Below are positions 1 to 64,000 of a DNA stretch of 64,000 nt, piece by piece; positions within the stretch are counted from its first letter, which is position 1; each line of letters starts with the position of its first letter. The position numbers and the translations under genes were made by a program. The stretch lies in the NCBI GenBank assembly GCA_035504595.1, contig DATJRQ010000018.1, positions 5,204-69,203 on the forward strand. The letters are read 5' to 3'. The notes below the pieces were generated by a model. The model did no database searches, was not told where the DNA came from, and was given only the letters and a program-made list of their open reading frames with translations. The stretch comes from Thermoplasmata archaeon (GTDB lineage: Archaea > Thermoplasmatota > Thermoplasmata > Lutacidiplasmatales > UBA184).

Positions 1-3
1 ATC

Positions 4-771
4 GTGCTCACGCCCACGAAGCAGGTCCGACGACCGGTCGTCCTCGTTACGCCGGACGTCTACGGTCTCACGACCACGGTCCTGGACGGCGCGATCCGCT
101 TCGCCCGGGAAGGATTCGAGGTGTTGATCCCCGACATCGGCAAGACCGACGCGATCGGACCGGGGCATCACGTGGCCCTGCGGGCGGGCGCGCGGTTCGG
201 CGGCGGAGTGTCCGTGCGCTCGAAACGGATCGTCGGACTTCTGCACCTGTACACCGACGCCCTCGCGTCGCTGCGCGGACGTGAGATGGTGGACCCGGCG
301 AAGACGGCCCTGTTCGGTGCCTCCTACGGCGCGAGCCTCGCGCTGGTCCTGGCGTCCCAGGACACGAAGGTGTCGGCGGTGGTCGTCGCCTACCCGTACC
401 CGCTCTCGCCGCCGGACCTCTCCAAGCTCGTGACGGCTCCGCTCTTCTTCATCGGCGGGACCGCCGACCGCACCGCGCAGAAAGCGAAGGCACAGCTGCT
501 CGCGCCGGGACGGCCGGCCTCGTCCACCGTGGAGCGCTTCGAGCCCGTCGGGGTGCGTCACGGGTTCCTCGCCCGAGACCTCGCTGCGTACGACCTGCCC
601 CAGGCCGAACGGGCGTGGGAGAAGGCGCTCGGATTCGCGAAAACGCGACTGATGCCGGCTCCCCCCAAGCCGCCGATGCCGCCCGGCGCGAGGGTGATCG
701 GCGCCACGGGCGCGCCGGCCGTTCCGGGCGGGAGCCGGAATGCCGCTCCCGCTGCGATACTCTCGGACTAG
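4..771 (+). CDS. Dienelactone hydrolase-family alpha/beta hydrolase; the N-terminus may extend upstream of the window
   Basis: ORF translation resembles the DLH family; the ORF begins at the window edge. Family assignment is by visual similarity only. Confidence 0.55.
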   Translation: MLTPTKQVRRPVVLVTPDVYGLTTTVLDGAIRFAREGFEVLIPDIGKTDAIGPGHHVALRAGARFGGGVSVRSKRIVGLLHLYTDALASLRGREMVDPAKTALFGASYGASLALVLASQDTKVSAVVVAYPYPLSPPDLSKLVTAPLFFIGGTADRTAQKAKAQLLAPGRPASSTVERFEPVGVRHGFLARDLAAYDLPQAERAWEKALGFAKTRLMPAPPKPPMPPGARVIGATGAPAVPGGSRNAAPAAILSD

Positions 772-773
772 CC

Positions 774-1220
774 TCAGAGCGAGCCGGGCACGTTCGACGC
801 CGTCTCGACCAGCTCTTTTGCCGCCCGCGTGAACCGCATCAGTTTCGCGAGGTTTCCGCGCACCTTCAGGGTGCCGTCCATGATCGCCTTGACCGGGTCG
901 ACCTCGTGGCGCATCAGCTTCTGCCAGCTCTCGATTGGACCTTCGAACACGAACTCGGAGGAGACGCTCCGTCCGTCCGCATGGAACTCGGCGGAACGGC
1001 AGGCGCCGTTCGCGAGGTCCAGGTGCACGCCGGGCGACGGGTCGCTCGGGTCCGCCGGCTTGACGAGCAGCAGGATGTCCCCGACCCACGCCCTCGCCGC
1101 GTCGCGGTACGCCGCGTTCTCGTTGATCGCCGCGTGGAACGCCGCGGCCCATTCCGCGGAGGGGAACGTCATCGTCGGTCCCAGTCTCCGGTCGTTAAAG
1201 CAGCGGCGGGAACGGCTCAA
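774..1220 (-). CDS. SCP2 (sterol carrier protein-2) domain protein
   Basis: 148-aa ORF with an SCP2-like pattern; 4-nt overlap with the upstream 3-hydroxyacyl-CoA dehydrogenase indicates an operon. Confidence 0.55.
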   Translation of the reverse strand: MSRSRRCFNDRRLGPTMTFPSAEWAAAFHAAINENAAYRDAARAWVGDILLLVKPADPSDPSPGVHLDLANGACRSAEFHADGRSVSSEFVFEGPIESWQKLMRHEVDPVKAIMDGTLKVRGNLAKLMRFTRAAKELVETASNVPGSL

Positions 1221-2185
1221 CCGCTCGCGTACTCGTAGAATCCCTGCCCCGTCTTCCGACCGAGATGGCCCGCGTCAACGAGCCGGCGCAACAGTACCGA
1301 GGGCCGATACTTGGGGTCGCCGAACTCCCGGAACAGCGTCTCGGCGACCTCGAGGGAGACGTCCAGCCCGACCAGGTCCGCCAGCTCGAACGGACCCATC
1401 GGCATCCCCGCGCCGGCCTTCATCGCCGCGTCGATGTCGCGCGAGGAGGCGAGCCCCGACTCAAGCGCGAGGCACGCCTCACCGAGCACCGGCGCGAGCA
1501 GCCGGTTCACCACGAACGCGGGGGATTCCTTGACGCGGATCGGAACGAGCGGGTACCGGTGGTTCTTCAGTCCCTGCAGGAAGTCGACCGTCTCTTGGAC
1601 CACGTCCTCGCGGGTGTCGACCCCGCCCGCGACCTCGACCAGCGGCAGGGTGTACGGCGGGTTGAAGAAGTGCACGACGAGCGTCTCGCGCACGCGCTTC
1701 AGCCCGTGTGCGAGCCGGGTGATCGAGAGCGACGACGTGTTCGACCCGATCACGGCGTGGTCCGGAACGACCGCGTCCAGTGCCTCGAGCACCGGGCGCT
1801 TTACGTCGGCCTGCTCGAACACCGCCTCCACCACGAGGTCGACGTCGTGGAACGACGCGTAGTCGGTGGTTCCGGTGACCCGCGCGACGACCTCGTCGGC
1901 GCGGGCGCGCGTGAACTTCGGCGCGAGCCGCTTCCGGATCGATTCCTGCTGGGCGTCCGACAGGGGCCCGGCGATCTCCGTGATCCGCGCGATCTCCTTC
2001 GGCGCCCGTTCTTCCTGGAAACGGACCAGCTCGTCGACGATCGCTCGGACCTTCGAGCGTCCCTTCTCGACGGTCGGGCCGTCCACGTCCTTCAGCACCA
2101 CGGGGATGCCGTTGAACGCGAGCACCTCGGCGATCGCCGAGCCCATCGTCCCCGCGCCGACCACGCCGGCCTTCTCGACCCGCAT
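1217..2185 (-). CDS. 3-hydroxyacyl-CoA (3-hydroxybutyryl-CoA) dehydrogenase
   Basis: N-terminal Rossmann motif GVVGAGTMGSAIAEVLA, and a body and C-terminal domain typical of the HBD/FadB family. Confidence 0.85.
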   Translation of the reverse strand: MRVEKAGVVGAGTMGSAIAEVLAFNGIPVVLKDVDGPTVEKGRSKVRAIVDELVRFQEERAPKEIARITEIAGPLSDAQQESIRKRLAPKFTRARADEVVARVTGTTDYASFHDVDLVVEAVFEQADVKRPVLEALDAVVPDHAVIGSNTSSLSITRLAHGLKRVRETLVVHFFNPPYTLPLVEVAGGVDTREDVVQETVDFLQGLKNHRYPLVPIRVKESPAFVVNRLLAPVLGEACLALESGLASSRDIDAAMKAGAGMPMGPFELADLVGLDVSLEVAETLFREFGDPKYRPSVLLRRLVDAGHLGRKTGQGFYEYASG

Positions 2186-2232
2186 ATCGCACCGGGGGCG
2201 GGAAGCTCCCGGGCGCTACTTAACGGACGAGA

Positions 2233-2661
2233 TTACGCCCCCGAGAGCGGGCCGCCCGGCCCGCGCCCGCGGCGCCCAAGGTCGGTCATGATCTGGTCGA
2301 ACTGCTCGCGCGTGATCTCGCCGCGGGCGTACCTCTGGCGGGCGGCCATGACAGCGGGGTCCCGGCCCATCCCCCCGCGGTACTGCGAGCGATAGTACGG
2401 ACTCCGGGAACGGCTGCTCCAGAACGCCATCCGGATCACGAAGAAGGAGACCCAGAGCAGGAGGAACAGAAGGAAGAACCCGCCCCAGTACCCGTCGTAC
2501 GGCCGCGGCGCTCCCCCGAAACCAATCGTCCCCGTCACCAGCAACAACGCCACGGTCGCGAGGATCGCGACCATGGCGATCCCGACGATCAGGAGGGCCC
2601 AGAACCGACGGGGTCGGCCGGGGGAAGGATTCGACGCGTACCCGCCACCCGGTCCGTACAC
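2233..2661 (-). CDS. Membrane protein with a C-terminal SHOCT-like domain
   Basis: Hydrophobic core (two predicted TM helices) plus a C-terminal 'ARQRYARGEITREQFDQIMTDL' segment resembling SHOCT. Confidence 0.45.
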   Translation of the reverse strand: MYGPGGGYASNPSPGRPRRFWALLIVGIAMVAILATVALLLVTGTIGFGGAPRPYDGYWGGFFLLFLLLWVSFFVIRMAFWSSRSRSPYYRSQYRGGMGRDPAVMAARQRYARGEITREQFDQIMTDLGRRGRGPGGPLSGA

Positions 2662-2804
2662 GCCGAACTCCGAAGGGCCCAGCGACCCACCCCCTATCTG
2701 AAGCCTTGTCTGCTCGACGTCGAACGTCTCGGGACCGTGCGGCGACTCCGGACGCGGTTCTTCGAGCGAAGCCTTAAGGAGCCGACCGGGCTCGTCACGG
2801 TCGC

Positions 2805-2919
2805 GCGGGGATAGCCCAGCCCGGTAAGGCGCAGGATTGCTAATCCTGTGGTGATTTCACCTCGGGGGTTCAAAGGGGCTCCGGGACCCGCCGGAGCCCG
2901 GGACGTCCCCCTCCCCGCG
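2805..2919 (+). tRNA. tRNA-Ser (anticodon GCU) with a ~31-nt intron in the T-loop (exons ~2805-2874 and 2906-2919)
   Basis: Hand-folded: acceptor GCGGGGA/TCCCCGC; Ser-type 3-bp D-stem GCC/GGC; anticodon stem CAGGA/TCCTG with loop TTGCTAA (U33, GCU, A37); long variable-arm hairpin GGTGA..TCACC; T-stem GGGGG/CCCCC with loop TTCAAA-[intron]-T. The intron GGGGCTCCGGGACCCGCCGGAGCCCGGGACG holds an internal hairpin (GGGCTCCGG/CCGGAGCCC). Discriminator G; no encoded CCA. Confidence 0.7.
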
Positions 2920-2930
2920 TTCCGGTCGCA

Positions 2931-3257
2931 CTATCCCGCGGGCTCGGCCGCCGCCCGGTAGAGGTCGTGGTCCTTTCGCACCGACACGACGGTGCCGGGG
3001 CCCGGCAGGGGTCCCTCCACGACCGCAAGGAGCCGCACCGACTCCGGCATCTCGACCAGGGCGAGCCGGTGGGGTGACGCCCAACCCTCCGCGGGCGCGG
3101 TCAGCTCGGTGCTGACGAGGACCGTGCCGAGCGCCGGCGCGGAGTACGGGTGGACGTCGGTCGAACCGCATCGGGGGCAGCCACCGTCCGTCGGCAGGAA
3201 CCGGGCCTGGCACGCCTCGCAGCGACTGAGCTCGATCGCCTCGGGCGAGGGGGTCAT
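2931..3257 (-). CDS. DUF35-family OB-fold / zinc-ribbon protein, the usual partner of archaeal thiolase-like enzymes
   Basis: Cys4 zinc ribbon (CEAC...CPRCGS) followed by an OB-fold-like C-terminus; 4-nt overlap with the upstream thiolase gene. Confidence 0.7.
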   Translation of the reverse strand: MTPSPEAIELSRCEACQARFLPTDGGCPRCGSTDVHPYSAPALGTVLVSTELTAPAEGWASPHRLALVEMPESVRLLAVVEGPLPGPGTVVSVRKDHDLYRAAAEPAG

Positions 3258-4387
3258 GTTCCGCTCCGTCCGAGAATCGTGACGAAGTTGTGCGACGCGA
3301 TCCCGCCCACCGCCTGGGCCAAGCCGACTCGAGGCGGCGTGGCGACCGCGTGGGCGCCCGCCTCTTCGCGCAACTGAAGGGCAACCTCCGCGATCTCGGC
3401 GAGGCCCGAGGCGGCCACGGGGTGCCCCCGACCCACTACGCCTCCGCTCGGATTCACCGGGATCCGACCGTCGGGGCCCGCGTCCCCACGTGCGAGCGTC
3501 GCCGGTCCCTCCCCCACCTCGCAGAATCCGAGATCTTCCATGTGGATGAAGAGGAACGGGGAGAACGCATCGTGCACTTCGGCGACGGCGACCTCCTTCG
3601 GTCCGACCTTCGCGTTCTCGTACGCACGCTGCGCGGCGACCCGGGTCGCCCCGAAGGTCGTCAGGTCGTTGCGATCGACGACGCGAAGCGCCTCGAAACC
3701 CTGCCCGAGACCGAGGACGCCCGCCGGGCCGTCGCCCTTCTCCAGCACGACGGCGGTGGCGCCGTCCGACATGGCGGAGCAGTGCAGCAGCCGCAAGGGG
3801 CTCGCGACCATCTTGCTCGCCGCGACCTCTTCCAGGGTGACGGGTTTCTGGAAATGGGCGAACGGATTGCGCGCCGCCATCGCCCGCGCGTGTACCGTGG
3901 CGGCGTCGAAGATCGCGGGCGTGCCGCCGTGACGTTGGAGGTACCGCTGCGCGACGATCGCCGCGAGCGCGGGCATCGTCGCGCCGGCCGCGACTTCGGA
4001 GGTGTGCAGCGACGCCGAGAGGTCCCGCGTGTTCTCCGCCGTGGTTCGGTCGGTCATCTTTTCGCCGGCCACGACGAGAGCTCGGTCGAACCGCCCGGTC
4101 TCGATCGCGAGGGCCGCGGCATGGAAGGCCATCGCCCCGGTCGCGCTCGCCCCATCGACCCGGTATCCCGACGCCGATTCAACGCCCAGACGTCCGGCCA
4201 GGCGCGGTAGCAGTGCCTCGGGCCCGTGGGGCCCGTGGGCCATCATCGACCCGACGACCAGCAGGTCGATGGGGCGACGGCCGACCCCCTCGAGGGCGCC
4301 GGCGCCGGCTTCGGCGGCGAGCTCGACGAGACTCTCGGGCCGCTTTCCGAAGCGGACCATCCCGACGGAGGCGACGTGAACGGTCAT
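3254..4387 (-). CDS. Thiolase-family protein (acetyl-CoA C-acetyltransferase / SCP-x-type thiolase)
   Basis: 377-aa ORF with a thiolase-like architecture (active-site Cys region, C-terminal GGxxSHNF-like motif); coupled to the DUF35 gene. Confidence 0.8.
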   Translation of the reverse strand: MTVHVASVGMVRFGKRPESLVELAAEAGAGALEGVGRRPIDLLVVGSMMAHGPHGPEALLPRLAGRLGVESASGYRVDGASATGAMAFHAAALAIETGRFDRALVVAGEKMTDRTTAENTRDLSASLHTSEVAAGATMPALAAIVAQRYLQRHGGTPAIFDAATVHARAMAARNPFAHFQKPVTLEEVAASKMVASPLRLLHCSAMSDGATAVVLEKGDGPAGVLGLGQGFEALRVVDRNDLTTFGATRVAAQRAYENAKVGPKEVAVAEVHDAFSPFLFIHMEDLGFCEVGEGPATLARGDAGPDGRIPVNPSGGVVGRGHPVAASGLAEIAEVALQLREEAGAHAVATPPRVGLAQAVGGIASHNFVTILGRSGT

Positions 4388-4938
4388 GCGGCCGCAGTCG
4401 CCACGGTCGGCATGAAGTACCGCACCTTCTCGAGGAACTCCGAGAGCGGCATTCCCTCGTCCCAGCGGAGGATCCCGTTCCCCTCCCGGGTCGAGTTCAC
4501 GGGCGGGACGCGACGGCAGATCGCGCCCATCGCGCCGCGGTCCGGCGCGCGACTCGCGAGGAAGACACGCCAGCTCTCCTCGGAGCGACGACCCAGCCGG
4601 CGGTACGCGTACAGCACGGTCAACCCCACGCGGCCGACCGCCGCCCGATGGGCGGCGAGCTGCGCCTCGGCGCGGCCGCTGGCGGCGGTGAATCGAATGA
4701 CGTCGTCGGACGACGCCTTCACCTCGAGGGGGAGCGCGAAGTCGTGGCGCATCGCGACCAGGTCGAACCCGAGGGATCCGGCGCCGCGGATGACGAGGAA
4801 CGGTTCGGCAATGAGCCGCTCGAAGGCGGCCCGGGCGCCCGGGGGAAGTCCCCGGGCGTACGCTCGGACGGCGGCCGGCTGTCCCTCCAGGAGCGTGCGC
4901 AGCTCGCGCTCGTACGACGAAGAACTCCGACCGACCAC
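4384..4938 (-). CDS. hjc: Holliday junction resolvase Hjc-like nuclease (start inferred at an internal GTG)
   Basis: The C-terminal ~185 aa of the long minus ORF reads SYERELRTLLE...GFLVIRGAGS..DLVAM...LPLEVKASSDD, matching the Hjc ERELxxxL / DL / EVK catalytic architecture. The upstream part of that ORF is antisense to a real plus-strand gene, so the start was reset to GTG ~4938. Confidence 0.6.
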   Translation of the reverse strand: MVGRSSSSYERELRTLLEGQPAAVRAYARGLPPGARAAFERLIAEPFLVIRGAGSLGFDLVAMRHDFALPLEVKASSDDVIRFTAASGRAEAQLAAHRAAVGRVGLTVLYAYRRLGRRSEESWRVFLASRAPDRGAMGAICRRVPPVNSTREGNGILRWDEGMPLSEFLEKVRYFMPTVATAAA

Positions 4939-4958
4939 GGCCGGGACTCGATTGTGGA

Positions 4959-4968
4959 CCTTTTTAAG
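4959..4968. promoter_or_regulatory. Shared TATA box (cTTTTTAAGa) for the divergent hjc and ATPase genes
   Basis: AT-rich TTTTTAAG lies ~22-24 nt from both the hjc start (4938, minus) and the ATPase GTG start (4990, plus), implying divergent leaderless transcripts. Confidence 0.4.
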
Positions 4969-4989
4969 ATGAAGTTCGAGTAGGTCGGT

Positions 4990-6444
4990 GTGGCCGCGAC
5001 CGCCTCCTTGGAGATCGCGGCGGCCGACGTACCGGTCGCGCGGGTCCTCGCGGCGGTCGTTGCCGACTCGGACCGGCGTCGCACGATCCGGGGCGTCGCG
5101 TCGCAGCCCGCGCGGTTCCGGCTCTCGGAGCTCCGGAGCCGTCTGCTCCGAGACCGAGTCTTCGAGGACTCCAGTCGATTGATCGCGCGCCTGCGGCGCC
5201 GGGGGCTGCTCCTCGAGCTCCCCGAGGGCCGGGGCGACAAGTCGTTCCACATCCCCTACCCGGAGGAACTGCGGCAGCTGCTGCTCGACGAGGTAGCGCG
5301 CTCGGAGGTGGTGGAACCGTCCGCCCTCCAGCCCGTGCCGGACGAGTCGGCGGAGATCCGGTCGATGGATTCCGAGTTCCTCGACCGGCTCCGGGACATC
5401 CTGCATCACCGGCTGGAGGAGACGGTCGAGTTCGGTCGAACGTTCGATGTGGCGAAGCTGTCCGACTACCTCCGGGGCCTCTTCGGAGAGGCCCTGTACT
5501 TCGACTCGTTGATCTCGCTGCTGCAGCAGTACGCTCTGGCCGACGCGCCGCTCCTCGCGCCGACCGGCCGGACGACCGGCGCGACCGGATTCCACCTTGC
5601 CTTGTTCGGGCCGCCCGGCACAGGAAAGACGTTCTCGATCGACGACCTCGTGCGCGGCAACCCCCGGACCGGCGTCCCCGCGCACGGACTCGCCGGTCGC
5701 AACCGCTACTGTGGTGGGATCACGCCCGTCCAGTTCCTCCGGGTCGGTGCTTCCTACACCGGACGGACGTTCAATTTCATCGTGCCCGAGTTCAATGACT
5801 GGTTCAAGTACCGCGGGATGGTCGAACCGCTGAAGCTCGTGATGGAACAGCGCGAGGTGAAGTGGGAAACGACGTTCGGCACGGTGGGCCCGTACACGTT
5901 CCGCTCATTCTTCTCGGTGAACTACAACGTTCGCACCGCCGGGGCCCAGGATTATTGGGCAACGATCGGGGACCCCAACTTCGCGGCGCTGGAGGACCGC
6001 ATGCTGCTGCGGTTCCACCCGATGACCCGGGACCGGTTCCGGGCGGTGGAGGCGAGCGCCGAGCGGCTCGAGCTCGGGGAGATGGACTTCGCCCTCGCCG
6101 GCCCGATCCGGGACCACCTGACGCTCGTGCACGCCATCGAGACGGGTCATCCGCTCGTGGCGGCCAAGTTCCGTTCGAAGGCCGTCCGGCTCGAACGGGC
6201 CCTGTACGACCAACTCCGCGCCGTCTCGGAGAAAGCGCTGAAGACCACCTCGTTCCCGAAGTTCTCGCCCCGGCTCAAGTCGCGCGCCGTTCGACTCGCC
6301 GCGGCCGCGTCCCTGCTCACGTACTTCCGCGACCCGGCGCCCGGACCGATCGCCATCGGAAAGCGCGAGTCCGAGTTCGCCCGGCACTTCTACGAGGAGG
6401 AGATCCGTGCCCGAGAGGGCCGACACGGCCACGTCGCCAACTGA
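4990..6444 (+). CDS. N-terminal winged-helix-like domain + divergent AAA-type P-loop ATPase (family unknown)
   Basis: Walker A FGPPGTGKTF; candidate Walker B NFIVPEF ~46 aa downstream; N-terminal ~190 aa is Arg/Leu-rich and wH-like. GTG start. Confidence 0.6.
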   Translation: MAATASLEIAAADVPVARVLAAVVADSDRRRTIRGVASQPARFRLSELRSRLLRDRVFEDSSRLIARLRRRGLLLELPEGRGDKSFHIPYPEELRQLLLDEVARSEVVEPSALQPVPDESAEIRSMDSEFLDRLRDILHHRLEETVEFGRTFDVAKLSDYLRGLFGEALYFDSLISLLQQYALADAPLLAPTGRTTGATGFHLALFGPPGTGKTFSIDDLVRGNPRTGVPAHGLAGRNRYCGGITPVQFLRVGASYTGRTFNFIVPEFNDWFKYRGMVEPLKLVMEQREVKWETTFGTVGPYTFRSFFSVNYNVRTAGAQDYWATIGDPNFAALEDRMLLRFHPMTRDRFRAVEASAERLELGEMDFALAGPIRDHLTLVHAIETGHPLVAAKFRSKAVRLERALYDQLRAVSEKALKTTSFPKFSPRLKSRAVRLAAAASLLTYFRDPAPGPIAIGKRESEFARHFYEEEIRAREGRHGHVAN

Positions 6445-6874
6445 CGCCCGCGCCGCCGTGCGGTTCCACCGGCCCGCGGACGAGGATGTCCGCCGCGCCG
6501 CCCGTCGGCTCGTCCGTGGCGGCAAGGCGGCGTTTGCGTCTCAGGCCCGATTCCGGGACGCGCTGGTCGCGTCCCTCCGTCGGGACGACCCGATCGCCGT
6601 GATCTCTGGCCGTCGCCTGCGAAGTCTCCTGATCGACGTGCCGGGGGTTCGGATCTCCGTGCGGTACACCGAACGGACGTCCGCGCCTCCCCTGACGGCG
6701 TGCCCGGTCTGCGGGTCCGAGCTGAAGCCGATCCGCAACCAGACCCTTTCGGGAGATTCCGTCGTGCTTGGGCAGCGGTGCGTGCGATGCGACTACTGGA
6801 CGCACCGCACCCGTCGCGTGCCCGTTCGCTATCAGATCACGAGCGCTGGGATCGACGGGCGACGCGTGCGCTGA
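6407..6874 (+). CDS. Small Cys4 zinc-ribbon protein (unknown function), likely a partner of the upstream ATPase
   Basis: CPVCGS...CVRCDYW zinc ribbon. The annotated start overlaps the ATPase end by 38 nt; an alternative GTG at 6458 lies 14 nt after the ATPase stop. Confidence 0.45.
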   Translation: MPERADTATSPTDARAAVRFHRPADEDVRRAARRLVRGGKAAFASQARFRDALVASLRRDDPIAVISGRRLRSLLIDVPGVRISVRYTERTSAPPLTACPVCGSELKPIRNQTLSGDSVVLGQRCVRCDYWTHRTRRVPVRYQITSAGIDGRRVR

Positions 6875-6877
6875 ATC

Positions 6878-9800
6878 CTACGATTCTTGCCAGGGTTCCT
6901 CGGTCGCCGGAGGAGTCTCCTTCACCGGAGGGGTGTACGGGGTCGGAGGAGAGGAAGGCGGTTTGCTCCGAGAGCGACCCGCGGCGAACAACAGCACCGC
7001 GGCCACGGCCGCCCCCACGAGGATTCCCAGGACGAGGGCTTCGTCGAAGCTCGTTCCGAACGTCGAAGCGTTCGAACTCGAGGTCACCGTCAGATGATAC
7101 GTCGCGTTCCACTCCGCCCCGACCTTGTCCTCAATGAACAGCGTCACATTGTACGTGCCGGCGTTCGCGAAGGCGTGAGAGCTTTCGACGCCGTATCCGT
7201 AGGACCCGTCACCGAATCCCCAGACGATCGTGTACGGAGCCGTTCCTCCCGAGATCGACGTGGTGAAGTCGAGGGCAGTGCCCGCAGTTACGCTCGTGCC
7301 CGTGGGGAGCGCGGGACTCGTCGGGCCCGTCGCGACCTGGAATGTCGCGGCGAGAGCCGCGTTCACTGTGACCGTCGTGTAGTTGCTGACCGGTTCCCCT
7401 GCCGCGTCGGTGTAGTGCACCGTTGCAAAGTACGTCCCCGCGGTCGAGTAGGTGTGGTGCACTGTCGTCCCATTCGCCGTGGCGCCGTCTCCGAACGTCC
7501 AGTAGGACGTCCCCGGACTTACTCCCCCGGAAGCGAGGGTAGCAAAGGAAACTGGAATGCCCACGTCGGTGACGTTGGAGGGAGAAGCAGCCACCGCGAC
7601 CGTCGGAAGCGGCTCGACTGTGACCTGGCTGGTGGCGCTGGAAACTCCGCCGCCCGCATCTTTCGTGATGACAGTGAGAAGATACATGCCCGGGGCAGCG
7701 TACACGTGGGACGTGTTTGCGCCCCATGCAGTTGCCCCGTCGCCGAAGGCCCAGCTGTAATTGAATGGCCCCGTACCGCCGGTGACCGAGGCGGTGGCGT
7801 TCAACGTAGCCCCCAGATCTATCGCGGCGGATCCCCCTCCGTTGAGCTCGACCTGGACGGCCAGTGCGGGGTTGACCGAGAGGACGGTCGATGACTGAGT
7901 GGTGTATCCGAGCAAATCTTCAATCGTCGCGGAGATCGTGTAGGTTGCCGCGGATACAACTTTACAGTTGATAGTGGTCGCGTCCTGGCTGACGCACCCC
8001 GTCGGGAGACCGCTGTAGCTGATCGTCGACGGGCCCGCACCGCCCACGAATCCCAGCAGCACCGAGGTGGAGGCGCCGACGTCCACGGGGTTGGGGGTGG
8101 CGGCCAAGAAGGTGATCCGCGGCGGACTCGCGATGATGCTGATTGTGCCGGAAATGAAGTTGGTGACCCAGATCTCGCTGGAACCTTGTGAGTTGCTGCC
8201 CGGGAAGTTCACCGGGGTCGAGTCAATCGGCAATTGCCCGGCGGGGAAGGTCGTGTACGATACCTGGCTCGCTGCTACGGACGACCCATCAATGACTGTG
8301 ATGTTGCCCGGCCAGGGTGGTCCAGAACTCCCGTTCGATGCTACGTAGAGGAACTCTCGGGACGGGTCATACACAATTGACCAGGCGACCACGTGAGGCG
8401 CAATCGGAATCGGACCGGCAACGATACTGCGATTCCCGGGGTTGACAATCCATACGGCTTCGCCGAGCGCGTAGATCTTGTGATCTGCCGAGTCATAAGC
8501 CACCGAGAGCAAGCCGGGAATCGTTGAAATCGGCGCGCCGATGATGCTCCCGTTCGCCCCATTGACAGCGACCAGGGTTGGCGCCGCTGGGTCGGACCGA
8601 TTGACCACAAACAGCGTGTCAGACTCGTTGTCCAGCGCGACCCCCTGGAGGTTCACCGTGCCCGCGGCGATTCTGGTCTGGAGTTGGAGTGTCAGACTCG
8701 GCATGTCAAGGGCATAGAGCCCCGTGATCTTGTTCAGATCCCAGAGTAAGCCGCTCTGCGGGTCGACAATCAGCTGAGTGTTGTTGCCCGCCAAATCTGG
8801 TCCGGTGTTTTCCGAAATGATGCCGCCCGTCTGAGCGTCGACGGCAAGAACTCCGCCCGTGAAGCCAATGTAGATTGTGCCCGTCGCGGGGTCGTCGGCG
8901 AGAGAATTTGGTGTCCCGGGCACAGTCAGAGGGGCGCGGACAGTTTGGAACGTCGTTGCATTCAGCACCGATACTGCATGGCTTGCCCAATCTGCGACGA
9001 ACACGTACCCCGAACCAGGGTCGTACGCAAGAGTCGCGGCCTCTGCGCCCAGATTCGGTGAGAGCTGAACCACGCTCCGTGTCGAGATGTTGGCAACGGT
9101 GATTGTCCGATTCGTGTTGCTCCACACGTAGACAAGCCCGTTTGTTGGATCGAGAGTGAGACGATCCGGAGGCAGCGTCACGTTCAAGGCGATCGGCGTA
9201 ACGAGCCCGGCCCTTGCTTGTACAAGCGAGAGATGAAGGGCAGTTCCGTTCACTGACACGAATTCTGAACCATTCAAACTCGAGATCACAGACGAAACGT
9301 TGAGACCAACCGATGATGTTCCCTCCACAACCTCGGTGCTCGCGTCGTATAGGTTTAGGAGGGTGCTACTAGGTGTCGCGATGGCCAGTAGATTGGTCGA
9401 CGTCGAGTACGCAAGTGCACTTGGAGAAGAAAACAGTCGTATAGGGGGGCTTTCAACGACGAAGTTTTTTGTGACGTTCACTGGGGTGACGTTGTAAGCA
9501 CCCGCGTACACCCCGGAGTTTGCCACGAACACTTCCCCAATCGTCGGTGCGTCCACCAATGCGATAGGAGAAATCCCTACGTGCGGAACCGACTGCAGTA
9601 GCTGGCCGGTTGCGCCATCTATTATTGACAGGTTTCCGGAAGCGGTGTTTGCTACGACCAGATCTTGGGATACCGGGTCGTAGAGAATGTCGTGCGGATC
9701 GCCTCCAACCGGAATCGGTGACCCTACCGTAGTGCCCGTGATCAGACTGTAAGCTACGACCTGGTTCGTCAGTGGTAGGGTCGCGTACAGGTAGCCGTTG

Positions 9801-10294
9801 AGCGGGTCGTACGCGATCGAGCTGGCGTTCGCGAGCTGGGGGTCCATTTGGGTCGAGTTGCTCGCGGGCGAGTAGATCAGCGCCGGGGCGTTCGGCGGCG
9901 CGGGAATGTGAGCTGTCGTGATCGGGAATTCCGGAATCCAGAGCTGGTCGGTCACGGGGTCGACGGTTGCGTACCCGCTCGCGTCCCAAAGCCAAACCAT
10001 GCTCGGAAAGTTGCCGGGCGTTGACCCGTCGTAGTTCACAAAGGCCGTCTGAACGACCGAGCCAGCCGAACTCGGTGAGAAAGTGAGCGGGCGGTCGGGT
10101 TGCATGGGCCGCAACGACGCGGAGACCGGAGCAGACGACGCCGCTGAGACGAGCGTGTCGGACTTTTCCGGCGCAGTTCGAGCCGAAGTGAGCGAAGCCG
10201 CCGCCACTGCGGCCACCGAGAGGGCCGCCACGGCGACCGTCAAGAGAAGGAGGAGGACTCGGGTCGGCCGATTTGAATGCGTCGCCAGCGTCAC
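6878..10294 (-). CDS. Large cell-surface protein: signal peptide, YVTN-type beta-propeller repeats, three or more PKD domains, C-terminal TM anchor
   Basis: N-terminal hydrophobic signal; repeated 'YDPxxGxxYV(A/V)N' propeller-blade motifs; three 'W(A/T)FGDG..(Y/H)xYxxxGxY' PKD signatures; C-terminal TM helix plus a Pro/Thr-rich tail; many N-x-S/T sequons. Confidence 0.75.
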   Translation of the reverse strand: MTLATHSNRPTRVLLLLLTVAVAALSVAAVAAASLTSARTAPEKSDTLVSAASSAPVSASLRPMQPDRPLTFSPSSAGSVVQTAFVNYDGSTPGNFPSMVWLWDASGYATVDPVTDQLWIPEFPITTAHIPAPPNAPALIYSPASNSTQMDPQLANASSIAYDPLNGYLYATLPLTNQVVAYSLITGTTVGSPIPVGGDPHDILYDPVSQDLVVANTASGNLSIIDGATGQLLQSVPHVGISPIALVDAPTIGEVFVANSGVYAGAYNVTPVNVTKNFVVESPPIRLFSSPSALAYSTSTNLLAIATPSSTLLNLYDASTEVVEGTSSVGLNVSSVISSLNGSEFVSVNGTALHLSLVQARAGLVTPIALNVTLPPDRLTLDPTNGLVYVWSNTNRTITVANISTRSVVQLSPNLGAEAATLAYDPGSGYVFVADWASHAVSVLNATTFQTVRAPLTVPGTPNSLADDPATGTIYIGFTGGVLAVDAQTGGIISENTGPDLAGNNTQLIVDPQSGLLWDLNKITGLYALDMPSLTLQLQTRIAAGTVNLQGVALDNESDTLFVVNRSDPAAPTLVAVNGANGSIIGAPISTIPGLLSVAYDSADHKIYALGEAVWIVNPGNRSIVAGPIPIAPHVVAWSIVYDPSREFLYVASNGSSGPPWPGNITVIDGSSVAASQVSYTTFPAGQLPIDSTPVNFPGSNSQGSSEIWVTNFISGTISIIASPPRITFLAATPNPVDVGASTSVLLGFVGGAGPSTISYSGLPTGCVSQDATTINCKVVSAATYTISATIEDLLGYTTQSSTVLSVNPALAVQVELNGGGSAAIDLGATLNATASVTGGTGPFNYSWAFGDGATAWGANTSHVYAAPGMYLLTVITKDAGGGVSSATSQVTVEPLPTVAVAASPSNVTDVGIPVSFATLASGGVSPGTSYWTFGDGATANGTTVHHTYSTAGTYFATVHYTDAAGEPVSNYTTVTVNAALAATFQVATGPTSPALPTGTSVTAGTALDFTTSISGGTAPYTIVWGFGDGSYGYGVESSHAFANAGTYNVTLFIEDKVGAEWNATYHLTVTSSSNASTFGTSFDEALVLGILVGAAVAAVLLFAAGRSRSKPPSSPPTPYTPPVKETPPATEEPWQES

Positions 10295-10364
10295 CGAAAG
10301 TTCATGGAAATCCGGCCCTCATAAAACCCGCAATCCAGAGGACGCGGGCGGTCGGCGCCGGAGA

Positions 10365-11339
10365 CTACACCGTGCGGATGACCCGGCCCGCGTGGGCGTC
10401 GATTAGGATCGTGGTCTTCTGGCCCTTGTGGTCGAGCTGGAAGGAGAAGATCGGAACGTGCAGGAGCTCGCCGTCCGAGACGTCGGCCTGCGTCTTCAGC
10501 TGGGAGACCATGCTGTGCTTCTTGTGCGCCGCCTCGCTCTGCAGCTGCTGGACGAACGCCTGGGCGGCGTGCTTGGCGGCCTCCTCGCCGAGGTCGCCGT
10601 TCAGGACCTGGGTGCCGTCCGGGATCTGCTTCTTGTCGAAGAACGTCCGGTCGGTCAGGGAGAACTGGTAATCCTTCGGCTGGTACGCGGCCATCGACTT
10701 CACGGCCACGACGGGGTACTCGTACTGCCCCGAGATCGTCTCCGATCGGTTCGGGTTCACGACCGGGCCGCCCATGATCGGGATCACGGTGTAGCCCCCG
10801 CGTCGACCGCCCAGGGCGCTGCCGAGGAGCGCCCCGGCGGCGATCGTGCCCGCGGTCGCCCCGACCGTCGTGGCGACCGCCTGATACTGGTAGGTGGTGG
10901 AGGCCGATACCGGCATCACCCAGAACGGCACGTAGGACAGTCGCGTCTCGCCGACCTTCGACTCCTCGAAGTCCTTCCGATGGAAGAAGCCCTGGTCCAT
11001 GTACCCCTGGACGACCTTCAGCGCGTCCGCCGGGTTCACGACCTTCAGCGGGAGCATCGTGTGCTTGTTGATCTCCTTCCAGCCGTCGCCGCCCAGCGTG
11101 ACCGAGCTGCCGCAGTAGTCGCACGAGATGACCATCTCCCCGAACGCGGGCTTGATCGGCGCCCCGCAGGTCGGGCACTTCAACGCCTGGACACCGGCCG
11201 CCCCGAGGACGTTCCCCGAACTTGCGGGCTTGGACGACGCCGCGGGGGCCGCCCCGCCGCCGCCCGCCACCGCCGTTCCGCACTTGAAGCAGAACTGCGC
11301 GTTGTCGGGGAGCGATTGACCGCACTTGACGCAGAACAT
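10365..11339 (-). CDS. Protein with two N-terminal zinc ribbons + an uncharacterised C-terminal domain
   Basis: CVKCG..CFKCG and CPTCG..CDYCGS motifs; last gene of a 4-gene minus-strand operon. Confidence 0.5.
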   Translation of the reverse strand: MFCVKCGQSLPDNAQFCFKCGTAVAGGGGAAPAASSKPASSGNVLGAAGVQALKCPTCGAPIKPAFGEMVISCDYCGSSVTLGGDGWKEINKHTMLPLKVVNPADALKVVQGYMDQGFFHRKDFEESKVGETRLSYVPFWVMPVSASTTYQYQAVATTVGATAGTIAAGALLGSALGGRRGGYTVIPIMGGPVVNPNRSETISGQYEYPVVAVKSMAAYQPKDYQFSLTDRTFFDKKQIPDGTQVLNGDLGEEAAKHAAQAFVQQLQSEAAHKKHSMVSQLKTQADVSDGELLHVPIFSFQLDHKGQKTTILIDAHAGRVIRTV

Positions 11340-11376
11340 CGTACCTTCCTCTCGGAGCCGCGGTCCCGCCGAGCCA

Positions 11377-12531
11377 CTACCCCAACGGTGCCCCGCACTC
11401 GGGGCAGAACTTTCCGGTCGTGACCACCGACTTGCCGCACTTCGGACACGTGCGAGCGGCCGGCGGCGCCATCGAGGCGCCGCAGTTGGGGCAGAATTTC
11501 TGGCCCTGTGCGACGGGTTGACCGCACTTCGGGCACGGCGTGGTCGCGGCTGCGGGCGGCGCCATCGACGCCCCGCAGTTCGGACAGAACTTGTTGCCGG
11601 GAGGAACCTGGGCGTTGCACTTCGGGCAGACGAGCATCGGGCCCTGCTGCTGGTAGGCGCCCTGCATCTGGCCGGACATTCCGTACCCCATGCCGAGCCC
11701 CGCGCCCAGGCCGACGCCCGCGCCCGCCATCGCGCCCGCCCCGCCGGAGGGGTTGGAGGCAGCGGCGGTGATCGCTTGACCGGCCTGGTACTGCATGTAG
11801 TTCACGCCCAGGACCCCCATCTTGGACCGGGTGTCAATCGCCTGCTGGACGTCGTCGGGGACGCTGACCGAGAGTCCCTGCAGCTGCTTCACCTCGACGC
11901 CGAGCGGGCCGAAATGCTCGGGGACCGCCCCAAGCACCGCCTGTTCGATCGTCGTCAGCTGGGTCGCAAGGTCGGTGACCCGCATCCCCTGGTCCTTGAG
12001 CTTTCCGAGGGTGTTGTAGACGAGCAGGACCATCTGGTCGCGGAGGCGCGCCTCGACATCGGGCGTGGTGACGGCGCCGAACGTCCCGACGAACTGATTG
12101 ATGAAGTTGTCCGGGCTCCCGACGTTCCACCGGTAGGATCCGAAGACGCGGAGCTGGACGAGCCCGAAGTCCGGGTCCCGGAAGACGTACGGCTCGGTGC
12201 TCCCGAACTTTCCGTCGAAGATGCGGCGCTGGAGGTAGTACACCTCCGCCTCCTGCCGAACGCCCGAAAGCGCCTGGACGAGGTTCCCGAGAAGCCGGGC
12301 GTTGAGCGTGGTGAGCGAATACCGGTTCGGCTGGTCGAGATAGGCGAGCACCTTCCCGTCCCGATAGAAGACGGCGGTCTCGTCCTGCCGGACGACGACG
12401 TTGTCGCCCCACTTGATGTTGCGCGGCACGCGCCACATCACGTTCGGTCCCTTGTACGCGTCCTCCCAGTTGATCGTCGTGGCACCGATGAGGCTGCCAC
12501 CGGACGCCGGGATCGGATTGTTCGTAACCAT
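11377..12531 (-). CDS. SPFH/band-7-related protein (COG4260-like) with three C-terminal zinc ribbons
   Basis: N-terminal ~250 aa resembles the COG4260 'virion core protein-like' SPFH relatives; Gly/Met-rich linker; three tandem CPKCG/CPNCG ribbons at the C-terminus. Confidence 0.55.
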   Translation of the reverse strand: MVTNNPIPASGGSLIGATTINWEDAYKGPNVMWRVPRNIKWGDNVVVRQDETAVFYRDGKVLAYLDQPNRYSLTTLNARLLGNLVQALSGVRQEAEVYYLQRRIFDGKFGSTEPYVFRDPDFGLVQLRVFGSYRWNVGSPDNFINQFVGTFGAVTTPDVEARLRDQMVLLVYNTLGKLKDQGMRVTDLATQLTTIEQAVLGAVPEHFGPLGVEVKQLQGLSVSVPDDVQQAIDTRSKMGVLGVNYMQYQAGQAITAAASNPSGGAGAMAGAGVGLGAGLGMGYGMSGQMQGAYQQQGPMLVCPKCNAQVPPGNKFCPNCGASMAPPAAATTPCPKCGQPVAQGQKFCPNCGASMAPPAARTCPKCGKSVVTTGKFCPECGAPLG

Positions 12532-12551
12532 CGGTGTTGCTCCTTGCTCCC

Positions 12552-13298
12552 CTACCCTACGCGAATTCCTTCGATCGCCTGGACGCGCGCCTTGAACGCC
12601 TGGTCGAGCTGGTTGACCTGGCCCCGGGCCGTCGCGATGACGGCACCCGACTGGGCGGCGTTCGGGCCGGACGCGATGGACGGCAGGCTCGCGACGGTCT
12701 GCGCCAGCTGGTTCCCCGCCTGCGCGAACCCGAAGTCGTACTCGTAGAGCCGGTCGAGCTGCTCGGGCCGGATGCGGACGTTCGCGGAGATTCCCGTGTA
12801 TCCCTGCTCGGCGTTCCGGATCTCGCCCTCGAGCCGCCAGAGGTCGGCGATCAGGGGCGCGAGGTCGGTGAGCGCGGTGAACTGGTTCGCCTGGACGAGC
12901 ATCTGGCGCGTGTTCTCGACCGTCGCTCGGGCGTTCTTCATCTTGTCCGCGACCTGAACGCGGAGCAGCTCGTCGGCGGCGCGGATATCCTCGCCCTCAC
13001 GGTACGAGCGATACCCGGGCACGAGGAGCTGGAGGCGCTTGAGGATCCCGCGGTCGTCGTCGACGCGCTGGCGAAGGTCGACCGGGGGGGCGGTGCCCGC
13101 GGTCGGCGCGGCCCCGGAACCGGAGGCGGCGGGCGGCGGGGGCGGAGGCGGGGGAGGGGGAGGAGGAGGCGGCGGCGCGCTCACGGGGGCCGGCACGGAC
13201 AGCGGACCTCCGCACTGGTTGCAGAAGCGGGTCCCCGCGGGCGAGGAGGCGCCGCACTTCGGGCAGGCGACCATCGCGGACGCGGGCGGGGCGGCCAT
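12552..13298 (-). CDS. Zinc-ribbon protein with a Pro16 linker and a helical C-terminal domain
   Basis: CPKCG..CNQCG ribbon, then 16 consecutive Pro codons (13128-13175), then ~190 aa predicted helical. The start abuts the stop of the upstream membrane-protein gene. Confidence 0.5.
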   Translation of the reverse strand: MAAPPASAMVACPKCGASSPAGTRFCNQCGGPLSVPAPVSAPPPPPPPPPPPPPPPAASGSGAAPTAGTAPPVDLRQRVDDDRGILKRLQLLVPGYRSYREGEDIRAADELLRVQVADKMKNARATVENTRQMLVQANQFTALTDLAPLIADLWRLEGEIRNAEQGYTGISANVRIRPEQLDRLYEYDFGFAQAGNQLAQTVASLPSIASGPNAAQSGAVIATARGQVNQLDQAFKARVQAIEGIRVG

Positions 13299-13847
13299 TT
13301 ACGGACTCCGAGGCGGAGGAGGAGAGTTCGCCGGGGGCGGCGCCGTTTGCGGGACGCTCGGGGAGTTCGCCGCGGCATACGAGAATGCCGACGGAGCCGG
13401 CCGCTCGCGCCACTGGTCCCGGACCGCCTCGCGGGACTGTGTGGCCTGAACGGCGCGCAGGCGCCACCCGACGAGCGCGATCGAGATCCCGAGCGCGATG
13501 GCGGTGAGCAGCAGGCCGATGAGCTGCCACGTGCCGAGCGAGACGCCGTAGGAGGGAGCGAGGCCGATCGTGAGGAACAGGACGGCGAATCCCATGCCGA
13601 AGAAACCCCACGCGAGCGACCGTTGCGCGGCGGGGTCGCGGGACAGCGACTCCGCGAGGTAGCAGACGACGGCGAAGATCAGGGCGAGGATCCCGATCCA
13701 GAGCAGGCCGTAAAAGTGCTGGCTCGACGGGAGCGCGAGGTAGACGAGGTAGAACAGGATCGCGGCGACGACGAGGAAGATCGCCGTCAGCACCGCGGCG
13801 TTCGTCTTGCTGCGCGCGGGAGCGGTGGGAGCACTCGGAGTCGACAT
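13299..13847 (-). CDS. Polytopic membrane protein (4 predicted TM helices) with a Pro-rich C-terminus
   Basis: Four hydrophobic ~20-aa segments; first gene of the zinc-ribbon/SPFH operon. Confidence 0.5.
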   Translation of the reverse strand: MSTPSAPTAPARSKTNAAVLTAIFLVVAAILFYLVYLALPSSQHFYGLLWIGILALIFAVVCYLAESLSRDPAAQRSLAWGFFGMGFAVLFLTIGLAPSYGVSLGTWQLIGLLLTAIALGISIALVGWRLRAVQATQSREAVRDQWRERPAPSAFSYAAANSPSVPQTAPPPANSPPPPRSP

Positions 13848-13914
13848 CGGGAACGTTCGAGAGAAAAGGTTCGGGCCAGTATAAGAGCGTAAGCCGGCCG
13901 CCCGACGGTCCGAT

Positions 13915-14859
13915 TCACCGGATCATTCCCAGCAGTTGGAGCATCGGCCCGACGCTCGCCGAGTTCCACCATAGGACGACCTGGCCCACCCCGTGCGCGA
14001 GGGCGATCTCGTAGTCGGTGTAGGCGGTGGACACGGAGATGTCGTTCGGGTCGCCGGACGCGAGCGTGAGCTGGACCGATATCGCGGAGGGCGGGATCCC
14101 GTAACCCGCGTACTCGGTGACCAAGCTCTCGATCGCGCTCGTCCACGTCGTCGTGGAGGCGTGGGCCGCGCCCTGGAGCTGGATCTGCAGCGCGTCGAGC
14201 CCGGTGGTCGCGAGGAGCGCACCGTAGTTCCAGTTGTACGAGCGGTCCGCCCCGACCCACAGCGGTTGCGAGGTCGGGTATCCGTACGCGGCGAACCCCG
14301 CGGCGTGACAGCTGTGGGCGAACGACGCGAAGTTCGACAGCGTGGTCGAGAAGTTGAGGGTGAACTCCGGTTCGAAGCCGGGCTCGTAGTCGTAGATCAC
14401 GCCCTCGAACGAGGACGAGAGCCCTCCGGTCACGAGGTCGTGGACGTTGCTCAGGCCGGCCGTCCGAGCCTCGAAGTGGATGCCGGACGGGAGCGAGGGG
14501 GCGAGGTCCGCGAGCCGGCTGTTGAGGTAGGATACGTTCGGCGTCGAGTTGTTGAGCCCGCTGCTGAGCATGATCGTGTCGTTCGAGATCAAGTACGGCG
14601 CGAAGCGCTCGGAGATCGCCGAGATCGAAGAGGCGTTGATGCTCTGCGGCGCGATGACGAGGGGCGTGGCGTTCGACGGGGGGGCGCCGGCGGGCGCGCC
14701 CGACCCCGCGCACGGCGGGAAGGTGTCGAGGGGTTGGCCGCAGGCGGCGTTCCCGCCGAGGTCCACGACCGCCACGGCCGCGCCGAGGAGCAGCAGAACG
14801 ACCGCGATCGTCCGGAACGGGAACCGCTCCCGCTCGCTCGACCGTCCGGGGGGGGTCAT
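13915..14859 (-). CDS. Secreted/anchored protein, paralog 1 of a tandem pair (possible TIM-barrel glycoside-hydrolase-like fold)
   Basis: Internal Met followed by a hydrophobic anchor (AVVLLLLGAAVAVV). Shares the motifs DTIMLSSG, YDYEPGFEPEF, WNYG.LLAT.G.D.LQIQ.QGA.H and GQVVL.WN with the next gene. Many N-glycosylation sequons. The upstream part of the ORF is Arg-rich junk, so the start was reset. Confidence 0.5.
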   Translation of the reverse strand: MTPPGRSSERERFPFRTIAVVLLLLGAAVAVVDLGGNAACGQPLDTFPPCAGSGAPAGAPPSNATPLVIAPQSINASSISAISERFAPYLISNDTIMLSSGLNNSTPNVSYLNSRLADLAPSLPSGIHFEARTAGLSNVHDLVTGGLSSSFEGVIYDYEPGFEPEFTLNFSTTLSNFASFAHSCHAAGFAAYGYPTSQPLWVGADRSYNWNYGALLATTGLDALQIQLQGAAHASTTTWTSAIESLVTEYAGYGIPPSAISVQLTLASGDPNDISVSTAYTDYEIALAHGVGQVVLWWNSASVGPMLQLLGMIR

Positions 14860-14930
14860 GGGAGACCCCGGGGCCAGCGGCCTCGCAGCGCTTGAGCCTT
14901 CGCGTGGCGGTCCGGGGGACGTGGTCCGCT

Positions 14931-16064
14931 CTACCCTCGGACCAGATCGAGGAGGTCGAGCAGCGACGGGAGGCTCGACAGGTTCCAGAACAGGACGACC
15001 TGACCCGCGCCGCGAGCGACGGCGTTCTCGTACGCCAGGTACGCGGTGGAAACGTTCACCTGGTTCGGGACCCCGTTCGCAAGGCTCACCTGGACGCTGA
15101 TATCCGAGGCGGGAAGGCCGAATCCCCCGTACTGGGTGCTGAGCGTAGAGATCGAGCGGTTCCAGATGTTCATCCCCGTGTGGAGAGCGCCCTGGTCCTG
15201 GATCTGGAGCTGGTCGATGCCCGAGGTGGCGAGCAGGGAGCCGTAGTTCCAGCCGTCCTGGGAGTAGTGCGCGCCCCACAGCGGCAGCGAGTAGGGGTAG
15301 CCCACCGCCCCGAAGCCGGCGAGATGGCACATCTGGGCGAACTGGATGAAGTTCGACATCGTGGTCGTGAAATTCACGGAGAATTCCGGCTCAAAGCCCG
15401 GTTCATAATCGTACACCACCGAGCGGAACGAGGGGGACAGACTCCCGACGAGCGTCTGCACGTTCGCCAGCCCGCCCGTCCGCGCCTCGTAGACGATCCC
15501 TTTCGGGAGCTGGGGCTGCAGCAGGAGCAGCTGAGAGTTGAGGTACCACGGGTTCGCGGAGCTGCCGTTCGCGTTCGCGCCGCTGCTGAGCATGATCGTG
15601 TCGCCGGACCGCAGGTACGGTCGTACGGACGTGGCGAGGGCGGCGAGCGTCGAGTCGTTGATGTCCTCGGGAACGAGCACGAGCGGGACCACCGTGGAGG
15701 GGGTCCGGGGCGGCGGCAGGGGGGCGGGCGACGGGCCGAGGGGCGGCGTCGAGTTGGAGGCGGCCTCCGGCGCGAGGGCGCTCGACGGCCCGGGCGCCCA
15801 CGGTGCCGGGGAGCGAGCGGGCGGCGAGGAGTGCGGCAGCGAGCTCCCCGGACCGGTCGCCGTCGCCCCCGGGTGCGCCGTCGAGCAGAACCCGACCCCC
15901 CCGGAGGCGGTGCCGCACAGGACGTTCGACCCGGCGAACACCGTGAGCGAGGTCGTCGCGATCAGGACCAGCACGACCGCGACCACGCCGTTCCGGTGGC
16001 GGCGGGCCCGTTCGGTGCGGCGTCGCCCCTCTGGGCTCGGCGGGTGCTTCGGTCGCGGCTCCAT
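14931..16064 (-). CDS. Secreted/anchored protein, paralog 2 of the tandem pair
   Basis: Same conserved motifs as paralog 1; N-terminal signal anchor (VVAVVLVLIATTSL); Pro/Ser-rich linker. Confidence 0.5.
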   Translation of the reverse strand: MEPRPKHPPSPEGRRRTERARRHRNGVVAVVLVLIATTSLTVFAGSNVLCGTASGGVGFCSTAHPGATATGPGSSLPHSSPPARSPAPWAPGPSSALAPEAASNSTPPLGPSPAPLPPPRTPSTVVPLVLVPEDINDSTLAALATSVRPYLRSGDTIMLSSGANANGSSANPWYLNSQLLLLQPQLPKGIVYEARTGGLANVQTLVGSLSPSFRSVVYDYEPGFEPEFSVNFTTTMSNFIQFAQMCHLAGFGAVGYPYSLPLWGAHYSQDGWNYGSLLATSGIDQLQIQDQGALHTGMNIWNRSISTLSTQYGGFGLPASDISVQVSLANGVPNQVNVSTAYLAYENAVARGAGQVVLFWNLSSLPSLLDLLDLVRG

Positions 16065-16127
16065 CGGGACACCTTGCAGGACCCCGGAGGGGGTCCGTGT
16101 CGCCGCTCGGTCCGCTCGGGGCGCCGT

Positions 16128-19100
16128 TCAGAGCCGCGGTTCGTCGTCTCCCTTGTCCCGCCGCGGCTTCACAACCGGGGCGGGGGGGGGCGCGGGAGGC
16201 TCCGGAACCGTGGTCCCCGACGGCGATCCGTCCGCGCTGGGCGCGGGAGCGGATTTCGCGGTCGCTGAGCCGGAGTTATCCTTCATGGGGGTTGATGAAC
16301 CTGTCGCTGGCCCACTGGGCGACGGTTTCGGCTTGGGGGAGCCGGAAACTCCCCCCGGATGGTCCTTCCGGAGCGGCGATCCGCCGCCGGTCCTCGAGGA
16401 GGGACCCTTGGACCTCTGGAACACCCCCCGAAGGCCGCTCGACGGGGCGGAGGCGGCCCGCCCGCTGGCGGAATGCAGGGTGACTCCGGCCGCGGCCCGG
16501 GTGTTATCCGTCGTCACCGGCTGGTTGCATTTCGGACACTTCGGGAAGGTGCCGATGCAGTGCTGGCAGAGGGGGGCCCCGCACGAGTGCAGGACCGACG
16601 CGATCCCCCCGCACCCGACGCACCGCGGGGACGCGGCAGATTGGCTCGCGGCGGTCGTGACCGACGGGGAGAACGCTGGCGGGCCCGCGGGCGACGCCCC
16701 CGGGGACGGGCTCGGCTGGTTCTCCGGCGCGAAGTAGGTGTCCCCCGAGACGGGCAGTGCGGGGGCGCCCGCGTCGGCCTCCTTCGCGCGGAACTCGGGG
16801 CCGTACGCGCCGAGGTCGAGCGTGGGAAGCGGCGCGTGGACCGCGGACCCGGCTTCCTCCACGACCTTGATCAGGCGTGCCTTGTAGATCCCGACCCGCA
16901 GGCTGCGGACCAGCTGGAAGAGCGTCCGTTGCTCCGGCGGCAGGACGAGCGCCTTCCGGGCGAGCTCTTCGACATCGGGCGTCAGCTTGAGATTCTCCGG
17001 CCGCAGGTCGGCCTCGAGGACCGCCTTGAGGTAGCCGAACAGGCGCTGGACCTGATCGAGGGAGTAGCCGGGCGGCGACATCACGGCCACATCGGCCATC
17101 GTGAACCCCCGCCGCTCGATGCCGGGCGGCCGACGTTCGAGGGCCTGGGTCACGAGGTGGTACGACGCGTTCTCGAGGTCGTGGATCTCGGCGACCTCGA
17201 TGCGGTCGAGCTTCAGGTCGGGCGGTCGACCGATCGCCGCGAGCACCGGTTCGAGGTACTCGTAGGGGACGTGCAGCGTCACGAAGAGGTCGTTCTTCGC
17301 GACGGTCCGGTTCAGCTTCGCCTCGAGCAGGAGCGCCTCGCGGCCGTAGCGCGAGATCTCGGCGTCCCGCGTCTTCTGCGCGGCGAGCTTCTTCCCGTCC
17401 TTCGCGGGGCCGAAGTCGGAATCCAGGGCCAGCGCGCGTTCGAAGCTCGTCTGGGCGTCGGTCGGCCGGCCGGTCGCGAGGAGCGCGACCCCCCGGCTGG
17501 TCCACGCCTGCTTGTTGCCGGGGTCGGCCTCGGTCGCGCGCTCGTAGAACGAGAGCGCCTCGTTCGGATGGTTCAACCGCTCGGCGACGAACCCGGCGCG
17601 AAGGAGAACGTCCGTGGCGGCCGGTGCGAGACTCAGTGCATGGGCGAACGCGTTCGCCGCATCCGGCCACGCCTGCCGGGCGACGCCGAGCTCGCCCCAC
17701 CGCACCCACAAGGCGGTGCTCTTGGGGAGCACCTCCACGCCCTTTTTCAGCGCGTCCGATGCCGGGTCGAGATGGCCGAGACCGCTCTCCGCCTCGGCGA
17801 GGAGCAGGTAGAGGGACTCCTGGGGAGGAACCTGCGGGATCGACTGACGGAGGAGCTCGAGGGCGTCCGCGTGACGCCCTTCGTCGAGGAGCGATCGGGC
17901 GGTGCCGGCGATCGCGAGCGGGGAGCGGGGCTCCCGCTGGCGGACCTCGTCGTACACCGCGCGCGCCTCGGCCGGTCGCTCCAGCGCCGTCAGCACTTCG
18001 GCGCGGAGCAGCAGCGCCGCCACGTTCGCCGGGGCGCCCGCGGGGGCCGCTTTCAGCCCTTCGTCCAGCACCTCGAGCGCGAGGTCCGGGCGACCCGAGC
18101 TCAGCCGAAGCCGGGCGCGACGGATGGCGATCTCGACGCGGTACACCGGGTCGATCTCGGCCGCGCGTTCGTAGGATCGGTTCGCTTCCTCGGCGAGCCC
18201 CAGGCTCGCGGCGAGGTCCCCGCGTTCCAGGTGGAGCGTCGCGTCCTGCGCGCTCGGGCCGTGGGTCGCGAGGAGCTTGGTGAGGCTCTCGAGCGCCTCC
18301 TTGTTCTCGCCCGCGTCGCGATGCAGATGGTACTTCTCGAGGAGGGCCGGACCGTTGTCCGGCTCCAGGAGGAGGATCGCGGTGAGCGAATACAGGAGCT
18401 CGGAGGGGCGCCCGAGGGCCCGCCACGCGTCGCCCCGCGCCTTCCACGCGGCGATCTCGTTCGGGTCTTCCTTGAGGAGCTGGTCGGCGAGCGTGACGAC
18501 CTCGGCGTACTTCCCGGCCAGCAGGAGGGTCTCGGCGAGCGCGAGTCGACCGTGGCGGCTCTTCGGGTCGACCTCGAGCCCGCGGCGATAGTACGCGATC
18601 GCGTCGGCGTACGCGCCCTGGGCGCGGAGCGCCTCGGCGACCTCGAAGAACGCGTGCGCGTCGCCCGTGACCCCCTGGACGGCCGACTGCAGCACCTTCA
18701 GCGCTTCGGGCCGACGACCGCTCGCGAGCAGGATCTGTCCCTTCTTGCGGAGGAACATGGGATTGTTCGGTTCGCGCGCAAGGAGCATGTCGAGCAGCTG
18801 GAGGGCGCGCGCCTCCTGGTTCGAATGCGCCAGGACCTCCACGGCTCCCCAGAACAGGTCCGGGTCCTCGAGCCCACCGGCGATCGCCCGGGTGTACGCG
18901 TCCGTCGCTTCGGAGTACCGCCCGGCCTCGCGCAAGGCGTGGCCGAGTTCCTTCAGGACATCGTTGCGCATCTGGTTCCCCTCGCGGTCGAGGAACGCGT
19001 GGTACGCCCAGATCGCCCGATCATGATCCCCGACGAGACGCGACGCCCGCGCGATCCCGAGTTCGCTCACCGGCGCCGCGTCGGCGTCGGTCGATGCGCG

Positions 19101-20684
19101 TTCGTAGGCGACGAGCGCGGTGCGCGCGGCCTGGTCCCGCTCCGAGGAGCCTTCGGGCCGGTCGTAGGCGAGCATGAGGTACAGGTTCCCGCGCTCGATC
19201 GCGACATCGGTGCGGGTCGGATCGAGCCGGAACAGCTCGTCGAGCACCGGAGCGAGCTGCGCCGGGTCGTTGGTGCGCGCGACGACCTCCTTCTTCTCGA
19301 GGAGGTACGGAAGCTCGCCGGGATGCGCGGAGAGCAGCGCGTCGTACGCCATCAGCGCGCCGGCCGTGTCGCCGCTCGCGGAGAAGATCCGGGCAAGCTC
19401 GACCTGAGCCGCGACGTCCGACGGTTCCTCGGCGAGGATCGCCTGGGCGAACGCTTTTGCCGCGTCCGCCTGGTTCGCGCTGCGCGCGACTTCGAGCGCC
19501 TTTCGCAGGTCCCCGACGGCGTGAGGGTTCGCCGCCAGCAGGGCCTGGTATCCCTCGATCGCCCGGTCGACGTGACCGTCGGCGAGCTCGAGCTCGGCGA
19601 TCCCGCGGAGCGCCTCGAGGTGGTCCGGCTGCGCCACGAGCAGGGCCCGACAGGCACCGAGCGCAACGTCGACCCGGTCGAGTCGCACCCCCAGGTCCCG
19701 GAGTTCGACCAGATTCTGCAGGTTGCGCGGGTCGACCTCCTGAAGCCGCTTCCTCGCCGCGATGGCGAGGTCCGGTGCATCCGCCTCGACCGCGCGCGCG
19801 ATCTCGTCGAGCGCGGCGACGTCGGACGGTGTGGCCGACTCGACGATCCCTTGCGCCATGGGGACCGCATCCGAGGTCCGGTCGAGCTTGAACAGCGCGC
19901 GCACGTGGAGCACCGCGGCGCGCGGGTCGTTCGGAGCGACCTGGTGGACACGGTCGAGCGCCTCGAGCGCTTCGGACAGCCGACCGAGCGCCGCGAGGAG
20001 GTCCGCGCGGGCGAGGAGGAGCTCCGGGTCGTCGGGCGACGTCTTCAGAAGCTCCTCGCAGGCCGCCAACGCGGGAAGCTCCCCGCCGTGCGCCCGGGCG
20101 AGTTCCAGTTTCATTCGAAGCGCGCGCGCGTTGTCCGGCGCGAGCTTCAGGGCCTTGTCGACGTACTGCATCGAGGTGGCGTCGAGCTGCTGCGCGTGGA
20201 GGTACGCCTCGAGCGCTTCGGCGTTCTGGCCGAGGAGCTTCAGCGCGTCGCCGCGGGTCGCCCAGAGCCCCTTGTCGTGCGGATTCCCCTCGATCGCCCG
20301 GTCCGTGAGCGCGACGACCTCGGGGAGGTCCTCGTTCTGCGCGAGGAGGATGAGCGCCTTGTGATGAAGGAGCGACGAGCCGCCGGGCGCGAACTCGAGG
20401 CCCAGGTCGATCGCGCGCCGGGCGAAGGCGGGCTGCGAGGCCCGGTAGAACGCCATCGCCGTCTCGTCCAGCCACGGGGCGATCTCGGTCCCGGCGTCCG
20501 CGAGCTCCTTCGAGTGGGATTCGACGGTCGCGAGGAACGCCTTCAGCGCACGGGTGTACTGGTCGCGGTCGGTGCGTCCCTCCGCCTCGAGCGCCCCGCG
20601 ATAGCTACGGCGCACGTCCTCCAGCACGCCGGACGGGGCCGCGGGCGCCGGAGCGGGGGAGTCTGCCATCTTCCGTCGTGCCAC
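16128..20684 (-). CDS. Giant (1517-aa) TPR-repeat protein with a C-terminal Cys-rich zinc-ribbon/RING-like module and a basic Pro-rich tail
   Basis: More than 25 recognisable 34-aa TPR units (A..G....A...Y.RAL.L.P.N pattern) across ~1300 aa; C-terminal CVGCGG...CQHC...CPKCN cluster; GTG start. The 1507-aa plus-strand ORF opposite it is a shadow. Confidence 0.8.
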   Translation of the reverse strand: MARRKMADSPAPAPAAPSGVLEDVRRSYRGALEAEGRTDRDQYTRALKAFLATVESHSKELADAGTEIAPWLDETAMAFYRASQPAFARRAIDLGLEFAPGGSSLLHHKALILLAQNEDLPEVVALTDRAIEGNPHDKGLWATRGDALKLLGQNAEALEAYLHAQQLDATSMQYVDKALKLAPDNARALRMKLELARAHGGELPALAACEELLKTSPDDPELLLARADLLAALGRLSEALEALDRVHQVAPNDPRAAVLHVRALFKLDRTSDAVPMAQGIVESATPSDVAALDEIARAVEADAPDLAIAARKRLQEVDPRNLQNLVELRDLGVRLDRVDVALGACRALLVAQPDHLEALRGIAELELADGHVDRAIEGYQALLAANPHAVGDLRKALEVARSANQADAAKAFAQAILAEEPSDVAAQVELARIFSASGDTAGALMAYDALLSAHPGELPYLLEKKEVVARTNDPAQLAPVLDELFRLDPTRTDVAIERGNLYLMLAYDRPEGSSERDQAARTALVAYERASTDADAAPVSELGIARASRLVGDHDRAIWAYHAFLDREGNQMRNDVLKELGHALREAGRYSEATDAYTRAIAGGLEDPDLFWGAVEVLAHSNQEARALQLLDMLLAREPNNPMFLRKKGQILLASGRRPEALKVLQSAVQGVTGDAHAFFEVAEALRAQGAYADAIAYYRRGLEVDPKSRHGRLALAETLLLAGKYAEVVTLADQLLKEDPNEIAAWKARGDAWRALGRPSELLYSLTAILLLEPDNGPALLEKYHLHRDAGENKEALESLTKLLATHGPSAQDATLHLERGDLAASLGLAEEANRSYERAAEIDPVYRVEIAIRRARLRLSSGRPDLALEVLDEGLKAAPAGAPANVAALLLRAEVLTALERPAEARAVYDEVRQREPRSPLAIAGTARSLLDEGRHADALELLRQSIPQVPPQESLYLLLAEAESGLGHLDPASDALKKGVEVLPKSTALWVRWGELGVARQAWPDAANAFAHALSLAPAATDVLLRAGFVAERLNHPNEALSFYERATEADPGNKQAWTSRGVALLATGRPTDAQTSFERALALDSDFGPAKDGKKLAAQKTRDAEISRYGREALLLEAKLNRTVAKNDLFVTLHVPYEYLEPVLAAIGRPPDLKLDRIEVAEIHDLENASYHLVTQALERRPPGIERRGFTMADVAVMSPPGYSLDQVQRLFGYLKAVLEADLRPENLKLTPDVEELARKALVLPPEQRTLFQLVRSLRVGIYKARLIKVVEEAGSAVHAPLPTLDLGAYGPEFRAKEADAGAPALPVSGDTYFAPENQPSPSPGASPAGPPAFSPSVTTAASQSAASPRCVGCGGIASVLHSCGAPLCQHCIGTFPKCPKCNQPVTTDNTRAAAGVTLHSASGRAASAPSSGLRGVFQRSKGPSSRTGGGSPLRKDHPGGVSGSPKPKPSPSGPATGSSTPMKDNSGSATAKSAPAPSADGSPSGTTVPEPPAPPPAPVVKPRRDKGDDEPRL

Positions 20685-20788
20685 CTAACTCGAGGTCTAA
20701 ATACTCCCGTTCAACGAGAAGGCCCTTTCCCCTCTCCGTCCCCCGCGCTCGTCCATCGTCTTATCCTCCGGCATCGTTCCGGAGCGGC

Positions 20789-22042
20789 GTGCCGGCCCGA
20801 TCCTCGTCGGGGTCCTCCCGCAAATCCATCTTCGACCCGGTCCACGGGCAGATCGCCCTCGACGCGACCGCGCTCGCGCTGATCTCCACGCCCGAGTTCC
20901 AGCGCCTCTGGGGGATCCGGCAGACAGGATTCGCCCACCTCGTCTTTCCCGGCGCGAACCACACGCGGCTCGAGCACTCGCTCGGGACGTACTGGGTCGC
21001 GGTACGCTTCGCCGAACGGCTCGGGGTGGCGCCCGCCGAGGGGCGGACCCTGGCGCTCGGCGCGCTCCTGCACGACCTCGGTCACGCTCCGTTCTCCCAC
21101 ACCCTGGACGGGCCGATGCGCGAAGCGCTCGGACACGGTCACGAAGCGGTCTCCCGTTCCATCATCCTCGGCGAGGAGGGGTCGCCCGGCGCGATCCCCC
21201 GCGTCCTGCGATCCCGCGGCGTCGACCCGGCCGAGGTCGCCGAGCTCGTCGAACCCCAACGGCGCGGCGTGTCGCGTTGGCTGGGGTCGATCCTGCACGG
21301 CGCGATCGACGCCGACCGGATCGATTACCTCCAGCGGGACGCCCACTACACCGGGGTGGCCCACGGGGCGATCGACGCGGTCCGATTGCTCGACACGATC
21401 CGGGTGCTCGGGGGACGCGTCGTCTACGCGGAGAAGGGGCGCAGCGCGGTCGAGGGATTTCTCGTCGGTCGGGCGCTGATGTACTCGACCGTGTACTTCC
21501 ACAAGACCGTCCGTTCGGCGGAGATGATGGCCCAGGGCGCGGTCGAGCGGCAGGCGGGCTTTCCCGAGAGCGCGCCCGCGGTCTTCGGCTGGACCGACGG
21601 CGAATTGCTCGCGCGGCTCAAGAACGTCGGCGGACCGCCGGGCGAACTGGTGCGGGGGTTGCTCGAGCGCCGTCTGTACAAACGCGCTCACGGATGGCGC
21701 GAACTGTCGTCGGCGGCGCACGGTCGATGGCGCCGGCTCGCGCACCGGCCCCCCGAGCGGCGGGCGCTGGAGGACGAGATCGCCGGACGGCTCGGCGCGC
21801 GGCCGGGGGCCGTGCTGATCGACCTCGCCGGCATCGAAGTGCGCGGCGACCCGATCGAGGATTGGTCGGACGTCGGGGTGATGGCCGGTCGGCGCGTCAC
21901 CTACCCGTTCCGGGGTCCGGGCCCGTGGCACGCTCTCGTCAACCGGCCGCCAGCCGACTGGCCGGTCAGCGTTTACGTCGCGCCGCGCTTCCGGGGTCGT
22001 GCGACGCGGCTCCTGGAGCGGGATCCCGCCTTCTTGCCCTGA
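20789..22042 (+). CDS. HD-domain phosphohydrolase (dGTPase/SAMHD1-like dNTP triphosphohydrolase family); start uncertain
   Basis: HTRLEHSLGT...LLHDLGHAPFSH metal-binding motifs; size fits dNTPases. The ORF-track start (20678) overlaps the TPR gene start, so it was reset to GTG ~20789, just before the conserved IFDPVHG N-terminus. Confidence 0.65.
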   Translation: MPARSSSGSSRKSIFDPVHGQIALDATALALISTPEFQRLWGIRQTGFAHLVFPGANHTRLEHSLGTYWVAVRFAERLGVAPAEGRTLALGALLHDLGHAPFSHTLDGPMREALGHGHEAVSRSIILGEEGSPGAIPRVLRSRGVDPAEVAELVEPQRRGVSRWLGSILHGAIDADRIDYLQRDAHYTGVAHGAIDAVRLLDTIRVLGGRVVYAEKGRSAVEGFLVGRALMYSTVYFHKTVRSAEMMAQGAVERQAGFPESAPAVFGWTDGELLARLKNVGGPPGELVRGLLERRLYKRAHGWRELSSAAHGRWRRLAHRPPERRALEDEIAGRLGARPGAVLIDLAGIEVRGDPIEDWSDVGVMAGRRVTYPFRGPGPWHALVNRPPADWPVSVYVAPRFRGRATRLLERDPAFLP

Positions 22043-22467
22043 GTCGGCGGTGCTCGCCCCGCCGCTCCCAGTATGCGCTTCCACTGGGCCGACGTGACGG
22101 GCATGACCGAGAGGCGCGAGATCCGGAACAGGATGAAATCGGAGAGGGCGGGGTCGGAGCGCATCTCGGAGAGCGACACCGCGCGCGCCAGCGCTCGGCT
22201 CGGTTCGATGACGACCGACCAGGAGCCCCGATCGTCGTTCGGGTCGGGGTGCGGGGCGCCGGCGACCCGGGCGATGCCGACCGCGGAGCGCTCGCTCCCC
22301 GAGTGATAGAACAGGAGCTCGTCGCCGGGACGCATCCGCTTCAGGTGGAGGAGGGCGGTCGCGTTGTGGACGCCGTTCCACTCGGTGCGCCGCTCGCGCT
22401 CAAGGTCCCCGTACGAGTAGACACTGGGTTCCGACTTGGCGAGCCAGTACGCCATACCGGCGGGCAA
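21973..22467 (-). CDS. EVE (PUA-like) domain protein
   Basis: YWLAKSEP...W.GV.N..A...L..M.PGD...FYHS...VGIARV...PDP pattern typical of EVE domains; basic C-terminal tail. Converges on and overlaps the HD gene by ~70 nt. Confidence 0.7.
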   Translation of the reverse strand: MPAGMAYWLAKSEPSVYSYGDLERERRTEWNGVHNATALLHLKRMRPGDELLFYHSGSERSAVGIARVAGAPHPDPNDDRGSWSVVIEPSRALARAVSLSEMRSDPALSDFILFRISRLSVMPVTSAQWKRILGAAGRAPPTQGKKAGSRSRSRVARPRKRGAT

Positions 22468-22501
22468 GGCATGGGGGGGGTAACGGTGTCGGCCGCTCGT
22501 C

Positions 22502-23284
22502 CTACCCGAGGACGATCCCCTGCGTGGTGATCGCGAACGGCCGCCGTTCCGGGTCGTGGGCCGCGCCGCGCATCCGGACGATCTTGATCTGGCGGACGGA
22601 GCGGTCGCCGATCCATTTGCGCGTGAGGAGGATCTCGCCCCGGGTCAGCACCTCTTCCGGCGTGAGCAGCGCCGGATTGCCGGGGGTCGCCGTGATCAGC
22701 GCCGTGACGTTCTGCTCGGAGAGGAACCGCAGCAGCGACTGGATCTCCGTCCGCTCGGCCTGCGGGTCCTGGGAGGATTTCACCGCGAACCGACGGACCG
22801 ACGTGATCGAGTCGATCACGAGCCGTCGGAACGGCACGTTGGCCATCTGCTGGCGGAGCTTCAGATAGATCGACTGGATCGAGATATCCTCGACCTCCGC
22901 CGCCTTCTTCTCGGGCGAGGCGAGGTCTCGCATCGACTTCAGGTCCGACATCGTGCGGATCTCCTGGACCGCGGCCTGCCGCTTGAACGCCCGCGTCCCC
23001 GGGTTCGCGTCCAGCGTCTTCACCGCGGAGAGGTCCCATCCGAACGCGTGGACGTTCTCGATGATCTCGTTGGGGGGCTCATCGACCGCGACGAGCAGCA
23101 CTTCCTCGCCGCGCCGGATCCCCTCGAGAAGGAACGTGAGCGAAAGGAGCGTCTTGCCGCTGCCGGTCGCGCCGGTGACCAGGTAGGGCCGCCCCGCGAT
23201 CAAACCGCCGCCCAGCATCCGGTCGAGTCCGGGGACCCCGGTGGGCACGCGGTTCTGGAGAGTCGGCGGCACCGGAATCGTCAT
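22502..23284 (-). CDS. KaiC-like RecA-superfamily ATPase (single domain)
   Basis: GVPGLDRMLGGGL..G...LVTGATGSGKT Walker A and a KaiC-type body; 4-nt overlap with the upstream KaiC-like gene. Confidence 0.8.
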   Translation of the reverse strand: MTIPVPPTLQNRVPTGVPGLDRMLGGGLIAGRPYLVTGATGSGKTLLSLTFLLEGIRRGEEVLLVAVDEPPNEIIENVHAFGWDLSAVKTLDANPGTRAFKRQAAVQEIRTMSDLKSMRDLASPEKKAAEVEDISIQSIYLKLRQQMANVPFRRLVIDSITSVRRFAVKSSQDPQAERTEIQSLLRFLSEQNVTALITATPGNPALLTPEEVLTRGEILLTRKWIGDRSVRQIKIVRMRGAAHDPERRPFAITTQGIVLG

Positions 23285-25968
23285 TCGGCGGGTTTCTCGG
23301 GCGCGTCCTCAGAGGGCGGAGGCGGGGCCTCCCCTTGACCTTGCACGTCCGGTGGCGACGTTCCCTCCGTGGCCGAGATCACCGAGGGCGCCTTCTTCTT
23401 GCGGACCGCCCGCTTGCGCGGTTTCGGGGGGGCCGGGGGGACCGTCCCTTCCGAAACGGGAGTTTCGACCCCGCCGGCGGGTGCACTGACACCGGTCGGT
23501 TCCGACGCAGGCGACTCGGTCGCGGCCCTCGGTTCGACCTTGCGAGGAACCTTCGGCGCGCGCTTGGCCCTGCGTTTGGCCGGCGCGGCCGGTGGCGCGG
23601 TGGTCGGAAGCGCGGGCGGCGTGATCGTCTCCCGGGCAGCGGGGGCCGGCTCGCTGGCTGGCGACGGGGCGGGGGGAGTTGGGGGGACCGATTCGGTCGG
23701 GGGGGGCACCGGTACGGCCGGCCGTTCGCGGGGGGAAGCTGCCGGCGGCGGCGTGGGGACAACACCGGGGGTTCGAGTGGGGAGGGGAGGGGGCGCCGAG
23801 GGATCACGAGCGGGCGCTGAACCTTTCGCGGCGAGGTCACGGATCCCCGCAGGGGCCGCGGTCGCCGGAGGGACCCCACCCGCGCTAGCCTTGCCGGGCG
23901 AGCCCGAGCTCCGGGTGAGTCCGCTCGGAAGCGCGGGGGGCTCGGGGGGCGCCGTCCGGCGGGGCGAAGGGGCGGCCCGCGAGGGCGGCACAGCGCGTGG
24001 TGTCGCGACGGCGCCGGTCGGAGGGGCCGCCGGACGCGGGGGTAGGGGGCGTGAGACCGGTTCCGCGGTGAGCCCACTCGCGGACGCCGGTGCCGGCGCC
24101 GCTACAGCCGGTTCCGGGGCCACCGAGGTCGGAACGGACGCCGAAGGCTCGGCCACCGGAACCAGCGGGACGGGAGAGGGGGCCGCCGACGGCGGTGGAG
24201 TCGAAGAGGATTCGACGGGTTCCACGGGCGGCCGGGGCGCGATGGGGGCCGTGACCACGCGGGGAACGTCCGCCGGCTCCGCTACCGGAGGGGCCGGCTC
24301 GGGCATCGGTGCTGACGCGACCGGAACTTCCACCGGCGCGGGGGCCGCGGCGGGCGGGAGGGCTTCCTCGGGCGTCGGAACCGCGGCGGGCCCCGCCGGC
24401 ATCGGCTCGGGCTCGGGGGGCGGGGGGGGTGTCGCCACCGCAGGAGCCGGTGGTACCGGCGCGGGGGCCTCGGGGGCGACCACGGCGGGCGGAGAGGGTG
24501 GCGGAGCCGGTGCCGGAGCCGGTGGCGGAGCCGGCGGCGGCGCACTCTCGGGCGCCCCCGCGGGCTCGGGCGCCGGGATCTCACTCCCGGTCGACGTGGG
24601 AGGGGCCGGCTCGGGCGGTGGCGGAACGGGCGCCGGGACCGGCGTCACCGCACGCGGGACTCCACGACGGCCGCCGCCGGTCGGTGCGGAAGGGGTTCCG
24701 GAAACGACCGGAGCGATAGGGGCAACGGTCGGAGGGGGGGGCGCCGATGCGGGAGTTTCCGGAGCTTCGGGAGCTACGGGAGACAGCGGCTCCGTGACGG
24801 GCGCCACGATTCCTGCGCCGGTCGGTAGCACCGTCAGCAGCATCTCGAGCTGCCGCTGCAGCTCGGCGCTCGGAGGCAACTGAGTGGGGGCGAACCCGGC
24901 GCGCGCTTCGCTCGCCCGAGCGACGACACGCATGAGCGCGGCGGAAGCCTCGGGAGTACGTTTCGAGGCATCGGGCGGAGGAATGTTCCGGTACGCGCCG
25001 GCCACGTCCATCGCCAGAGCGCTCGCGCGAGCGACATGTCCGGGAACCTCGGCGACCTCCCCCTGCCGGACCCCGGCGAGGGCCGCTTCGATCTCGGCCC
25101 GGATCGGGCCCACGTCCGCCTCGATGAGGACGAGGTCGCGCACCTGTTCGAGGAGCGGGTCCATCGTGCCGCCCGCGTACTTCGACGTCGGCAGGGCCGC
25201 CGCGCCGGCCGCCGGTTGCGCTTCGATGATCTGCCGGGTATCCCGGGAGATCGTGACCGAGAGATTGATGTCGATGCCCTGCGGTCCGATGCGGTACGGA
25301 TGAAGCCGGATGTCGTGCGAGCTCCCGCGGAACTTCTCGACGCCGATCGCCCGGACCGTCGCGTTCTCGAGCTCCCATCGGAAGAGCCGGATCTCCCCTC
25401 GGGCGAGCATCCGTTCGGTCGTGTCCGCGTCCTCAATCGGGGACTCGACCGTGAGGAACGTCGTGACCTGGAGGTCCGAGAGGAATCGCAGGAACGTCTG
25501 CGCACCCGCGACCTCGTTGAACCCCTTCATGCAGAAGTACTGGAGCGCCGTCAGAGAGTCGATCACCACCCGCGTGAAACCACGGCGGGTGACCTCGGCC
25601 CGGAGCATCTGCTCGAGCGCCGTGATCGTGACCTCGACGCCGGTCAGCTCGGGCGTGCGCCGGATGACGAACGGCACCTGGCCGAACGGCATCGAAGCGC
25701 GGACCGCGGAGATGTCCTTGAACGGGACGCGCTCGTACCGCATCACGTCGGGGATCGCGTCGAACACCTCGACCCGGTCGAACTCCGGACCGAGCCCGCG
25801 GTGATTCAGCCGAGCCTCGTTCGGGGGCTCCTCGAGCGTGACGAGCAACCCGCGCTCCCCTCGGCGGACCCCTTCGCAGAGGAACTGGAGGGCGAGGGTC
25901 GACTTGCCCGACCCGGACGGTCCGACGATCAAGTACGGGCGCCGAGCGATCACGCCGCCGTCCAGCAT
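23281..25968 (-). CDS. KaiC-like ATPase (~260 aa) fused to a ~600-aa Pro/Ala/Glu-rich disordered tail with a basic C-terminus
   Basis: N-terminus MLDGGV..RPYLIVGPSGSGKST (Walker A) + KaiC body, then ~600 aa of P/A/E/V-rich low complexity ending in KRRAKRAPKVPRK...PKPRKRAVRKKKAP. The in-frame upstream sequence encodes ...ISTGNAGLDA immediately before the ATG, with no alternative start before the stop. Confidence 0.75.
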   Translation of the reverse strand: MLDGGVIARRPYLIVGPSGSGKSTLALQFLCEGVRRGERGLLVTLEEPPNEARLNHRGLGPEFDRVEVFDAIPDVMRYERVPFKDISAVRASMPFGQVPFVIRRTPELTGVEVTITALEQMLRAEVTRRGFTRVVIDSLTALQYFCMKGFNEVAGAQTFLRFLSDLQVTTFLTVESPIEDADTTERMLARGEIRLFRWELENATVRAIGVEKFRGSSHDIRLHPYRIGPQGIDINLSVTISRDTRQIIEAQPAAGAAALPTSKYAGGTMDPLLEQVRDLVLIEADVGPIRAEIEAALAGVRQGEVAEVPGHVARASALAMDVAGAYRNIPPPDASKRTPEASAALMRVVARASEARAGFAPTQLPPSAELQRQLEMLLTVLPTGAGIVAPVTEPLSPVAPEAPETPASAPPPPTVAPIAPVVSGTPSAPTGGGRRGVPRAVTPVPAPVPPPPEPAPPTSTGSEIPAPEPAGAPESAPPPAPPPAPAPAPPPSPPAVVAPEAPAPVPPAPAVATPPPPPEPEPMPAGPAAVPTPEEALPPAAAPAPVEVPVASAPMPEPAPPVAEPADVPRVVTAPIAPRPPVEPVESSSTPPPSAAPSPVPLVPVAEPSASVPTSVAPEPAVAAPAPASASGLTAEPVSRPLPPRPAAPPTGAVATPRAVPPSRAAPSPRRTAPPEPPALPSGLTRSSGSPGKASAGGVPPATAAPAGIRDLAAKGSAPARDPSAPPPLPTRTPGVVPTPPPAASPRERPAVPVPPPTESVPPTPPAPSPASEPAPAARETITPPALPTTAPPAAPAKRRAKRAPKVPRKVEPRAATESPASEPTGVSAPAGGVETPVSEGTVPPAPPKPRKRAVRKKKAPSVISATEGTSPPDVQGQGEAPPPPSEDAPEKPAE
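23330..25100 (-). repeat. Low-complexity Pro/Ala-rich coding region (GC-rich GGn/GCn codon repeats), not a true tandem DNA repeat
   Basis: ~1.7 kb of compositionally biased sequence encoding PAPAPAPPP..., PEPAPP..., etc.; the units are imperfect. Confidence 0.5.
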
Positions 25969-26214
25969 CGCGTCGAGCCCGGCATTGCCGGTCGAGATGC
26001 GGGGCTCGGGCTCCGACGCTGACGGAACTCGTGCGGACGCGGTGTCCTCCCCGCGGCGCGCCGCCCGCGAGCAGGGTCGCCGCAGTCGTACGAGGCCCGA
26101 CCCGCGCTAAGTAGTTTCGGGACGCCCGGCGGTGACGACGGCGTCGCGCGCACCGGTGCGGCGCCGGTTCGACGCAGGAGCCTAATAGGGGCGGCCGTCC
26201 TCCGCGCGCCGGGT

Positions 26215-26334
26215 GCTGAGGTAGCCTAGCTCGGCCAAGGCGCCAGATTCGAGATCTGGTGGTGCGTATGCATCGCGGGAGTTCAAAGGGCCGCCGGGGG
26301 CGTGCTCCGGGGCCGGAAACTCTCCCCCTCAGCG
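26215..26334 (+). tRNA. tRNA-Ser (anticodon CGA) with a ~33-nt intron in the T-loop (exons ~26215-26287 and 26321-26334)
   Basis: Hand-folded: acceptor GCTGAGG/CCTCAGC; D-stem GCC/GGC; anticodon stem CCAGA/TCTGG with loop TTCGAGA (CGA); long variable arm; T-stem GGGAG/CTCCC with TTCAAA-[intron GGGCCGCCGGGGGCGTGCTCCGGGGCCGGAAAC]-T. The architecture and intron position are identical to the tRNA at 2805. Upstream CTAATAGG lies ~27 nt before the 5' end (TATA-like). Confidence 0.7.
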
Positions 26335-26363
26335 CCTCCACCTCGGGGACGGTTCGCGTCTGG

Positions 26364-26564
26364 GTGGAACTGACCCGGGCTGGTTCGGTGGAGCGGCGCC
26401 GGCTGACGGTCCCGAAGGGCACCCGCGTGCGGGCGGTGCTCCGGTCGCTGGGACAGTCCCCCGAAGGGAGCGCGGTGCTGGTCGGCGAGGTTTCGATACC
26501 GCTCGACACCCCGATCGAGCAGCCGACCCGGCTCACCGTCCTTCCGACGTTCTCGGGCGGTTGA
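26364..26564 (+). CDS. ThiS/MoaD/SAMP-like beta-grasp protein (66 aa) ending in Gly-Gly
   Basis: VELTRAGSVERRRLTVPKGTRVRAVLRSLGQSPEGSAVLVGEVSIPLDTPIEQPTRLTVLPTFSGG matches the ThiS pattern, including 'LxDGDxVxIxPxxSGG'. The ORF-track start (26259) lies inside the tRNA, so the start was reset to GTG 26364. The stop overlaps the next gene's ATG (ATGA). Confidence 0.6.
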   Translation: MELTRAGSVERRRLTVPKGTRVRAVLRSLGQSPEGSAVLVGEVSIPLDTPIEQPTRLTVLPTFSGG

Positions 26565-27901
26565 GCCGGACGCGGCGCTCCGCTCTCGGCCCGGCCGCCG
26601 GGCAAGGGGTTAAGGTCCGGGCGCTCGTCTCTAGTGGTACTCTCAGAGGCGCCGTGCCCACCAGTTGTCCGATCTGCGAGCAACCGATCCCGTCCACGGT
26701 CGGTCATTGCTCCGTCTGCGGGTTCCCGACCGCTCTGGCGATCGAGGGATTGCGCTCGCTCGGGCCGAACGGCGCGACGGACGCGGAGCTCGCGTCCCCG
26801 ACCGTGCTCGAGGTCCGACCCGCCCCCAAGACGCCAGAGCCGCCCTCCGCCGAGTCGGAACTGTGCGCGTCGATCAGCCGCGACATTCGCGGCAAGCTCG
26901 AGTATGTCCGGGAGCTCGGACGCGGCGCCCCGGACCCGACGAGCGACATGTGCCAGGCCGCGCTCAACGAGGCCGAGGGGCGCGTCAGCGAAGCGCTGGA
27001 CGTGCTTCGGCGGGCGCAGCACAGCCTCGACCGGCAGACCGACGAGGTGCTCCGGGGCCGACTCGACTCGCTCCGCACCCGCGAGAGCGCGCTGCGGGAG
27101 ACCGGCGTCCAGTTCGCCCTTGGGGGCGACCTGCGGCGGCTCGCCGATGCGGTCGACGGCGGACAGCGCGAGTCGGCGGTCGGTCTCCTCGTCGAGACCG
27201 AGCGTCGCGTGGCCCAGTTCGAATCCGATTGGCGGGGACTGCAGGGACTGCTCCGTCAGATCGACACGCTTCGGAAGGAGGCCGCCGACCTCGGGATCCC
27301 GCTCGGCGAGATCGCCGGCGAGGTCTCCGATATCCGGGACCAGCTGCGCGGGAGCGATATCACGGAGGAGGCGCTCGATGAGGTCGCCCAGGCGGCCGCT
27401 CAGACGCTGATGCTGCTGCACGAAGCGATCCCGACCTCGCTCGAGGAGGAGCTCCTCCGGCACGAGGCGACCCTCGACCGGTACCCGGACGACCACGCGC
27501 CGAGCGCCGCCGCTCGACGGCTTCACGGCGAAGCCGCCCGCCATCTCAAGAAGGGGCGGCTCTCGGACGCGGTCCAGAGCGTCCGCGAGCTCCGGCGCGA
27601 GATCGAGCGGCTCGAACAGTCGCGCGAACTCCGCGAGGCGGCGGTCGGCGCCGCGCCGGTCGCACCCGCCGCGCCGCCGCCGGTGGAGACCGAAGCGGAG
27701 ACCCTCGAACGGCTTCTCAAGAAGGCCCGCAGCCTCGCCGGGCGGGTCCGCACCCTGCCCCCGGACAGCGAGCTCGCTCGCGAAGCGGCGTCGCAGATCC
27801 GGGAGGTCACGGACCTCCTGCGGAACCGCGAGCTGCGAGGCGCCGATCAGGCGCTCGCCCGCTTGATGCGGATGCTCTCGGCCGAACCGGGAGGCGTCTA
27901 G
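26561..27901 (+). CDS. N-terminal zinc-ribbon + long coiled-coil protein (446 aa)
   Basis: CPICEQ...CSVCGF ribbon, then ~380 aa Arg/Glu/Leu/Ala-rich heptad-like sequence. Translationally coupled to the SAMP-like gene. Confidence 0.55.
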   Translation: MSRTRRSALGPAAGQGVKVRALVSSGTLRGAVPTSCPICEQPIPSTVGHCSVCGFPTALAIEGLRSLGPNGATDAELASPTVLEVRPAPKTPEPPSAESELCASISRDIRGKLEYVRELGRGAPDPTSDMCQAALNEAEGRVSEALDVLRRAQHSLDRQTDEVLRGRLDSLRTRESALRETGVQFALGGDLRRLADAVDGGQRESAVGLLVETERRVAQFESDWRGLQGLLRQIDTLRKEAADLGIPLGEIAGEVSDIRDQLRGSDITEEALDEVAQAAAQTLMLLHEAIPTSLEEELLRHEATLDRYPDDHAPSAAARRLHGEAARHLKKGRLSDAVQSVRELRREIERLEQSRELREAAVGAAPVAPAAPPPVETEAETLERLLKKARSLAGRVRTLPPDSELAREAASQIREVTDLLRNRELRGADQALARLMRMLSAEPGGV

Positions 27902-27905
27902 GCCC

Positions 27906-29069
27906 ATGCCCAAGACGACGACGGTGCCGGAGCTCCGTGCGCGGCTCGACCGGCTCTCGGTCCAGGGCCACGCGCTCGAATTGGAGGGGCTCCCGTTCCC
28001 GAATGCGAGCCTGCACGAGTCGTTCGAGCAGGCGTTGGCGGCGGGCTCGCTCGATCGCGCCGCCGCGGTCGTGAAGGGCGGGGAGAATCTCCTTGCCAAG
28101 GTCTCCCAGGACTGGACGTGGATCCGCGAACTCCTCCGACGCGCCGACGAACTGCGCGCGATCGCGGCGACGTTGGGGGTCGACCTGCAGCACCTCGACG
28201 CGCGCGTCGGGAATCCGCGCATGCGACTCCAATCGGACCCGTTGAGCTCGGGGTCGATGGAGAAGGCCGCCGCGAGCGCTTCGCTCGCGCTCGCCGTGCT
28301 GAACGACACGATCCCGAAGTACTGCGTCCAGGAGGCGCAGAACCTCGGGGAGTCGATCCGGCGGGCCCGCAATCGCGGGGAGGACGTCCGCGAATCCGCC
28401 CGCACGTTCACGCTCCTGCTCCAGGCGATCCAGGACCAGAACCTCGCCGTTTCCGCCCAGCGGCTGGTCGAGACCCGTCGCGCCGTGTCGCGGATCCCCC
28501 GGGCACCGGCGCTCCCGACGTCGAACCCGCGCGAGGAGGAGGAGATCCTGCAGGAGGCGCGGAACCTCGCCCGCCGGCTCCAGCGCATCAAGGGGAAGGC
28601 GCGCGACGCCCAGACCGCGGCTCGTCTGATGTCCCAGATCCGCGGTGCCCTGAGCGAGGAGCGGCGGTTCGGCACGCCGGAGGAGGAGATCGAGGCGCTT
28701 TGGCTCGAGGTCGACCGGATCACCCGCGAGCGACGGCTGGCGTCGGAAGTTCCGGAGCCCCCTCGGGGGGAACCCGACCTCGCCACAGCCGGCGCGGAAG
28801 GGAACGGGACCTTCGACGCCCTCGGTCCGCCGCCGCCTGGTTCGATGCGGGAGGAGGCGCCCGCTACCGGGTCGGAGGAGGAGACCGACGACGCCGAGGA
28901 GAAGGGTGAGGAGGAGGGCGACGAGGATCGCCGACCCCCGGTCGCGTTCGCCCCGTACAATCCGTACATCCCTCCGGATATACCGCTGCCCACGGACGCC
29001 GAACAGGACCCCGACTCCCCGGCGGCGCGGGCGCGCGCCCGGGGCTCGCGGGTGCGACCGCAATCTTAA
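27906..29069 (+). CDS. Coiled-coil protein with an acidic C-terminal tail (387 aa)
   Basis: Predominantly helical Arg/Glu/Leu/Ala composition; C-terminal Glu/Asp-rich stretch (EEETDDAEEKGEEEGDED); starts 4 nt after the previous stop. Confidence 0.5.
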   Translation: MPKTTTVPELRARLDRLSVQGHALELEGLPFPNASLHESFEQALAAGSLDRAAAVVKGGENLLAKVSQDWTWIRELLRRADELRAIAATLGVDLQHLDARVGNPRMRLQSDPLSSGSMEKAAASASLALAVLNDTIPKYCVQEAQNLGESIRRARNRGEDVRESARTFTLLLQAIQDQNLAVSAQRLVETRRAVSRIPRAPALPTSNPREEEEILQEARNLARRLQRIKGKARDAQTAARLMSQIRGALSEERRFGTPEEEIEALWLEVDRITRERRLASEVPEPPRGEPDLATAGAEGNGTFDALGPPPPGSMREEAPATGSEEETDDAEEKGEEEGDEDRRPPVAFAPYNPYIPPDIPLPTDAEQDPDSPAARARARGSRVRPQS

Positions 29070-29079
29070 AATACCTATC

Positions 29080-29101
29080 GCAAGTGGTTTATACCACTTG
29101 C
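29080..29101 (+). promoter_or_regulatory. gar1-tfb promoter: a perfect 8-bp inverted repeat (GCAAGTGG/CCACTTGC) flanking a TTTATA TATA box
   Basis: GCAAGTGGTTTATACCACTTGC lies ~33-40 nt upstream of the inferred gar1 start; an additional TTAAAATA sits at ~29066. Confidence 0.45.
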
Positions 29102-29133
29102 CGCGAGCCGACGGGCGACGGTCAGCGCGCGAG

Positions 29134-29364
29134 GTGGGGACGGTCAAGGCCGTCACGCCCTCGGGATTTTTCACCGTCCGCTCGGTAGGCGCCGACGTGG
29201 CGCCGGAAGGGACGAACGTGACCGACGCCCGGGGCGTCGTGCACGGCCGCGTCGTGCGCGTCTTCGGTCCGGTCGCCCGCCCGTATCTCAGCGTTCGTCC
29301 GCGCCGGCCTCCCGCGCCGGCGGAAGGGGTGGCGCTGCTCGACGCGACGCTCGTGCGCGAGTGA
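29134..29364 (+). CDS. gar1: H/ACA ribonucleoprotein subunit Gar1
   Basis: GTVKAVTPSGFFTVRS...VTDARGVVHGRVVRVFGPVARPYLSV matches the Gar1 core; GTG start inferred. Sits immediately upstream of tfb, a conserved archaeal arrangement. Confidence 0.75.
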   Translation: MGTVKAVTPSGFFTVRSVGADVAPEGTNVTDARGVVHGRVVRVFGPVARPYLSVRPRRPPAPAEGVALLDATLVRE

Positions 29365-29379
29365 GGTCGTTCGGTCGGT

Positions 29380-30348
29380 ATGGTCGATAAAGAGGTGGAA
29401 GTCCCCACGGAGAAGGCCGCGCCCCGCGCCGAGGACATGGCCGTCGCGACACGCTGCACGAGCTGCGGATCCACCCATCTTACCCGGGACTACGAGCGGG
29501 GCGAACTCGTGTGCGACGAGTGCGGACTCGTCCTCGAGGAGTCGATGATCGACCAGGGCCCGGACTGGCGCGCCTTCGACGCCGAGCAGGGCGAGAAGCG
29601 GGCGCGCACCGGTGCCCCGACGACCCTCACGATCCACGACAAGGGACTCTCCACCGAGATCGGGTGGAAGAACCGCGACCCGTACGGAAAGTCGATCCCC
29701 ACCCGCAACCGGGCGCAGCTCTACCGGCTTCGGAAGTGGCAGCGCCGAATCCGGGTCTCGAACGCGACGGAGCGCAATCTCGCGTTCGCGCTCGCCGAGC
29801 TCGACCGCATCGCGTCCGGCATGGCGCTCCCGCGAAACGTGCGGGAGACCGCGGCGATGATCTACCGAAAGGCCGTCAACCGCAACCTGATCCGGGGCCG
29901 ATCCATCGAGGGGGTCGTCGCGGCGTCGCTCTACGGCAGCTGTCGGCAGTGCAACGTCCCGCGTACGCTCGACGAGATCGCCTCCAAATCGCGGATCGGC
30001 CGCAAGGAGATCGGACGGACGTACCGGTTCATGACCCGCGAGCTCCACCTCAAGCTGATGCCGACGCGACCGCAGGATTACATCCAGCGGTTCTGCTCGG
30101 AGCTCAAACTGAAGGGCGAGATCCAGACCCGCGCGAACGAGATCCTGAAGGAGGCGACCGAGCGCGAGCTCACCAGCGGGCGGGGCCCGACGGGCGTCGC
30201 CGCGGCGGCGATCTACATCGCGAGCGTCCAGTGCGGCGAGCGCCGCACCCAGCGCGAGGTCGCCGAGGTCGCCGGTGTGACCGAGGTCACGATCCGGAAC
30301 CGCTACAAGGAGCTCACCGAGAAGCTCAACCTGCGGGTCATGCTGTAG
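29380..30348 (+). CDS. tfb: Transcription initiation factor IIB (TFB)
   Basis: N-terminal Zn ribbon CTSCGS...CDECG, B-finger and two cyclin-fold repeats. Confidence 0.95.
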
Positions 30349-30400
30349 GGTTCGCGGAAGCTTATCTCCGAATCCTCCATCGCCCGCGCGGGACGTCGCG

Positions 30401-31852
30401 TTGGCCGACGAGCTGGCCGAAACCGCACTCCGGGCCGCGACCCCGTCGGGGGTCGAGTACGCGGACGTCCGCGTCATCCGACCGAAGCGCTACCTGCACC
30501 TGGCCGTTCGGGACGGCGGCGCGAGCGCGCTCACGTCGAGCCTCTCCTCGGGCCTGGGTGTCCGGGTCCGGACCCGCCTCGCCTGGGGGTTCGCCGGGAC
30601 GAGCGAGCTCAACCCGGCCGCCGCGCGGGACACGGCGCGCCGCGCCGTGCGCCTCGCCCGGGCCGCGGGACGGACCACCGCCCGTCCGCTGCGCGTGACC
30701 GAGGAAACGGGGCCGAGCCGGGGCCGGTACGCGACCAAGCTGCGCGAGGAACCGTTCGAGGTGCCCCGCGACGATATCCTCGAATTGCTCATCGACGCCG
30801 AGAAGCGTCTCCACGTCGGTCCCGAGGTCAAGAGCGGCGCCGCGTCGTTCCAGGCGTGGGACGAGACCAAGGAGTTCCTCTCTTCCGAAGGCGCGTCGTA
30901 CGCGGCGCGCATCGTGCACGTCGGCGCGGGCGTCACGGCCACCGCCGTGCGCGGCGCCCTCGTCCAGCGGCGGAGCGCTCCGAACTCCTTCGGCGGAGCC
31001 TGCCACCAATCCGGTTTCGAGTTCGTCCGGGGTCTCGAGCTCGACGCCCGGGCGGCGTCCGTCGGGAAGGACGCCGTCGCGCTGCTCGACGCGCCGGTGT
31101 GTCCGACCGGGCCGACCACGCTCGTGCTCGGGTCGTCGCAGCTCGCCCTGCAGGTCCACGAGAGCGTCGGACACGCGACCGAGCTCGACCGGATCTTCGG
31201 CAGCGAGGCGGCGTACGCCGGCACGAGCTGGGTGTCGCCCGGAGCGATCGGTTCCCTGACGTATGGGAGCGACCTGATGAACGTGGTCGCCGACGCGACG
31301 GAACCCGGCGGCCTGGGGACGTTCGGGTGGGATGACGAGGGCGTCGCGGCCCAGCGGGTGCCGATCGTGGAGGCCGGGCGGCTCGTGGGCGTGCTCTCAT
31401 CGCGCGAGAGCGCAGCGGAGCTCGGGCTCCCGCGTTCGGGGGGCACCGCGCGGGCGGACGGCCCGGACCGGGCGCCGTTGATCCGGATGACGAACGTCGA
31501 CCTGCTGCCCGGAGACCTGTCGATGGAGGAGCTCCTGGAGGACGTCGACGAGGGGGTGTACATGGAGACGAACCGTTCGTGGTCGATCGATGACAAGCGA
31601 CTCAACTTCCAGTTTGGCACCGAAGTCGGGTACCGGATCTCGCACGGCGAGCTGGGGGCGCTGGTGCGGAACCCGATCTACGCCGGCATGACGCCGGAAT
31701 TCTGGCGCTCGATGGACGCCGTCGGCGACGCCTCGACGTGGCAGCTCTGGGGGGTCCCGAATTGCGGAAAGGGCCAGCCGGGGCAGGTGGCGCGCGTCAG
31801 TCACGGCGCGCCGGTTGCCCGGTTCCGCCGGGTGGCGGTGCGCGGGGCGTGA
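30401..31852 (+). CDS. tldD: TldD-family metallopeptidase
   Basis: HESVGHATELDRI (HExxxH) motif and overall TldD/PmbA architecture. Confidence 0.85.
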   Translation: MADELAETALRAATPSGVEYADVRVIRPKRYLHLAVRDGGASALTSSLSSGLGVRVRTRLAWGFAGTSELNPAAARDTARRAVRLARAAGRTTARPLRVTEETGPSRGRYATKLREEPFEVPRDDILELLIDAEKRLHVGPEVKSGAASFQAWDETKEFLSSEGASYAARIVHVGAGVTATAVRGALVQRRSAPNSFGGACHQSGFEFVRGLELDARAASVGKDAVALLDAPVCPTGPTTLVLGSSQLALQVHESVGHATELDRIFGSEAAYAGTSWVSPGAIGSLTYGSDLMNVVADATEPGGLGTFGWDDEGVAAQRVPIVEAGRLVGVLSSRESAAELGLPRSGGTARADGPDRAPLIRMTNVDLLPGDLSMEELLEDVDEGVYMETNRSWSIDDKRLNFQFGTEVGYRISHGELGALVRNPIYAGMTPEFWRSMDAVGDASTWQLWGVPNCGKGQPGQVARVSHGAPVARFRRVAVRGA

Positions 31853-33234
31853 ACGTGGCGAGCCGCACCCCCCGACGGCGGGACGCGATCGCGGAGTCCG
31901 TGCGCGGACTCTCTTCGGGGACGAGCGCCGACCTTCGCTGGACCGAGTCCCTCTGGACGACGATCCGGTTCGCGAACGGTCGGATCCATCAGCCGCACCA
32001 CGAGTGGAACGTGAACCTCTCCTACCGGTTCGCGGACGGGAACCGGCTCGGAACGTCAACGACCGGGGACACGAGCCCCGCCGGGATCGACGAGGTCGTT
32101 CGGTCCGCACGCTCGCTGGCACGGGTCGCGCCGAAGGAACCGAAGTTCCCCGGATTCCCGACCGACTCGGCCCCCCGCCCGCGGCCGGTCGCCTTCTCGG
32201 CGGCGACCGCACGGATCTCGCCGGAGGAAGCGACCCGCATCGCCGAGCGGATTCTTACCGCCGCGGCGTCCCGTGCCCCCGGGGCCCGGATCGCGGGCGT
32301 CGTGAACATCGGCACCGAGCGTCGAAGAGTCCTGAACTCTTCCGGTCTCGACCGCTCGACGAGGACCTCCGCCGCCCAGGCGAGCGTGCTCGTGGACCGG
32401 CCCGATCGGGACCCTCCGGTCTCGGGATGGTCGGAGGGAGCCCACTTCGACGCGGCGAAGCTCGCGCCCGAAAAGATCGGGCGCGAGGCCGCGGAGCGAG
32501 TGGCCACGACCGCGCCGGTCTCCGTCGCACCGGGAGCGTACCGCGTCGTGCTGCGGGACTCGGCGGTGGCGAGCATCATCGAGTTCCTCGCGGCGCTCGG
32601 CTTCGGCGCGAACGGCGAGGTCGAGGGATGGAGCTGCCTGCGACGACTGCGGGGCAAGTCGGTGGCCCCCCCGGCGATCGACCTCGTGGACGACGCCCGC
32701 TCCCGAGGGACGTTGCCCGGTGCGATCGACTACGAGGGCGTGGCGACCCGGCGGACGCCGCTCCTCGAGCACGGTGTGGCGCGGCCGGCGGTGACCGATG
32801 TGGTCACTTCCGGACGGCTCGGCCGGCCGCTCACGGGCCACGCGGTTCCGCCGGAATCCCCCTCGGGGGAGTGGGGCCCGGTCCCCACGCATCTTCTGCT
32901 CGCGCCGGGGGACGCCAGCGAAGAAGAACTGATCCGCTCGACCCGACGGGGCCTTCTCGTGACCCGATTCCATTACGTTCGGGTCGTCGACCCGGGGCGG
33001 GGCCTCATTACGGGGATGACCCGCGACGGGACCTACCGGATCGAGAACGGGGAGGTCGTCCAACCGGTGCGCAACCTCCGATTCACCGAGAGCGTCCTGA
33101 CGACCCTGAAGGGGACGGAGCTCGTCGGGCGGGCGACGCGCGCCCACAACACCGACGGTCGCGGCGGATTCACGTCGACCTGTCCGGCGATCCTCAGCCG
33201 GTCGTTCCGTTTCACCTCCGCCACCCTCTTCTAG
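31849..33234 (+). CDS. TldE/PmbA-family peptidase partner
   Basis: TldD/PmbA-fold paralog lacking HExxxH. GTG start overlaps the tldD stop (GTGA), so the ORF-track start at 31738 was rejected. Confidence 0.7.
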   Translation: MNVASRTPRRRDAIAESVRGLSSGTSADLRWTESLWTTIRFANGRIHQPHHEWNVNLSYRFADGNRLGTSTTGDTSPAGIDEVVRSARSLARVAPKEPKFPGFPTDSAPRPRPVAFSAATARISPEEATRIAERILTAAASRAPGARIAGVVNIGTERRRVLNSSGLDRSTRTSAAQASVLVDRPDRDPPVSGWSEGAHFDAAKLAPEKIGREAAERVATTAPVSVAPGAYRVVLRDSAVASIIEFLAALGFGANGEVEGWSCLRRLRGKSVAPPAIDLVDDARSRGTLPGAIDYEGVATRRTPLLEHGVARPAVTDVVTSGRLGRPLTGHAVPPESPSGEWGPVPTHLLLAPGDASEEELIRSTRRGLLVTRFHYVRVVDPGRGLITGMTRDGTYRIENGEVVQPVRNLRFTESVLTTLKGTELVGRATRAHNTDGRGGFTSTCPAILSRSFRFTSATLF

Positions 33235-33255
33235 GCCGCGTCGCTCGGACGAACG

Positions 33256-33900
33256 ATGCCCCGTCCGCTCCGCGTCGCGGTGCTCGCGTCCGGGGAGGGA
33301 ACGACCCTCGACGACCTCGCGACGGAGGTCGAGTCCGAGCCCGAGCGCGTCCGCATCGTCCTCGTCGTCTCCGACCGCGAGGGCGCCGGGGTGCTCGAGC
33401 GGGCGCGTCGCCACGCGATCCCGACGGACGTGATCCGGAGCCGCGGACCCGGCACCGAGGGCTGGTCGGCCCGCCTCTCCGAACGGCTGACGGACGCTCG
33501 GGTGGATGTGGTGCTGTTGGCGGGGTACCTGTCGATCCTGCCGCCGGACTGGGTCGACCGCTGGAAGGGGCGCGCCCTCAATCTCCATCCGTCGCTGCTG
33601 CCCAAGTACGGCGGGAAAGGCATGCACGGCCTCCACGTCCATGCGGCGGTGCTCGCCGGTGGGGAGACGGAGACCGGCGCGACGGTGCACCTGGTGACCG
33701 GGACCGTCGACGGGGGTCCGCCGCTCCGGCAGGAGCGGCTCGCCATCCGTCACGACGATACCGCGGAGTCCCTGCGCGCGCGGCTCCACCCGGTCGAGGT
33801 CCGTCTGGCGGCTCGCACGCTCCGCGACTTCGCGGACGACGCGCTCCCGCTGCCCTACCCGCGCGACGCGGCCCGCGCCGACGTTCCGCGGCGCGACTGA
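33256..33900 (+). CDS. purN: Phosphoribosylglycinamide formyltransferase (GAR transformylase)
   Basis: N-terminal VLASGEGT, NLHPSLLP and the formyltransferase core. Confidence 0.85.
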   Translation: MPRPLRVAVLASGEGTTLDDLATEVESEPERVRIVLVVSDREGAGVLERARRHAIPTDVIRSRGPGTEGWSARLSERLTDARVDVVLLAGYLSILPPDWVDRWKGRALNLHPSLLPKYGGKGMHGLHVHAAVLAGGETETGATVHLVTGTVDGGPPLRQERLAIRHDDTAESLRARLHPVEVRLAARTLRDFADDALPLPYPRDAARADVPRRD

Positions 33901-34322
33901 CCCCGGCCCGACCGCCCGGCCGGGGCGAGCAGCTCGGCGAGCGGGGTCGGTCGCGGCGGCAGCTCTCCCGCGAGCCGGTGGCGCGTGGTCTGGACCGGAA
34001 ACAGCTCCCCGGCGTGCGCCCGCCGGACGACCTCCGACTTTGACACCTCCGGCCCGGGGCTCCACCGGCCGATCGACACGACATCGCTGTCGTAGTCGAC
34101 GACCCACGCCGGGACGCGTCGCGCGCCGAGGCGTTTCAGCGCGGCGTACCGGTGATGCCCGTTGAGGATGACGCCCGAACCCCGCGCGACCCAGATCGGC
34201 TCCTGGGAGACGCCGGTCGATCGGATCTCCTTCACCAACCGCTCGACCTTCTTCGGGTCGACGTGCTCGTGCTCCCGCAGCGACTCGATCGGGACGAGGG
34301 CGAACTCCACCGGGTCGGTCAC
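33855..34322 (-). CDS. ParB/Sulfiredoxin-fold (ParB-like nuclease domain) protein
   Basis: ...ILNGHHRYAALKRLG motif (ParB/Srx GHHR). GTG start overlaps the stop of the FAD-subunit gene (GTGA); the upstream part of the long ORF is antisense noise. Confidence 0.55.
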   Translation of the reverse strand: MTDPVEFALVPIESLREHEHVDPKKVERLVKEIRSTGVSQEPIWVARGSGVILNGHHRYAALKRLGARRVPAWVVDYDSDVVSIGRWSPGPEVSKSEVVRRAHAGELFPVQTTRHRLAGELPPRPTPLAELLAPAGRSGRGQSRRGTSARAASRG

Positions 34323-35305
34323 GCGGCGGGCCCCCGGCGCGCCTCGTGGATCGCGCGGCGCACGTAGACGTCGACCATCCGCTTCCGATAGTCCGGCAGG
34401 AGGAATGTGTTGTGGACGGGCCGCACGCGCTTGGCGACCTCCTCCGCAAGGGTGCGGACGCGCTCGTCGGTGAGCGAAGACCCTTCGAGCGGGGCCGTGA
34501 GGTCGTCGAACCGCTTCGGGTACGACTCCGCGCCGCCGATCGCGAGCGCGAGGCGCTCGACCCGACCTCCGTCGTCCCATCGGCCGGCCACCGCCACTCC
34601 GAGCTCGGGGAAGTCGTACGACGGCCGGACCCGGAGCTTCTTGTAGCGGCCCCGGAGCCCCCGCGCCTCGGGCGGCAGGTGGACCGCGACGACGAGCTCG
34701 CCGGGGGCAAGACGGGTGCGTCGGATCCCGTCGCCCGCCGCATCGTACAGCTGGGCGAGGGGGAATCGCCGCCGTCCACCGGCGCCGGCCACCTCGACGT
34801 CGGCGCCGAGCGCCATCAGGGCGGGAGCGAGGTCGCCGGAGAACGTCGCGTAGCACTTCTCCTTCTGCGGGACGACGTGGCACCGATCCCCGTCGGCCTT
34901 GAGGCAAAAGCCGAGGCTCGCGCGCCAGAAGTAGCTCTGATTGAAGAAGAAGCACCGGGTCTCGACGAGCAGGTTCCCCCCGAGCGTTCCCGACGACCGG
35001 ACGAGCGGTGTCGCGACCTCGGCGAGCGCGTCCGCGAACCCCGGATACTCCGCGAGCAGTTCCGCGTCCCGCTCGAGGTCGGCGAGGCGCTCCATCGCTC
35101 CGATCCGCCCGAGGTCGTGGCCGGTGAGCTCGCGCACTCCGTCGAGCGCGATGAGATGCGGCCGGAGGTTCAGGTGCATCTTGTAGTTCGGCAGGAGGTC
35201 GGTCCCCCCGGCGAGGTAGTCGAACCGCCCCGCGAGGTCCCCGGCGAGACGCGTCGTCTCGTCGATCGAGCTCGGGCGGTGCAGCTCGAACGGGTCGAGG
35301 TGCAT
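34319..35305 (-). CDS. Molybdenum hydroxylase FAD-binding subunit (CoxM/XdhB-like)
   Basis: FAD-binding 'GGTDLL' motif region and CO-dehydrogenase flavoprotein C-terminal domain. Confidence 0.8.
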   Translation of the reverse strand: MHLDPFELHRPSSIDETTRLAGDLAGRFDYLAGGTDLLPNYKMHLNLRPHLIALDGVRELTGHDLGRIGAMERLADLERDAELLAEYPGFADALAEVATPLVRSSGTLGGNLLVETRCFFFNQSYFWRASLGFCLKADGDRCHVVPQKEKCYATFSGDLAPALMALGADVEVAGAGGRRRFPLAQLYDAAGDGIRRTRLAPGELVVAVHLPPEARGLRGRYKKLRVRPSYDFPELGVAVAGRWDDGGRVERLALAIGGAESYPKRFDDLTAPLEGSSLTDERVRTLAEEVAKRVRPVHNTFLLPDYRKRMVDVYVRRAIHEARRGPAA

Positions 35306-35309
35306 GGAA

Positions 35310-37634
35310 CTACGCGCCCTTCCAGGCGCGTCCCTCCTTCCGGCGAAGGTCGATCCCGCGCAGCACGCGGTCGGGCGTGATGGGAAGCTCGGTGAACCGC
35401 GCCCCGACGGCGTCGTAGAGAGCGTTACCGACCGCCGGCAGCGTCGCGATCAGCGGCCCCTCGCCGGCCTCCTTGGCGCCGAACGGCCCGTCCGGGTCGT
35501 CCTCGCCGACGAGCAGGATTTCCACCTCGGGCATCTGCTCCGGCGTGGGGATCTTGTATTCGAGCAGGGACGGGTTGAACAGCCGTCCGCCGCGGTAGTT
35601 CATCGACTCGCCCATCACCTGGCCCAGGCCCATGTGGATCGACCCTTCGATCTGACCCTCCACCGCGAGCCGATTCAGCGCGCGTCCGCAGTCGAACGCA
35701 GCCCAGATCTTCTCGACGTGGTACTCTCCGGTCTCGACGTCCACGTCGACCTGGGCGACGTACGCGGCGAACGAGTAAGCGGGGGCCGTCCCGGCGCGCG
35801 CCCCCTTGAACGTGCCCCCCTTCGGTTTCGAGTCGTACGCGCCGCTCGCCGTCAGCGCGCCGACCGATTCCATCGCCTTGTGGAGGGCGTGCAGGAAGGA
35901 GACGCCGACCTCCGGCTGGTCCCGGACCTGGAAACGCTCGTGGGCGGTCTCCAGGGTCTCCACGGGCCGCTCCAGCAGTTCCGCCGCTGCCATCAGGAGC
36001 TGCGCGCGCAGCCGCAGCGCCGCCGAGCGCGCCGCGTTCCCCATCATGAACGTCACCCGACTCGAGTAGGAGCCGAGGTCGATCGGGCTCACGTCGGAAT
36101 CGACCCGTTGCACGTGGACCCGTTCGAGGTCCACGCCGAGCACTTCCGCGACGATCGCGGCGAGCAGGGTGTTCGAACCCTGGCCGATGTCCGCCTGCAT
36201 CGAGTGGACGGCGATCCCCCCGTCCATGTCGACCTTCAGGTGAACGGTCGATTGCGGCATCTTCGGCGTGAAATGGATCGGGCTGTTCGACCCCGAAATG
36301 TAGAACCCGCAACCGAGCCCGACGCCCTTTCCAAAGGGGAGCCGGCGGAACTTCGCGTCCCAGCCGCTCTTCTCGCGCGCGGCTTGAAGGCACTTTAGGA
36401 ACGACGTCGAGGTGATCAGGAACTCGTTGACCGTGGTCGTGTTCGGCTCGATCGCGTTCTGCGCCCGGAGGTCGAACGGGTCGCGTCCCATGCGCTCGGC
36501 GAGGATGTCGAGCGCGGTCTCGACGGAGTAGCGGATGTTGGTGCCTCCGTGCGCTCGCATCGCGCCCGACGGTGGACGGTTGGTGTAGACGCGCCGGCCC
36601 TTGTACCGGAAATTCGGTACAAGGTACGGACCCATGGAGAGAACGCCGTTGTAGTACGTGGTGACGGTACCGAACGAGCTCCACGCCCCGCCGTCGATGA
36701 GTGCCTCGATGTCGTACGCCAAGATCCGACCGCTCGCGTCCACGGCGATCCGAACGTCGTTCTGCGTCGGATGTCGTCCGTGGTTCGTGTAGAAAACGTC
36801 CTCCCGGTCGAAGAGGATCTTGACGGGCCGACCGGTCTCGATCGCGAGCGCCGCGCAGACGATCTCGTGGGGGAGCGGGTCGGACTTGCCGCCGAACCCG
36901 CCGCCGACCTCCGGCTTGATGACCCGGATCCGGTGCATGGGGATCCCGAGCACTTCGGACAGGGAACGGTGCAGGTAGTGCGGTACCTGCGTCGCGCTCC
37001 AGACCGTCAGGCGCCCGTCGGGCGTCGCTTCCGCGATCGTCGCCATCGGCTCTGTGAACGCGTGGGTGACGCCGGCGTAGTTGCCGCGCACGCGGACCGT
37101 CTCCGCGGCCCGCGCGAAGGCCCCGTCAACGTCGCCGAAATGCTGGACGACCTCTTTCTGGATGTTCGTGCCGTTGAGACCGCGCGTGTGGATCGGCTCC
37201 TCGACCCGGTTGAGGCCCATCCGCGGGTCGGCGTACTCCGGAAGAATCTCCACGTCGCAGCGGACCAACGCAAGCGCGGCCTCCGCGGTGACCTCGTCCT
37301 GGGCGGCCACGGCGGCGATGATGTCGCCGTTGTACCGCGCCTTGTCCACCGCGATCGCCGTCTCGTCGTGCGTGATCGGAAGCACGCCGAATGCGGTCGG
37401 GTACTTCTCGCCCGTCAGCACAGCGAACACGCCGGGGAGTTCTCGGGCCCGGCTCGTGTCGATGGACTTCAACCGAGCGTGCGGCCAGGGGCTCCTCAGC
37501 AGCCGGGCCACCAGCATCCCGGGCCGCCGGATGTCATCGGTGTACTCCGCGCGGCCCGTCACCTTCAGGGGGCCCTCGACGTACGGGATGCGCCCGCCTA
37601 GGAGCCGGTATTCCGGCGGCGTGCTCGACGCCAT
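35310..37634 (-). CDS. Molybdenum hydroxylase large (molybdopterin-binding) subunit, CoxL/XdhA-like
   Basis: Aldehyde oxidase/xanthine dehydrogenase a/b hammerhead and MoCo-binding domains. Start set to the internal ATG that overlaps the small-subunit stop (TGATG). Confidence 0.8.
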   Translation of the reverse strand: MASSTPPEYRLLGGRIPYVEGPLKVTGRAEYTDDIRRPGMLVARLLRSPWPHARLKSIDTSRARELPGVFAVLTGEKYPTAFGVLPITHDETAIAVDKARYNGDIIAAVAAQDEVTAEAALALVRCDVEILPEYADPRMGLNRVEEPIHTRGLNGTNIQKEVVQHFGDVDGAFARAAETVRVRGNYAGVTHAFTEPMATIAEATPDGRLTVWSATQVPHYLHRSLSEVLGIPMHRIRVIKPEVGGGFGGKSDPLPHEIVCAALAIETGRPVKILFDREDVFYTNHGRHPTQNDVRIAVDASGRILAYDIEALIDGGAWSSFGTVTTYYNGVLSMGPYLVPNFRYKGRRVYTNRPPSGAMRAHGGTNIRYSVETALDILAERMGRDPFDLRAQNAIEPNTTTVNEFLITSTSFLKCLQAAREKSGWDAKFRRLPFGKGVGLGCGFYISGSNSPIHFTPKMPQSTVHLKVDMDGGIAVHSMQADIGQGSNTLLAAIVAEVLGVDLERVHVQRVDSDVSPIDLGSYSSRVTFMMGNAARSAALRLRAQLLMAAAELLERPVETLETAHERFQVRDQPEVGVSFLHALHKAMESVGALTASGAYDSKPKGGTFKGARAGTAPAYSFAAYVAQVDVDVETGEYHVEKIWAAFDCGRALNRLAVEGQIEGSIHMGLGQVMGESMNYRGGRLFNPSLLEYKIPTPEQMPEVEILLVGEDDPDGPFGAKEAGEGPLIATLPAVGNALYDAVGARFTELPITPDRVLRGIDLRRKEGRAWKGA

Positions 37635-38107
37635 CAGGCGCTCCCGCGGGCCGCCGCCTCGATCGCTTCGATGATCTTGGTGTAACCGGTACACCGGCAG
37701 AGGTTCCCCGAGATCGCCCGGACGATCTCGTCACGGCTCGGATGCGGATGGTCCCGCAGCAGCGCCGTCGCCGTGAGCACGAACCCCGGGGTGCAGAATC
37801 CGCACTGTGTCGCGCCGGTACGAACGAACTCCGCCTGCACCGGCGAGAGCCCGTGCGCCGGCGAGGCTCCTTCGATCGTGGTCACCTCGCGTCCCTCGAC
37901 CAGCCGGGCAAGCGAGAGGCAGCTCAGGGTCGGTCGACCGTCGAGGAGGACCGTACAGCACCCGCATGTGCCGAGGTCGCATCCGCGTTTCGTCCCGGTG
38001 AGCTCGAGGTCCTCGCGAAGCAGGTCGAGGAGGATGCGCGCGTCCTCGCACGGCGTGTCCACGGGGTGGCCGTTCAGCCGGAACCTAAGGGGGGCCGCGG
38101 ACGACAT
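37634..38107 (-). CDS. Molybdenum hydroxylase [2Fe-2S] small subunit (CoxS-like)
   Basis: Two Cys clusters, C..C..GxCGxC and CGFCTPG...C.C (plant-type and second 2Fe-2S). Confidence 0.85.
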   Translation of the reverse strand: MSSAAPLRFRLNGHPVDTPCEDARILLDLLREDLELTGTKRGCDLGTCGCCTVLLDGRPTLSCLSLARLVEGREVTTIEGASPAHGLSPVQAEFVRTGATQCGFCTPGFVLTATALLRDHPHPSRDEIVRAISGNLCRCTGYTKIIEAIEAAARGSA

Positions 38108-38930
38108 CCTCCTCCGTAACGGCCACCCGCCGGGGGGCCCCGCGACGACTCTCCCGCTTGGGATGCATCTCGTGCACCAATTCGGCCGCGATCGCGACGG
38201 CGATCTCGGGGGGGCTCTCGGCGCCGATCTCGATCCCGACGGGCGAGTTCACGCGACCGAGGGCCGCGCGCGAGACCCCGCGCCCGCGCAACGCGGCGAA
38301 CATATGTTCGCGCTTCGCGGCGCTGGCGATCAGTCCGATCCGATTCGGGAACTCGGCGATCGACCGATCGAGGACCTCGAGGTCCTTCTTCGCGTCGTAT
38401 CCCATCACGAACAGGTGGGTGAACGCGGACGGCTCGAACACCTTCCACAGGTCAGCGGGCGCGACCACTTCACGTCGGTCCGCCGTCGCGAACCGATCGA
38501 CGCCGACCCATTCGGCCCGGTCGTCGGCGACGCTGTAGTCGTACTCGAGGGTCGGCAGGATCGCGGCGAGTGCGTGACTGACGTGACCGCCCCCCCAGAG
38601 GAGGACGTTCGGCCGCGCGGGCACGTATTCCACCGCGATATCGACCGATCCCCCGCACAGGCTCGGGAGGCCCCCGTCCTTCCACGCCTGGAGGTCGAAG
38701 TGGTGGAGGTCGCCGGTCCGGGACCGGAACGCCCGGGCCGAGAGTTCCCGGACCCGCTCCTCGAGCGCCGCGCCGCCGATGGTACCGACGGACGAACCGT
38801 CGGAGCGGACGATCATCGACGCGCCGAGTTTCCCCGGCACCGACCCTGACGTCTTCACGACGGTCGCCCGGACGAACGCCTCGTGTGCCTCCAGGAGGCG
38901 CAACGCTTCCCGGAGCAGCTTGCGGTCCAT
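38085..38930 (-). CDS. XdhC/CoxI-family molybdenum cofactor insertion chaperone
   Basis: N-terminal XdhC_CoxI domain + C-terminal Rossmann-like domain. Confidence 0.75.
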   Translation of the reverse strand: MDRKLLREALRLLEAHEAFVRATVVKTSGSVPGKLGASMIVRSDGSSVGTIGGAALEERVRELSARAFRSRTGDLHHFDLQAWKDGGLPSLCGGSVDIAVEYVPARPNVLLWGGGHVSHALAAILPTLEYDYSVADDRAEWVGVDRFATADRREVVAPADLWKVFEPSAFTHLFVMGYDAKKDLEVLDRSIAEFPNRIGLIASAAKREHMFAALRGRGVSRAALGRVNSPVGIEIGAESPPEIAVAIAAELVHEMHPKRESRRGAPRRVAVTEEDVVRGPP

Positions 38931-39538
38931 CAGTCCTCCCGACGCGCGAGCCAGGCGTCGTATGAGTTCCGATACTCCTCGGGCGTGTCGATGCCGGCGA
39001 GGACGCCGGGGTCGTCGACCGCGACCCGTCGCACCTGAGGTCCCAATTCGGGCATGAGGGCGCGAATGGGGGCATCGGGCCGGAGCTCGAGGACGTCCGC
39101 TCGGACCCTATCCTTCCACAGGATCGGGTGTCCTCCCTGACCCTGATGCGTCGGCACGAACCACAGCCCGAGCTCGTCCGTCGAGCGCGCGACCTGGAGG
39201 AGCTCAAGGGTGCGCTCCGAAACGAACGGGTGGTCGACCGGCCACAACAGGACGTCCGAGCCGGCGGGCACCGCGCGCAACCCGGACTGGACCGACGCGG
39301 TGCGACCTTCGTACCACTGTTCCGAGTCGACCAGGCGCACGTCCACCTGCCGCAACGCCTCCGCGATCGGCCGGTGGTGGGGGCCGACGACGACGAGCAC
39401 CGGGTCGAACCCCTGCTCGAGGCTCATCTCCGCCATTCGCTGGATCGCCGTGCGCTCCCCCGCGGCGACCAGCGCTTTCGGGTACCCCCCAAACCGCGTG
39501 GAGGCTCCGCCGCTCAGAAGGATCGCCGAGGTGTTCAT
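38930..39538 (-). CDS. MobA-like molybdenum cofactor cytidylyl/guanylyl-transferase (MocA-like)
   Basis: AILLSGGASTRFGG nucleotidyltransferase motif; start reset to an internal Met. Confidence 0.7.
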   Translation of the reverse strand: MNTSAILLSGGASTRFGGYPKALVAAGERTAIQRMAEMSLEQGFDPVLVVVGPHHRPIAEALRQVDVRLVDSEQWYEGRTASVQSGLRAVPAGSDVLLWPVDHPFVSERTLELLQVARSTDELGLWFVPTHQGQGGHPILWKDRVRADVLELRPDAPIRALMPELGPQVRRVAVDDPGVLAGIDTPEEYRNSYDAWLARRED

Positions 39539-39707
39539 CGCACCGCACAGGGATGCGTGCGCATCCGTTGCACCTGCCACGCCGGGCCGGTTAGTTAAGC
39601 CACCGCCCTACCGCGCCCCGACCGGGGTGTCGGAGGTGCCGACCCCAACTCCAAAACGCGTCGGACGCCCTCGCGCGGGTCGCCACCGAGGAGCGCGCTG
39701 GCTCGCA

Positions 39708-39715
39708 TTTAAATA
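39708..39715 (+). promoter_or_regulatory. TATA box (TTTAAATA) ~27 nt upstream of the S19e start
   Basis: An AT-rich octamer in a GC-rich intergenic region, at the spacing expected for a leaderless archaeal mRNA. Confidence 0.4.
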
Positions 39716-39741
39716 GGTCGGCCGGGTGGGCGCGCCACTCC

Positions 39742-40197
39742 ATGACCCATCCCAACGACGTGCCGCCGTCGGCGTTCCTGCCGCGGCTCGCGAACGAGCT
39801 CCGCACCCGGAACGCCGTGACGCCACCGCCATGGGCGAATTTTGTGAAGACGGGTGTGCACAAGGAGCGCGCTCCGACCCAGACCGACTGGTGGTACCTC
39901 CGAAGCGCTTCGGTGCTTCGCAAAGTGTATCTCCAGGGGAACGTCGGCATCATGCGGCTCAGCGCCGAGTACGGCGGCAAGCGCGACCGGGGCAGTGCTC
40001 CCTATCACGCCCGGAGCGGCTCCCGCTCGATCCTCCGCGAGATCGTCCAGCAACTTGAGAAGTCTGGGCTCGTCCAGACGTACAAGACCAAGGGCCGGCG
40101 GCTCAGTCCGGAGGGCACGAAGCTGCTCGACTCCATCTCGCGCGACGTGCTGAAGTCCCTCGCGGTCGACCGACCCGAACTCGCCAAGTATCTGTGA
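39742..40197 (+). CDS. rps19e: Ribosomal protein S19e
   Basis: ...WWYLRSASVLRKVYL.G.VGI.RL...YGG...RG..P.H...GS.SI.R..LQQLEK.GLV... matches eS19. Confidence 0.9.
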   Translation: MTHPNDVPPSAFLPRLANELRTRNAVTPPPWANFVKTGVHKERAPTQTDWWYLRSASVLRKVYLQGNVGIMRLSAEYGGKRDRGSAPYHARSGSRSILREIVQQLEKSGLVQTYKTKGRRLSPEGTKLLDSISRDVLKSLAVDRPELAKYL

Positions 40198-40229
40198 CGC
40201 CGGTACGTGGGGAGACGGAGAGGTGATCG

Positions 40230-40589
40230 ATGGCGCAAGGCGACGACTCCGAGCTGAACGAGCTCCGGCGCCGGCGCCTCCAGCAACTGCAGCAACAGCA
40301 GATGCAGGAGTCCGTCAATCCCCAAGCCTACGCCGCGCAGGAGGCCGAGATGGCGCGCCGCGAGGCGGAGCGCGCCGACGCCCTGCGACGCATCCTGACT
40401 CCCGAGGCTCGCGAACGGCTCGGACGGATCCGGCTCGCGAAGCCCGACGTCGCGGCGTCGGTCGAACAGCAACTGTTGCAGCTCGCCGCGTCCGGACGGC
40501 TTCAGCGCCAGGTCGACGACGCGACGCTCCGCTCGCTCCTCGAGCGTATCATGCCCGAACGGCGCGACATCACGATCACGCGGCGGTGA
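40230..40589 (+). CDS. PDCD5/TFAR19-like double-stranded DNA-binding protein
   Basis: Gln/Arg-rich N-terminus + RILTPEARERLGRIRLAKPD...LLERI pattern; conserved neighbour of S19e/L39e/L31e. Confidence 0.8.
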   Translation: MAQGDDSELNELRRRRLQQLQQQQMQESVNPQAYAAQEAEMARREAERADALRRILTPEARERLGRIRLAKPDVAASVEQQLLQLAASGRLQRQVDDATLRSLLERIMPERRDITITRR

Positions 40590-40600
40590 GGTAGGTTCCG

Positions 40601-40759
40601 ATGGCGAATCGCCGAAAGAGTCTCGCGCGCAAGGTCCGTCTGTTCCGTGTCGTCAAGGGCAACCGCCGGGTGCCCGCCTGGGTCATGCAGCGGACGAACC
40701 GCCGCGTCACGCGCCATCCGAAGCGCCACACCTGGAAGCGGGGCCACCTGCACAAGTAG
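40601..40759 (+). CDS. rpl39e: Ribosomal protein L39e (52 aa; below the ORF-track size cutoff)
   Basis: Manual translation MANRRKSLARKVRLFRVVKGNRRVPAWVMQRTNRRVTRHPKRHTWKRGHLHK matches eL39. Confidence 0.85.
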   Translation: MANRRKSLARKVRLFRVVKGNRRVPAWVMQRTNRRVTRHPKRHTWKRGHLHK

Positions 40760-40783
40760 TGAGTCCTGATCCCGAGGTTCTCG

Positions 40784-41089
40784 ATGGCTCCCAAGACCAA
40801 GAAAACGACCGAACGCCGCGGCGAAGAGCTCGAGCGCGAGTACGTCATCCCACTCCGCGCGAGCATGCACCAGCCGAGCCGTCGCCGGCGCGCCGGGCAC
40901 GCGCTCGAGACGGTGCGCCGGTTCGTCGTTCGGCACATGAAGGGCCGGAGCGAGGACGTCTGGATCGACCCGCGCCTGAACGAGCACATCTGGGAGCGGG
41001 GCGTCCAGCACATCCCCTCCTACGTCCGCGTGAAGGCGATCCGCTTCGAGGACGGCCTGATCGAAGTCGACCTCCTTGCGGCCGAGTAG
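40784..41089 (+). CDS. rpl31e: Ribosomal protein L31e
   Basis: YVIPLR...DPRLNEHIWERG...VRVKA..FEDG.IEVDL matches eL31. Confidence 0.9.
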   Translation: MAPKTKKTTERRGEELEREYVIPLRASMHQPSRRRRAGHALETVRRFVVRHMKGRSEDVWIDPRLNEHIWERGVQHIPSYVRVKAIRFEDGLIEVDLLAAE

Positions 41090-41112
41090 ACGGCGCGCCG
41101 GGGGCCCATCGC

Positions 41113-41778
41113 GTGCCGGTCGGTCGGACCCTGTTCGGCGGAAGCCCCTATCTCGGGGTGTACTTGCGCGTCGGCGAGACCACCGCCCTCGTCCCCCCGG
41201 GAGCGTACGCTCCCCTCGAGCGAGAGGTCGAGCGGACCCTCGGCGTTCGCATCGTCCGCTCGACGGTCGCGGACAGCGAGGTCGTCGGCGCGCTCCTCGC
41301 GCTCAACTCGAACGGCGTCGTCGTCGGCGACGAGCTCGACCCCGAGGAGGAGAGGGCGCTGTCGGCGTTCGGCCGGGTCTCGGTCGTCCGGCAGCGGCAG
41401 AACGCCATGGGGAACAACATCCTCGCGAACGACCACGGGGCGGTCGTCCATCCGGAGCTGTCGGATTCGGCCGTCGCGGCGATCGCCGAGGCGCTCGCGG
41501 TCCCGGTCCGCCGCAGCACGATCGCCGGGCTCGGCACGGTCGGGATGGCCGGGATCGCGACGAACCGCGGCGTCGTGGTGCACCCGAAGGCGACCGACCG
41601 CGAGGCGCTCGTCCTCGAGGAGGCGCTCGGCGTCCCGGTGCACCGCTCCACCGCCAACTTCGGGGTCCCGATCGTCGGGGCGTGCGTCGTCGCGAACTCC
41701 CACGGCCTGTTGATGGGCCGGCCGACGACCGCTGTGGAAGTTTCCCACCTGCAGGAAGGCCTGCAGCTGTTCGAGTAG
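41113..41778 (+). CDS. eif6: Translation initiation factor 6 (aIF6)
   Basis: Five-fold pseudo-repeats with G..VV.P / ..VG.A..N motifs; GTG start inferred downstream of L31e, so the ORF-track start inside L39e was rejected. Confidence 0.85.
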   Translation: MPVGRTLFGGSPYLGVYLRVGETTALVPPGAYAPLEREVERTLGVRIVRSTVADSEVVGALLALNSNGVVVGDELDPEEERALSAFGRVSVVRQRQNAMGNNILANDHGAVVHPELSDSAVAAIAEALAVPVRRSTIAGLGTVGMAGIATNRGVVVHPKATDREALVLEEALGVPVHRSTANFGVPIVGACVVANSHGLLMGRPTTAVEVSHLQEGLQLFE

Positions 41779-41791
41779 ACGCGCGAGCGGC

Positions 41792-42016
41792 CTAGGTTCC
41801 GCGCTTGCGCTTCACGTAGCGGACCGCATAGCCGGCGATCCGGTTCGCGAGCTTCTTGTGCGTCACCTGAAGATGGCCCTCCACGGTCACGCCGAGGTCG
41901 GTGAGCTCGAGGACCTTCTGCTTGTTATGGGCGAAATCTCCGGTGAAGTCGTCCGGGTAGTGCCGGATCAGCTCGATCGCCACCCGCTTGATGTACGTCT
42001 GCCGGATGTTGCCCAT
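41792..42016 (-). CDS. rps17e: Ribosomal protein S17e
   Basis: [20 protein letters not shown]...NKQKVLEL...[16 protein letters not shown] matches eS17. Start reset to an internal Met; a TTTATAA TATA box lies ~27 nt upstream at 42042. Confidence 0.85.
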
Positions 42017-42231
42017 GCGGACGCCGCGGACCCCGGTTCCGTTTATAACCGTTGTCCCGCGCCGACCGGGCTTCGTTCTTCGGCGGTCGGAGGCCCCCGG
42101 TTCCGTCGGAAGCAAGATATACCCTCACCGAGGTAAACATACGTCGTGGGCTTGGTCAGGTTCGATTCGGAGGGTCTGTCGGCCTGACCGGTCGGTGCTC
42201 TACCGACCGTAGCTCGACTTTTGGCGCAACC

Positions 42232-43737
42232 ATGGCTGTGGACTCCGGGACCGCACCCGTCCTCCTGCCGACCCGAGAGCGGAACGTCCTGCTGCTCGAC
42301 CTTTCGAAGAGCATGCTCGCTCCGCTGCCCGACGCCGGTCCGGGGCAGCCGGACCGGCAGAAGATCGAGGTCGCCCGGACGGCCGTGTTCCGGATCCTTC
42401 AGGACGCCGCAACGTCCGGGGCTCTCTTCGGGCTGGTCACGTTCACCGAAACGGTCCGGGTCGCGGTCCCGCTCACCGACATCCACCGGGAGAACCTCCC
42501 GTACATCGAGAACCTGATCTCGCTGCTCACGCCCAGCGGCCGCTCGGCGATCTGGGACGCGCTCGCGGTCGGCTCCGACCTGCTCCGGATGGGCACTCAG
42601 GGGGTGCACGGCAACCTCGTGCTCGTCACGGACGGCTGGGACAACGCCTCGACCCGGTTCGACGTCCAGCTCCCGAACGGACCTCGGATCGCGCAGGGCC
42701 GGATCGACCTGGTGCCGTACATGCTCCCGCCCGGCTCCCACCTCACCCTCAAGGTGATCGGGATCGGCAGCGGCGAGGAGAAGGACAAGGGGGTCGACGC
42801 GGCCCGGATGAACTACCTCATCTCGCAGATGGAGGCCCGGGCGGCGCGCGCGGGGCTCCCCGCGGCGTTCAGCTTCCAGGAGGTCACGACCGGCTCCCAG
42901 CTGTTCGCGCAGATGGTGAACGCGTTTCTCGATGTCGGCTACGAGGACGACCGACCGATCGAGGAGCTCCACCCGGAGGAACTCGCGCGCCACGCGGCGA
43001 ACGCCGCGCGGGCCCTGAAGGAGCCGCAGCAGCACGCGACCGTGTCGCGCATCCACGCTCCGCCCACGCCGAACAACGGCAACGCCGCTTCGTACTCGGA
43101 GGCGCCCGACCTTGAGGTCGATGTGCTGAAGACGACGGGCGGGACCACGCCGGCGTACCTGAAAGAACGGTACGGACCGCTCGGCGAGGTCGTCGAGGCG
43201 TACATGAACGGCCAGCCCGACGCCGCGTTGAAGCTGCTCGCGAAGGCGTCGGCCGTCCTCCCGCCGGTCACCCGGTTGTACTGGGAGGCGCGCATCCAAT
43301 TCTCGAACCACGCCGTCGTCGAGGCCGCGCGCGCACTCCTCCAGGCCTGGACCGAGGCCGAGCGTCTGCCCCCGTCGGTGCAGCCGAAGATCCTGCGTCG
43401 TCTCGCGCTGCTCCAAGCGCGGATGCAGAACGACAAGGAGACCGAGACGCTGGTGCGGTTCATTGACGACACGGAGAACCGGCTCGCCGGCACCGATGCG
43501 AAGACCCGGGAGCGGCTGATGGCCCTGTTCGCGAAGCTCATGGAACTCCGGGGCACCTACCAGCTCACGAAGATCGCCTCGACCGGGGACCTGCAGGACG
43601 CGGCGGCCAAGCACGAGGAGGCGGTCGACCAGGTGTTCGGGCTTCTTCAGGACGCGAGGCTTGATTTATCCGCAAATGGACCGGCCGTGGAAGGGGCGCT
43701 CGATTTCATCGAGATCTGTCTCGCGGAAATGAGGTAG
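42232..43737 (+). CDS. von Willebrand factor A (vWA) domain protein with a helical C-terminal domain (501 aa)
   Basis: MIDAS DLSKSM (DxSxS) ...T...D motif and vWA fold N-terminally; TPR-like/helical C-terminal ~250 aa. Start reset to an internal Met, because the upstream part of the ORF overlaps the S17e promoter region. Confidence 0.7.
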   Translation: MAVDSGTAPVLLPTRERNVLLLDLSKSMLAPLPDAGPGQPDRQKIEVARTAVFRILQDAATSGALFGLVTFTETVRVAVPLTDIHRENLPYIENLISLLTPSGRSAIWDALAVGSDLLRMGTQGVHGNLVLVTDGWDNASTRFDVQLPNGPRIAQGRIDLVPYMLPPGSHLTLKVIGIGSGEEKDKGVDAARMNYLISQMEARAARAGLPAAFSFQEVTTGSQLFAQMVNAFLDVGYEDDRPIEELHPEELARHAANAARALKEPQQHATVSRIHAPPTPNNGNAASYSEAPDLEVDVLKTTGGTTPAYLKERYGPLGEVVEAYMNGQPDAALKLLAKASAVLPPVTRLYWEARIQFSNHAVVEAARALLQAWTEAERLPPSVQPKILRRLALLQARMQNDKETETLVRFIDDTENRLAGTDAKTRERLMALFAKLMELRGTYQLTKIASTGDLQDAAAKHEEAVDQVFGLLQDARLDLSANGPAVEGALDFIEICLAEMR

Positions 43738-43746
43738 TTCGACACG

Positions 43747-44913
43747 ATGCCGGCGGTCAAGGTCACCACGAAGACCCGCCGTGCGCCCGGTTCCAAACCG
43801 AAGCCGAAGGCGGCCGCGGTCGACACCGCCCGCATCGCCGTGATCGGGATCCCCGCTTCGGGAAAGACGACGTACTTCCGATTCCTCTCGGGCCACTTCG
43901 GGCTGAATCTGCCGATCCTGTACATCCCCGCGCGAGCGGACGGGGGCCAGATGCCGCTCTACGGGGACCTCGAGAACGACGTCGCGCTGGAGGAGACGAC
44001 GTACGAGACGACCGACCCGACCGACCCGGAAGGGAGCCTCGAGACGACGACGCGGTACTACGTCAACCGTCCGATGGAGGACCGGCGCAAGCTGTGGGTC
44101 GAGCTGTCCGCCGGCCGCGACGAGCAGGGGGTCCTCACGAAGTACCCGCTCCCGACGAAGTTCAACCAGTTCGTCGAGATGAAGCTCCGCTTCCGCTACG
44201 GCGCGGCGTCCGGCGGCGAATCCCGGCCGCTCGAGCTTAACACGATCGACGAGGCCGGCGGTATCATCGCCGACTACTTCACCTACGACCGGCTCTGGGT
44301 CGAGTCGGCGGACGACGAGGTATCCGAGAAGAACTGCCGGGTCATTCCCCACTTCGACTCCTGGCGGGCGGACCGACGGGACCTCTGGCGGCACGGGCTC
44401 ACCTTGCTCGGTCGGTTCGTCCACGGAGCCGACGCGATCATTCTGCTCCTCTCGCCCGCGCTGCCGTCCCTCCGCGACCAGGCCCAGCAGGTCAACCTCG
44501 CGCGCGGAGTGTTCAGGTATGCGAAGTCCCACAACATCCCCCTCGTCATCGCGATCTCGAAAGCGGACAAGCTCAAGGAGTTCTACGGCGAGGTCGAGCA
44601 GTCGGTCCGGGACCGCACGTTCCGCAGCGCGTTCGACCCGGTCGACTTCCTCCTGCGTCGCGACGGCGCCGGTATGGGGACCATCCTCGTCGCCCAGGAG
44701 GGCCAGGGTCTGTCGGTGAAGGACGACGTCTTCCTTGTGTCGAGCGCGGTCTCGACCGGGGAAGGACATCCGCTGTTCATCGGCGAGGGGGGCCAGGAGG
44801 CTCCGAGTGCCGGCACCCAGACGATGGGGGTCCCCGTGATGGTGAACACGACGCTGCCGCTCGCGCGGGCCTGCGAGCGGATCCTTGAGCGTCGCGCGTC
44901 GAAAGGTGGGTGA
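43747..44913 (+). CDS. Atypical P-loop GTPase (G1 GIPASGKTT, G3 DEAGG, G4 SKAD, G5 SSA) with a ~125-aa insertion between G1 and G3
   Basis: The motifs occur in canonical order. The SKAD G4 variant resembles septin/GIMAP-type 'AKAD'. The start lies 10 nt after the vWA stop, and the stop overlaps the next ATG (ATGA). Confidence 0.6.
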   Translation: MPAVKVTTKTRRAPGSKPKPKAAAVDTARIAVIGIPASGKTTYFRFLSGHFGLNLPILYIPARADGGQMPLYGDLENDVALEETTYETTDPTDPEGSLETTTRYYVNRPMEDRRKLWVELSAGRDEQGVLTKYPLPTKFNQFVEMKLRFRYGAASGGESRPLELNTIDEAGGIIADYFTYDRLWVESADDEVSEKNCRVIPHFDSWRADRRDLWRHGLTLLGRFVHGADAIILLLSPALPSLRDQAQQVNLARGVFRYAKSHNIPLVIAISKADKLKEFYGEVEQSVRDRTFRSAFDPVDFLLRRDGAGMGTILVAQEGQGLSVKDDVFLVSSAVSTGEGHPLFIGEGGQEAPSAGTQTMGVPVMVNTTLPLARACERILERRASKGG

Positions 44914-47900
44914 TGGCTACCGTTGAGGTCCGGCCCACAGGAAGCTTCTCGCCGGTAGCGGTCGTCTGGTGCCGGCAGGTCGATAACGAGGCGGAAAGCC
45001 CCGGCTACACGACGATCCCCGAGGAGTTTCCCGGCCGTCGGGAGACGCTCGAGACGATCCGGCTCGTCGGGAACCTGACGGTCAACGTCGCCGACACCCA
45101 CGATTACTGGGACCCCGACCCGGCGCAGACGCTCTCGTACTACCCGAACCTGTTCCTCTATCCGGCCGGTAACGGCCGCTACACCTGCATCGGCCGGATG
45201 TTCCTCTCGACCGAGGACCGTCCGCGCCTCGGGATGAAGACCCTCGTCCTGGACACCCCGCAGCTGGTCGCTTCCGGCGACTTTGGCGGCGCCGTGCTCC
45301 AGGCGTGGGCGTCGATGGGCGGTCGCCCCGGCGGAGATTCCCGACGGGGGGAACCCGACCCGGCAGTGTACCAGGCGGTCGGTGAAGGGTTCCTCTTCCA
45401 CCGGGGCACCACGGAGCCGGTCGTCATCGTCGCCGCCGAACAGTGGGAAAGCTCGATCGACGCGATGACCGAGCTGGTCCGAATGCTTCCCACGTCCCTC
45501 ACCGCGCTGGGGGCGTTCCTCGCGTTCCCGTACTTCCTTCCCGAAGGGAAGGTCAACCTCCACGAGTTCGCGGAGCAGATCCCGCTCGCCCTCGCCCTCA
45601 TGCGGGTCCCCGAGCGCGAGGCGCAGGGGGACCGCCACGCGAAGCGCATCCAGAGCTGGGAGTCGGCCCCGGTGTCGTTGCGCGACCTGACCAAGCCGGC
45701 GAACCCACGAGCGAAGGACCCCCTCCCGCTCGTGCTGCAGTACGTCCGCGACCATTCCGACGAGAAGATCCTCGAGGTGAGTCGCCGGGTCGACCTCGTC
45801 GAGGCGACCCGCCTGCGCGCCCACATGGAGGACTCGGACCACCAGGGCGGCAAGGACCGCCGCAAGGAGATGTGGCGGATCGGCACCGGCATGGAGAGCG
45901 CCGCGCTGCTGCTCGCCCGCCCCCGGGGGCGCCAGATTCCGATGACGGGAGAGGCGGCCCGGCGCGCGAACCAGTATCTGCAGGCGCACCCCGCGACCGA
46001 CTCGATCGTGGTGGCGCCGGCGAGCCGCCCGCTGCCGTCCGCCCCGACCAGCGATCCCGTGGCGGTGGCCGGGGCGAACCAGGTCCCACCCTGGCTGCAG
46101 CGCCCGCCCGAAGTGACCCTTCCCGCGCCCGGACCCGTCGCGGTCCCGGTGTCCGTGAGCGACGACCCGTCCACCCTCCCGACCGGGGTCGTGGCGCCCG
46201 CGCCGCTGCCGGCCCCGGACGCGAGGGCGCCGGCGCCGCCGCCGATCGCCGGGATCTCGATGGCCTCCCCCGCGCTCTCCGCGGAAGCGGAGCATCGGTT
46301 GCGCACCTACGTGGACCAGCGCTTCCAGGAGATCACCGCCCTCCTCCCCCCGCCCCCCGACCCGAAGGCCCTCGAGACGCGACTCGCCGCGGCCTCCCTG
46401 GACTCGGAGGCCCGAGCGAGCGCGAACCTCGACCGGCGGATGCGGGAACAGGCCGAGGCCCAGAGCCGGGCGCTGACGCAACTGCAGGCCGACCTGTCGG
46501 CCCGACTGAACACCCTCGAAGGGCGGCCCGTCCTCGTCCCGACCGCGATCCCCGACGAGGTCGCGCGCTTCCAGCGCGAAACGATCGACCCGAAGCTCGC
46601 CGACCAGTACGAGAAGGCGCGGCTCGCGATCAAGGGGTCCGCGGACGCGGTCACCGCCCAGCTCCGCAGCGAGATCGCGGACGCGACGGAGGAGATGCGT
46701 CTGCGCGCGGCGAAGTCGGAGGAAGAGCTCCGGGTCGCGCTCATCGCGCAGATGGACCTCGAGATCCGCGAGGCGAAGGAGCAAGGCTCGACGCTCCGGG
46801 AAGAGATCGAGGGCCGCGTCCAGGCGATCCTGAAGGAACGGCTGACCGAGCTGGACGCGCGCCGCACGAAGGAGGCTCGGGAATCCGAGCAGCGTCTCGC
46901 GATCCTTGTGGACGGCCGCGTGAAAGACCTCGAGACCCGCGTCATCTCCTCGCTCGGAGCGCAACGGGACGCGCTCCAGCGCTCCTCCCAGGACCAGATC
47001 GCCCAGGTCGAGCGGCGGCTCGAACTCGCCGACCAGGCGCGGCTCGCCTCCCTCACCGAATCGCAGAACACGGCGCTCGCCGGTCTCCAGGTCCGCCTCC
47101 AGTCGTACTTCGACCAGCGGATGCGGGAGGACCAGGAACGGGAGCGCGAGAAGTACGTCGAGCTGCTGGCCCGCCTGAAAACCGAGGTCGACCAGGGGCT
47201 CGCCCACACGGTCGATTCCGCCGAGTTCGACCGCGCGGTCCAGACCCGGACCTTGCGGACCGTCGAGGCGCTCCACCTCGCCGACCAGAAGACGCTCGAC
47301 CTCAAGGTCGCGGACGCCGCGGCCCGGTTGAAATCCGAGCAGGGCAGTTCGATCGCCCGGCTCGCCCAGGTGGAGACGCAATTGCGCGATCGCGAGACGG
47401 CGATCGCGAACGTCGAGAAGAACGTGCGCACCGACCTCGAGGAGCTCGACCGTCGCCTCCAGGTGATGGCCGACCGGATGGTGCCCCTCGTCCGGAACAC
47501 CTGGCTCAAGGTCGAGGACCTGCAGAAGGGCGGGAGCCTGTCGGAACAGGCCGAGACCCGGATGAAGGAGTTCCGCCGGGAGTTCTCGCGCGAGCTCCGC
47601 CGCATCGAGGGCGAGATGCTCGAGCAGACGACCGAACTGCGGGACCGGATGGAAGGCGCGATCGCGCACCAGGGACGGATCTGGCTCAACTTCGTGCGGC
47701 AAATGGCCGACGCGGACGACGACGAGCCGCGCGTGATGGACCCTGCGTCCCGCTCGCTGCGCCGGGTCGCGCACGCGGCGGCGAACAGTCCGCTGCCCGA
47801 CCCTCGCGTCCCGCCGACCCGGGCCCGACCGACGTTCCAGCCGTTCGACGAGGTGCGGCGGGACGACCCGGTGAACCCACTCGACCCCCGCCCGGACCCG

Positions 47901-47942
47901 GGCGAAGTGGCCGAGCGTCGGCGCGCCCAGCGGACGAGCTAG
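44910..47942 (+). CDS. 1010-aa protein: ~330-aa globular N-terminal domain, Pro-rich linker, ~450-aa coiled coil, and a basic/Pro-rich C-terminus
   Basis: Heptad-rich Glu/Arg/Leu/Ala/Gln segment ~res 460-900 (SMC-like in composition but without ATPase heads). Coupled to the GTPase gene. The 1063-aa minus ORF and 850-aa plus ORF overlapping it are shadows. Confidence 0.6.
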   Translation: MMATVEVRPTGSFSPVAVVWCRQVDNEAESPGYTTIPEEFPGRRETLETIRLVGNLTVNVADTHDYWDPDPAQTLSYYPNLFLYPAGNGRYTCIGRMFLSTEDRPRLGMKTLVLDTPQLVASGDFGGAVLQAWASMGGRPGGDSRRGEPDPAVYQAVGEGFLFHRGTTEPVVIVAAEQWESSIDAMTELVRMLPTSLTALGAFLAFPYFLPEGKVNLHEFAEQIPLALALMRVPEREAQGDRHAKRIQSWESAPVSLRDLTKPANPRAKDPLPLVLQYVRDHSDEKILEVSRRVDLVEATRLRAHMEDSDHQGGKDRRKEMWRIGTGMESAALLLARPRGRQIPMTGEAARRANQYLQAHPATDSIVVAPASRPLPSAPTSDPVAVAGANQVPPWLQRPPEVTLPAPGPVAVPVSVSDDPSTLPTGVVAPAPLPAPDARAPAPPPIAGISMASPALSAEAEHRLRTYVDQRFQEITALLPPPPDPKALETRLAAASLDSEARASANLDRRMREQAEAQSRALTQLQADLSARLNTLEGRPVLVPTAIPDEVARFQRETIDPKLADQYEKARLAIKGSADAVTAQLRSEIADATEEMRLRAAKSEEELRVALIAQMDLEIREAKEQGSTLREEIEGRVQAILKERLTELDARRTKEARESEQRLAILVDGRVKDLETRVISSLGAQRDALQRSSQDQIAQVERRLELADQARLASLTESQNTALAGLQVRLQSYFDQRMREDQEREREKYVELLARLKTEVDQGLAHTVDSAEFDRAVQTRTLRTVEALHLADQKTLDLKVADAAARLKSEQGSSIARLAQVETQLRDRETAIANVEKNVRTDLEELDRRLQVMADRMVPLVRNTWLKVEDLQKGGSLSEQAETRMKEFRREFSRELRRIEGEMLEQTTELRDRMEGAIAHQGRIWLNFVRQMADADDDEPRVMDPASRSLRRVAHAAANSPLPDPRVPPTRARPTFQPFDEVRRDDPVNPLDPRPDPGEVAERRRAQRTS

Positions 47943-47991
47943 GGCCGCTCGGGCCGGTCAACGCTAAGCCCCCGCGCTCCGTCGAGGGGAC

Positions 47992-48171
47992 GTGACCGAG
48001 GACCACCGTCACTGCAAGGTGTGCGGCAAGCCCGTGGGGCCCGGCAAGGACACCTGCAGCACCGCCTGCCGCGAGAAACGCGAGGCGGTCGCCCGCACGA
48101 AGAAGATGTACACCTACGTCCTGTACGGGATGATCGCGCTCCTCCTGATCCTGCTCGTCGTCCGGCTGTAG
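47992..48171 (+). CDS. Small zinc-ribbon + single-TM protein (59 aa), DUF2116-like
   Basis: Manual translation VTEDHRHCKVCGKPVGPGKDTCSTACREKREAVARTKKMYTYVLYGMIALLLILLVVRL; GTG start; below the ORF-track cutoff. Confidence 0.35.
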   Translation: MTEDHRHCKVCGKPVGPGKDTCSTACREKREAVARTKKMYTYVLYGMIALLLILLVVRL

Positions 48172-48184
48172 CGGGGCGTTCGTT

Positions 48185-49009
48185 GTGCCCCGGTACGGAC
48201 GGGTCGTCCTCGGCGGGACCTTCGACCGCCTCCATCTGGGCCACGAGGCGATGCTCCGGACCGCGTTCGCGGCGGGCCGCACCGTCGCGATCGGTCTGAC
48301 GAGCGCGAGGTTCCTCGCCGCGCACCCAAAGCCCGGCTCCGACCGCATCCAGCCGTACGCGACCCGTCACCGTGCGCTCACGCGGTGGCTGGGGGCTCGG
48401 TACCCGACGGCCCGATGGGTCGTGGTGCCGTTGAACGACCGATTCGGGCGGTCGGTCGAGGACGGGGTCGACGCCCTCGTGGTCTCGGCCGACACCCTCG
48501 CGGGCGGGCAGGCCGTGAACGCCGAGCGCCGACGGCTCGGGCGCCGCGCGGTGCCGGTGCTGACGGTCCCGCTCGTCCTCGCGGACGACCTCCGACCGGT
48601 GAGCTCGCGCCGGATCCGCTCCGGAGAGATCGACCGGTATGGCCGGCGCCTCAGCCGGATCCGGGTCGGGCTCTCCGTCGAGATCGCGTCGGACCGGGCG
48701 CCGGCCGAGCTCGGGATTCGATCCGCGTTCCCCCGGGCCCGGGTCGTGCGCACCCCGTTCCCCCGCGCCCAGTCGCGGCACCTCACGCGGCTCGACAACG
48801 CCCTCCGGGCGGCCACGCGGGACACCGAACTTGGGGTCGCTGTGGGGGCCCCGGACCCGACGCACCGCGCGATCGTCGCGGGGATCGGCCCGGTCGCCCT
48901 CCCGCCCTGGGTGCTGTCCCGGACGGGCCCCGCCGCGCTCCGCGACGGGATCGCGCGTGAGCTGCGCCGTTCCGCGGCGGCGAAGCTCTTTAGCGCCCCA
49001 CCCCCGTAG
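48185..49009 (+). CDS. Archaeal-type phosphopantetheine adenylyltransferase domain (cytidylyltransferase fold) with a ~120-aa C-terminal extension
   Basis: LGGTFDRLHLGHEAML (HxGH nucleotidyltransferase) N-terminal ~150 aa; C-terminal Arg-rich extension of unknown nature. Confidence 0.65.
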   Translation: MPRYGRVVLGGTFDRLHLGHEAMLRTAFAAGRTVAIGLTSARFLAAHPKPGSDRIQPYATRHRALTRWLGARYPTARWVVVPLNDRFGRSVEDGVDALVVSADTLAGGQAVNAERRRLGRRAVPVLTVPLVLADDLRPVSSRRIRSGEIDRYGRRLSRIRVGLSVEIASDRAPAELGIRSAFPRARVVRTPFPRAQSRHLTRLDNALRAATRDTELGVAVGAPDPTHRAIVAGIGPVALPPWVLSRTGPAALRDGIARELRRSAAAKLFSAPPP

Positions 49010-49017
49010 CTGCGGCG

Positions 49018-49239
49018 ATGGAGACGTACCTGCGCGTCACGTTCGACAGCGAGGGAGCGAAGCCGTCCGAGGTCGCGGACCGGCTCCGCTCGTTCGGGTT
49101 CCAGCCGACGCAAGGGAACTACGACTTCGTCTACGACTGGCAAGGCGCCGCGTCCCGCGACCAGATCCTGGACCTCTCCGACGAGCTCACCCGGCGTTTG
49201 CGCGGGTATCGCGTCCGCATCGAGATCGAGACGGTGTAG
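49018..49239 (+). CDS. Small hypothetical protein (73 aa)
   Basis: Compact ORF with a plausible non-biased composition; followed by GTTTTTAAG (a terminator-like T-run and/or the TATA box of the next gene). Confidence 0.3.
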   Translation: METYLRVTFDSEGAKPSEVADRLRSFGFQPTQGNYDFVYDWQGAASRDQILDLSDELTRRLRGYRVRIEIETV

Positions 49240-49287
49240 CCCGCGGCCTGAACGTTTTTAAGACGCCCCGATTTTGGACGGTCCGCC

Positions 49288-49614
49288 GTGCAGAAGTACC
49301 CGGTGCGTGCGACCCACCGTAAGAACCTCGACGGAGCCGCGCTCGCCGCCATCGCGCGGAACCATTTCGAGGACGTCGCGCCCGATGGCACCGGCGTCGT
49401 CGGGCACTGGGGCGCGATCCAACGCATCTCGGCGCGCGCGGAGAACAAGGAGCTCCTCGTGGACCTCACGATGAACCCGAAGGTCGACGTGCAGGTCGCC
49501 GCGGAGACGATCGCCCGGTACAACCGGTTCCTCGAGGAAGCGACCGGGTACAGCTCGAAAGAGCGGGCGAAACGCCTGCGGAAGGCGGCCACGGCCGGCG
49601 CCGACGGGGCCTGA
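49288..49614 (+). CDS. Hypothetical protein (108 aa) co-transcribed with the site-2 protease
   Basis: Its stop lies 4 nt before the S2P start; a TTTTTAAG TATA box sits ~27 nt upstream (leaderless). Confidence 0.4.
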   Translation: MQKYPVRATHRKNLDGAALAAIARNHFEDVAPDGTGVVGHWGAIQRISARAENKELLVDLTMNPKVDVQVAAETIARYNRFLEEATGYSSKERAKRLRKAATAGADGA

Positions 49615-49617
49615 GGC

Positions 49618-51216
49618 ATGGGCGGCCGGCCCCCCGGACCGCTCCCGACCGCGGGAAGTTCGACCGAGCTGGACCGGGTGCGGGCGCTCGTCAGCGCCTA
49701 CTTTCCGGTCTACGAGACCCGGATCGGCCCCCAGTCCGTCCTCCTCGCCGTCCACGTGGACCCGACGACGCTCGAGTCAAAGTTCGACGGACTCCGGAGG
49801 GAGCTGTGGACCCTCCAGTACGTGCCGATCCTGCGGCGGCAGTCGGGGGAGGAGTTCATCGAGGTCGTCCGCCGGCCCAAGGCGGGCCCTTCGCGTCTGT
49901 GGGTGAACTTCCTGCTGCTGCTCGGGACGGTCGCGACGACCACCTTCGCCGGTTCGCTGATCTGGCTCGCCTACGTCGGCGGCGCGACCCTCGGATGGAA
50001 CGATGTCGCGTATGGGGCGCTGTACTTCTCGGCCCCCGTGATGACGATCCTCGGCCTCCACGAGCTCGCCCACTATGTGGTCGCGCGGCGCCACCATGTC
50101 GAGGCGTCGCTGCCGTACTTCCTACCGGTGCCCCCGCCGTTCCTGTTCGGGACGTTCGGCGCGTTCATCAGCATCCGCGAGCCGTTCCCGGACAAGAAGG
50201 CGCTGTTCGACATCGGAGCGGCGGGCCCCCTCGCGGGCTTCGCGGCCTCGATACCGATCGTCCTCGCGGGCGCGTATCTGAACCTGCACACGGCGACGGT
50301 GCCGCTCTCCTACTGCGGCCCGACCGTGTTGGGGGTCAGCTACGGGAACCTGATCGTCGGCACGCCGCTCTTCCTGTTCCTCCTGTCCAAGTTCATCCCG
50401 TTCGCGACCGCGAGCATCACGCCGCTCGAGCTCGCGGGGTGGGTGGGGATCCTCGTCACCGCGATCAACCTGCTGCCCGCCAGCCAGCTCGATGGGGGTC
50501 ACGTCTTCCGCGCGCTGCTCGGCGACCGGACCCGATACCTCAGCTACGCCGTGGTGGTCCTGCTCCTCGGGATCGGGCTCCTGTTCTACACGGGCTGGAT
50601 CATCTTCGCGATCCTGATCCTGTTCCTCGGGGTCCGACACCCGCCGCCGCTGAACGATACGTCGCCGCTCGACGCGAAACGGTACCTCGTCGGCGCCTGC
50701 GTCGCGGCGGTGCTCGTCACCGGCTTCGTCCTCACTCCGCTCGCCACCCCGCCCGGGGCGATGAACCTGAACAGCGAATCGGCGGTCGGAGTCGCCCCGC
50801 CCTCCGGCGCGCTGATCGCGGCCAACCTCTCGGTGACTGTCGTGAACCTGGACCCGGTCGCCCACGCCTTCTGGTTCGCGTCCTCGGTGACGAACGTCAC
50901 GTTACGGACCGGAAACAGCACGACCGACGTCACGGGAGGCCCGTTGTTCACGGCGTTCGTCGCGAATTCGACCTGGGTGTACCACCTGCCGGGCGGCAAG
51001 AGCTACACGTTCACGGGAAACAACGTGAGCCTGCCGCAGTCGGCGTTCGTGACGATCAACGCGAGCGGCTCGGGGAGCGACTCCGCCCTCCTCGTCATCA
51101 CGTTCTCGAACACCGACGCGGCCACCGGGGCCGGGTTCGCCTTCGGAGCGAACGAGTTCTGCGCGTCCTCGACCGGCGGGACCGACTCTACGTCGTGGGT
51201 CGCCGGGTGGCCGTAG
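49618..51216 (+). CDS. Site-2 protease (M50 family intramembrane metalloprotease) with a long Asn/Ser/Thr-rich C-terminal extracytoplasmic extension
   Basis: HELAHY (HExxH) in a TM helix; LDGGH motif in a later TM; multiple TM segments; C-terminal ~170 aa rich in N-x-S/T sequons. Confidence 0.8.
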   Translation: MGGRPPGPLPTAGSSTELDRVRALVSAYFPVYETRIGPQSVLLAVHVDPTTLESKFDGLRRELWTLQYVPILRRQSGEEFIEVVRRPKAGPSRLWVNFLLLLGTVATTTFAGSLIWLAYVGGATLGWNDVAYGALYFSAPVMTILGLHELAHYVVARRHHVEASLPYFLPVPPPFLFGTFGAFISIREPFPDKKALFDIGAAGPLAGFAASIPIVLAGAYLNLHTATVPLSYCGPTVLGVSYGNLIVGTPLFLFLLSKFIPFATASITPLELAGWVGILVTAINLLPASQLDGGHVFRALLGDRTRYLSYAVVVLLLGIGLLFYTGWIIFAILILFLGVRHPPPLNDTSPLDAKRYLVGACVAAVLVTGFVLTPLATPPGAMNLNSESAVGVAPPSGALIAANLSVTVVNLDPVAHAFWFASSVTNVTLRTGNSTTDVTGGPLFTAFVANSTWVYHLPGGKSYTFTGNNVSLPQSAFVTINASGSGSDSALLVITFSNTDAATGAGFAFGANEFCASSTGGTDSTSWVAGWP

Positions 51217-52225
51217 CGCCCGACCGCTCGAATACGCGGAACTCCCGCGTCAGGCTGCGGTGGACCCGGACCGTCGCCCGCAGCACGGAGGTCCACTCCG
51301 GCCCGGGCACGTCGATCGGACCGGGCACGACGATCACGATCCGGCCCCCGGGCCGGACCCGCTCGGCCCAGCGCGGCAGCACGCGCGCGACGACCTCGCG
51401 CGCGCCCTCGCCGCCGGTGCTCGAGGCCCGGCCGTACGGCGGGTCGGTGACGATGGCGTCGAACGGGGTCGACGGGTCCCGGAACTCCGAGGTTCCGGCG
51501 TCCCCGACGATCAGCTCCTCCGCCGCCAGCCCCAGGTGCCCGAGGTTGCGCAGCGCTCCGCGGACCATCTCCGGGTCCCGGTCGATCCCGAACAGACGGG
51601 CGCCGAGCAACCCCGCCTCGGCGAGCAGTGCACCGGTCCCGACGAACGGGTCGACCACGCGGTCGCCGGGACGCACCCGGGCCAGGTTCGCCGCCGCGCG
51701 GGCGAAGCGGGGCGGCAGGCTGACCGGGCGCTGGAACGGAAGGGACGGCATGCGGCGGTCGGAGACGGCCCTCCGGTCGACCGCGGCGCCCTCCTCGAGC
51801 AGGTGGTCCGTCCCGTTCAGATCGTCGACCAGCCAGTAGCGGTGCACGGGGTTCGCCAATCGGATCTGGCCACCGCCCCGCTTGAAGGCCGCTCCCGCCC
51901 CGAGGACCCCGCCGTCCGTCGCACCGGAGGTGGGCCGACCCAGCCGACGCACGGCCGCGGTGCCTCCGCCCTTCCCCGCCCGCTCGAGGGTCGGACCGAT
52001 CTCGTCGCCGGACGCGAGCGCGCGGAGGCATCGGTGCGCCAGAGCGAGGCGAGCGGCCAGTTGAGGGACGGTCGAGTCGCTGGGAAGCCGAACGCCCACC
52101 AGACCAACGTCGCCGAGGGAAGGGTCCGGAGCGGCGTCGCCCCCGAGGGCCTCGGCCGCCGCGACCGCCTCGGCGGCGGCGAGCGCCGGCGCCTCGCCCG
52201 AAAGTTCGACCCACGCCGAGATCAT
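51188..52225 (-). CDS. THUMP-domain tRNA (guanine-N2)-methyltransferase, Trm11-like
   Basis: DPPYG catalytic motif, SAM-binding VVDPFVGTGA, N-terminal THUMP-like region; start reset to an internal Met. Confidence 0.7.
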   Translation of the reverse strand: MISAWVELSGEAPALAAAEAVAAAEALGGDAAPDPSLGDVGLVGVRLPSDSTVPQLAARLALAHRCLRALASGDEIGPTLERAGKGGGTAAVRRLGRPTSGATDGGVLGAGAAFKRGGGQIRLANPVHRYWLVDDLNGTDHLLEEGAAVDRRAVSDRRMPSLPFQRPVSLPPRFARAAANLARVRPGDRVVDPFVGTGALLAEAGLLGARLFGIDRDPEMVRGALRNLGHLGLAAEELIVGDAGTSEFRDPSTPFDAIVTDPPYGRASSTGGEGAREVVARVLPRWAERVRPGGRIVIVVPGPIDVPGPEWTSVLRATVRVHRSLTREFRVFERSGATATRRPTT

Positions 52226-52695
52226 ACGGCCCCACCGGTCCATTCCCGAAGCCGGCGACGTACGGACGCGGTGTGCGTGCCTTCCCAATAGAGGTGCCCG
52301 CACGAGGCGCACCGATAGACCACCAGTCCGGCACGGATGCGGTCCCACGGAATCCCCGATTGCGGGGTCGACGGATCGGCCGCGAAGCCGGCCCGCAGGG
52401 GACCGTTGCACACGGTGCACCGGTCGAATCGGACGTCCCGCGGGAGGGAGGGGAGCGCCGCCCACGCTTCGCGGACCTGGCGCGCGATCTCGGTGGTGCG
52501 GAGCAACACCGAGCCGGGGAGGCGCCGGGCAAGCTCCCGGTCGCGCGTCACCACGATGCGGCGCTCGGCGCGGGCTCGTTCTACGATCGTGTCATCGGAC
52601 CATCCGCGCGCGTACTCCGTGTCGCACCCCACCATGCGGAGGTACCGCGCCAGGCGGCCCACCATCTCGTCGGCGAGGAGGCGGGGGGGCGCCAT
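52222..52695 (-). CDS. Mut7-C (DUF82) PIN-like RNase domain protein with a C-terminal zinc ribbon
   Basis: LLADEMVGRLARYLRMVGCDT start typical of Mut7-C; C-terminal CTVCNG...CASCGH ribbon; 4-nt overlap with the Trm11-like gene. Confidence 0.7.
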   Translation of the reverse strand: MAPPRLLADEMVGRLARYLRMVGCDTEYARGWSDDTIVERARAERRIVVTRDRELARRLPGSVLLRTTEIARQVREAWAALPSLPRDVRFDRCTVCNGPLRAGFAADPSTPQSGIPWDRIRAGLVVYRCASCGHLYWEGTHTASVRRRLREWTGGAV

Positions 52696-52737
52696 GCCGC
52701 GGGGACCGGAGCGCCGCGATTTACCGTTGACCGTTAT

Positions 52738-54204
52738 ATGGGGGCCGGTCTCTGGGCCCGACCCCCGAGGGACCCCTCCGTGCGGCTGTTCGGAACCAAC
52801 GGAATCCGTGAGGTGGTGGGGGAGGGCCTCACCGCCGAATTTGTCACTCGCGTCGCCGGGGCGATCGCGGCCGAGTTCCGGCCGGGAAAACCGATCCTGG
52901 TCGGGATGGACGGTCGCACGTCCAGTCCCGCCTTCTCCCGGATCGTAAGTGGAACCCTCGCCCTCGCCGGGCACGACGTGCTCGAGATCGGGGTCCTCCC
53001 GACCCCGGCGGTCCAGTACAACGTGACGCGGCTGGGCGCTCAGCTCGCGGTGATCGTCACCGCGTCGCACAATCCTCGCGAGTTCAACGGTATCAAGTGC
53101 ATCGCCGAGGACGGGCTCGAGATCTCGCGCGCCACCGAGCAATCGATCGAGACGTCGGTCGAGGCGGGGAGGACAGCGACCGTACCGTACGACCGGGTGG
53201 GGGAGATCACCCCCCAGAGCGACGGCGCCCGTCGCTACGTCGAGGGGATCCTCGGGCAGGTCGACGTGGCGAGGATTCGGGCACGGAAGTTCACGGTCGT
53301 GTTGGATTGCGGTAACGGGGCCTCCGTTCCGACCAGCCCGAGTCTCCTTCGGAAGCTCGGGTGCCGGGTCCTCACCCTGAACGGGCACGTGGACGGGACG
53401 TTCCCCGGCCATCTCTCCGAGCCGACCGAGGAGAACATCGCCGACCTTCGCAAGATGGTACCCGCGGTCGGGGCCGACCTCGGGATCGCCCATGACGGAG
53501 ACGCCGACCGCGCGGTGTTCGTGGACGCGACGGGGCGGTTCGTGCCCGGCGAGGAGATGCTCACGTTGCTCGGCGAGGACGCCGTGCGCCGGCACAAGGG
53601 CGGGGTCGTCGTCACTCCGGTCTCCGCCTCCCAAAGCCTCGAGGACGTGGTCACGGCGGCCGGCGGGACGGTGGTGTACACGCGCATCGGCTCACCGGTC
53701 GTCACGCACGAGCTCCAGGAGCGCCACGGCATCTTCGGCGGCGAAGAGAACGGCGGACTGATCTTCCCGGAGTTCCAGCTCGCGCGCGACGGCGGGATGA
53801 CCGCCGCTGCGACGCTCGACCTGCTAGCGCGCCGGGGGGTGGGCCTCATCGAGGCTCTGGCGCCGCTCCCGAGGTACGCCCTCGTCAAGGTGAAGGAACC
53901 GGTGCCGGCCGCGATCCGCGAGCCGGTGATCGCTCGAGTGGCCGACCGGCTGAAAGCGGGCAGCGACCGCGTGGTCACCATCGACGGCGTGAAGGCGTTC
54001 CGGGACGGCGGCTGGGTGCTGGTGCGGGCGTCGGGCACCGAACCGCTGTTCCGGGTCTTTGCCGAGTCCAAGGACCGGGCGAAGGCCCAGTCGCTGGCGA
54101 AGCTCGGGGTCGACGCGCTGCGGGCGGCGGTCGAGGACGTGGGCCGGTCGGACCGACCGTCGGCGCGCGAACGCCCGGCCCGCGGGAAGTCCCCGCGCTC
54201 GTAG
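52738..54204 (+). CDS. Phosphoglucosamine/phosphomannomutase-family phosphohexomutase
   Basis: TASHNP active-site serine motif, GDGDADR metal-binding loop and four-domain architecture. Alternative GTG start at 52780 (VRLFGTNGIRE). Confidence 0.85.
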   Translation: MGAGLWARPPRDPSVRLFGTNGIREVVGEGLTAEFVTRVAGAIAAEFRPGKPILVGMDGRTSSPAFSRIVSGTLALAGHDVLEIGVLPTPAVQYNVTRLGAQLAVIVTASHNPREFNGIKCIAEDGLEISRATEQSIETSVEAGRTATVPYDRVGEITPQSDGARRYVEGILGQVDVARIRARKFTVVLDCGNGASVPTSPSLLRKLGCRVLTLNGHVDGTFPGHLSEPTEENIADLRKMVPAVGADLGIAHDGDADRAVFVDATGRFVPGEEMLTLLGEDAVRRHKGGVVVTPVSASQSLEDVVTAAGGTVVYTRIGSPVVTHELQERHGIFGGEENGGLIFPEFQLARDGGMTAAATLDLLARRGVGLIEALAPLPRYALVKVKEPVPAAIREPVIARVADRLKAGSDRVVTIDGVKAFRDGGWVLVRASGTEPLFRVFAESKDRAKAQSLAKLGVDALRAAVEDVGRSDRPSARERPARGKSPRS

Positions 54205-54208
54205 CGCC

Positions 54209-54631
54209 CTAGCGAATGAGCGGTCCGAACACGAACAGCCCCAACAGCAGGAGCCCCAGCACAGTGAGTGTGACCCACATCATCGTGCGTTCCCCGTCTC
54301 GGCGGAAGTAGTACACCCCGGTCAGCACCCTCACCACGGGCGTCGCGATCAGAACGTAGGTCCCCAGCGTCAGGTACGCCGACGGCGCGCCCCGGGCGAG
54401 TCCGGAGGCGAATCCCGACCCGGTCAGGTACGGCACGATCGGGTTCGCGCCGACGACCGACCCGGCGCTCGCCCCGGGGTTCTGCAGCAGGTAGGCGATC
54501 AGGGCCGCGAGCAGGATCGCGACGGCGACTCCGAGCCCCGACCGAAGGACGATAGCCATCCGCTCCCGGGCGTGCTCGGGGAGCCGCGGGGGCGGGATCG
54601 GCAGTACCTCGGGCGACGCGGCGGCGTTCAT
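54209..54631 (-). CDS. Small membrane protein (DUF1634-like), partner of the TauE/SafE exporter
   Basis: Three predicted TM helices; 4-nt overlap with the upstream TauE gene. Confidence 0.5.
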   Translation of the reverse strand: MNAAASPEVLPIPPPRLPEHARERMAIVLRSGLGVAVAILLAALIAYLLQNPGASAGSVVGANPIVPYLTGSGFASGLARGAPSAYLTLGTYVLIATPVVRVLTGVYYFRRDGERTMMWVTLTVLGLLLLGLFVFGPLIR

Positions 54632-55491
54632 ACGAGGCCGAACCCCCGGAGGATGATCTCGATCGCCAGCGCCACGACGACCGGGGCGAACAGCAGGCGA
54701 ACCGTCCGGTTCCGTAGCCCCGGGAGAAGATGGCTGCCGATCAGCGCGCCGACCACGGTGCCCACGGCCACCGGCGCGGCGACGATCGGGTTGATGTACC
54801 CCGCTGCGAGGAGGACCCCCGACCCCGCGGCGGCCGTCACCCCGATCATGAAGTTGCTCGTCGCCGTCGAGATCTTCATCGGCAGCCGGAGGAAGTGGTC
54901 GAGGGCGGTCACCTTGAACACCCCGGCGCCGATCCCGAACATTCCCGACACGACACCGGCGCCGAACATGACCCCGAGCGCGGGATTCGTCTGCGCGGCC
55001 CGGTACGTCACGGTCTGCCCGAGCGCCTCATCGTGGTAGGTTCCCGAGAGACCGAGCACCTGGGAGCGACGATCGGGCACCACGTTCTCGGGGAGCTCCT
55101 CGCCCCGGTGCGCGATCGTCCCGGGAATGATCGCGAGCAGGACGAAGCCGAGCGCGATCAGGAGGGCATTGTCGAGACTCGCGTGGGTGAGGAACACCGT
55201 CAGGGTGGCTCCCAGGAGCGCCCCGGGGACCGTGGCGATCTCCATGAACATCCCGATCCGAAGGTCCGTCAGTCGGTCGCGCACGTAGGCGGCCCCGGTC
55301 GTCGTGGAGGTCGCCAGGATCGTGACGGCCCCCGTCCCGATGGCGATCGGGAACGGGACGGCGAAAAAAATCACCAGCACCGGGATCATCACCACGGCGC
55401 CGCCGAGCCCGGTGAGCGAACCGACGAGGCCCGCGAGAATGGCCACGAGCGCGACGAGGAGGACGAACAGCCCGAGGTCCACGTCGCCCAC
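54628..55491 (-). CDS. TauE/SafE-family sulfite/anion exporter
   Basis: Polytopic membrane protein with two internally repeated halves containing G-rich motifs (GxGGGxxxxP); start reset to a GTG (VGDVDLG). Confidence 0.7.
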   Translation of the reverse strand: MGDVDLGLFVLLVALVAILAGLVGSLTGLGGAVVMIPVLVIFFAVPFPIAIGTGAVTILATSTTTGAAYVRDRLTDLRIGMFMEIATVPGALLGATLTVFLTHASLDNALLIALGFVLLAIIPGTIAHRGEELPENVVPDRRSQVLGLSGTYHDEALGQTVTYRAAQTNPALGVMFGAGVVSGMFGIGAGVFKVTALDHFLRLPMKISTATSNFMIGVTAAAGSGVLLAAGYINPIVAAPVAVGTVVGALIGSHLLPGLRNRTVRLLFAPVVVALAIEIILRGFGLV

Positions 55492-55582
55492 GGAATCCTC
55501 GCGGAAGAAAAGGCCGGTGCTCGGACGCTCGCTCCGCGAAACCTCAAAGCCGCCGCGCCCGTGGGAGCGCGTTCTTCGGGCG

Positions 55583-57997
55583 ATGACGGAACAGCCGCGG
55601 GGGCCTCGGATCGCGTTCGGAGCACCGGGGATCACGCCCCGGTGGTCGCACAGCAACAAGGACGGCGTCGGGACCGCCTATTCCGCCGACTCGCGTCTCT
55701 GGTTCACGCTGTGGCGCGGGGCCGTGACGGAGACGTACTTCCCGACCATCGACCGGCCCCAACTTCGCGACATGCAGTTCCTGCTGACCGACGGGAAATC
55801 GTTCTTCCACGAGGAGCGGCGGCATCTCAAGTCCACGACCGAACGGCCGAACGACCACGCGCTCGGCTACCGCATCGAGTCCGTGGCCCCGGATCGACGA
55901 TACCGGCTTTTCAAGACCATCATCGGCGACCCCCACCTTCCGACGCTCCTCGAGCACGTGCGCGTCGAGACCCGGACCCAGCGCCTCGCGGAGGAGCTTC
56001 GTATGTTCGTCCTCGCCGCCCCGCACCTCGACAACGGGGGTTGGGGGAACAATGCGATGGTGATCGACGTGCTGGACCAGCCGATCCTGGTCGCCCAGAA
56101 AAACAACGTCGCGCTCGCCCTCGGCTGCACCGTTCCGTTCCTCCGGGCCTCCGTCGGGTATGTCGGGCACAGTGACGGCTGGACAGACGTTTCCCACAAC
56201 CTCCGGATGGCGTACGAGTTCGACCAGGCCCCCGACGGGAACGTCGCGCTGACCGGCGAGATTCCGGTCGAGACCACGAAGGAGTTCACGGTCGGCCTCG
56301 CGTTCGGGGAGACGGTCCCAGCGGCGATCACCGCGCTCTTCCAGTCGCTACGAACCCCGTTCGACCTGCACTACAACCGGTTCCTCGAACAGTGGAGCCG
56401 TACCGTGCAGCATCAACTCCCGCTCGCCGGGCCGCACGGCGACGGCGGGCGCCTCTACCGGGCGAGCCGGGCGATCCTCTTCGCCCACGAGGACAAGGTG
56501 TACCCGGGGGCGTTCATCGCCTCGCTGTCGATCCCGTGGGGGGCCCGGAAAGGCGACGAGGACCGAGGAGGGTACCATCTGGTCTGGACCCGCGACCTCT
56601 TCCATACCGCGAACGCGCTCGCCGCATCGGGCTCGACCGACTCGCCGCTGCGCGCGCTCGTGTATCTCGCGACCCGCCAGCGCCCGGACGGGAGCATCCC
56701 CCAGAACTTCTGGGTCGACGGAACGGCGTACTGGCAGGGATTGCAGCTGGATGAGGTCGCCTTTCCGATGCTCCTGGCGCGACGGCTCCGGGGGGAGGAT
56801 ACGATCGCGGACCTTCACCGCCGGTCGCTCGCCATGCACGCGGTCCGGTTCCTCATCGAGCACTGCCCGGTCACTCAGCAGGACCGCTGGGAGGAGGTCA
56901 GCGGGTACTCCCCCTCCACGCTCGCGGTCTGCATTGCCGCGCTCACCTCCGCCGCGAGCTTCGCGCGCGGCCGGGGCCTCGCGCCGACCGCGGATTTCGT
57001 CCAGGAGTTCTCGGACTTCCTGGAGAGCCACATCGAACGATGGACCGTGACCCGGACGGGCACGCTCGTTCCCGGCATTCCTCGCCACTATGTACGGATC
57101 CGGCCGGCCCGGGTGGACGACCCTCACCCGAACGAGGGGCCCGACATGGACCCCGTGCGGTTGCCGAACCTACCGCCCGGGGTCCCGAACGTGTTCCCGG
57201 CCCACGAGGTCGTCGACGGCGGCTTCCTCGACCTGGTCCGTTTCGGGGTTCGTGCTCCCGACGACCCGGTGATCGTCGATTCCGTTCGTGTGGTCGACGC
57301 GATACTGAAGGTAGAAACCCCGGTCGGCCCGGTGTGGCGCCGGTACAACCACGACGGGTACGGGGAACACGAGGATGGGTCGGCCTTCACCGACTGGGGC
57401 AAAGGTCGCGCGTGGCCGCTCTTGACGGGAGAGCGGGGTCACTTCGAGCTCGCCGCGGGGCGGGATCCCCTTCCGTACCTTCGGACCCTCGAGAAGCTCG
57501 CGACCTCGACCGGACTGTTGCCGGAGCAGGTGTGGGACGAGGCCGACCGCCCCGATCTCTACCTGTTCCTCGGACGGCCCACCGAGTCGGCGACACCGCT
57601 CGCGTGGGCGCACGCGGAGTACATCACGCTCCTCCGGTCGATCGCCGACGGCCGGGTCTTCGACCAGGTACCGGAGGTGCGCACCCGGTACGTCGAGGAG
57701 CGACCCGAACGCGTCGCGTTCGAGGTGTGGCGGTTCAACCGGCAGCCCCGAACCATGAGACCGGACGAAACGCTTCGCATCATCTGCGACCGGCCGTTCC
57801 GGCTGCACGCGAGCAACGACGAGTGGCAGAACGTCGCCGACCTCGACTCGAACGCGACCGGCATCGGGCTCTCGTTCGTCGACCTCCTTCCCCTCGGAAG
57901 CCCCGGCCGTCGGTGGCGCTTCACGTTCTACTGGCCGCTCGACGGGCGCTGGCAGGGCGAGGACTTCGCCGTCGAGTCGTCGGCGAACGACGCCTAG
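55583..57997 (+). CDS. Glycoside hydrolase family 15 glucoamylase/glucodextranase
   Basis: N-terminal beta-sandwich domain + (alpha/alpha)6 catalytic domain with WTRD and the catalytic WEEV signature; start reset to an internal Met. Confidence 0.75.
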   Translation: MTEQPRGPRIAFGAPGITPRWSHSNKDGVGTAYSADSRLWFTLWRGAVTETYFPTIDRPQLRDMQFLLTDGKSFFHEERRHLKSTTERPNDHALGYRIESVAPDRRYRLFKTIIGDPHLPTLLEHVRVETRTQRLAEELRMFVLAAPHLDNGGWGNNAMVIDVLDQPILVAQKNNVALALGCTVPFLRASVGYVGHSDGWTDVSHNLRMAYEFDQAPDGNVALTGEIPVETTKEFTVGLAFGETVPAAITALFQSLRTPFDLHYNRFLEQWSRTVQHQLPLAGPHGDGGRLYRASRAILFAHEDKVYPGAFIASLSIPWGARKGDEDRGGYHLVWTRDLFHTANALAASGSTDSPLRALVYLATRQRPDGSIPQNFWVDGTAYWQGLQLDEVAFPMLLARRLRGEDTIADLHRRSLAMHAVRFLIEHCPVTQQDRWEEVSGYSPSTLAVCIAALTSAASFARGRGLAPTADFVQEFSDFLESHIERWTVTRTGTLVPGIPRHYVRIRPARVDDPHPNEGPDMDPVRLPNLPPGVPNVFPAHEVVDGGFLDLVRFGVRAPDDPVIVDSVRVVDAILKVETPVGPVWRRYNHDGYGEHEDGSAFTDWGKGRAWPLLTGERGHFELAAGRDPLPYLRTLEKLATSTGLLPEQVWDEADRPDLYLFLGRPTESATPLAWAHAEYITLLRSIADGRVFDQVPEVRTRYVEERPERVAFEVWRFNRQPRTMRPDETLRIICDRPFRLHASNDEWQNVADLDSNATGIGLSFVDLLPLGSPGRRWRFTFYWPLDGRWQGEDFAVESSANDA

Positions 57998-58009
57998 CGA
58001 CCGCGCCGG

Positions 58010-58777
58010 TCAATCGACCTTCAGCCACCGCGCCGACACCCGCCAGCCGATGACCAGCAGCGCGACCGCGAACAGCGCGAGGTAACCGAGGTTGATCCAC
58101 GGCACAGCCGTCCCGAGAACGAAGGATCGGCCGAGGAGCGCCGAGAACGTGATCGGATTCACCTTGGAGATGTCCTGCATCCAGGTCGGGAAGTACTGAC
58201 CCCCGAACAGCGCGGTGCTCGCGAACATGAGGGGCATCGTGATGAAGTTCGAGACGACCCCGGGCGTCTGCCAATCCGTGGAGGACGCGGTCACGGCGAG
58301 GAAGAGGCTCGAGAACCCGATCGCGAGGCAGAAGAGCGCGGCCACCCACGCGAGCCACTCGACCGGCGAAAGCCCGAACGACACCCCGAAGAGCGTCGCA
58401 GCGGCGATCATGATCGGGAACTGGATGAGACCGCGCGTCGCGGATCCGAGCGCCTTCGAAAGGAAGATCGTGCCCTTCGACGTGGGGGTGATCAAGATGC
58501 GCTTCATGAAGCCGAACCGCTTGTCCTGGATCGTGCTCATGGAACCGAACATCCCGACGGAGAGCATCGAGGTCGAGAGCGTGCCGGGCAACAGGAACGC
58601 GAGGTAGCTGTGCCCCTCCGCGATCGCCTGCACGACGGCGGGGGGCGCGTTGGCGAAGCTCGAGCCGAAGAACGCGAGCCACATGAACGGCTGGACGATC
58701 GTGATCAGTAGCACGAACGGGTTGCGGAACGTCCGCAAGATCTCCCGGAGGTAGAGGCCGACGAACTGGCTCCTCAT
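58010..58777 (-). CDS. ABC-2 type transporter permease
   Basis: Six hydrophobic TM segments; 4-nt overlap with the ATPase gene. Confidence 0.8.
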   Translation of the reverse strand: MRSQFVGLYLREILRTFRNPFVLLITIVQPFMWLAFFGSSFANAPPAVVQAIAEGHSYLAFLLPGTLSTSMLSVGMFGSMSTIQDKRFGFMKRILITPTSKGTIFLSKALGSATRGLIQFPIMIAAATLFGVSFGLSPVEWLAWVAALFCLAIGFSSLFLAVTASSTDWQTPGVVSNFITMPLMFASTALFGGQYFPTWMQDISKVNPITFSALLGRSFVLGTAVPWINLGYLALFAVALLVIGWRVSARWLKVD

Positions 58778-59769
58778 CGGCGCGCCTGCCGCATTTGGGC
58801 GTAGAACTTCCGAATGTCCCGCATCGGTTCTTCGCCGCTGATGCGCCGCCCGGTCAGGTCGAGGAAGACCGTCTCGAGGCTGGGCTTTTCCACGCTGATC
58901 GACCGTACCGAGTCATTCCCCACGGTGGCGAGCAGGCTCGGAAGGGTCGCCTCGGCGGACGCCACGCGTAACGTCCACCGATCACCGTGCGAGCTCGCTT
59001 CCTGGACGCCCGGAAGGGCCCGCAGGCGCGCGCCGTCCAGCGGCGCCGCGGTTTCGAGCTCGATGACGTCCGCCTTGACCCGACTCTTGAGCTCGGGCGT
59101 CGTTCCCTCGGCGATCACGTGACCGTGGTCGATGATCGCGATCCGGTCGCATAGGGCGTCGGCCTCCTCGATGTAATGGGTCGTGAGGAGCACGGTGACA
59201 CCGAACTCCTTGTGGACGCCGGCGACAATGTCCCAGAGCATACGACGCGTGCTGACGTCGAGGCCGATCGTCGGTTCGTCCATGAAAATCACCGACGGCT
59301 GGTGGAGGAGGGCGAGGGCGATCTCGAGCTTCTTGCGCATCCCCGTGGAGAACTTGTTGACCTTGTCGTCGGCCCGGTCGGCGAGAGAAAAGTAACTGAG
59401 CAGCAGTTCGGCCCGCGGTTCCCAGTCCTTGAGATTCTGGAGCTTCGCCTGCAGCCAGAGGTTCTCTCGGGCGGAGAAGTCGTCGTCGAGGATCACCTCG
59501 GCGGCGACCCACCCGATGCGCGCACGGACCTCCATCGACTGGGTTCGAACGTCGAATCCGGCGACCGTCGCGTCACCGGAGGTGAGGTCACTGATCCCCG
59601 TGAGCACCTTGATCAGAGTCGTCTTGCCGGCCCCGTTCGGCCCGAGCAGCCCGAACACCGTGCCGGACGGGATCGAGAGGCTCACGTGGTCGAGCGCGAG
59701 CACCCCGTGGGCGAGCGAGCCGTATCGCTTGGAAACGTCCCGCACCTCGATCGCACTGGTCGTCGTCAT
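58774..59769 (-). CDS. ABC transporter ATP-binding protein
   Basis: Walker A GPNGAGKTT, signature FSTGMRKKLE, Walker B IFMDEPT, H-loop. Confidence 0.9.
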   Translation of the reverse strand: MTTTSAIEVRDVSKRYGSLAHGVLALDHVSLSIPSGTVFGLLGPNGAGKTTLIKVLTGISDLTSGDATVAGFDVRTQSMEVRARIGWVAAEVILDDDFSARENLWLQAKLQNLKDWEPRAELLLSYFSLADRADDKVNKFSTGMRKKLEIALALLHQPSVIFMDEPTIGLDVSTRRMLWDIVAGVHKEFGVTVLLTTHYIEEADALCDRIAIIDHGHVIAEGTTPELKSRVKADVIELETAAPLDGARLRALPGVQEASSHGDRWTLRVASAEATLPSLLATVGNDSVRSISVEKPSLETVFLDLTGRRISGEEPMRDIRKFYAQMRQARR

Positions 59770-60269
59770 CGCGTCCTCGGTGCCGAACTGGAGCGGCCGT
59801 CTCGACCCAGCGCGGCCAACCGCGACTCCGTGACCCGCAGCTCCGCCCGCACCTGATCGAGGAGCGGTGTCCCCCCCGCCCGGGCGCCGGGGGTTCGCTC
59901 CAGATACGACGTCATGCCCTCGAGATGATGTCGCAGGTGGTCCAACAGCGGCTGGCCGGGGTCGGCCCCCCCGACGATCTCCGACCAGAGCGCTCCGAGG
60001 TCCGGCCCACTCCTCCGTCGACCCGCGAATCCGGACCGGAGTCGGCGCAGAAACGACCGTCCCGAGGGGGTGATGCGATACACCCGTCGGCGCCCGTCCC
60101 GCGACGGGTGCGCCAAACGCTTACGGACGAGCGACTGGAGCGCCGGATAGACCGCTCCCGGACCGGGTCTCCATCCCCCGTCGGTCCGTTCGGCGATGCG
60201 CTCGGTGAGCGAGTAGCCGTAGATCGCTCCCTCCCGCTCCATCACGGAAAGCGCGTAGAGACCCAGCAT
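59766..60269 (-). CDS. PadR-family transcriptional regulator
   Basis: N-terminal wHTH with GYSLTERI...GAVYPALQSLVRKRL; first gene of the PadR-ABC operon. Confidence 0.8.
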   Translation of the reverse strand: MLGLYALSVMEREGAIYGYSLTERIAERTDGGWRPGPGAVYPALQSLVRKRLAHPSRDGRRRVYRITPSGRSFLRRLRSGFAGRRRSGPDLGALWSEIVGGADPGQPLLDHLRHHLEGMTSYLERTPGARAGGTPLLDQVRAELRVTESRLAALGRDGRSSSAPRTR

Positions 60270-60323
60270 TCGGCCGGGGCGAGGTCCGAACGGTCGGGGT
60301 TTTCTCGGAATACTTAGTTATGT

Positions 60324-60335
60324 ATCGAATTCGAT
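60324..60335. promoter_or_regulatory. Perfect 12-bp palindrome ATCGAATTCGAT in an AT-rich divergent promoter region; candidate PadR operator
   Basis: Positions 60301-60345 are conspicuously AT-rich (TACTTAGTTATGTATCGAATTCGATATAATG) in a 68% GC genome and lie between the divergent PadR operon and the oxidase gene. Confidence 0.35.
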
Positions 60336-60452
60336 ATAATGTCATCGCCCCGCGCTGGCCGATCGGCCCGGCGGAACGGTGGGAGATCCGCTCGATACCA
60401 ACCGGTTCCACATCAATCCCGAGCCGGGTCCGGGGGCGGGCCCATCGAGCTC

Positions 60453-63137
60453 ATGACGTCGACCGGGACGACCGGGGACTACCCCTCGGTAGCGTCGTTC
60501 GAACGGCCTCCGGCGCTCGTCCAGGTCCTGAACGACACGGAAGAGGCGATCCGCGCCCGCCTCGCCAAGCTGAGGCTGTTCGACCGGGTGTTCCTCCTCC
60601 ATCGCGACTGGATGACGCGCATCACGATGCTGATGATCATCCTCGCGATCTTCTGGGGCGCGGTCGGAGGGTTCGATGCGTTCGGGTTCCAGACGCAGGT
60701 GGTCGGCTACGCGACCTCGGGGACGCTCGAGCTGTCGAACCAGGAGATCTACTCCTCCGTCACCCTCCACGGCATCCGCATGCTGTTCGGGTTCGCCCAG
60801 CAGCTCGAGATGGCGTTCTTCGGACTTCTCCTGGTGAACGTCCTCTCGCTGACCCCGAAGTTCAAGTGGCGACTCTACACCGCCGTCGGCCTGCTCAACC
60901 TGTCGATCATCTTCATCGAGGGTCCGATCTACCTCGTCCCGTTCAACGACAACTACTTCCCGTCGACGGGATGGACGTTCCTTTCGCCCCTCGGCGTCAA
61001 CGGGCAAAGCCTGTACGTCGTGTCCCCGCTGTTCTTCGTCGGCTTCCTGTTCCTCGGCATCGCCATGTTCCTGTGGACGTGGTGGATGCTATCGCATTTC
61101 CTCGCGTGGTACCGCACCGATGCGGCCCGCGCCGGCCGCTTGCCGGTGTTCGTCCTGTTCCTCCTGGTCACCGTCATCCTGATCCCGATCACGTACGGAC
61201 CGCTGCTCGTCTCCACGGTGTGGGACCTCGGGACCTACTTCGCCGGTTGGCCGATCAACGCCCTCGCGAACCAGGTCATCTTCTGGATGTTCGGCCACGC
61301 GCTGGTGTACCTCCTCTTCCTCCTGCCGGTCACCGGATTCTACCTGCTCCTGCCGATCCTCGCCCGACGGCCTCCGTACTCGTACCGATGGGCGTTCGTT
61401 TCGGCCCTGATGTTCGTCCTCCTTACCCCGCTCCTCGGCATCCACCACCTGTACCTCACGCCCCTGCCCGGCTGGTCGGTCTGGGTGACAATGGCGCTCT
61501 CCTTCGCCATCGTCCTCCCGTCCGCGATCACGTTCTTCTCGGTCTGGATGACGCTGAAGGGGGTCCCGAGTTCCCAGTGGGAGTGGAATGTCGTCGCCCT
61601 GTTCGCGCTCCTTTCCTTCGGTGGGTCGATCTTTGGAGGCCTCTCCGGGCCGATGCTGGCCACCGTCCCGTGGGACCTCTCCTTACACAATTCCCTGTTC
61701 GTCCTCAGCCATTTCCACGCGCTGACGATCCTCTCGATCACGGCGGGTGGATTTGCGCTCGCCTACGCGTTCTTCCCGATCCTCACGGGCCGCTCGTGGT
61801 TCTCCGGCCGACTCGCGCTCGTGCACTTCGTCCTGACGCTGGTCGGAGGGCTCGGGCTGATCATCGCCTTCGACCAGCTCGGGGAGCTGGGCGTGCTGCG
61901 TCGGTCGTTCCTCCTGCCGGGGCTCCCGGAAGTGACGATGTACCAGATCGTCCTGTTCGGCTCGATCGTGGTGATCCTCGTCGGGCAGCTATTCTTCGTT
62001 CTGAACGGCTTCCTGACCGTCTTCCTTTCCCCGCTCTTCTCGGCCGAGGGCTTGACGTTCGATGAGGCCGTCCGAAAAGCCGCGCAATCGACCTGCCCTA
62101 CCGCCCGCCGGGTGCCCATCGGGGACATTCCCTATGTCCGGAGAGTTCCCCGGGTCCGACGGGAGCGCGCCGAGCGCGTGTGGGTCGGCACCGTGGTCGT
62201 CCTGCTCGTCGTCGTGCTGGTCGCGTCGACCCCGGCCACGCTCTCGACCTCCAACGGGATCGGCAGCCCCTCCGACCCGCCCCCCGGCACGGAGTTCGTT
62301 TCGATGCATGCCCAACAGTACTACTGGGCAGTTTCCGAACATGGTCGCGTGAACGGCACGTTCGACAACGTGATCGTCGCCTACGCGGACCAGCCGGTTG
62401 AGGTCAACGCGACGGCATCGGGGGCGACGCAAGAATTTTACCTGCCGCTTCGGGACGCGACGCCCGTTAGCTTCGAGGTGGTCCCCGGGACCCCGTCCTA
62501 TGCGCTCTTCACCGCCCCCTCCACTCCCGGTGTCTACGCCGTGCCCGACGGGGAGTATGACGGCCCCTGGTTCGGACAGGACGTGGCGGCCCTCGTCGTC
62601 CTGCCCGCCCCCGGCGCGACGAACTCCCTCGCGGCCTTCCAATCGAGCTCCGGGGAGGGGGACATCTACAACCCGCCCATCGTCGCCGCCTCCTCCGCGG
62701 ACCTGGTCGGCGACGGGGCGGGGCTGTTCAACCACAGCGTCCCCGGACCGACCCTCTCGGCCGCCGCGGGCCCGGTGTCGTTCTCCTGGTCGGTTCCTCT
62801 CAGCTCGATCGGGGTGAACAACTACCTGGTCAACGTGACCTCCAACACGGCGAACCAGCAACAGCAGTACGTGATCTCCCGCAACTACACCTTGCCGTTC
62901 CAGTTCGGGGTCTGGGCCATCCGACCGGCGACGGGGCTCGCGTTCGTGTCGAGCGCACCGCTTCGCATCAACGCGGACGAGACCGAGTCGGCCAACTTGA
63001 CCGCCGGCGCGTACCTGTACGGCGTCGTCCAGCCAATCGACTATTCGTACAATCCGGCGGGCGATTCCGGGGGGAGCACGGGCTCGGACACCGGCTTTGT
63101 GATGGGGCTGTGGGGGGTCCTGTGGGTGGCGACGTGA
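60453..63137 (+). CDS. Heme-copper oxidase subunit I fused to a subunit II-like cupredoxin domain (quinol-oxidase type; no CuA cysteines seen)
   Basis: 12+ TM helices with conserved His ligands (WMFGHALVY, HHLY, HFHAL); C-terminal TM + ~330-aa extracytoplasmic domain lacking the H-C-C-H-M CuA motif. The ORF-track ATG at 60339 sits inside the TATA-like element, so the start was moved to Met-39. Confidence 0.7.
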   Translation: MTSTGTTGDYPSVASFERPPALVQVLNDTEEAIRARLAKLRLFDRVFLLHRDWMTRITMLMIILAIFWGAVGGFDAFGFQTQVVGYATSGTLELSNQEIYSSVTLHGIRMLFGFAQQLEMAFFGLLLVNVLSLTPKFKWRLYTAVGLLNLSIIFIEGPIYLVPFNDNYFPSTGWTFLSPLGVNGQSLYVVSPLFFVGFLFLGIAMFLWTWWMLSHFLAWYRTDAARAGRLPVFVLFLLVTVILIPITYGPLLVSTVWDLGTYFAGWPINALANQVIFWMFGHALVYLLFLLPVTGFYLLLPILARRPPYSYRWAFVSALMFVLLTPLLGIHHLYLTPLPGWSVWVTMALSFAIVLPSAITFFSVWMTLKGVPSSQWEWNVVALFALLSFGGSIFGGLSGPMLATVPWDLSLHNSLFVLSHFHALTILSITAGGFALAYAFFPILTGRSWFSGRLALVHFVLTLVGGLGLIIAFDQLGELGVLRRSFLLPGLPEVTMYQIVLFGSIVVILVGQLFFVLNGFLTVFLSPLFSAEGLTFDEAVRKAAQSTCPTARRVPIGDIPYVRRVPRVRRERAERVWVGTVVVLLVVVLVASTPATLSTSNGIGSPSDPPPGTEFVSMHAQQYYWAVSEHGRVNGTFDNVIVAYADQPVEVNATASGATQEFYLPLRDATPVSFEVVPGTPSYALFTAPSTPGVYAVPDGEYDGPWFGQDVAALVVLPAPGATNSLAAFQSSSGEGDIYNPPIVAASSADLVGDGAGLFNHSVPGPTLSAAAGPVSFSWSVPLSSIGVNNYLVNVTSNTANQQQQYVISRNYTLPFQFGVWAIRPATGLAFVSSAPLRINADETESANLTAGAYLYGVVQPIDYSYNPAGDSGGSTGSDTGFVMGLWGVLWVAT

Positions 63138-63355
63138 AACCGGAGGCGACGACCCCGTCGAGCTCGGGGTGGCGAACTCCGTTTGTCGTGTTCGGAATCG
63201 TGGGCGTCGTGGCGGCCGCCGGAGCGATCTGGGAGGCGCTCTACTACGCGACGTCCCCGGCGCTCTCGTCCGCTTCGCTGGGAACCACGCTCGGGATCGT
63301 CATCGCGGTGGTCGCCTTCGTGGCGGTGGCCCTCTGGGCACCGCCCAACGATTGA
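63134..63355 (+). CDS. Small two-TM membrane protein, possible oxidase accessory subunit
   Basis: GTG start overlapping the oxidase stop (GTGA); two hydrophobic helices. Confidence 0.35.
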   Translation: MKPEATTPSSSGWRTPFVVFGIVGVVAAAGAIWEALYYATSPALSSASLGTTLGIVIAVVAFVAVALWAPPND

Positions 63356-63369
63356 TCGCCACCGGACCG

Positions 63370-64000
63370 TTACTCGGGCGATACCCGCGTGCCCGCCCGT
63401 CCTTCGAGAGCGCGGGGCAGCGAGTGGATGTCGGTGATCACGAAGTGCCGCCCTCCCTGGCGCAGGAATCGAAGGCCGGCCTCGACCTTCGGGCCCATGC
63501 TGCCTTCCGCGAACTCCCCCCGACGGGCGTAGCGCGCGAGCTCGGTCGCGGTAACGCGGCCGAGCCACCGGGGATGACCCGAGGCAAAATCGACCGCCGC
63601 GCCCGGGACGTCCGTGACGATCGCGAGCGTGTCGACCGCCAGGGTGGCCCCGACGAGCGCTGCCCCGAGGTCCTTGTCGATCACGGCGTCCACCCCCTCC
63701 CACCTCGCCCCGCGCCGGACGACCGGGATCCCGCCGCCTCCGGTCACCACGAACACGCATCGGCGACCGAACCCGGCGTCCAGCATCGCCCGCACCGCCG
63801 GACCTTCGAGCCAGCGTCGGGGGTCGGGCGACGGGACCAGTCGACGCCAGCCGCCCCGTCGCCGGTCCTCCTGGACGGTCCAGTGGAGCTGGCGCGCGAG
63901 GCTTCGGGCCTCGCGCCGGGAGTAAAAGCGCCCGACGGGTTTCGTGGGTCGACGGAACGCCGGGTCCCGAGCGGAGACCTCGGTGCGGCTGACGAGCGGA
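63370..64000 (-). CDS. arcC: Carbamate kinase (C-terminal part; N-terminus beyond the window end)
   Basis: ...RRLVPSPDP...AMLDAG...VVTGGGGIPV...GVDAVIDKDL...GSMGPKVEA..RF...GG matches the carbamate kinase C-terminal half; the reading frame stays open to position 64000. Confidence 0.75.
   Translation of the reverse strand, partial: PLVSRTEVSARDPAFRRPTKPVGRFYSRREARSLARQLHWTVQEDRRRGGWRRLVPSPDPRRWLEGPAVRAMLDAGFGRRCVFVVTGGGGIPVVRRGARWEGVDAVIDKDLGAALVGATLAVDTLAIVTDVPGAAVDFASGHPRWLGRVTATELARYARRGEFAEGSMGPKVEAGLRFLRQGGRHFVITDIHSLPRALEGRAGTRVSPE

What the first reader, a model, noticed from the sequence alone, without database searches (positions are those of the whole stretch)
10365..13847. Four-gene membrane / zinc-ribbon / SPFH operon with seven or more zinc ribbons
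The four genes are co-directional and tightly packed (gene 1 stop abuts gene 2 start; gaps ≤45 nt). Gene 1 is a 4-TM membrane protein. Gene 2 has a Zn ribbon, a Pro16 linker and a helical domain. Gene 3 is a COG4260-type SPFH relative carrying three C-terminal Zn ribbons. Gene 4 has two N-terminal Zn ribbons and an unknown domain. SPFH/band-7 proteins scaffold membrane microdomains, and this density of ribbons suggests a membrane-associated assembly or stress/remodelling module that I cannot match to a described system.
Basis: partly seen in the sequence, partly recalled or inferred. Interest (0 to 1): 0.65.

Follow-up and report, generated by a model that had tools for sequence, protein, structure and literature searches.

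The report
Archaeal SPFH zinc-ribbon membrane operon
This is a real four-gene operon in an uncultured Thermoplasmata archaeon; two of its genes are distant relatives of the Bacillus SamI/SamG (YdjI/YdjG) membrane-stress proteins, and a previously undescribed four-helix-bundle protein sits where Bacillus has the membrane-repair protein PspA.

Summary
The four minus-strand genes exist as described. The spacings are 0, 20 and 37 nt, and a conserved archaeal TATA box lies 39 nt upstream of gene 1. There are six zinc ribbons (1+3+2), not seven or more.

- Gene 3 is a soluble Band_7_1 SPFH protein. It has the same layout as B. subtilis YdjI/SamI: SPFH domain, Gly/Met-rich linker, C-terminal ribbons.
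- Gene 4 is a remote homologue of YdjG/SamG: two ribbons plus the following domain.
- The cluster therefore partly matches a described system, the pspA-ydjGHI (samGHI) envelope-stress operon. PspA and YdjH are absent.
- Gene 1 is a clade-specific 4-TM protein.
- Gene 2 carries a confidently predicted four-helix bundle. It has no Pfam family and no PDB relative, and it is not PspA-like.

This bundle family is related to NCBIfam LIMLP_15305 and is usually a standalone protein of about 175 aa. It lies immediately upstream of a Band_7_1 gene in 8 of 8 distant contexts, archaeal and Chloroflexi, so it is the conserved partner. No paper found here describes this pairing.

Most likely function: a cytoplasmic-face SPFH scaffold or sensor complex for membrane stress. 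This is inferred, not shown.

Verdict: new variant of a known kind, moderate interest.

The parts
13879..13886 (-). Archaeal TATA-box-like element TCTTATAC, 39 nt upstream of the g1 ATG; the likely promoter of the four-gene unit.
   Evidence: 49 of 54 distinct upstream sequences from related loci carry a TATA-like hexamer at -50..-25, and 42 of them at -40..-37. The background rate is 0.27% of random windows in this 70% GC sequence. The element lies downstream of the stop codon of the preceding gene.
13299..13847 (-). g1: 182-aa 4-TM membrane protein with an Arg-rich then Pro-rich C-terminal tail. Predicted N-in/C-in. Clade-specific putative membrane anchor.
   Evidence: Four hydrophobic segments at 17-35, 47-65, 78-104 and 109-127. 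No Pfam or NCBIfam family above cut-off. Present in 63/63 clade loci with room for it. A 124-aa homologue exists in L010 (E 1e-9), but none in the other distant contexts. Not similar to YdjH.
13212..13265 (-). g2 N-terminal Zn ribbon (residues 12-29), PF13240 type, the same type as the g3 ribbons.
   Evidence: Pfam Zn_Ribbon_1/DZR matches below cut-off. CxxC...CxxC is invariant in the clade. The g2 profile hits the g3-family ribbons. Absent from the standalone ~175-aa relatives.
13083..13211 (-). g2 disordered Pro/Ala-rich linker including the Pro16 run; variable in length and sequence.
   Evidence: pLDDT below 50 for residues 58-96. The alignment shows non-conserved low-complexity sequence. 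Pro run = 16.
12555..13082 (-). g2 helical domain (residues 73-248): an N-terminal conserved helix and loop (PGYRxYRxxEDxRxAD), then an antiparallel four-helix bundle. Member of a superfamily related to NCBIfam LIMLP_15305.
   Evidence: AF2 helices 102-136, 140-165, 178-203 and 214-245, mostly pLDDT above 90. NF047596 E 6.8e-12 but 45.6 bits against a cut-off of 210. 54/56 family members hit it, and none has a Pfam family. No PDB relative by fold or by profile. Not PspA.
11377..12531 (-). g3: soluble SPFH protein of the Band_7_1 / YdjI (SamI) type. SPFH domain 34-240 (11812-12432), Gly/Ala/Met-rich low-complexity linker ~250-298 (11638-11784), three PF13240 Zn ribbons 302-381 (11389-11628).
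   Evidence: PF13421 E 8e-36. No hydrophobic segment. BLASTP to Bacillus YdjI E 3e-13 over the full length, including the linker and a ribbon. It is the most conserved gene of the cluster, median 79% identity in the clade.
10365..11339 (-). g4: YdjG (SamG)-like protein. Ribbon 1 at residues 3-20 (11280-11333), YdjG-type ribbon 2 at residues 55-76 (11112-11177), and an alpha+beta domain at 85-324 interrupted by a weakly hydrophobic Gly/Ala/Thr-rich insertion at 154-176 (10812-10880).
   Evidence: BLASTP to Bacillus YdjG E 3e-5 over residues 3-159. hhalign probability 96.4%, E 1.4e-9, 136 columns. The C-terminal half aligns collinearly but weakly, P 0.0067. The AF2 model is poor, pLDDT 56.7, and below 50 for residues 152-223. 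The L011 homologue lacks exactly this insertion.

Best explanation
The locus is a single transcription unit of an uncultured Thermoplasmata archaeon. It encodes an archaeal variant of the SPFH-based envelope-stress module known from the B. subtilis pspA-ydjGHI (samGHI) operon.

Shown by homology:
- g3 is a soluble YdjI/SamI-type Band_7_1 SPFH protein.
- g4 is a YdjG/SamG-type double-Zn-ribbon protein.

Shown by comparative genomics:
- The universal partner of this kind of SPFH protein is not g4 but the g2-type four-helix-bundle protein (LIMLP_15305-like superfamily).
- Its gene directly precedes the Band_7_1 gene in distant archaea and in Chloroflexi.
- It occupies the operon position that PspA has in Bacillus, but it is unrelated to PspA.

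Inferred mechanism:
- g3 oligomerises into an SPFH ring or cage at the cytoplasmic face of the membrane.
- g3 has no TM segment, so it is tethered by g4 (hydrophobic insertion) and by the 4-TM protein g1, whose Arg/Pro-rich tail faces the cytoplasm.
- The g2 bundle binds the SPFH assembly as its client, effector or regulator, probably through the conserved Tyr/Gly/Arg loops that cluster at one end of the bundle and its conserved N-terminal helix.
- All six ribbons are cytoplasmic. Five are of one type (PF13240) and sit on flexible linkers of g2, g3 and g4. They most plausibly act as common docking modules that hold the peripheral parts together at the membrane.

By analogy with SamI, which restrains SamGH signalling and recruits PspA, the complex would sense or buffer membrane perturbation.
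For: - Gene anatomy and packing.
- A conserved TATA box only upstream of g1, with no room for internal promoters.
- g3 matches PF13421 and YdjI over its full length.
- g4 matches YdjG.
- Published experiments show that YdjI is soluble, needs YdjG and YdjH to reach the membrane, and is needed for PspA foci (PMC8581546).
- Published domain descriptions give YdjI as band-7 plus a C-terminal ribbon, and YdjG as two ribbons, a YpeB-like domain and a TM segment (PMC11237479).
- SamI restrains SamGH (bioRxiv 10.64898/2026.02.06.704340).
- Within the clade: g3 62/62, g1 63/63, g4 38/38.
- The g2-family gene sits immediately upstream of a Band_7_1 gene in L010, L011, L012, L013, L094, L095, L097/98 and L099/100, that is 8 of 8 contexts with downstream sequence. 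These include Chloroflexi.
- A g4 homologue is also adjacent in L010, L012 and L011.
- The four-helix bundle is predicted with pLDDT above 90.
- g2 and g3 have no hydrophobic segment, and the g4 ribbons precede its only hydrophobic segment, so all ribbons are cytoplasmic.
Against: - No experiment exists on any archaeal member. Membrane association, oligomerisation and the g2-g3 contact are all inferred.
- Two of the four Bacillus components, PspA and the TPM-domain protein YdjH, are absent, so functional transfer is partial.
- The g4-YdjG similarity is remote (18% identity) and is firm only for the N-terminal half. The hydrophobic segment is internal and weak (KD 1.53), not a C-terminal TM as in YdjG.
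- The minimal conserved unit elsewhere is two soluble proteins. L097 has no membrane partner nearby, and the L011 g4 homologue has no hydrophobic segment. A membrane anchor is therefore not universal.
- Within the clade, synteny extends to unrelated flanking genes (TPR 40/40, PKD 24/26), so clade-level synteny alone says little about function.
- The role proposed for the ribbons is speculative.
Confidence: 0.55

Rival explanations
1. It is a true Psp-type system. Under this reading the g2 helical domain is an extremely diverged PspA/ESCRT-III-like membrane-remodelling protein recruited by the SPFH protein, exactly as in Bacillus.
For: g2 occupies the operon position upstream of the SPFH gene that PspA holds in Bacillus. 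It is all-helical. SPFH-PspA coupling is documented (PMC8581546, PMC11237479).
Against: hhalign of the clade profile and of the 56-member family profile against Bacillus PspA gives probabilities of 0.4% and 0.1%. There is no PspA_IM30 or Snf7 Pfam match. The predicted fold is a compact bundle of four helices of 26-35 residues, not the long alpha1-alpha2 hairpin. Foldseek against PDB returns no PspA, Vipp1 or ESCRT-III chain among the 50 matches listed, and nothing at E below 1e-3.
Confidence: 0.07
2. It is a quality-control cage of the canonical SPFH type. The SPFH oligomer would enclose and regulate a membrane protease or another client, as in HflK/C-FtsH or stomatin-NfeD, with g1 or g4 as the enclosed client.
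For: SPFH proteins generally form cages around membrane clients (PMC12624060, abstract seen; the examples are listed in the discussion read). g1 and g4 are membrane or membrane-dipping proteins encoded in the same operon.
Against: The operon has no NfeD, FtsH or other protease domain. An M48 peptidase occurs two genes downstream in only one distant locus, L011. Band_7_1 proteins lack the N-terminal TM segment, and g3 has only a low-complexity linker after its SPFH domain, so it also lacks the long C-terminal coiled coil that builds the canonical cages. The conserved partner is a soluble helical protein.
Confidence: 0.15
3. It is an anti-virus defence or virus-derived module. The Band_7_1 family was once named after a poxvirus virion core protein, and SPFH and Zn-ribbon proteins occur in some defence islands.
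For: Only the historical family name and the general presence of ribbons in defence proteins, which is my own background knowledge. A CBASS paper links PspA to phage response.
Against: None of the four proteins has a PADLOC match. The cluster sits in conserved chromosomal synteny across the clade rather than in a variable island. The four-helix-bundle family has no relative in 2.9 million viral contigs or in plasmids.
Confidence: 0.03
4. The adjacency carries no function. Unrelated Zn-ribbon genes, which are abundant in Thermoplasmata, happen to lie next to an SPFH gene and are kept only because the sampled genomes are closely related.
For: The unrelated flanking genes TPR and PKD are just as syntenic within the clade. 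g1 is found only in the clade and in one further locus.
Against: The g2-g3 adjacency holds in 8 of 8 distant contexts spanning two domains of life, where the flanking genes are entirely different. The g4-type gene recurs beside g3 in three of them, and the g3/g4 pair recurs in Bacillus. The genes are spaced 0-37 nt apart behind a single conserved promoter.
Confidence: 0.05

Closest known systems
B. subtilis pspA-ydjGHI (renamed pspA-samGHI) envelope-stress operon
   Same: Both have a soluble Band_7_1 SPFH protein with a Gly/Met-rich linker and C-terminal Zn ribbon (YdjI/SamI ~ g3). Both have a protein with two N-terminal ribbons followed by a conserved domain ending in a '..PFW' motif (YdjG/SamG ~ g4). 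Both encode a helical soluble protein and an extra membrane protein in the same operon.
   Different: There is no PspA/ESCRT-III protein; the unrelated four-helix-bundle protein g2 takes its place. There is no TPM-domain YdjH; the unrelated 4-TM protein g1 is present instead. The gene order differs (g1-g2-g3-g4 against pspA-G-H-I). g3 has three ribbons instead of one. The g4 hydrophobic segment is internal, not a C-terminal TM. The host is an archaeon, whereas the published description assigns this architecture to Firmicutes (PMC11237479).
NCBIfam NF047596, LIMLP_15305 family (Leptospira hypothetical protein, ~175 aa)
   Same: The g2 helical domain aligns to profile positions 10-170 of 175 (E 6.8e-12), and 54 of 56 family members sampled match it. 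Size and all-helical nature agree.
   Different: Scores of 45-47 bits are far below the equivalog cut-off of 210 bits. g2 is therefore a superfamily relative, not a member. g2 also carries an N-terminal ribbon and linker that the family lacks. No function is known for the family; the only paper that mentions the locus tag just lists it beside a small RNA.
Canonical SPFH operons (stomatin-NfeD, flotillin-YuaF/NfeD2, HflK/C-FtsH)
   Same: An SPFH-domain protein is encoded together with dedicated partner proteins. A higher-order scaffold at the membrane is expected.
   Different: Band_7_1 proteins have no TM anchor and no long coiled-coil region. There is no NfeD or protease partner. The partner here is a soluble helical bundle.
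E. coli PspABC phage-shock system
   Same: Only the concept is shared: a membrane sensor plus a peripheral regulator or effector held at the inner face of the membrane.
   Different: No PspA, PspB, PspC or PspF homologue was detected in the cluster.

Membership tests
Band_7_1 / YdjI (SamI)-type SPFH proteins (g3) | SPFH domain matching Pfam PF13421 above the gathering score | tested here: met
   124.1 bits against a cut-off of 24, E 8.2e-36, residues 34-240 covering profile positions 3-211 of 211.
Band_7_1 / YdjI (SamI)-type SPFH proteins (g3) | No transmembrane or hairpin anchor (soluble, unlike FloA, FloT or stomatin) | tested here: met
   No 19-residue window exceeds KD 1.5. YdjI is described as soluble in PMC8581546.
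Band_7_1 / YdjI (SamI)-type SPFH proteins (g3) | Low-complexity linker followed by C-terminal Zn ribbon(s); direct similarity to YdjI | tested here: met
   BLASTP to Bacillus YdjI gives E 3e-13 and 23% identity over 327 columns that include the Gly/Met-rich linker and a ribbon. g3 has three ribbons against one in YdjI.
Band_7_1 / YdjI (SamI)-type SPFH proteins (g3) | Forms higher-order oligomers and membrane foci that depend on partner membrane proteins | not testable with these tools
   This needs microscopy, biochemistry or multimer modelling.
YdjG (SamG) family (g4) | Two N-terminal Zn ribbons | tested here: met
   CxxC-x12-CxxC at residues 3-20 and CxxC-x16-CxxC at residues 55-76. They align with the two ribbons of YdjG.
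YdjG (SamG) family (g4) | Conserved domain after the ribbons (described as YpeB/NTF2-like in PMC11237479) | tested here: inconclusive
   The N-terminal half is homologous: hhalign probability 96.4%, E 1.4e-9, through the '..VPFW' motif. The C-terminal half is collinear but weak, P 0.0067, probability 5.7%. The AF2 model is too poor (pLDDT 56.7) and Foldseek against PDB gave nothing significant; YpeB 5boi appears only at E 8.
YdjG (SamG) family (g4) | C-terminal transmembrane anchor | tested here: not met
   The only hydrophobic stretch is internal (residues 154-176, KD 1.53, Gly/Ala/Thr-rich) and behaves as an insertion, since it is absent from the L011 homologue. YdjG has its TM segment at residues ~315-338.
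YdjG (SamG) family (g4) | Encoded next to a Band_7_1 gene | tested here: met
   Seen in the window, in 38/38 clade loci, and in L010, L011, L012 and Bacillus.
Psp-type pspA-ydjGHI operon (whole cluster) | A PspA/ESCRT-III family gene in the operon | tested here: not met
   No PspA_IM30 or Snf7 Pfam match in any of the four proteins. The g2 profiles against Bacillus PspA give probabilities of 0.4% and 0.1%. The fold is not a hairpin. Whether the genome encodes PspA elsewhere cannot be told from one window.
Psp-type pspA-ydjGHI operon (whole cluster) | A YdjH-type TPM-domain membrane protein | tested here: not met
   No TPM_phosphatase match. g1 against YdjH by BLASTP gives E 1.1.
Psp-type pspA-ydjGHI operon (whole cluster) | Induction by envelope stress (sigma-W in Bacillus) | not testable with these tools
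   No expression data are available. Only a conserved archaeal TATA box was found.
NCBIfam LIMLP_15305 family (g2 helical domain) | Score at or above the curated equivalog cut-off (210 bits) | tested here: not met
   45.6 bits for the full protein and 47.1 bits for the domain alone. It is a related superfamily member, not an equivalog.
PspA / ESCRT-III (g2 helical domain) | Long alpha1-alpha2 helical hairpin and sequence-profile similarity | tested here: not met
   AF2 gives four helices of 26-35 residues packed as a bundle. The listed Foldseek PDB matches are generic bundles (IncA, Tar ligand-binding domain, designed proteins), none at E below 1e-3. A profile search of PDB finds only designed bundles.
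Known anti-phage defence systems | Match to a PADLOC-DB model | tested here: not met
   No family matched any of the four proteins at E of 0.1 or better.

The most novel reading that the evidence does not exclude
The LIMLP_15305-like four-helix-bundle protein is the ancestral, obligate partner of soluble Band_7_1 SPFH proteins across archaea and bacteria. On this reading it is a non-ESCRT-III membrane effector or regulator that does the job PspA does in Firmicutes. That would define a widespread, uncharacterised two-component membrane-maintenance system, of which the Bacillus SamGHI/PspA operon is a derived variant.
Probability: 0.25. Interest if true: 0.7.

Novelty: new variant of a known kind. 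Interest (0 to 1): 0.45.

Why it matters
Soluble Band_7_1 SPFH proteins are widespread but have been studied in only one organism, B. subtilis, where YdjI/SamI links PspA to the membrane and restrains a membrane sensor. This locus shows three things:

- The YdjI/YdjG pair extends into archaea.
- In archaea and Chloroflexi the constant neighbour of the SPFH gene is a conserved four-helix-bundle protein, not PspA. That protein has no Pfam family, no solved relative, and no paper on its function found here.
- Membrane anchors and Zn-ribbon, SHOCT or other terminal modules are swapped around this two-protein core.

If the bundle protein is the real partner, it gives a concrete, testable handle on what this SPFH class does. 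It would also show how organisms without a linked PspA handle membrane stress, and it names a new protein family for annotation. The finding is comparative-genomic only, so its present value is as a well-defined hypothesis rather than a demonstrated mechanism.

Tried and rejected
- **Exact-sequence look-up of g3** in the assembly collection found nothing. The context had to come from homologues.
- **Sequence search of PDB** with g2, g3 and g4 gave only generic ribbon or low-complexity matches at E of 0.01 or worse. Profile searches with A3 and A1 found only designed helical bundles and an ArnA ribbon.
- **Foldseek against PDB** gave no significant hit for g2 or for the low-confidence g4 model.
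- **PspA hypothesis for g2** was tested and rejected.
- **YdjH hypothesis for g1** was tested and rejected.
- **Defence-system hypothesis** was rejected (PADLOC).
- **Viral and plasmid origin** was rejected for the bundle family.
- **The metagenome locus scan** with the diverse alignment A3 failed for lack of a conserved stretch. With A4 it returned only close Thermoplasmata relatives. It is therefore useful for clade synteny and the promoter, but not for breadth.
- **Three distant bundle homologues** sat on contigs too short to show more than the start of the next gene.
- **The Leptospira neighbourhood of LIMLP_15305** could not be examined.
- **Rfam** found no RNA family in the window.

Full report
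**1. What is there**

The region holds four co-directional minus-strand ORFs:

| Gene | Coordinates | Length |
|---|---|---|
| g1 | 13299-13847 | 182 aa |
| g2 | 12552-13298 | 248 aa |
| g3 | 11377-12531 | 384 aa |
| g4 | 10365-11339 | 324 aa |

- The g1 stop (TAA) abuts the g2 ATG. The g2-g3 and g3-g4 gaps are 20 and 37 nt, and each holds a GGAG/AGGA motif.
- g1 has four hydrophobic segments. Its Lys/Arg distribution places the N-terminus, the 2-3 loop and the Arg-rich then Pro-rich C-terminal tail in the cytoplasm.
- g2 is a Zn ribbon, then a Pro/Ala linker with a run of exactly 16 prolines, then a helical domain.
- g3 matches Pfam Band_7_1 (PF13421) at 124 bits against a cut-off of 24. A Gly/Ala/Met-rich linker and three ribbons follow the domain.
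- g4 has two N-terminal ribbons and then about 240 residues with no family.
- The ribbons number six, not seven or more. They are 6 of the 11 distinct CxxC...CxxC motifs found in all six frames of the 64-kb window.
- Close homologues are annotated 'Thermoplasmata archaeon' and come from peat and soil metagenomes.

**2. It is one transcription unit with its own promoter**

I took the 100 nt upstream of g1 from the related metagenome loci.

- 49 of 54 distinct sequences carry a TATA-like hexamer at -50..-25, and 42 of them at -40..-37.
- The background rate is 0.27% of random windows in this 70% GC DNA.
- In the window the element is TCTTATAC at 13879-13886.
- It lies after the stop codon of the preceding gene. 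The internal gaps are too short for further promoters.
- Co-transcription of g1-g4 is therefore inferred, not shown.

**3. Conservation within the clade**

The analysis used 80 metagenome loci with g2 identity of 55-100%. The order TPR-g1-g2-g3-g4-PKD is kept wherever the contig is long enough:

| Gene | Present / loci with room |
|---|---|
| g3 | 62/62 |
| g1 | 63/63 |
| g4 | 38/38 |
| TPR | 40/40 |
| PKD | 24/26 |

- g3 is the most conserved gene (median 79% identity) and g1 the least (57%).
- The unrelated flanking genes are equally syntenic, so this result alone does not prove functional linkage.

**4. Link to a described system**

The literature describes the B. subtilis pspA-ydjGHI operon, now renamed pspA-samGHI.

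- YdjI needs the membrane proteins YdjG and YdjH to reach the membrane, and it is needed for PspA foci (PMC8581546).
- YdjG has two ribbons, a YpeB/NTF2-like domain and a TM segment. YdjH has a TPM domain (PMC11237479).
- SamI restrains SamGH signalling (bioRxiv 10.64898/2026.02.06.704340).

I fetched the operon from Bacillus genomes using a published primer sequence and compared the proteins directly.

| Comparison | Result |
|---|---|
| g3 vs YdjI | BLASTP E 3e-13 over the full length, including linker and ribbon |
| g4 vs YdjG | BLASTP E 3e-5 over residues 3-159 |
| g4 clade profile vs YdjG | hhalign probability 96.4%, E 1.4e-9 |
| g4 clade HMM vs four Bacillus YdjG proteins | About E 2e-9 |
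| g4 C-terminal half vs YdjG | Collinear but weak, P 0.0067 |
| g2 profiles vs PspA | Probability 0.4% and 0.1% |
| g1 vs YdjH | E 1.1 |

Two of the four genes therefore match the Bacillus system and two do not.

**5. The g2 helical domain**

- AlphaFold2 with a 39-sequence alignment gives a mean pLDDT of 77.7. The model has a ribbon, a disordered linker (residues 58-96, pLDDT below 50), and four helices at 102-136, 140-165, 178-203 and 214-245, mostly above 90.
- Foldseek against PDB finds only generic bundles, none at E below 1e-3. No PspA or ESCRT-III chain is among the 50 matches listed.
- A family profile against PDB sequences finds only designed bundles.
- The domain hits NCBIfam LIMLP_15305_fam at E 6.8e-12, far below the equivalog cut-off.
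- An exhaustive HMMER search of 1.84 billion cluster representatives gave 840 proteins at E of 1e-10 or better. That count also includes multi-ribbon proteins. Of the best 150, 61 are single-domain proteins of 150-200 aa that match only the helical part.
- 54 of 56 of these match LIMLP_15305_fam, and none has a Pfam family.
- The strongest conservation is in an N-terminal helix and loop (..LKKIQL.IPGFRGYR..ED.R.AD..LR), a loop (RHAEQGYSG.S) and LYEYD.
- In the model the two Tyr/Gly/Arg loops lie at the same end of the bundle. I infer that this end is a binding surface.

**6. Context of distant family members**

| Locus | Arrangement |
|---|---|
| L010 (archaeal; a diphthamide synthase gene is nearby) | 124-aa g1 homologue, bundle, Band_7_1 with ribbons, g4 homologue |
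| L012 | Bundle, Band_7_1 with ribbons, g4 homologue |
| L011 | Bundle, Band_7_1 with ribbons, then a convergent g4 homologue that lacks the first ribbon and the hydrophobic insertion |
| L013 | 2-TM protein with a YdjG-type ribbon, bundle, Band_7_1 without ribbons, double-ribbon protein |
| L094, L095 | Bundle, then the start of a Band_7_1 gene |
| L097/98 (Chloroflexi) | Bundle, then Band_7_1-SHOCT |
| L099/100 (Chloroflexi) | 2-TM protein with ribbon, bundle, Band_7_1 with ribbon |

- The bundle gene directly precedes a Band_7_1 gene in 8 of 8 contexts that have downstream sequence. The surrounding genes are otherwise unrelated.
- This is the strongest evidence of functional coupling. It identifies the bundle-SPFH pair as the conserved core, with YdjG-like proteins, small TM proteins and terminal ribbons or SHOCT as variable additions.
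- The family has no relatives in viral contigs or plasmids, and none of the four proteins matches a PADLOC defence model.

**7. g4 details**

- The AF2 model is poor (pLDDT 56.7). It suggests an alpha+beta domain interrupted by a low-confidence stretch at residues 152-223.
- That stretch contains the only hydrophobic segment: residues 154-176, Gly/Ala/Thr-rich, KD 1.53.
- The L011 homologue lacks exactly this stretch. It is therefore an insertion, more likely a membrane-dipping loop than a membrane-spanning helix.
- This differs from the C-terminal TM segment of YdjG.

**8. Most likely mechanism**

- Shown: the homology of g3 and g4 to SamI and SamG, and the conserved coupling of g2 and g3.
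- Inferred: g3 forms an SPFH oligomer at the inner face of the membrane.
- Inferred: g4 and g1 tether it there.
- Inferred: the g2 bundle is its client, effector or regulator, taking the place of PspA.
- Inferred: the ribbons on flexible linkers act as docking modules. Five are of the PF13240 type, and all six are cytoplasmic.
- By analogy with SamI, the complex would sense or buffer membrane perturbation.
- Against the model: there are no experimental data on any archaeal member, and two Bacillus components are missing. The g4 homology is remote, and in some lineages the core pair has no membrane partner nearby.

**9. Novelty**

- The SPFH/YdjG pairing is described, for Firmicutes. COG4260-type SPFH proteins with a C-terminal ribbon are a known class (my own knowledge).
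- I found nothing in the searched literature on the archaeal version, the replacement of PspA by a four-helix-bundle family, or the near-universal pairing of that family with Band_7_1 genes.
- I class it as a new variant of a known kind, of moderate interest.

Noticed in passing
window 16128-20684 (-), Cys cluster at 16527-16622: A 1518-aa TPR-repeat protein lies upstream and is syntenic with the cluster in 40/40 clade loci, usually directly before g1. Near its C-terminus it carries a seven-cysteine cluster, CVGCGG..C....CQHC......CPKC (RING- or ribbon-like). It is absent from the distant contexts, so it is probably not part of the core module.
   Followed up: partly
window ~13915-15330 (-) and 14931-16064 (-): Two paralogous genes with no Pfam family sit between the TPR gene and g1. 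Each has an N-terminal TM segment, a Pro/Ser-rich stretch, many N-x-S/T sequons and a shared C-terminal ...VVL(W/F)WN... domain. They are found only in the window and its nearest relatives (L001, L002); in other clade members the TPR gene directly precedes g1. The listed ORF for the first one overlaps the second by about 400 nt, so its true start is probably further downstream.
   Followed up: partly
window 6878-10294 (-): A 1138-aa surface-type protein (beta-propeller/lactonase-like repeats, three PKD domains, C-terminal TM segment) lies downstream of g4. It is syntenic in 24/26 loci but only 32-50% identical, so it evolves much faster than the cluster. The GC dip to 0.594 at 8-10 kb falls inside this gene.
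   Followed up: partly
L099:5455-5973 and L013:125-667: In the Chloroflexi-type loci a 172-180-aa protein sits just upstream of the bundle-SPFH pair. It has two TM segments, a conserved middle region and a C-terminal ribbon, CPNCG..L..AGKG..KC.(Y/F)CG. That ribbon resembles the second ribbon of g4 and YdjG, which suggests this ribbon type specifically accompanies Band_7_1 systems.
   Followed up: partly
L097:6589-7626: The Band_7_1 protein next to the bundle gene in one Chloroflexi lineage ends in a SHOCT domain instead of Zn ribbons, and the L013 one has no terminal module. The C-terminal module of this SPFH class is therefore interchangeable.
   Followed up: no
L099:3490-5436: A 648-aa multi-TM protein with a long poly-Gly C-terminus and no precomputed Pfam hit lies two genes upstream of the Chloroflexi bundle-SPFH pair. 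Gly-rich tails also occur in YdjH, YdjG and the L012 g4 homologue (Gly/Met-rich), and g3 and YdjI have Gly/Met-rich linkers. This is a recurring but unexplained compositional feature.
   Followed up: no
window 29455-29523 (+), 26666-26719 (+), 3168-3221 (-), 6701-6790 (+): These are the only other CxxC...CxxC motifs in the window. None was examined further. No Rfam family reaches its gathering score anywhere in the window.
   Followed up: no

Follow-up and report, generated by a model that had tools for sequence, protein, structure and literature searches.

The closest described counterparts of the small ubiquitin-like protein (Ubl) considered here are SAMP2 (Haloferax volcanii, Pyrococcus furiosus), TtuB (Thermus) and Urm1, beta-grasp proteins of ~65 aa that align with it from end to end and likewise terminate in Gly-Gly. 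The Haloferax SAMP system requires only an E1, with no E2 or E3 predicted, and its SAMP2-type proteins serve both as sulfur carriers and as protein modifiers (PMC4048286). At the RNA level, non-canonical BHB introns inserted at position 59/60 have been described in tRNA-Cys and tRNA-Pro of ARMAN-2 (PMC3239211). In tmRNA and in mitochondrial tRNA/protein overlaps, a single transcript combines a tRNA-like structure with a frame that is translated. In mitochondria, processing by RNase P and RNase Z defines the ends of mRNAs.

We analyzed a 64,000-nucleotide stretch of Thermoplasmata DNA (the window) together with related loci. The Ubl encoded in the window differs from SAMP2, TtuB and Urm1 in that the sequence similarity is weak, its gene directly follows a tRNA gene and would occupy the trailer of that transcript, and it has an apparent tRNA-encoded N-terminal extension. 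The predicted intron of that tRNA, a tRNA-Ser, shares with the 59/60 BHB class the T-loop site, the T stem as outer helix, the two 3-nt bulges and the inner hairpin, whereas its central helix of three pairs plus an A.G mismatch, its invariant length and its in-frame position within an ORF set it apart. Unlike tmRNA and the mitochondrial overlaps, an elongator tRNA gene would here hold the start codon of a cellular protein encoded downstream on the same strand. Our literature search found neither an archaeal precedent for such a tRNA-embedded start nor a description of the cluster formed by the Ubl and the two rod-like proteins that follow it.

The ubiquitin-like protein and its possible partners in conjugation

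The small ORF ends in ...PTFSGG* at position 26564 of the plus strand, and its short form, 66 aa from a GTG, spans 26364..26564. The first-pass annotation had described it as a ThiS/SAMP-type protein with a Gly-Gly end, and the database comparisons bore this out. Pfam ThiS matched at 23.9-25.6 bits (cut-off 22.5), and a profile of the Ubl family retrieved SAMP2 (5lda_B, 4hrs_A) and TtuB (5ztb_E) as its best PDB matches, with E ~2e-4. Pfam SAMP2 scored 24.9-25.3 bits, below its cut-off of 27, which a divergent orthologue (L047) passes at 38.1; the NCBIfam SAMP2 equivalog gave 19.3, far under its cut-off of 70. The gene is conserved across soil Thermoplasmata archaea. Loss of the ORF or of the Gly-Gly end among orthologues had been named as a ground for doubt; the ORF is kept, and SGG terminates 120/120 homologues while synonymous variation is free in the SGG codons. 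Judged by its sequence, the small ORF is a real SAMP2/TtuB/ThiS-type beta-grasp Ubl.

Pfam searches of ~40 ORFs and a six-frame motif search detected no ThiF/MoeB or JAMM gene in the window, so that the annotated absence of E1 and JAMM genes nearby holds across all 64 kb. NcsA/TtuA genes were likewise not found within 64 kb. The accompanying premise, that SAMP genes normally adjoin an E1 gene, is doubtful, since those of Haloferax are not known to sit beside ubaA.

The Ubl could be a housekeeping sulfur carrier only, acting in tRNA 2-thiolation, as SAMP2, TtuB and Urm1 do, or in cofactor synthesis, unrelated to the genes downstream and placed beside a tRNA by accident. We give this reading a real chance, though one clearly below even. 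Its nearest solved relatives, SAMP2 and TtuB, act as sulfur carriers (PMC4048286), conjugation machinery is absent nearby, and synteny is generally conservative in this lineage; against it stand the low score with the SAMP2 equivalog and the fact that the SAMP2-type proteins of Haloferax do both jobs (PMC4048286).

An intron-containing tRNA-Ser(CGA) gene and the start of the Ubl

Immediately upstream of the short Ubl form lies an unannotated tRNA-Ser(CGA) gene (26215..26334, plus strand), identified by conservation, by ARAGORN after intron removal and by its cloverleaf. This gene, which abuts and overlaps the small ORF, was absent from the first-pass annotation. It consists of exon 1 (26215-26287), a predicted 33-nt BHB intron at position 59/60 (26288-26320) and exon 2 with discriminator G (26321-26334). 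A TATA-like element, TAATA, lies ~30 nt 5′ of the tRNA (26183..26187, plus strand), and related loci carry an A/T-rich box (CTAATAGG, CCAAATAGG, GCTCAAAT) at equal distance; we infer that the box acts as part of the tRNA promoter.

Neither ARAGORN nor Rfam at gathering score found an RNA gene within the window, and a relaxed Rfam tRNA search gave the unspliced gene 21.8 bits against a threshold of 29. Because the intron sits in the T-loop, we regard these misses as false negatives. When ~33 nt were removed in silico, ARAGORN called tRNA-Ser(cga), and the minimum free energy fold was a cloverleaf; orthologues that lack the intron reach 57-60 bits with Rfam. Variable columns number 5/87 in the tRNA exons versus 31/33 in the intron.

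The intron presents a near-strict hBHBh′ motif. The central-helix pairs 69-103 and 70-102 form in 59/59 loci and 68-104 in 53/59, while 71-101 holds an A.G or A.A mismatch; A72 A73 N74 and A105 N106 U107 make up the two bulges, and the base of the inner helix is paired in 59/59. An alternative central helix of AGUU with AACU was dropped, as it showed no covariation and the register 68-71/101-104 fitted instead. The predicted splice product, UUCAAAU, equals the loop of the intronless orthologues. The intron is 33 nt long in 61/61 loci and lies in frame within the ORF, although this constancy could be purely structural.

The Ubl frame extends upstream into this tRNA gene. A long form of 98 aa (26268..26564, plus strand) would begin at an ATG in the variable-arm loop, a proposal that draws on the open frame, the indel pattern and the start-codon counts. 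In 61/61 loci the frame is open from a variable-arm ATG (50 loci) or TTG (11 loci) through SGG*, whereas the other two frames over the same stretch contain stops in 27/61 and 10/61. Indels in the spacer are all multiples of 3, and the conserved EG motif lies 119, 122, 125, 128 or 131 nt beyond the tRNA end, five distances that share a single frame. Base composition in the spacer is also biased (GC3 0.83 > GC1 0.60). A canonical start near beta1 is present in 41/61 loci; the remaining 20/61 have no downstream ATG, GTG or TTG that would preserve beta1-beta2, and four of them have none at all before EG. If a canonical start codon is needed, the Ubl of about one third of the species could therefore start only inside the tRNA, although near-cognate codons (ATC, CTG) may be used. 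The 61 loci are phylogenetically related, and these counts are therefore not independent.

The overlap might instead be an artefact of ORF calling, with a 66-aa Ubl initiated at a GTG or near-cognate codon past the tRNA and the frame open by chance, which we consider somewhat short of an even chance. The window does carry the GTG at 26364, and one NCBI record (P0124) gives the 66-aa form; stops are rare in a genome of 70% GC. The most protein-like feature of the extension also fell away: MHRGSSK...LPLSAS had been entertained as a protein motif of the 98-aa ORF, but a synonymous-site test identified it as nucleotide-invariant tRNA sequence, the codons covering the tRNA being identical in 63/63 loci. 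In distant lineages the Ubl begins right past the tRNA, at an ATG 16 nt (L073) or 76 nt (L072) downstream. A folded or processed pre-tRNA would, moreover, hide or remove an internal start codon.

Against the artefact stand the third of species with no fold-preserving canonical start, the lack of positional conservation among downstream starts where they exist, the stop-free frame in every locus and the triplet periodicity of the indels. A variable arm containing an ATG is confined to the overlapping clade. A further case is provided by locus L052, in which the intron-containing copy has decayed and been replaced by an intronless tRNA 800 nt upstream, yet the relic retains ATGATG and the open frame. 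It was the start-codon and frame statistics that reopened the question of the 98-aa form after the protein-motif reading had fallen. Just a few codons separate the end of the tRNA from the first Ubl beta strand, which leaves no room for a Ubl promoter, and the ATG of the distant lineages has no TATA-like box before it; on these sequence grounds, the Ubl appears to have no promoter of its own.

Two rod-like proteins and the conserved neighborhood

Gene 2 had been annotated as a 446-aa protein whose ATG overlapped the Ubl stop codon in an ATGA. The sequence at this point reads GGTTGA, with TTG rather than ATG at 26561, and homologues, including a 100%-identical protein of 415 aa, start with MP[TS]SCPICEQ at the GTG at 26654, after a gap of 89 nt from the Ubl stop codon. 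We therefore assign gene 2 to 26654..27901 (plus strand, 415 aa). A start further upstream, reading through the small ORF, was also considered and rejected, the frame containing no ATG, GTG or TTG before 26561. The gap holds a promoter-like region conserved in relatives (26602..26649, plus strand), composed of GCAAGGGG-TTAAGG (26602-26615, with the TATA-like TTAAGG at 26610-26615), CGTCTCTAG (26626-26634) and a Shine-Dalgarno-like AGAGG (26645-26649). With no overlap and this element in between, translational coupling of the two genes can be set aside. A TATA-like motif precedes gene 2 in 59/59 loci, mostly 42-45 nt upstream of the start, and a T4 run occurs in the gap in 1/59.

The annotation of gene 2 as a zinc-ribbon protein with a coiled coil was correct as to the ribbon and a helical protein ending at 27901, its length apart. 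The protein comprises an N-terminal C4 zinc ribbon (26654-26758) with C-x2-C-x10-C-x2-C spacing, a Pro-rich linker and an all-helical repeat rod. Gene 3 (27906..29069, plus strand) was recovered as described, a helical protein of 387 aa with an acidic tail, beginning 4 nt after gene 2. Its rod (27906-28745) is followed by an acidic disordered linker and, at the C-terminus (28950-29066), by a conserved peptide made of PYxPYIPPD and an Arg-rich part. GC3 periodicity backs coding in all three plus-strand frames. BLASTP aligned residues 133-383 of gene 2 with residues 10-246 of gene 3 at 26% identity (E 3e-12), and by this sequence measure the two are paralogues. AF2 models (pLDDT 85.8 with 14 helices for gene 2, 71.5 for gene 3) predict repeated units of a short and a long helix making an elongated rod, and the two proteins probably form a heteromeric scaffold.

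The rod family is narrow, with only 113 representatives among 1.84 billion. Gene 2 matched nothing significantly in Pfam, among PDB sequences or by Foldseek against PDB structures; profile searches of both proteins against PDB sequences returned noise only, as did NCBIfam, and Foldseek of the rods against the PDB gave nothing at E<0.07. The helical-repeat rods EzrA (E 0.76) and EbhA (E 1.4) were among the top Foldseek matches, none of which is significant (best E 0.07); with unrelated sequences, they and spectrin-like rods offer an analogy of shape only. PADLOC matched gene 2 only to LmuB (15.6 bits) and the KaiC-like proteins described below only to generic P-loop ATPases (best mad8, 29.1 bits). 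As these matches are weak or generic, a defence-island reading was dropped.

Divergent from the tRNA lie two KaiC-like ATPase genes (22502..25968, minus strand; Pfam KaiC E 2.8e-46 and 3.3e-30), encoding 260 aa (22502-23284) and 895 aa (23281-25968), ~650 of the latter forming a Pro/Ala-rich tail. The first-pass annotation had placed them beside the operon, which is true of the window. The pair is found near the cluster, on the opposite strand, in all long loci, but in every other locus PGI and 0 to ~6.5 kb of extra DNA separate it from the tRNA and Ubl.

When the three-gene arrangement was sought in other archaea, the Ubl-gene 2 pair proved to be kept, in that order, in all 69 related species loci covering it and in two distant lineages. 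Gene 3 is missing from the two distant loci (L072 and L073) and is, on this phyletic pattern, a lineage-specific duplicate. For the distant comparison, an alignment of 11 gene 2 relatives diverged too far to be used in scanning for loci; a 4-sequence alignment yielded the two informative loci. PGI, tRNA, Ubl, gene 2, gar1-like, tfb and tldD are syntenic as a whole, and the adjacency of Ubl and gene 2 alone therefore says little in favour of a partnership. As a conserved block, the locus is restricted to one Thermoplasmata lineage, whose MAGs include UBA184.

Whether the rods are dedicated partners of the Gly-Gly protein (targets, readers or E3-like adaptors) in a non-canonical Ubl system has to be judged against this background, and we think it rather unlikely. 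The Ubl-gene 2 order persists in all loci analyzed, even where gene 2 identity falls to 32%, with 100% co-occurrence, and 58/59 loci have no terminator-like T-run in the gap, which makes co-transcription by read-through possible. The cysteine spacing of the ribbon also occurs in ubiquitin-binding NZF fingers, a likeness that serves as a lead only. On the other side, gene 2 is preceded by a conserved promoter-like element of its own, with no start/stop overlap, the surrounding housekeeping genes are just as syntenic, gene 3 is dispensable in distant lineages, Pfam gave no zf-RanBP match, and the sequence and fold searches revealed neither a ubiquitin-binding nor a ligase-like domain.

Proposed mechanism and implications

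We hold with moderate confidence that the best overall explanation combines a common transcript for tRNA-Ser and Ubl, a Ubl start inside the tRNA, an unlinked E1 and a separately promoted pair of rod genes. Judging from the layout, the tRNA promoter would drive tRNA-Ser(CGA) with its 33-nt BHB intron at 59/60, and transcription would continue, with no terminator, into the SAMP2/TtuB-type Ubl gene, so that the Ubl mRNA would be the 3′ trailer of the pre-tRNA. Comparison within the main clade points to the AUG/UUG in the tRNA variable arm as the sole start codon kept in every species. Its use would produce a Ubl of 95-99 aa whose first ~25 residues are set by tRNA and intron sequence, and any one transcript would then either mature into tRNA or be translated into Ubl.

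An unlinked UbaA/MoeB-type E1 would presumably adenylate the invariant Gly-Gly, and the product would serve in sulfur transfer as for tRNA thiolation, in conjugation to proteins, or in both. Genes 2 and 3 would use their own promoter-like element, tied to the Ubl by conserved adjacency and possible read-through. It is conceivable, but in our view improbable, that one transcript serves as pre-tRNA and mRNA in such a way that cleavage by RNase P/Z and splicing destroy the Ubl message, translation uses up the precursor, and Ubl synthesis reports or is throttled by the flux of tRNA processing, the rods being the lineage-specific reader or target of the Ubl.

A tRNA with a 59/60 intron escapes standard finders, and gene callers then yield a "ThiS" of 97-100 aa with a falsely protein-like N-terminus, as in more than 100 database entries. 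If the proposed mechanism is correct, this Ubl would be, as far as we found, the first archaeal cellular protein whose initiation codon lies inside a functional tRNA, and the arrangement itself would act as a simple switch between maturing the RNA and translating it. The Ubl/rod cluster represents a small protein family not described by Pfam, in Thermoplasmata that are abundant in soil and peat, and would be a tractable place to seek archaeal Ubl readers or targets.

The Gly-Gly protein and its genomic setting

Three plus-strand ORFs were present where the first-pass annotation had placed them, in a window of 69.6% GC: one ending PTFSGG* at 26564 (Ubl; long form of 98 aa, 26268–26564, short form of 66 aa, 26364–26564), a second ending at 27901 (gene 2), and a 387-aa ORF at 27906–29069 (gene 3), each frame being backed by codon-position GC. 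The description of the small protein as ThiS/SAMP-like held. Against a Pfam ThiS cut-off of 22.5 bits, the long form scores 23.9 bits and the 66-aa form 25.6 bits, and the Pfam SAMP2 score lies slightly under its cut-off. A profile of 26 homologues matches the solved P. furiosus SAMP2, Thermus TtuB, and H. volcanii SAMP2 (E 2e-4 to 7e-3), with alignments extending to the terminal GG. The loss of this terminus in orthologues, a possibility raised earlier, was not seen: 120 of 120 listed homologues end in SGG, with synonymous variation in the SGG codons. On sequence grounds, the Ubl is a genuine, selected SAMP2/TtuB-type beta-grasp protein.

As first reported, no ThiF/MoeB or JAMM gene was found in the 64-kb window, but an E1-less reading of the cluster is overstated. 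In Haloferax, SAMP2 and the E1 UbaA act in both tRNA thiolation and protein conjugation, and E2/E3 are not predicted (PMC4048286). A molybdoenzyme cluster lies 5–10 kb downstream (33235–39607), with MoCoBD and FAD subunits of the xanthine-dehydrogenase type alongside XdhC and a MobA-like transferase. For Moco synthesis a MoaD-type Ubl is required together with a MoeB-type E1, and the window contains neither.

A search for the same arrangement in other archaea recovered one gene order across 69 Thermoplasmata MAG loci of different GTDB species, UBA184 among them: HD, EVE, KaiC, KaiC, PGI (phosphoglucose isomerase-like), 0–6.5 kb, Ubl, gene 2, gene 3, TFB, TldD. The KaiC-like pair noted beside the operon belongs to the shared order, although PGI and 0–6.5 kb intervene in relatives; the window is atypical in lacking PGI. 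In every related locus (L003–L071), a bact-PGI_C gene, absent here from 25969–26214, separates the long KaiC gene from a tRNA, and five of these loci (L007, L036, L058, L059, and L065) have an additional 3.5–6.5 kb between PGI and the 5′ side of the tRNA, which may represent integrated elements. The longer KaiC-like protein (23281–25968, minus strand) has a Pro/Ala-rich low-complexity tail of ~650 aa, and the called protein length varies from 528 to 895 aa among relatives. Upstream of the HD/EVE/KaiC genes, two double-zinc-ribbon proteins adjoin a giant 1518-aa ORF whose orthologue in the related locus L001 is TPR-repeat-rich; together they occupy 10365–13298 and 16128–20684, both on the minus strand. 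Two distant loci (gene 2 58% and 32% identical to distant family members) have the order tRNA, Ubl, gene 2, gar1-like ORF, tfb, and gene 3 is absent from both. In the window, a small gar1-like ORF (GTG, 29134–29364; Pfam Gar1 at just 14.2 bits, E 0.038) directly precedes TFB, with TTTATA at 29088–29093 in the loop between the inverted-repeat arms GCAAGTGG/CCACTTGC and a TATA-to-start distance of ~46 nt, matching that of gene 2. TFB itself (29380–30348) is unusually strongly conserved, at 90–98% protein identity across species, compared with only 50–80% for adjoining genes.

A probable separate unit of two paralogous, predicted helical rods

The reported ATGA overlap between the Ubl and a 446-aa gene 2 could not be upheld, since the sequence there is GGTTGA, where TTG 26561 marks no more than the earliest candidate start. 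Among 301 gene 2 homologues, the best-listed are almost all 405–418 aa and span 92–93% of the 446-aa query, one 100%-identical entry is 415 aa, and the alignment opens at an invariant MP[TS]SCPICEQ; gene 2 therefore encodes 415 aa from GTG 26654, 89 nt past the Ubl stop. No start codon is present in the gene 2 frame upstream of TTG 26561, so gene 2 does not begin upstream and read through the small ORF, as had been considered. A TATA-like TTAAGG occurs in the gap in 59 of 59 loci, mostly 42–45 nt upstream of the gene 2 start, with CGTCTCT and then a Shine-Dalgarno-like element after it. Because of this conserved element, we regard genes 2 and 3 as one unit with its own putative promoter, and the proposed translational coupling gives way to a gap without overlap. 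Read-through from the Ubl into gene 2 is possible because T-runs are almost absent from the gap, but tight coupling is overstated.

Both partners had been described as coiled-coil proteins. AlphaFold models are indeed helical, but as all-helical repeat rods (pLDDT 85.8 for gene 2 and 71.5 for gene 3, whose acidic tail is disordered), and the two are paralogous (gene 2 residues 133–383 versus gene 3 residues 10–246; 26% identity, E 3e-12). Neither had a significant match in Pfam, NCBIfam, PDB-sequence profiles, Foldseek, or PADLOC, and only 113 relatives emerged when 1.84 billion representatives were searched exhaustively by profile. In the alignments, the C4 ribbon of gene 2 is invariant and attached through a Pro-rich tether, and a conserved PYxPYIPPD and Arg-rich peptide closes gene 3. 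The ribbon (26654–26758; CPIC-x10-CSVC-GFP) has the Cys spacing of Npl4-type NZF ubiquitin-binding fingers, with a similar GH-C-x2-C-x-[LF]-P tail; unlike them, it lacks the TF dipeptide, and it has no Pfam zf-RanBP match.

A tRNA-Ser(CGA) with a predicted intron, overlapping the Ubl frame

Database Ubl homologues are mostly 96–100 aa, with a conserved MHRGSSK...LPLSAS extension whose codons are nucleotide-identical in 63 of 63 loci. This stretch is tRNA-Ser(CGA) sequence. The predicted gene (26215–26334, plus strand) has an acceptor stem GCUGAGG/CCUCAGC, an anticodon loop UUCGAGA, a long variable arm, and a T stem GGGAG/CUCCC with a 33-nt insert in the T loop. Unspliced, it was missed by ARAGORN and Rfam (21.8 bits); ARAGORN finds tRNA-Ser after in silico removal of the insert, and intronless orthologues score 57–60 bits in Rfam. 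Variable columns number 5 of 87 in the exons and 31 of 33 in the intron. The insert is predicted to fold as a near-strict hBHBh′ (bulge-helix-bulge) motif at position 59/60, and splicing would yield UUCAAAU, the T loop of intronless orthologues. Introns at this same position are already known from ARMAN-2 tRNAs (PMC3239211).

Strand beta1 follows the tRNA 3′ end after no more than a few codons, too few for a promoter, so the Ubl would have to be transcribed from the tRNA promoter, as likewise in the distant loci L072 and L073. Its frame runs without a stop from an ATG (50 loci) or TTG (11 loci) in the variable-arm loop through SGG* in 61 of 61 intron-bearing loci, and the other two frames carry stops in 27 and 10 of them; these loci are phylogenetically related, so the frame and start counts favouring a start inside the tRNA are not independent. 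The spacer between tRNA and Ubl takes five lengths, every one in frame, and its GC3 (0.83) exceeds its GC1 (0.60). GGUGAU or GGUGGU stands 4 nt upstream of the variable-arm ATG and, going by archaeal 16S 3′ ends, presumably resembles a Shine-Dalgarno element. Evidence against such a start comes from GTG 26364, which exists in the window and is used by one NCBI record, and from the 41 of 61 loci with some start codon near beta1; yet the remaining 20 have no ATG/GTG/TTG past the tRNA that keeps beta1–beta2, and 4 have none ahead of the mid-domain EG motif. The open frame, the in-frame spacers and their GC3, the absent downstream starts, and the Shine-Dalgarno-like element count as evidence for a translation start inside the tRNA. 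We also count locus L052, where an intronless copy took over and the old intron-containing tRNA decayed yet retains ATGATG and the frame.

The L052 duplicates lie at 8248–8334 and 9080–9200, the predicted functional intronless copy upstream and the relic remaining fused, in frame, with the Ubl ORF. A divergent subclade (L047, 7440–7890; L048, 596–1080) has an intronless tRNA, a 115–120-nt spacer from tRNA end to ATG that includes a TATA-like GGATAAGG, and a Ubl that has an ATG of its own and is extended at the N terminus by 13–21 unrelated residues.

In sum, the Ubl and the conserved genes around it are genuine; what surprises most at this locus is that the Ubl frame overlaps an unannotated tRNA with a predicted intron.

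Follow-up and report, generated by a model that had tools for sequence, protein, structure and literature searches.

Layout of the locus

Three co-oriented genes, here called g1, g2 and g3, span positions 42232–47942 on the forward strand of the window, the whole 64,000-nucleotide stretch of DNA that we analyzed. They encode a cytosolic vWA/MIDAS protein of 501 aa (g1, 42232–43737), a GTPase of 388 aa (g2, 43747–44913), and a protein of 1010 aa counted from a GTG at 44910 or of 1009 aa from the ATG at 44913, which is the start chosen by NCBI (g3, to 47942). The g1 stop codon (TAG, 43735–43737) and the g2 ATG are separated by 9 nt. The g2–g3 junction reads GTGATG, which gives a 4-nt GTGA overlap with the GTG start and a 1-nt overlap with the ATG start. 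The initial annotation had placed all three reading frames correctly, but it counted a 10-nt gap and described the overlap as ATGA, which is not literally what is there. Its view of the genes as a tightly coupled unit is borne out by these junctions and by other genomes. Gene order and strand are kept in 80 of 80 related loci, the g1–g2 gap is 7–19 nt in nearly all of them, and g2 and g3 overlap (−4 or −1) in 56. Because order, strand, and a short gap followed by an overlap recur across these 80 loci, the arrangement is not a product of chance.

Within the triad, a conserved promoter-like block is found upstream of g1 only (42105–42150, forward strand). The window reads CCGTCGGAAGCAAGATATACCC-N6-CCGAGGTAAACAT...CGTG, and the consensus across related loci is CGGAAGCCA-CAAATACCC-N6-CCGAGGTAAAyAT..CGTGC. 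In 34 of 39 related loci the spacing between this block and the g1 ATG is the same, and the sequence on either side of it cannot be aligned. Judging by its sequence, it may comprise a BRE/TATA, an A/T-rich proximal element and an initiator, in which case g1 would have a GC-rich 5′ leader of about 85 nt (42146–42231). RNAalifold found no conserved structure in this leader, and an Rfam search of the window returned no family. We rejected a 13-codon upstream ORF: its “start” is the predicted initiator, and neither its length nor its sequence is conserved beyond close relatives.

The vWA/MIDAS protein

The identification of the first protein as a vWA protein with a MIDAS motif holds. Residues 19–145 (42286–42666) score above the Pfam gathering cutoff for both VWA_2 (37.5 bits against 27; 3.9e-9) and VWA (28.5 bits against 23.8; 2.1e-6). 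The DxSxS motif lies at residues 23–27 (42298–42312), and the MIDAS residues D23, S25, S27, S105 and D134 are invariant in 31 homologs, a lineage with 42% identity included. The C-terminal ~270 aa are conserved and helical-looking. Pfam gave no significant family for this domain, and SLATT_1 and TPR_19 matches to it were dismissed as weak (E 0.015–0.36). We found no TM segment in g1 (maximum KD19 = 1.31) and no match to its profile in the PDB. A metal-chelatase (CobT/ChlD-like) reading was rejected, since TIGR02442, at 21.8 bits, falls short of its cutoff of 779 and an AAA+ partner is lacking.

A divergent GTPase

After a conserved basic N-terminal peptide (residues 1–20), g2 carries G1 (G34-IPAS-G39-K40-T41; residues 34–42, 43846–43872), a putative G2 (T137, 44155–44157), G3 (DEAGG with D168 and G171; residues 168–172, 44248–44262), G4 (SKAD with S271 and D274; residues 271–274, 44557–44568), and G5 (SSA with S333 and A334; residues 332–334, 44740–44748). 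Each of GIPASGKT, DEAG, SKAD and SSA is either invariant or conserved at 90% or more, with G4 having Ser in place of N/T. Gly172, at the position equivalent to Gln61 of Ras, is nearly invariant, and the catalytic Gln is absent. The insertion between G1 and G3 noted in the initial annotation is real (residues ~55–130, 43909–44136), but it is smaller than the ~125 aa given there: G1 and G3 are 126 residues apart, and a Ras-like core would itself account for about 40 of them, which leaves a net insertion of about 85 aa. Pfam found no significant family in it.

The motif set is thus complete, as had been noted, and yet the protein falls in no named family. A search of 1.84 billion representatives gave 14 matches, all to its own family. 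The best curated-family scores were 15.1 bits for GTP_EFTU (cutoff 26.5) and 16.4 for TIGR00231 (cutoff 42.5), and none of Ras, Arf, Roc, MMR_HSR1, GTP_EFTU or small_GTP (Pfam/NCBIfam) exceeded its cutoff. A place in a housekeeping family of the Era, EngA (Der), EngB or MnmE type is not indicated either: scores against these equivalogs are far below cutoffs (12.6 bits for TIGR03594 Der/EngA, cutoff 306.7), and no accessory domain such as KH was found. Sequence and profile searches against the PDB gave no match.

Against a five-sequence Ras-superfamily profile, hhalign gave g2 a probability of 80%, which rose to 95.7% when the insertion was excised; the default alignment covered the P-loop alone, and g2 lines up with Ras-type cores only after that excision. 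Comparisons with single sequences, for which the Ras-family sequences were entered by hand, gave 75% for Era, 40% for Arf, 14% for Ras and 1.5–1.8% for MglA, do not separate Ras-like from Era-like cores, and assign no subfamily. The SEPT2 G domain reached only 7–8%. An AF2 model from a shallow alignment, a weak indicator at a pLDDT of 39, matched the folds of MglA, Rab, Rho and Sar. With the septin probability so low and the fold matches elsewhere, the septin/GIMAP-like reading first given to SKAD is not upheld. On balance, we take g2 to be a small G protein that probably has a Ras-type (TRAFAC) core; it carries three insertions and lacks a catalytic Gln following DxxG.

A predicted longin-like head on a helical rod

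The g3 protein begins with a globular head (residues ~17–350) that is 80–93% conserved. An AF2 model of the head (pLDDT 83.7) resolves it into a longin lobe (residues 17–135, 44958–45314), an alpha/beta lobe (residues 151–260, 45360–45689) and a helical lobe (residues 274–358, 45729–45983). A Pro-rich linker follows (residues 359–460, 45984–46289; residues 351–460 are 23% Pro), then a helical rod rich in R/A/L/E (residues 461–935, 46290–47714) with a conserved C-terminal module inside it (residues ~837–933), and a Pro/Arg/Asp tail (residues 936–1010, 47715–47939) that contains a DPxNPLDP motif and ends in poly-Arg. The ~330-aa head and the long helical region that had been described initially are both confirmed. 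The coiled coil is, from the sequence, at most plausible, because the hydrophobic periodicity of the rod is ~3.6–3.7, as opposed to 3.5 for a canonical heptad coiled coil. Rod length varies among related loci, and a diagonal-score analysis against shuffles found no internal repeats in the rod. Walker motifs are absent from g3 and neither SMC_N nor Rad50 matches it; with a longin-like head and a Pro/Arg tail, it is not an SMC/Rad50 protein.

The suggestion that the head might have a roadblock/longin/DENN-like fold is supported by the predicted model and by its structure matches. The first lobe follows the beta-beta-alpha-beta-beta-beta-alpha(-alpha) fold of the longin/roadblock superfamily, and the best structural matches of the head model are longin/roadblock GTPase regulators. 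Foldseek ranked C9orf72 first, with an alignment that takes in the whole model (E 4.8e-3), and DENND1A and DENND10 both match 172 residues, a length that spans two lobes. The second lobe matches helicase/ORC/NB-ARC cores, which agrees with published work that treats the core of DENN as a P-loop-like alpha/beta domain in minimal form (PMC3521125). At the sequence level, none of the methods used connects the head with longin, DENN or roadblock families: Pfam gave no family for residues 1–360 up to E 10, and a profile search of the head against the PDB gave no match.

Lineages only ~40% identical retain the head motifs WxRQVDNEAESP, DYWDPDP, NLFLYP and GRMFLSTEDRPRLGxKT. The first is part of an invariant block, W20-x-RQVDNEAESP31(G), at the beta1–beta2 loop of the longin lobe. 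GAP-type longins (FLCN/SMCR8/NPRL2/C9orf72) have a GP motif before beta2, beside an Arg finger (PMC12290439). The g3 block reads S-P-G rather than G-P, and its Gly is Trp in one lineage. The candidate arginines R22, R96, R104 and R106 are invariant.

Conservation, distribution, and genomic context

The triad is restricted to one lineage. We matched it in 161 GTDB species, and each of the three proteins has almost the same number of homologs (346, 354 and 335), with all 346 g1 homologs in Thermoplasmata. It appears to be single-copy. Across 58 loci, median identity was 82% for the GTPase, 73% for the vWA protein and 71% for the g3 head, compared with 84% for S17e, 77% for S19e, 67% for eIF6 and 58–60% for PPAT/M50/THUMP. 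Conservation across the order is 74–94%, and within the triad invariance is highest in the longin lobe and the GTPase. On these comparisons, the triad is best regarded as of housekeeping grade, with a GTPase about as conserved as ribosomal proteins.

In nearly all main-clade loci the triad adjoins an S19e–PDCD5–L31e–eIF6–S17e block, with transcription divergent from S17e; synteny with this block and with PPAT/M50 is fixed in the 80 loci. A ~60% GC lineage has the triad away from ribosomal genes but keeps the DUF2116–PPAT–M50 side. The GC content of the triad equals that of its neighbors. These observations agree with the early impression that nothing obvious places the locus on a mobile island, and they are best explained by a chromosomal, non-mobile, vertically inherited, lineage-specific operon.

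Two further proteins were considered and rejected. DUF2116 (47992–48171), considered as a fourth, membrane-anchoring member, stays with PPAT despite a 1.3–4 kb insertion after g3 and is absent downstream of g3 in several loci. In the ~60% GC lineage, a 185-aa coiled-coil protein that might have been a split-off piece of the rod has no similarity to it. PADLOC reported no defense system at the locus; its sole match, ZorA2 on the g3 rod (E 2.9e-5), we judged to reflect a composition like that of a coiled-coil tail.

A proposed GTPase switch and its alternatives

We lean toward reading the locus as a lineage-specific housekeeping GTPase switch, in which the cognate regulator is a longin head on a variable-length rod and the vWA protein is a MIDAS adaptor. 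The g3 head would bind g2 directly and set its nucleotide state as a GAP and/or a GEF, with the beta1–beta2 loop (W20-x-RQVDNEAESP31) and the beta4–beta5 hairpin (FLSTEDRPRLG) as candidate catalytic or contact elements. The linker and rod would separate the head from the conserved C-terminal module and the basic tail, which may dimerize the protein and anchor it at a cellular site. Soluble g1, with its intact MIDAS, could act as an adaptor or effector arm, a metal-dependent clamp for an acidic motif, which might be supplied by the g3 tail (DPxNPLDP), by g2, or by a client.

The likeness of the head to longin/DENN proteins could instead be a generic resemblance among small alpha/beta folds. The head would then be a ligand-sensing domain or scaffold (PAS/GAF/IclR-effector-like) in a complex of the three proteins with a structural or sensory role, with the GTPase under some other control. 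We think this explanation unlikely.

A cytoskeletal or membrane-remodeling machine, in which g2 assembles in a nucleotide-dependent manner (like septins, dynamins or GIMAPs) with g1 and g3 as structural partners, for example in cell shape or division in a lineage related to the wall-less Thermoplasmata, would account for the extreme, actin/tubulin-like conservation and for the long helical rod of variable length. The SKAD variant of G4 and the large g2 insertions, which could mediate oligomerization, point the same way. However, the septin comparison was poor, the fold matches of the low-confidence g2 model are monomeric switch GTPases and not dynamin or septin, the triad has no TM or membrane-binding domain, and longin partners are characteristic of switch GTPases. 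We regard such a machine as quite unlikely.

Position and conservation invite another explanation, namely that g2 is a GTPase associated with ribosomes or translation and that the operon belongs functionally to the adjacent ribosomal block. The triad stands beside that block in nearly all main-clade loci and is conserved at the level of ribosomal proteins, Era was the best single-sequence hhalign match, and g2 begins with a conserved, basic peptide. Yet transcription of the operon diverges from that of S17e and a promoter-like motif of its own precedes it, it lies elsewhere in the ~60% GC lineage, the proteins have no KH, S1 or other RNA-binding domain, and g2 falls far short of the cutoffs of the Era, Der and EngB models; this role is improbable.

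An NTPase-centered conflict or defense system, an early suggestion for this locus, is already largely refuted and has very little chance of being correct: although the three types of protein (vWA, GTPase, and a “GTPase-associated” multidomain protein encoded downstream) are a shared domain vocabulary, and 10 of 31 members show a weak, P-loop-only DO-GTPase2 match (E 0.04–0.16), the DO-GTPase/GAP1 and vWA–MoxR ternary systems (Kaur et al. 2020, PMC7159879) are mobile and patchy with variable effectors, whereas the triad is fixed in housekeeping synteny with neighbor-like GC, ribosomal-protein-level conservation, no PADLOC system, and no MoxR, GAP1-N/M/C, GASH, FNIII, effector domain or EADs.

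Comparison with longin and roadblock systems

Longin/DENN regulators and small GTPases underlie membrane traffic and nutrient signaling in eukaryotes. Outside eukaryotes, we know of DENN-type proteins reported only from Asgard archaea. Lutacidiplasmatales/TMEG archaea are abundant, uncultured inhabitants of soil and peat, and in searches of the literature on TagF/longin, Lutacidiplasmatales GTPases and Thermoplasmata longins we found no earlier description of the triad.

The switch that we favor has precedents in known GTPase plus roadblock/longin operons, and the triad is best seen as a variation on that theme. One precedent is MglA/MglB of bacteria and archaea, a Ras-like GTPase with a roadblock GAP, whose operons are described as mobile and widespread (PMC3521125), whereas the triad is fixed in one lineage. 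MglB is a stand-alone roadblock dimer of ~130–160 aa, whereas in the triad the proposed regulator is a longin lobe, one of three lobes in the head of a 1000-aa rod protein. MglA retains the catalytic Gln where g2 has Gly, and the two are hardly similar by hhalign. The other is an Asgard operon encoding a LAMTOR1-like roadblock protein, a Rab-like GTPase and a DENN-domain protein (Liu et al., 10.1101/2020.10.19.343400). Both it and the triad are archaeal operons that pair a small Ras-superfamily GTPase with a longin/DENN-type module (by predicted fold in the triad), and both are predicted GEF/GAP–GTPase pairs. Unlike the Asgard operon, the triad is in Thermoplasmatota, has no roadblock/LAMTOR gene, and adds a vWA/MIDAS protein. 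Its head is fused to ~650 aa of linker and rod and has no detectable similarity to Pfam DENN, uDENN, dDENN or longin, and its GTPase has large insertions and receives no Rab-like assignment from sequence methods.

The triad thus provides a fold-level longin/DENN counterpart, translationally coupled to a presumptive GTPase, in an archaeal phylum unrelated to Asgard, and such modules can evade all profile-based censuses of “eukaryotic signature proteins.” It points to an apparently essential cell-biological process in Lutacidiplasmatales/TMEG archaea, and it offers a three-protein system for testing how a longin head may control a Gln-less GTPase.

It is doubtful, though worth taking seriously, that the g3 head is a true homolog of the eukaryotic/Asgard DENN/folliculin/C9orf72 module, regulating a divergent Ras-superfamily GTPase. 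If it is, a non-Asgard archaeal order runs an essential, eukaryote-looking module of GTPase, longin-DENN regulator, tether and vWA adaptor; DENN-type regulation either predates the Asgard–eukaryote lineage or was transferred laterally in ancient times; and a compact prokaryotic system becomes available for the study of longin-DENN modules. Eukaryotic longin-DENN proteins (C9orf72–SMCR8, folliculin–FNIP, NPRL2/3, DENND1) have no sequence homology to the head, in which neither the GP motif nor the Arg-finger position is demonstrably conserved, and they act as heterodimers on lysosomal or endosomal membranes, which the triad is not known to do. The likenesses are the predicted order of longin, P-loop-like alpha/beta and helical lobes, and the placement of the strongest g3 invariance at the longin beta1–beta2 loop, the region of the WD/GP catalytic pocket in eukaryotic GAP longins (PMC12290439).

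Organization of the locus and proposed function

Three co-oriented plus-strand genes had been proposed in the initial annotation, and both the ORF listing and direct reading of the window support them: g1 (42232-43737) encodes a vWA protein, g2 (43747-44913) a GTPase, and g3 (44910/44913-47942, with two possible starts) a protein of ~1010 aa. The claimed tight linkage stands with small corrections. The g1–g2 gap is 9 nt by direct reading, not 10, and g2 and g3 do overlap, at a GTGATG junction rather than ATGA, by 4 nt (GTGA) or 1 nt depending on which g3 start codon is chosen. No TM-like segment was found in any of the three proteins. All are annotated as hypothetical in a Thermoplasmata archaeon MAG (100% identity), and MAGs with related loci include Candidatus Lutacidiplasmatales and Lutacidiplasma silvani. 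They belong to TMEG, an uncultured soil/peat group (GTDB order UBA184) with genomes of ~2.1 Mb and ~69% GC (PMC9287336).

We modestly favor reading this triad as a GTPase switch of housekeeping type, unrelated to defense, whose cognate regulator is of the longin type. The analysis shows the triad's anatomy, a predicted fold and an evolutionary pattern; binding, the direction of regulation, anchoring and a cellular role we infer as follows. The switch would be g2, and its cognate regulator would be the g3 longin head, docked via the invariant β1–β2 and β4–β5 loops. The g3 linker and rod would keep the head at a distance from the basic tail and a C-terminal module, both of which may dimerize or anchor g3. 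For its part, g1 may be an adaptor that engages an acidic motif in a MIDAS-dependent way.

The same logic is found in MglA/MglB, and the closest parallel is an Asgard operon that combines a LAMTOR1-like protein, a Rab-like GTPase and a DENN protein; in reporting it, the authors remarked that DENN was until then known from eukaryotes only (10.1101/2020.10.19.343400). The triad differs in its host phylum, its vWA partner, a head fused to a long rod, and a heavily inserted, Gln-less GTPase; no relationship is detectable by sequence. Literature searches found no earlier description of the family, in agreement with the original impression that it matched no named system.

Predicted structure of g3

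The g3 protein begins with a highly conserved head of ~350 aa, followed by a Pro-rich linker (110 aa), a helical region (~475 aa) and a Pro/Arg/Asp tail. A globular head and a long helical part had been described correctly. A coiled coil is plausible, but hydrophobic periodicity is ~3.6-3.7 rather than 3.5, leaving a heptad unproven. Because of this periodicity and the lack of internal sequence repeats in the helical region, we refer to the latter as a helical rod.

Searches of Pfam, NCBIfam and PADLOC, and of PDB by sequence or profile, assigned the g3 head, g2 and the C-terminal half of g1 to no family. AlphaFold2 modeled the head confidently from a 70-sequence alignment (pLDDT 83.7, pTM 0.87), with the order β-β-α-β-β-β-α-α predicted at residues 17-135, four β-α units at 151-260 and a helical bundle at 274-358. 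Of the roadblock/longin/DENN-like folds proposed for testing at this N-terminus, the predicted structure supports a longin fold and makes a DENN-type tripartite module plausible. The top Foldseek match to the entire head model was C9orf72, which was weak (E 4.8e-3, probability 0.54, TM 0.21). A generic fold resemblance, with no role in GTPase regulation, is an improbable explanation.

The vWA protein and the GTPase

The assignment of g1 as a vWA/MIDAS protein was upheld, since it scores above Pfam vWA thresholds and its MIDAS residues are invariant. The G1, G3, G4 and G5 motifs of g2 are likewise intact, with GIPASGKT, DEAGG, SKAD and SSA all invariant. An insertion between G1 and G3 is present, although ~125 aa is not its size: the whole G1–G3 spacing is 126 residues, ~85 above Ras.

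An exhaustive HMMER scan of 1.84 billion cluster representatives gave 14 matches to g2, all fragments or members of its own family; the sole full-length match was 60% identical. The AlphaFold2 model was poor (pLDDT 39) because every available homolog is more than 58% identical. Default profile–profile comparison with five Ras-superfamily sequences aligned the P-loop alone; those sequences were entered by hand, a caveat on the comparison. With a permissive alignment threshold, G1–G4 aligned to the Ras-superfamily profile at 80% probability, and excising residues 55-128 raised this to 95.7%, equating YPLPT137 with Ras YDPT35, DEAGG with DTAGQ and SKAD with NKCD. Single-sequence comparisons (Era 75%, Arf1 40%, Ran 27%, RagA 15%, Ras 14%, SEPT2 8%, MglA 2%) did not single out a GTPase subfamily, and the low SEPT2 value speaks against the septin/GIMAP-like reading first proposed. 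That g2 is a polymerizing cytoskeletal or remodeling GTPase strikes us as rather unlikely. An almost invariant Gly occupies the Ras Gln61-equivalent position; to judge by analogy from other GTPases without this Gln, a partner probably has to supply residues for efficient hydrolysis.

Conservation of the triad

Word-indexed searches found 346, 354 and 335 homologs of g1, g2 and g3, near-equal numbers that are consistent with a single copy of each per genome. A g2 relative was present in 161 species when one genome per GTDB species was scanned. Among 80 loci retrieved, the three genes keep identical order and strand wherever the contig permits; g1–g2 spacing is 7-19 nt in nearly all, and 56 have a -4 or -1 overlap between g2 and g3. 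Upstream lie S19e-PDCD5-L31e-eIF6, plus S17e transcribed divergently; downstream are DUF2116-PPAT-DUF5611-M50 protease and a convergent THUMP methyltransferase. In 58 complete loci, the GTPase has a median identity of 82% to its window counterpart, vWA 73% and the g3 head 71%; the comparison values in the same loci are 84% for S17e, 89% for L31e, 77% for S19e, 67% for eIF6 and 58-60% for PPAT/M50/THUMP. Constraint on the triad is thus of housekeeping grade, unlike the defense-island pattern.

The same triad occurs on two contigs of a deeper, ~60% GC lineage (L001 and L083), with 60% (GTPase), 42% (vWA) and ~40% (g3 head) identity to the window. Even so, the longin-lobe motifs WxRQVDNEAESP, DYWDPDP, NLFLYP and GRMFLSTEDRPRLGxKT are unaltered in it. 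There, DUF2116-PPAT-M50 follows the triad and no ribosomal genes precede it. A ribosome-associated g2 would suit the neighbors of the other loci, and we consider it unlikely. In the ~60% GC lineage g3 is only ~550 aa; it retains the head and, at the C-terminus, a helical module of ~100 aa that aligns to window g3 837-933. Because the long rod is absent from it, the invariant core of g3 consists of the head and this module, with the rod as a variable-length spacer that accounts for the ~940-1300 aa of g3 in the main clade.

Least probable is a conflict system, as initially offered among the options: the DO-GTPase/GAP1 and vWA-MoxR systems of Kaur et al. share domain vocabulary with the locus, but they are mobile, effector-rich and patchy (PMC7159879), and the triad, under housekeeping-grade constraint, is none of these. 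Its GC equals that of the surrounding sequence (~70% throughout the window), and the statement that it is not on a mobile island holds.

Two extra conserved genes lie directly upstream of vWA in the ~60% GC lineage (L001:6049-6985, L083:3734-4408). The first encodes an acidic 185-aa coiled-coil protein without similarity to the g3 rod, and the second is an 87-aa CPFC zinc-ribbon-like ORF overlapping the vWA start. One divergent MAG (GCA_027378385.1, DAIFBW010000059.1; L082:241-2324) has a TnpB (Cas12f1-like_TNB) gene directly upstream, a GTPase reduced to residues 239-387 and joined to unrelated N-terminal sequence, and an intact 650-aa g3 homolog; the vWA gene is absent from the contig. Either a mobile element has disrupted the operon here, or the assembly is chimeric.

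Transcription unit and flanking elements

Upstream of g1, a promoter-like block (42105-42150, +) carries a BRE/TATA-like CAAATACCC, GGTAAA and CGTG. Its consensus, CGGAAGCCA-CAAATACCC-N6-CCGAGGTAAAyAT..CGTGC, is strongly conserved: 34 of the 39 related loci have it, each time equally far from the g1 ATG, amid otherwise unalignable sequence. By spacing, the block fits a predicted archaeal BRE/TATA, proximal element and initiator, implying an ~85-nt operon leader, in which no conserved structure was detected. Just 5' of the g1 ATG, a 7-bp GC hairpin (CGGTCGG...CCGACCG) followed by TTTT (42179-42215, +) looks like a terminator or attenuator; its sequence is unconserved among relatives.

Next to 42017-42050, the true S17e start appears to be ATG 42016 (-; MGNIRQ...) rather than TTG 42115. 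A TTTATAA box at 42042-48, conserved in several loci, lies ~26-32 nt upstream of that ATG on the minus strand, which suggests a leaderless S17e mRNA.

An unlisted 59-aa ORF 49 nt after g3 (47992-48171, +) matches DUF2116 (Pfam 2.7e-13), a treble-clef zinc ribbon, and its C-terminal helix is hydrophobic. We excluded this ORF from the triad since it keeps with PPAT across loci: the start-to-start distance is constant (~190-215 nt) even with 1.3-4 kb inserted between DUF2116 and g3.

Other features of the window

A gene at 6878-10294 (-) coincides with the window's sole GC dip (0.59 vs ~0.70). Its 1138-aa product, probably a surface protein, contains three PKD domains as well as a region resembling a beta-propeller. 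At 37634-39580 (-), three overlapping genes resemble, by eye, a [2Fe-2S] CoxS-type subunit, an XdhC/CoxI-type maturation factor and a MobA-like nucleotidyltransferase, which together would form a molybdoenzyme maturation cluster.
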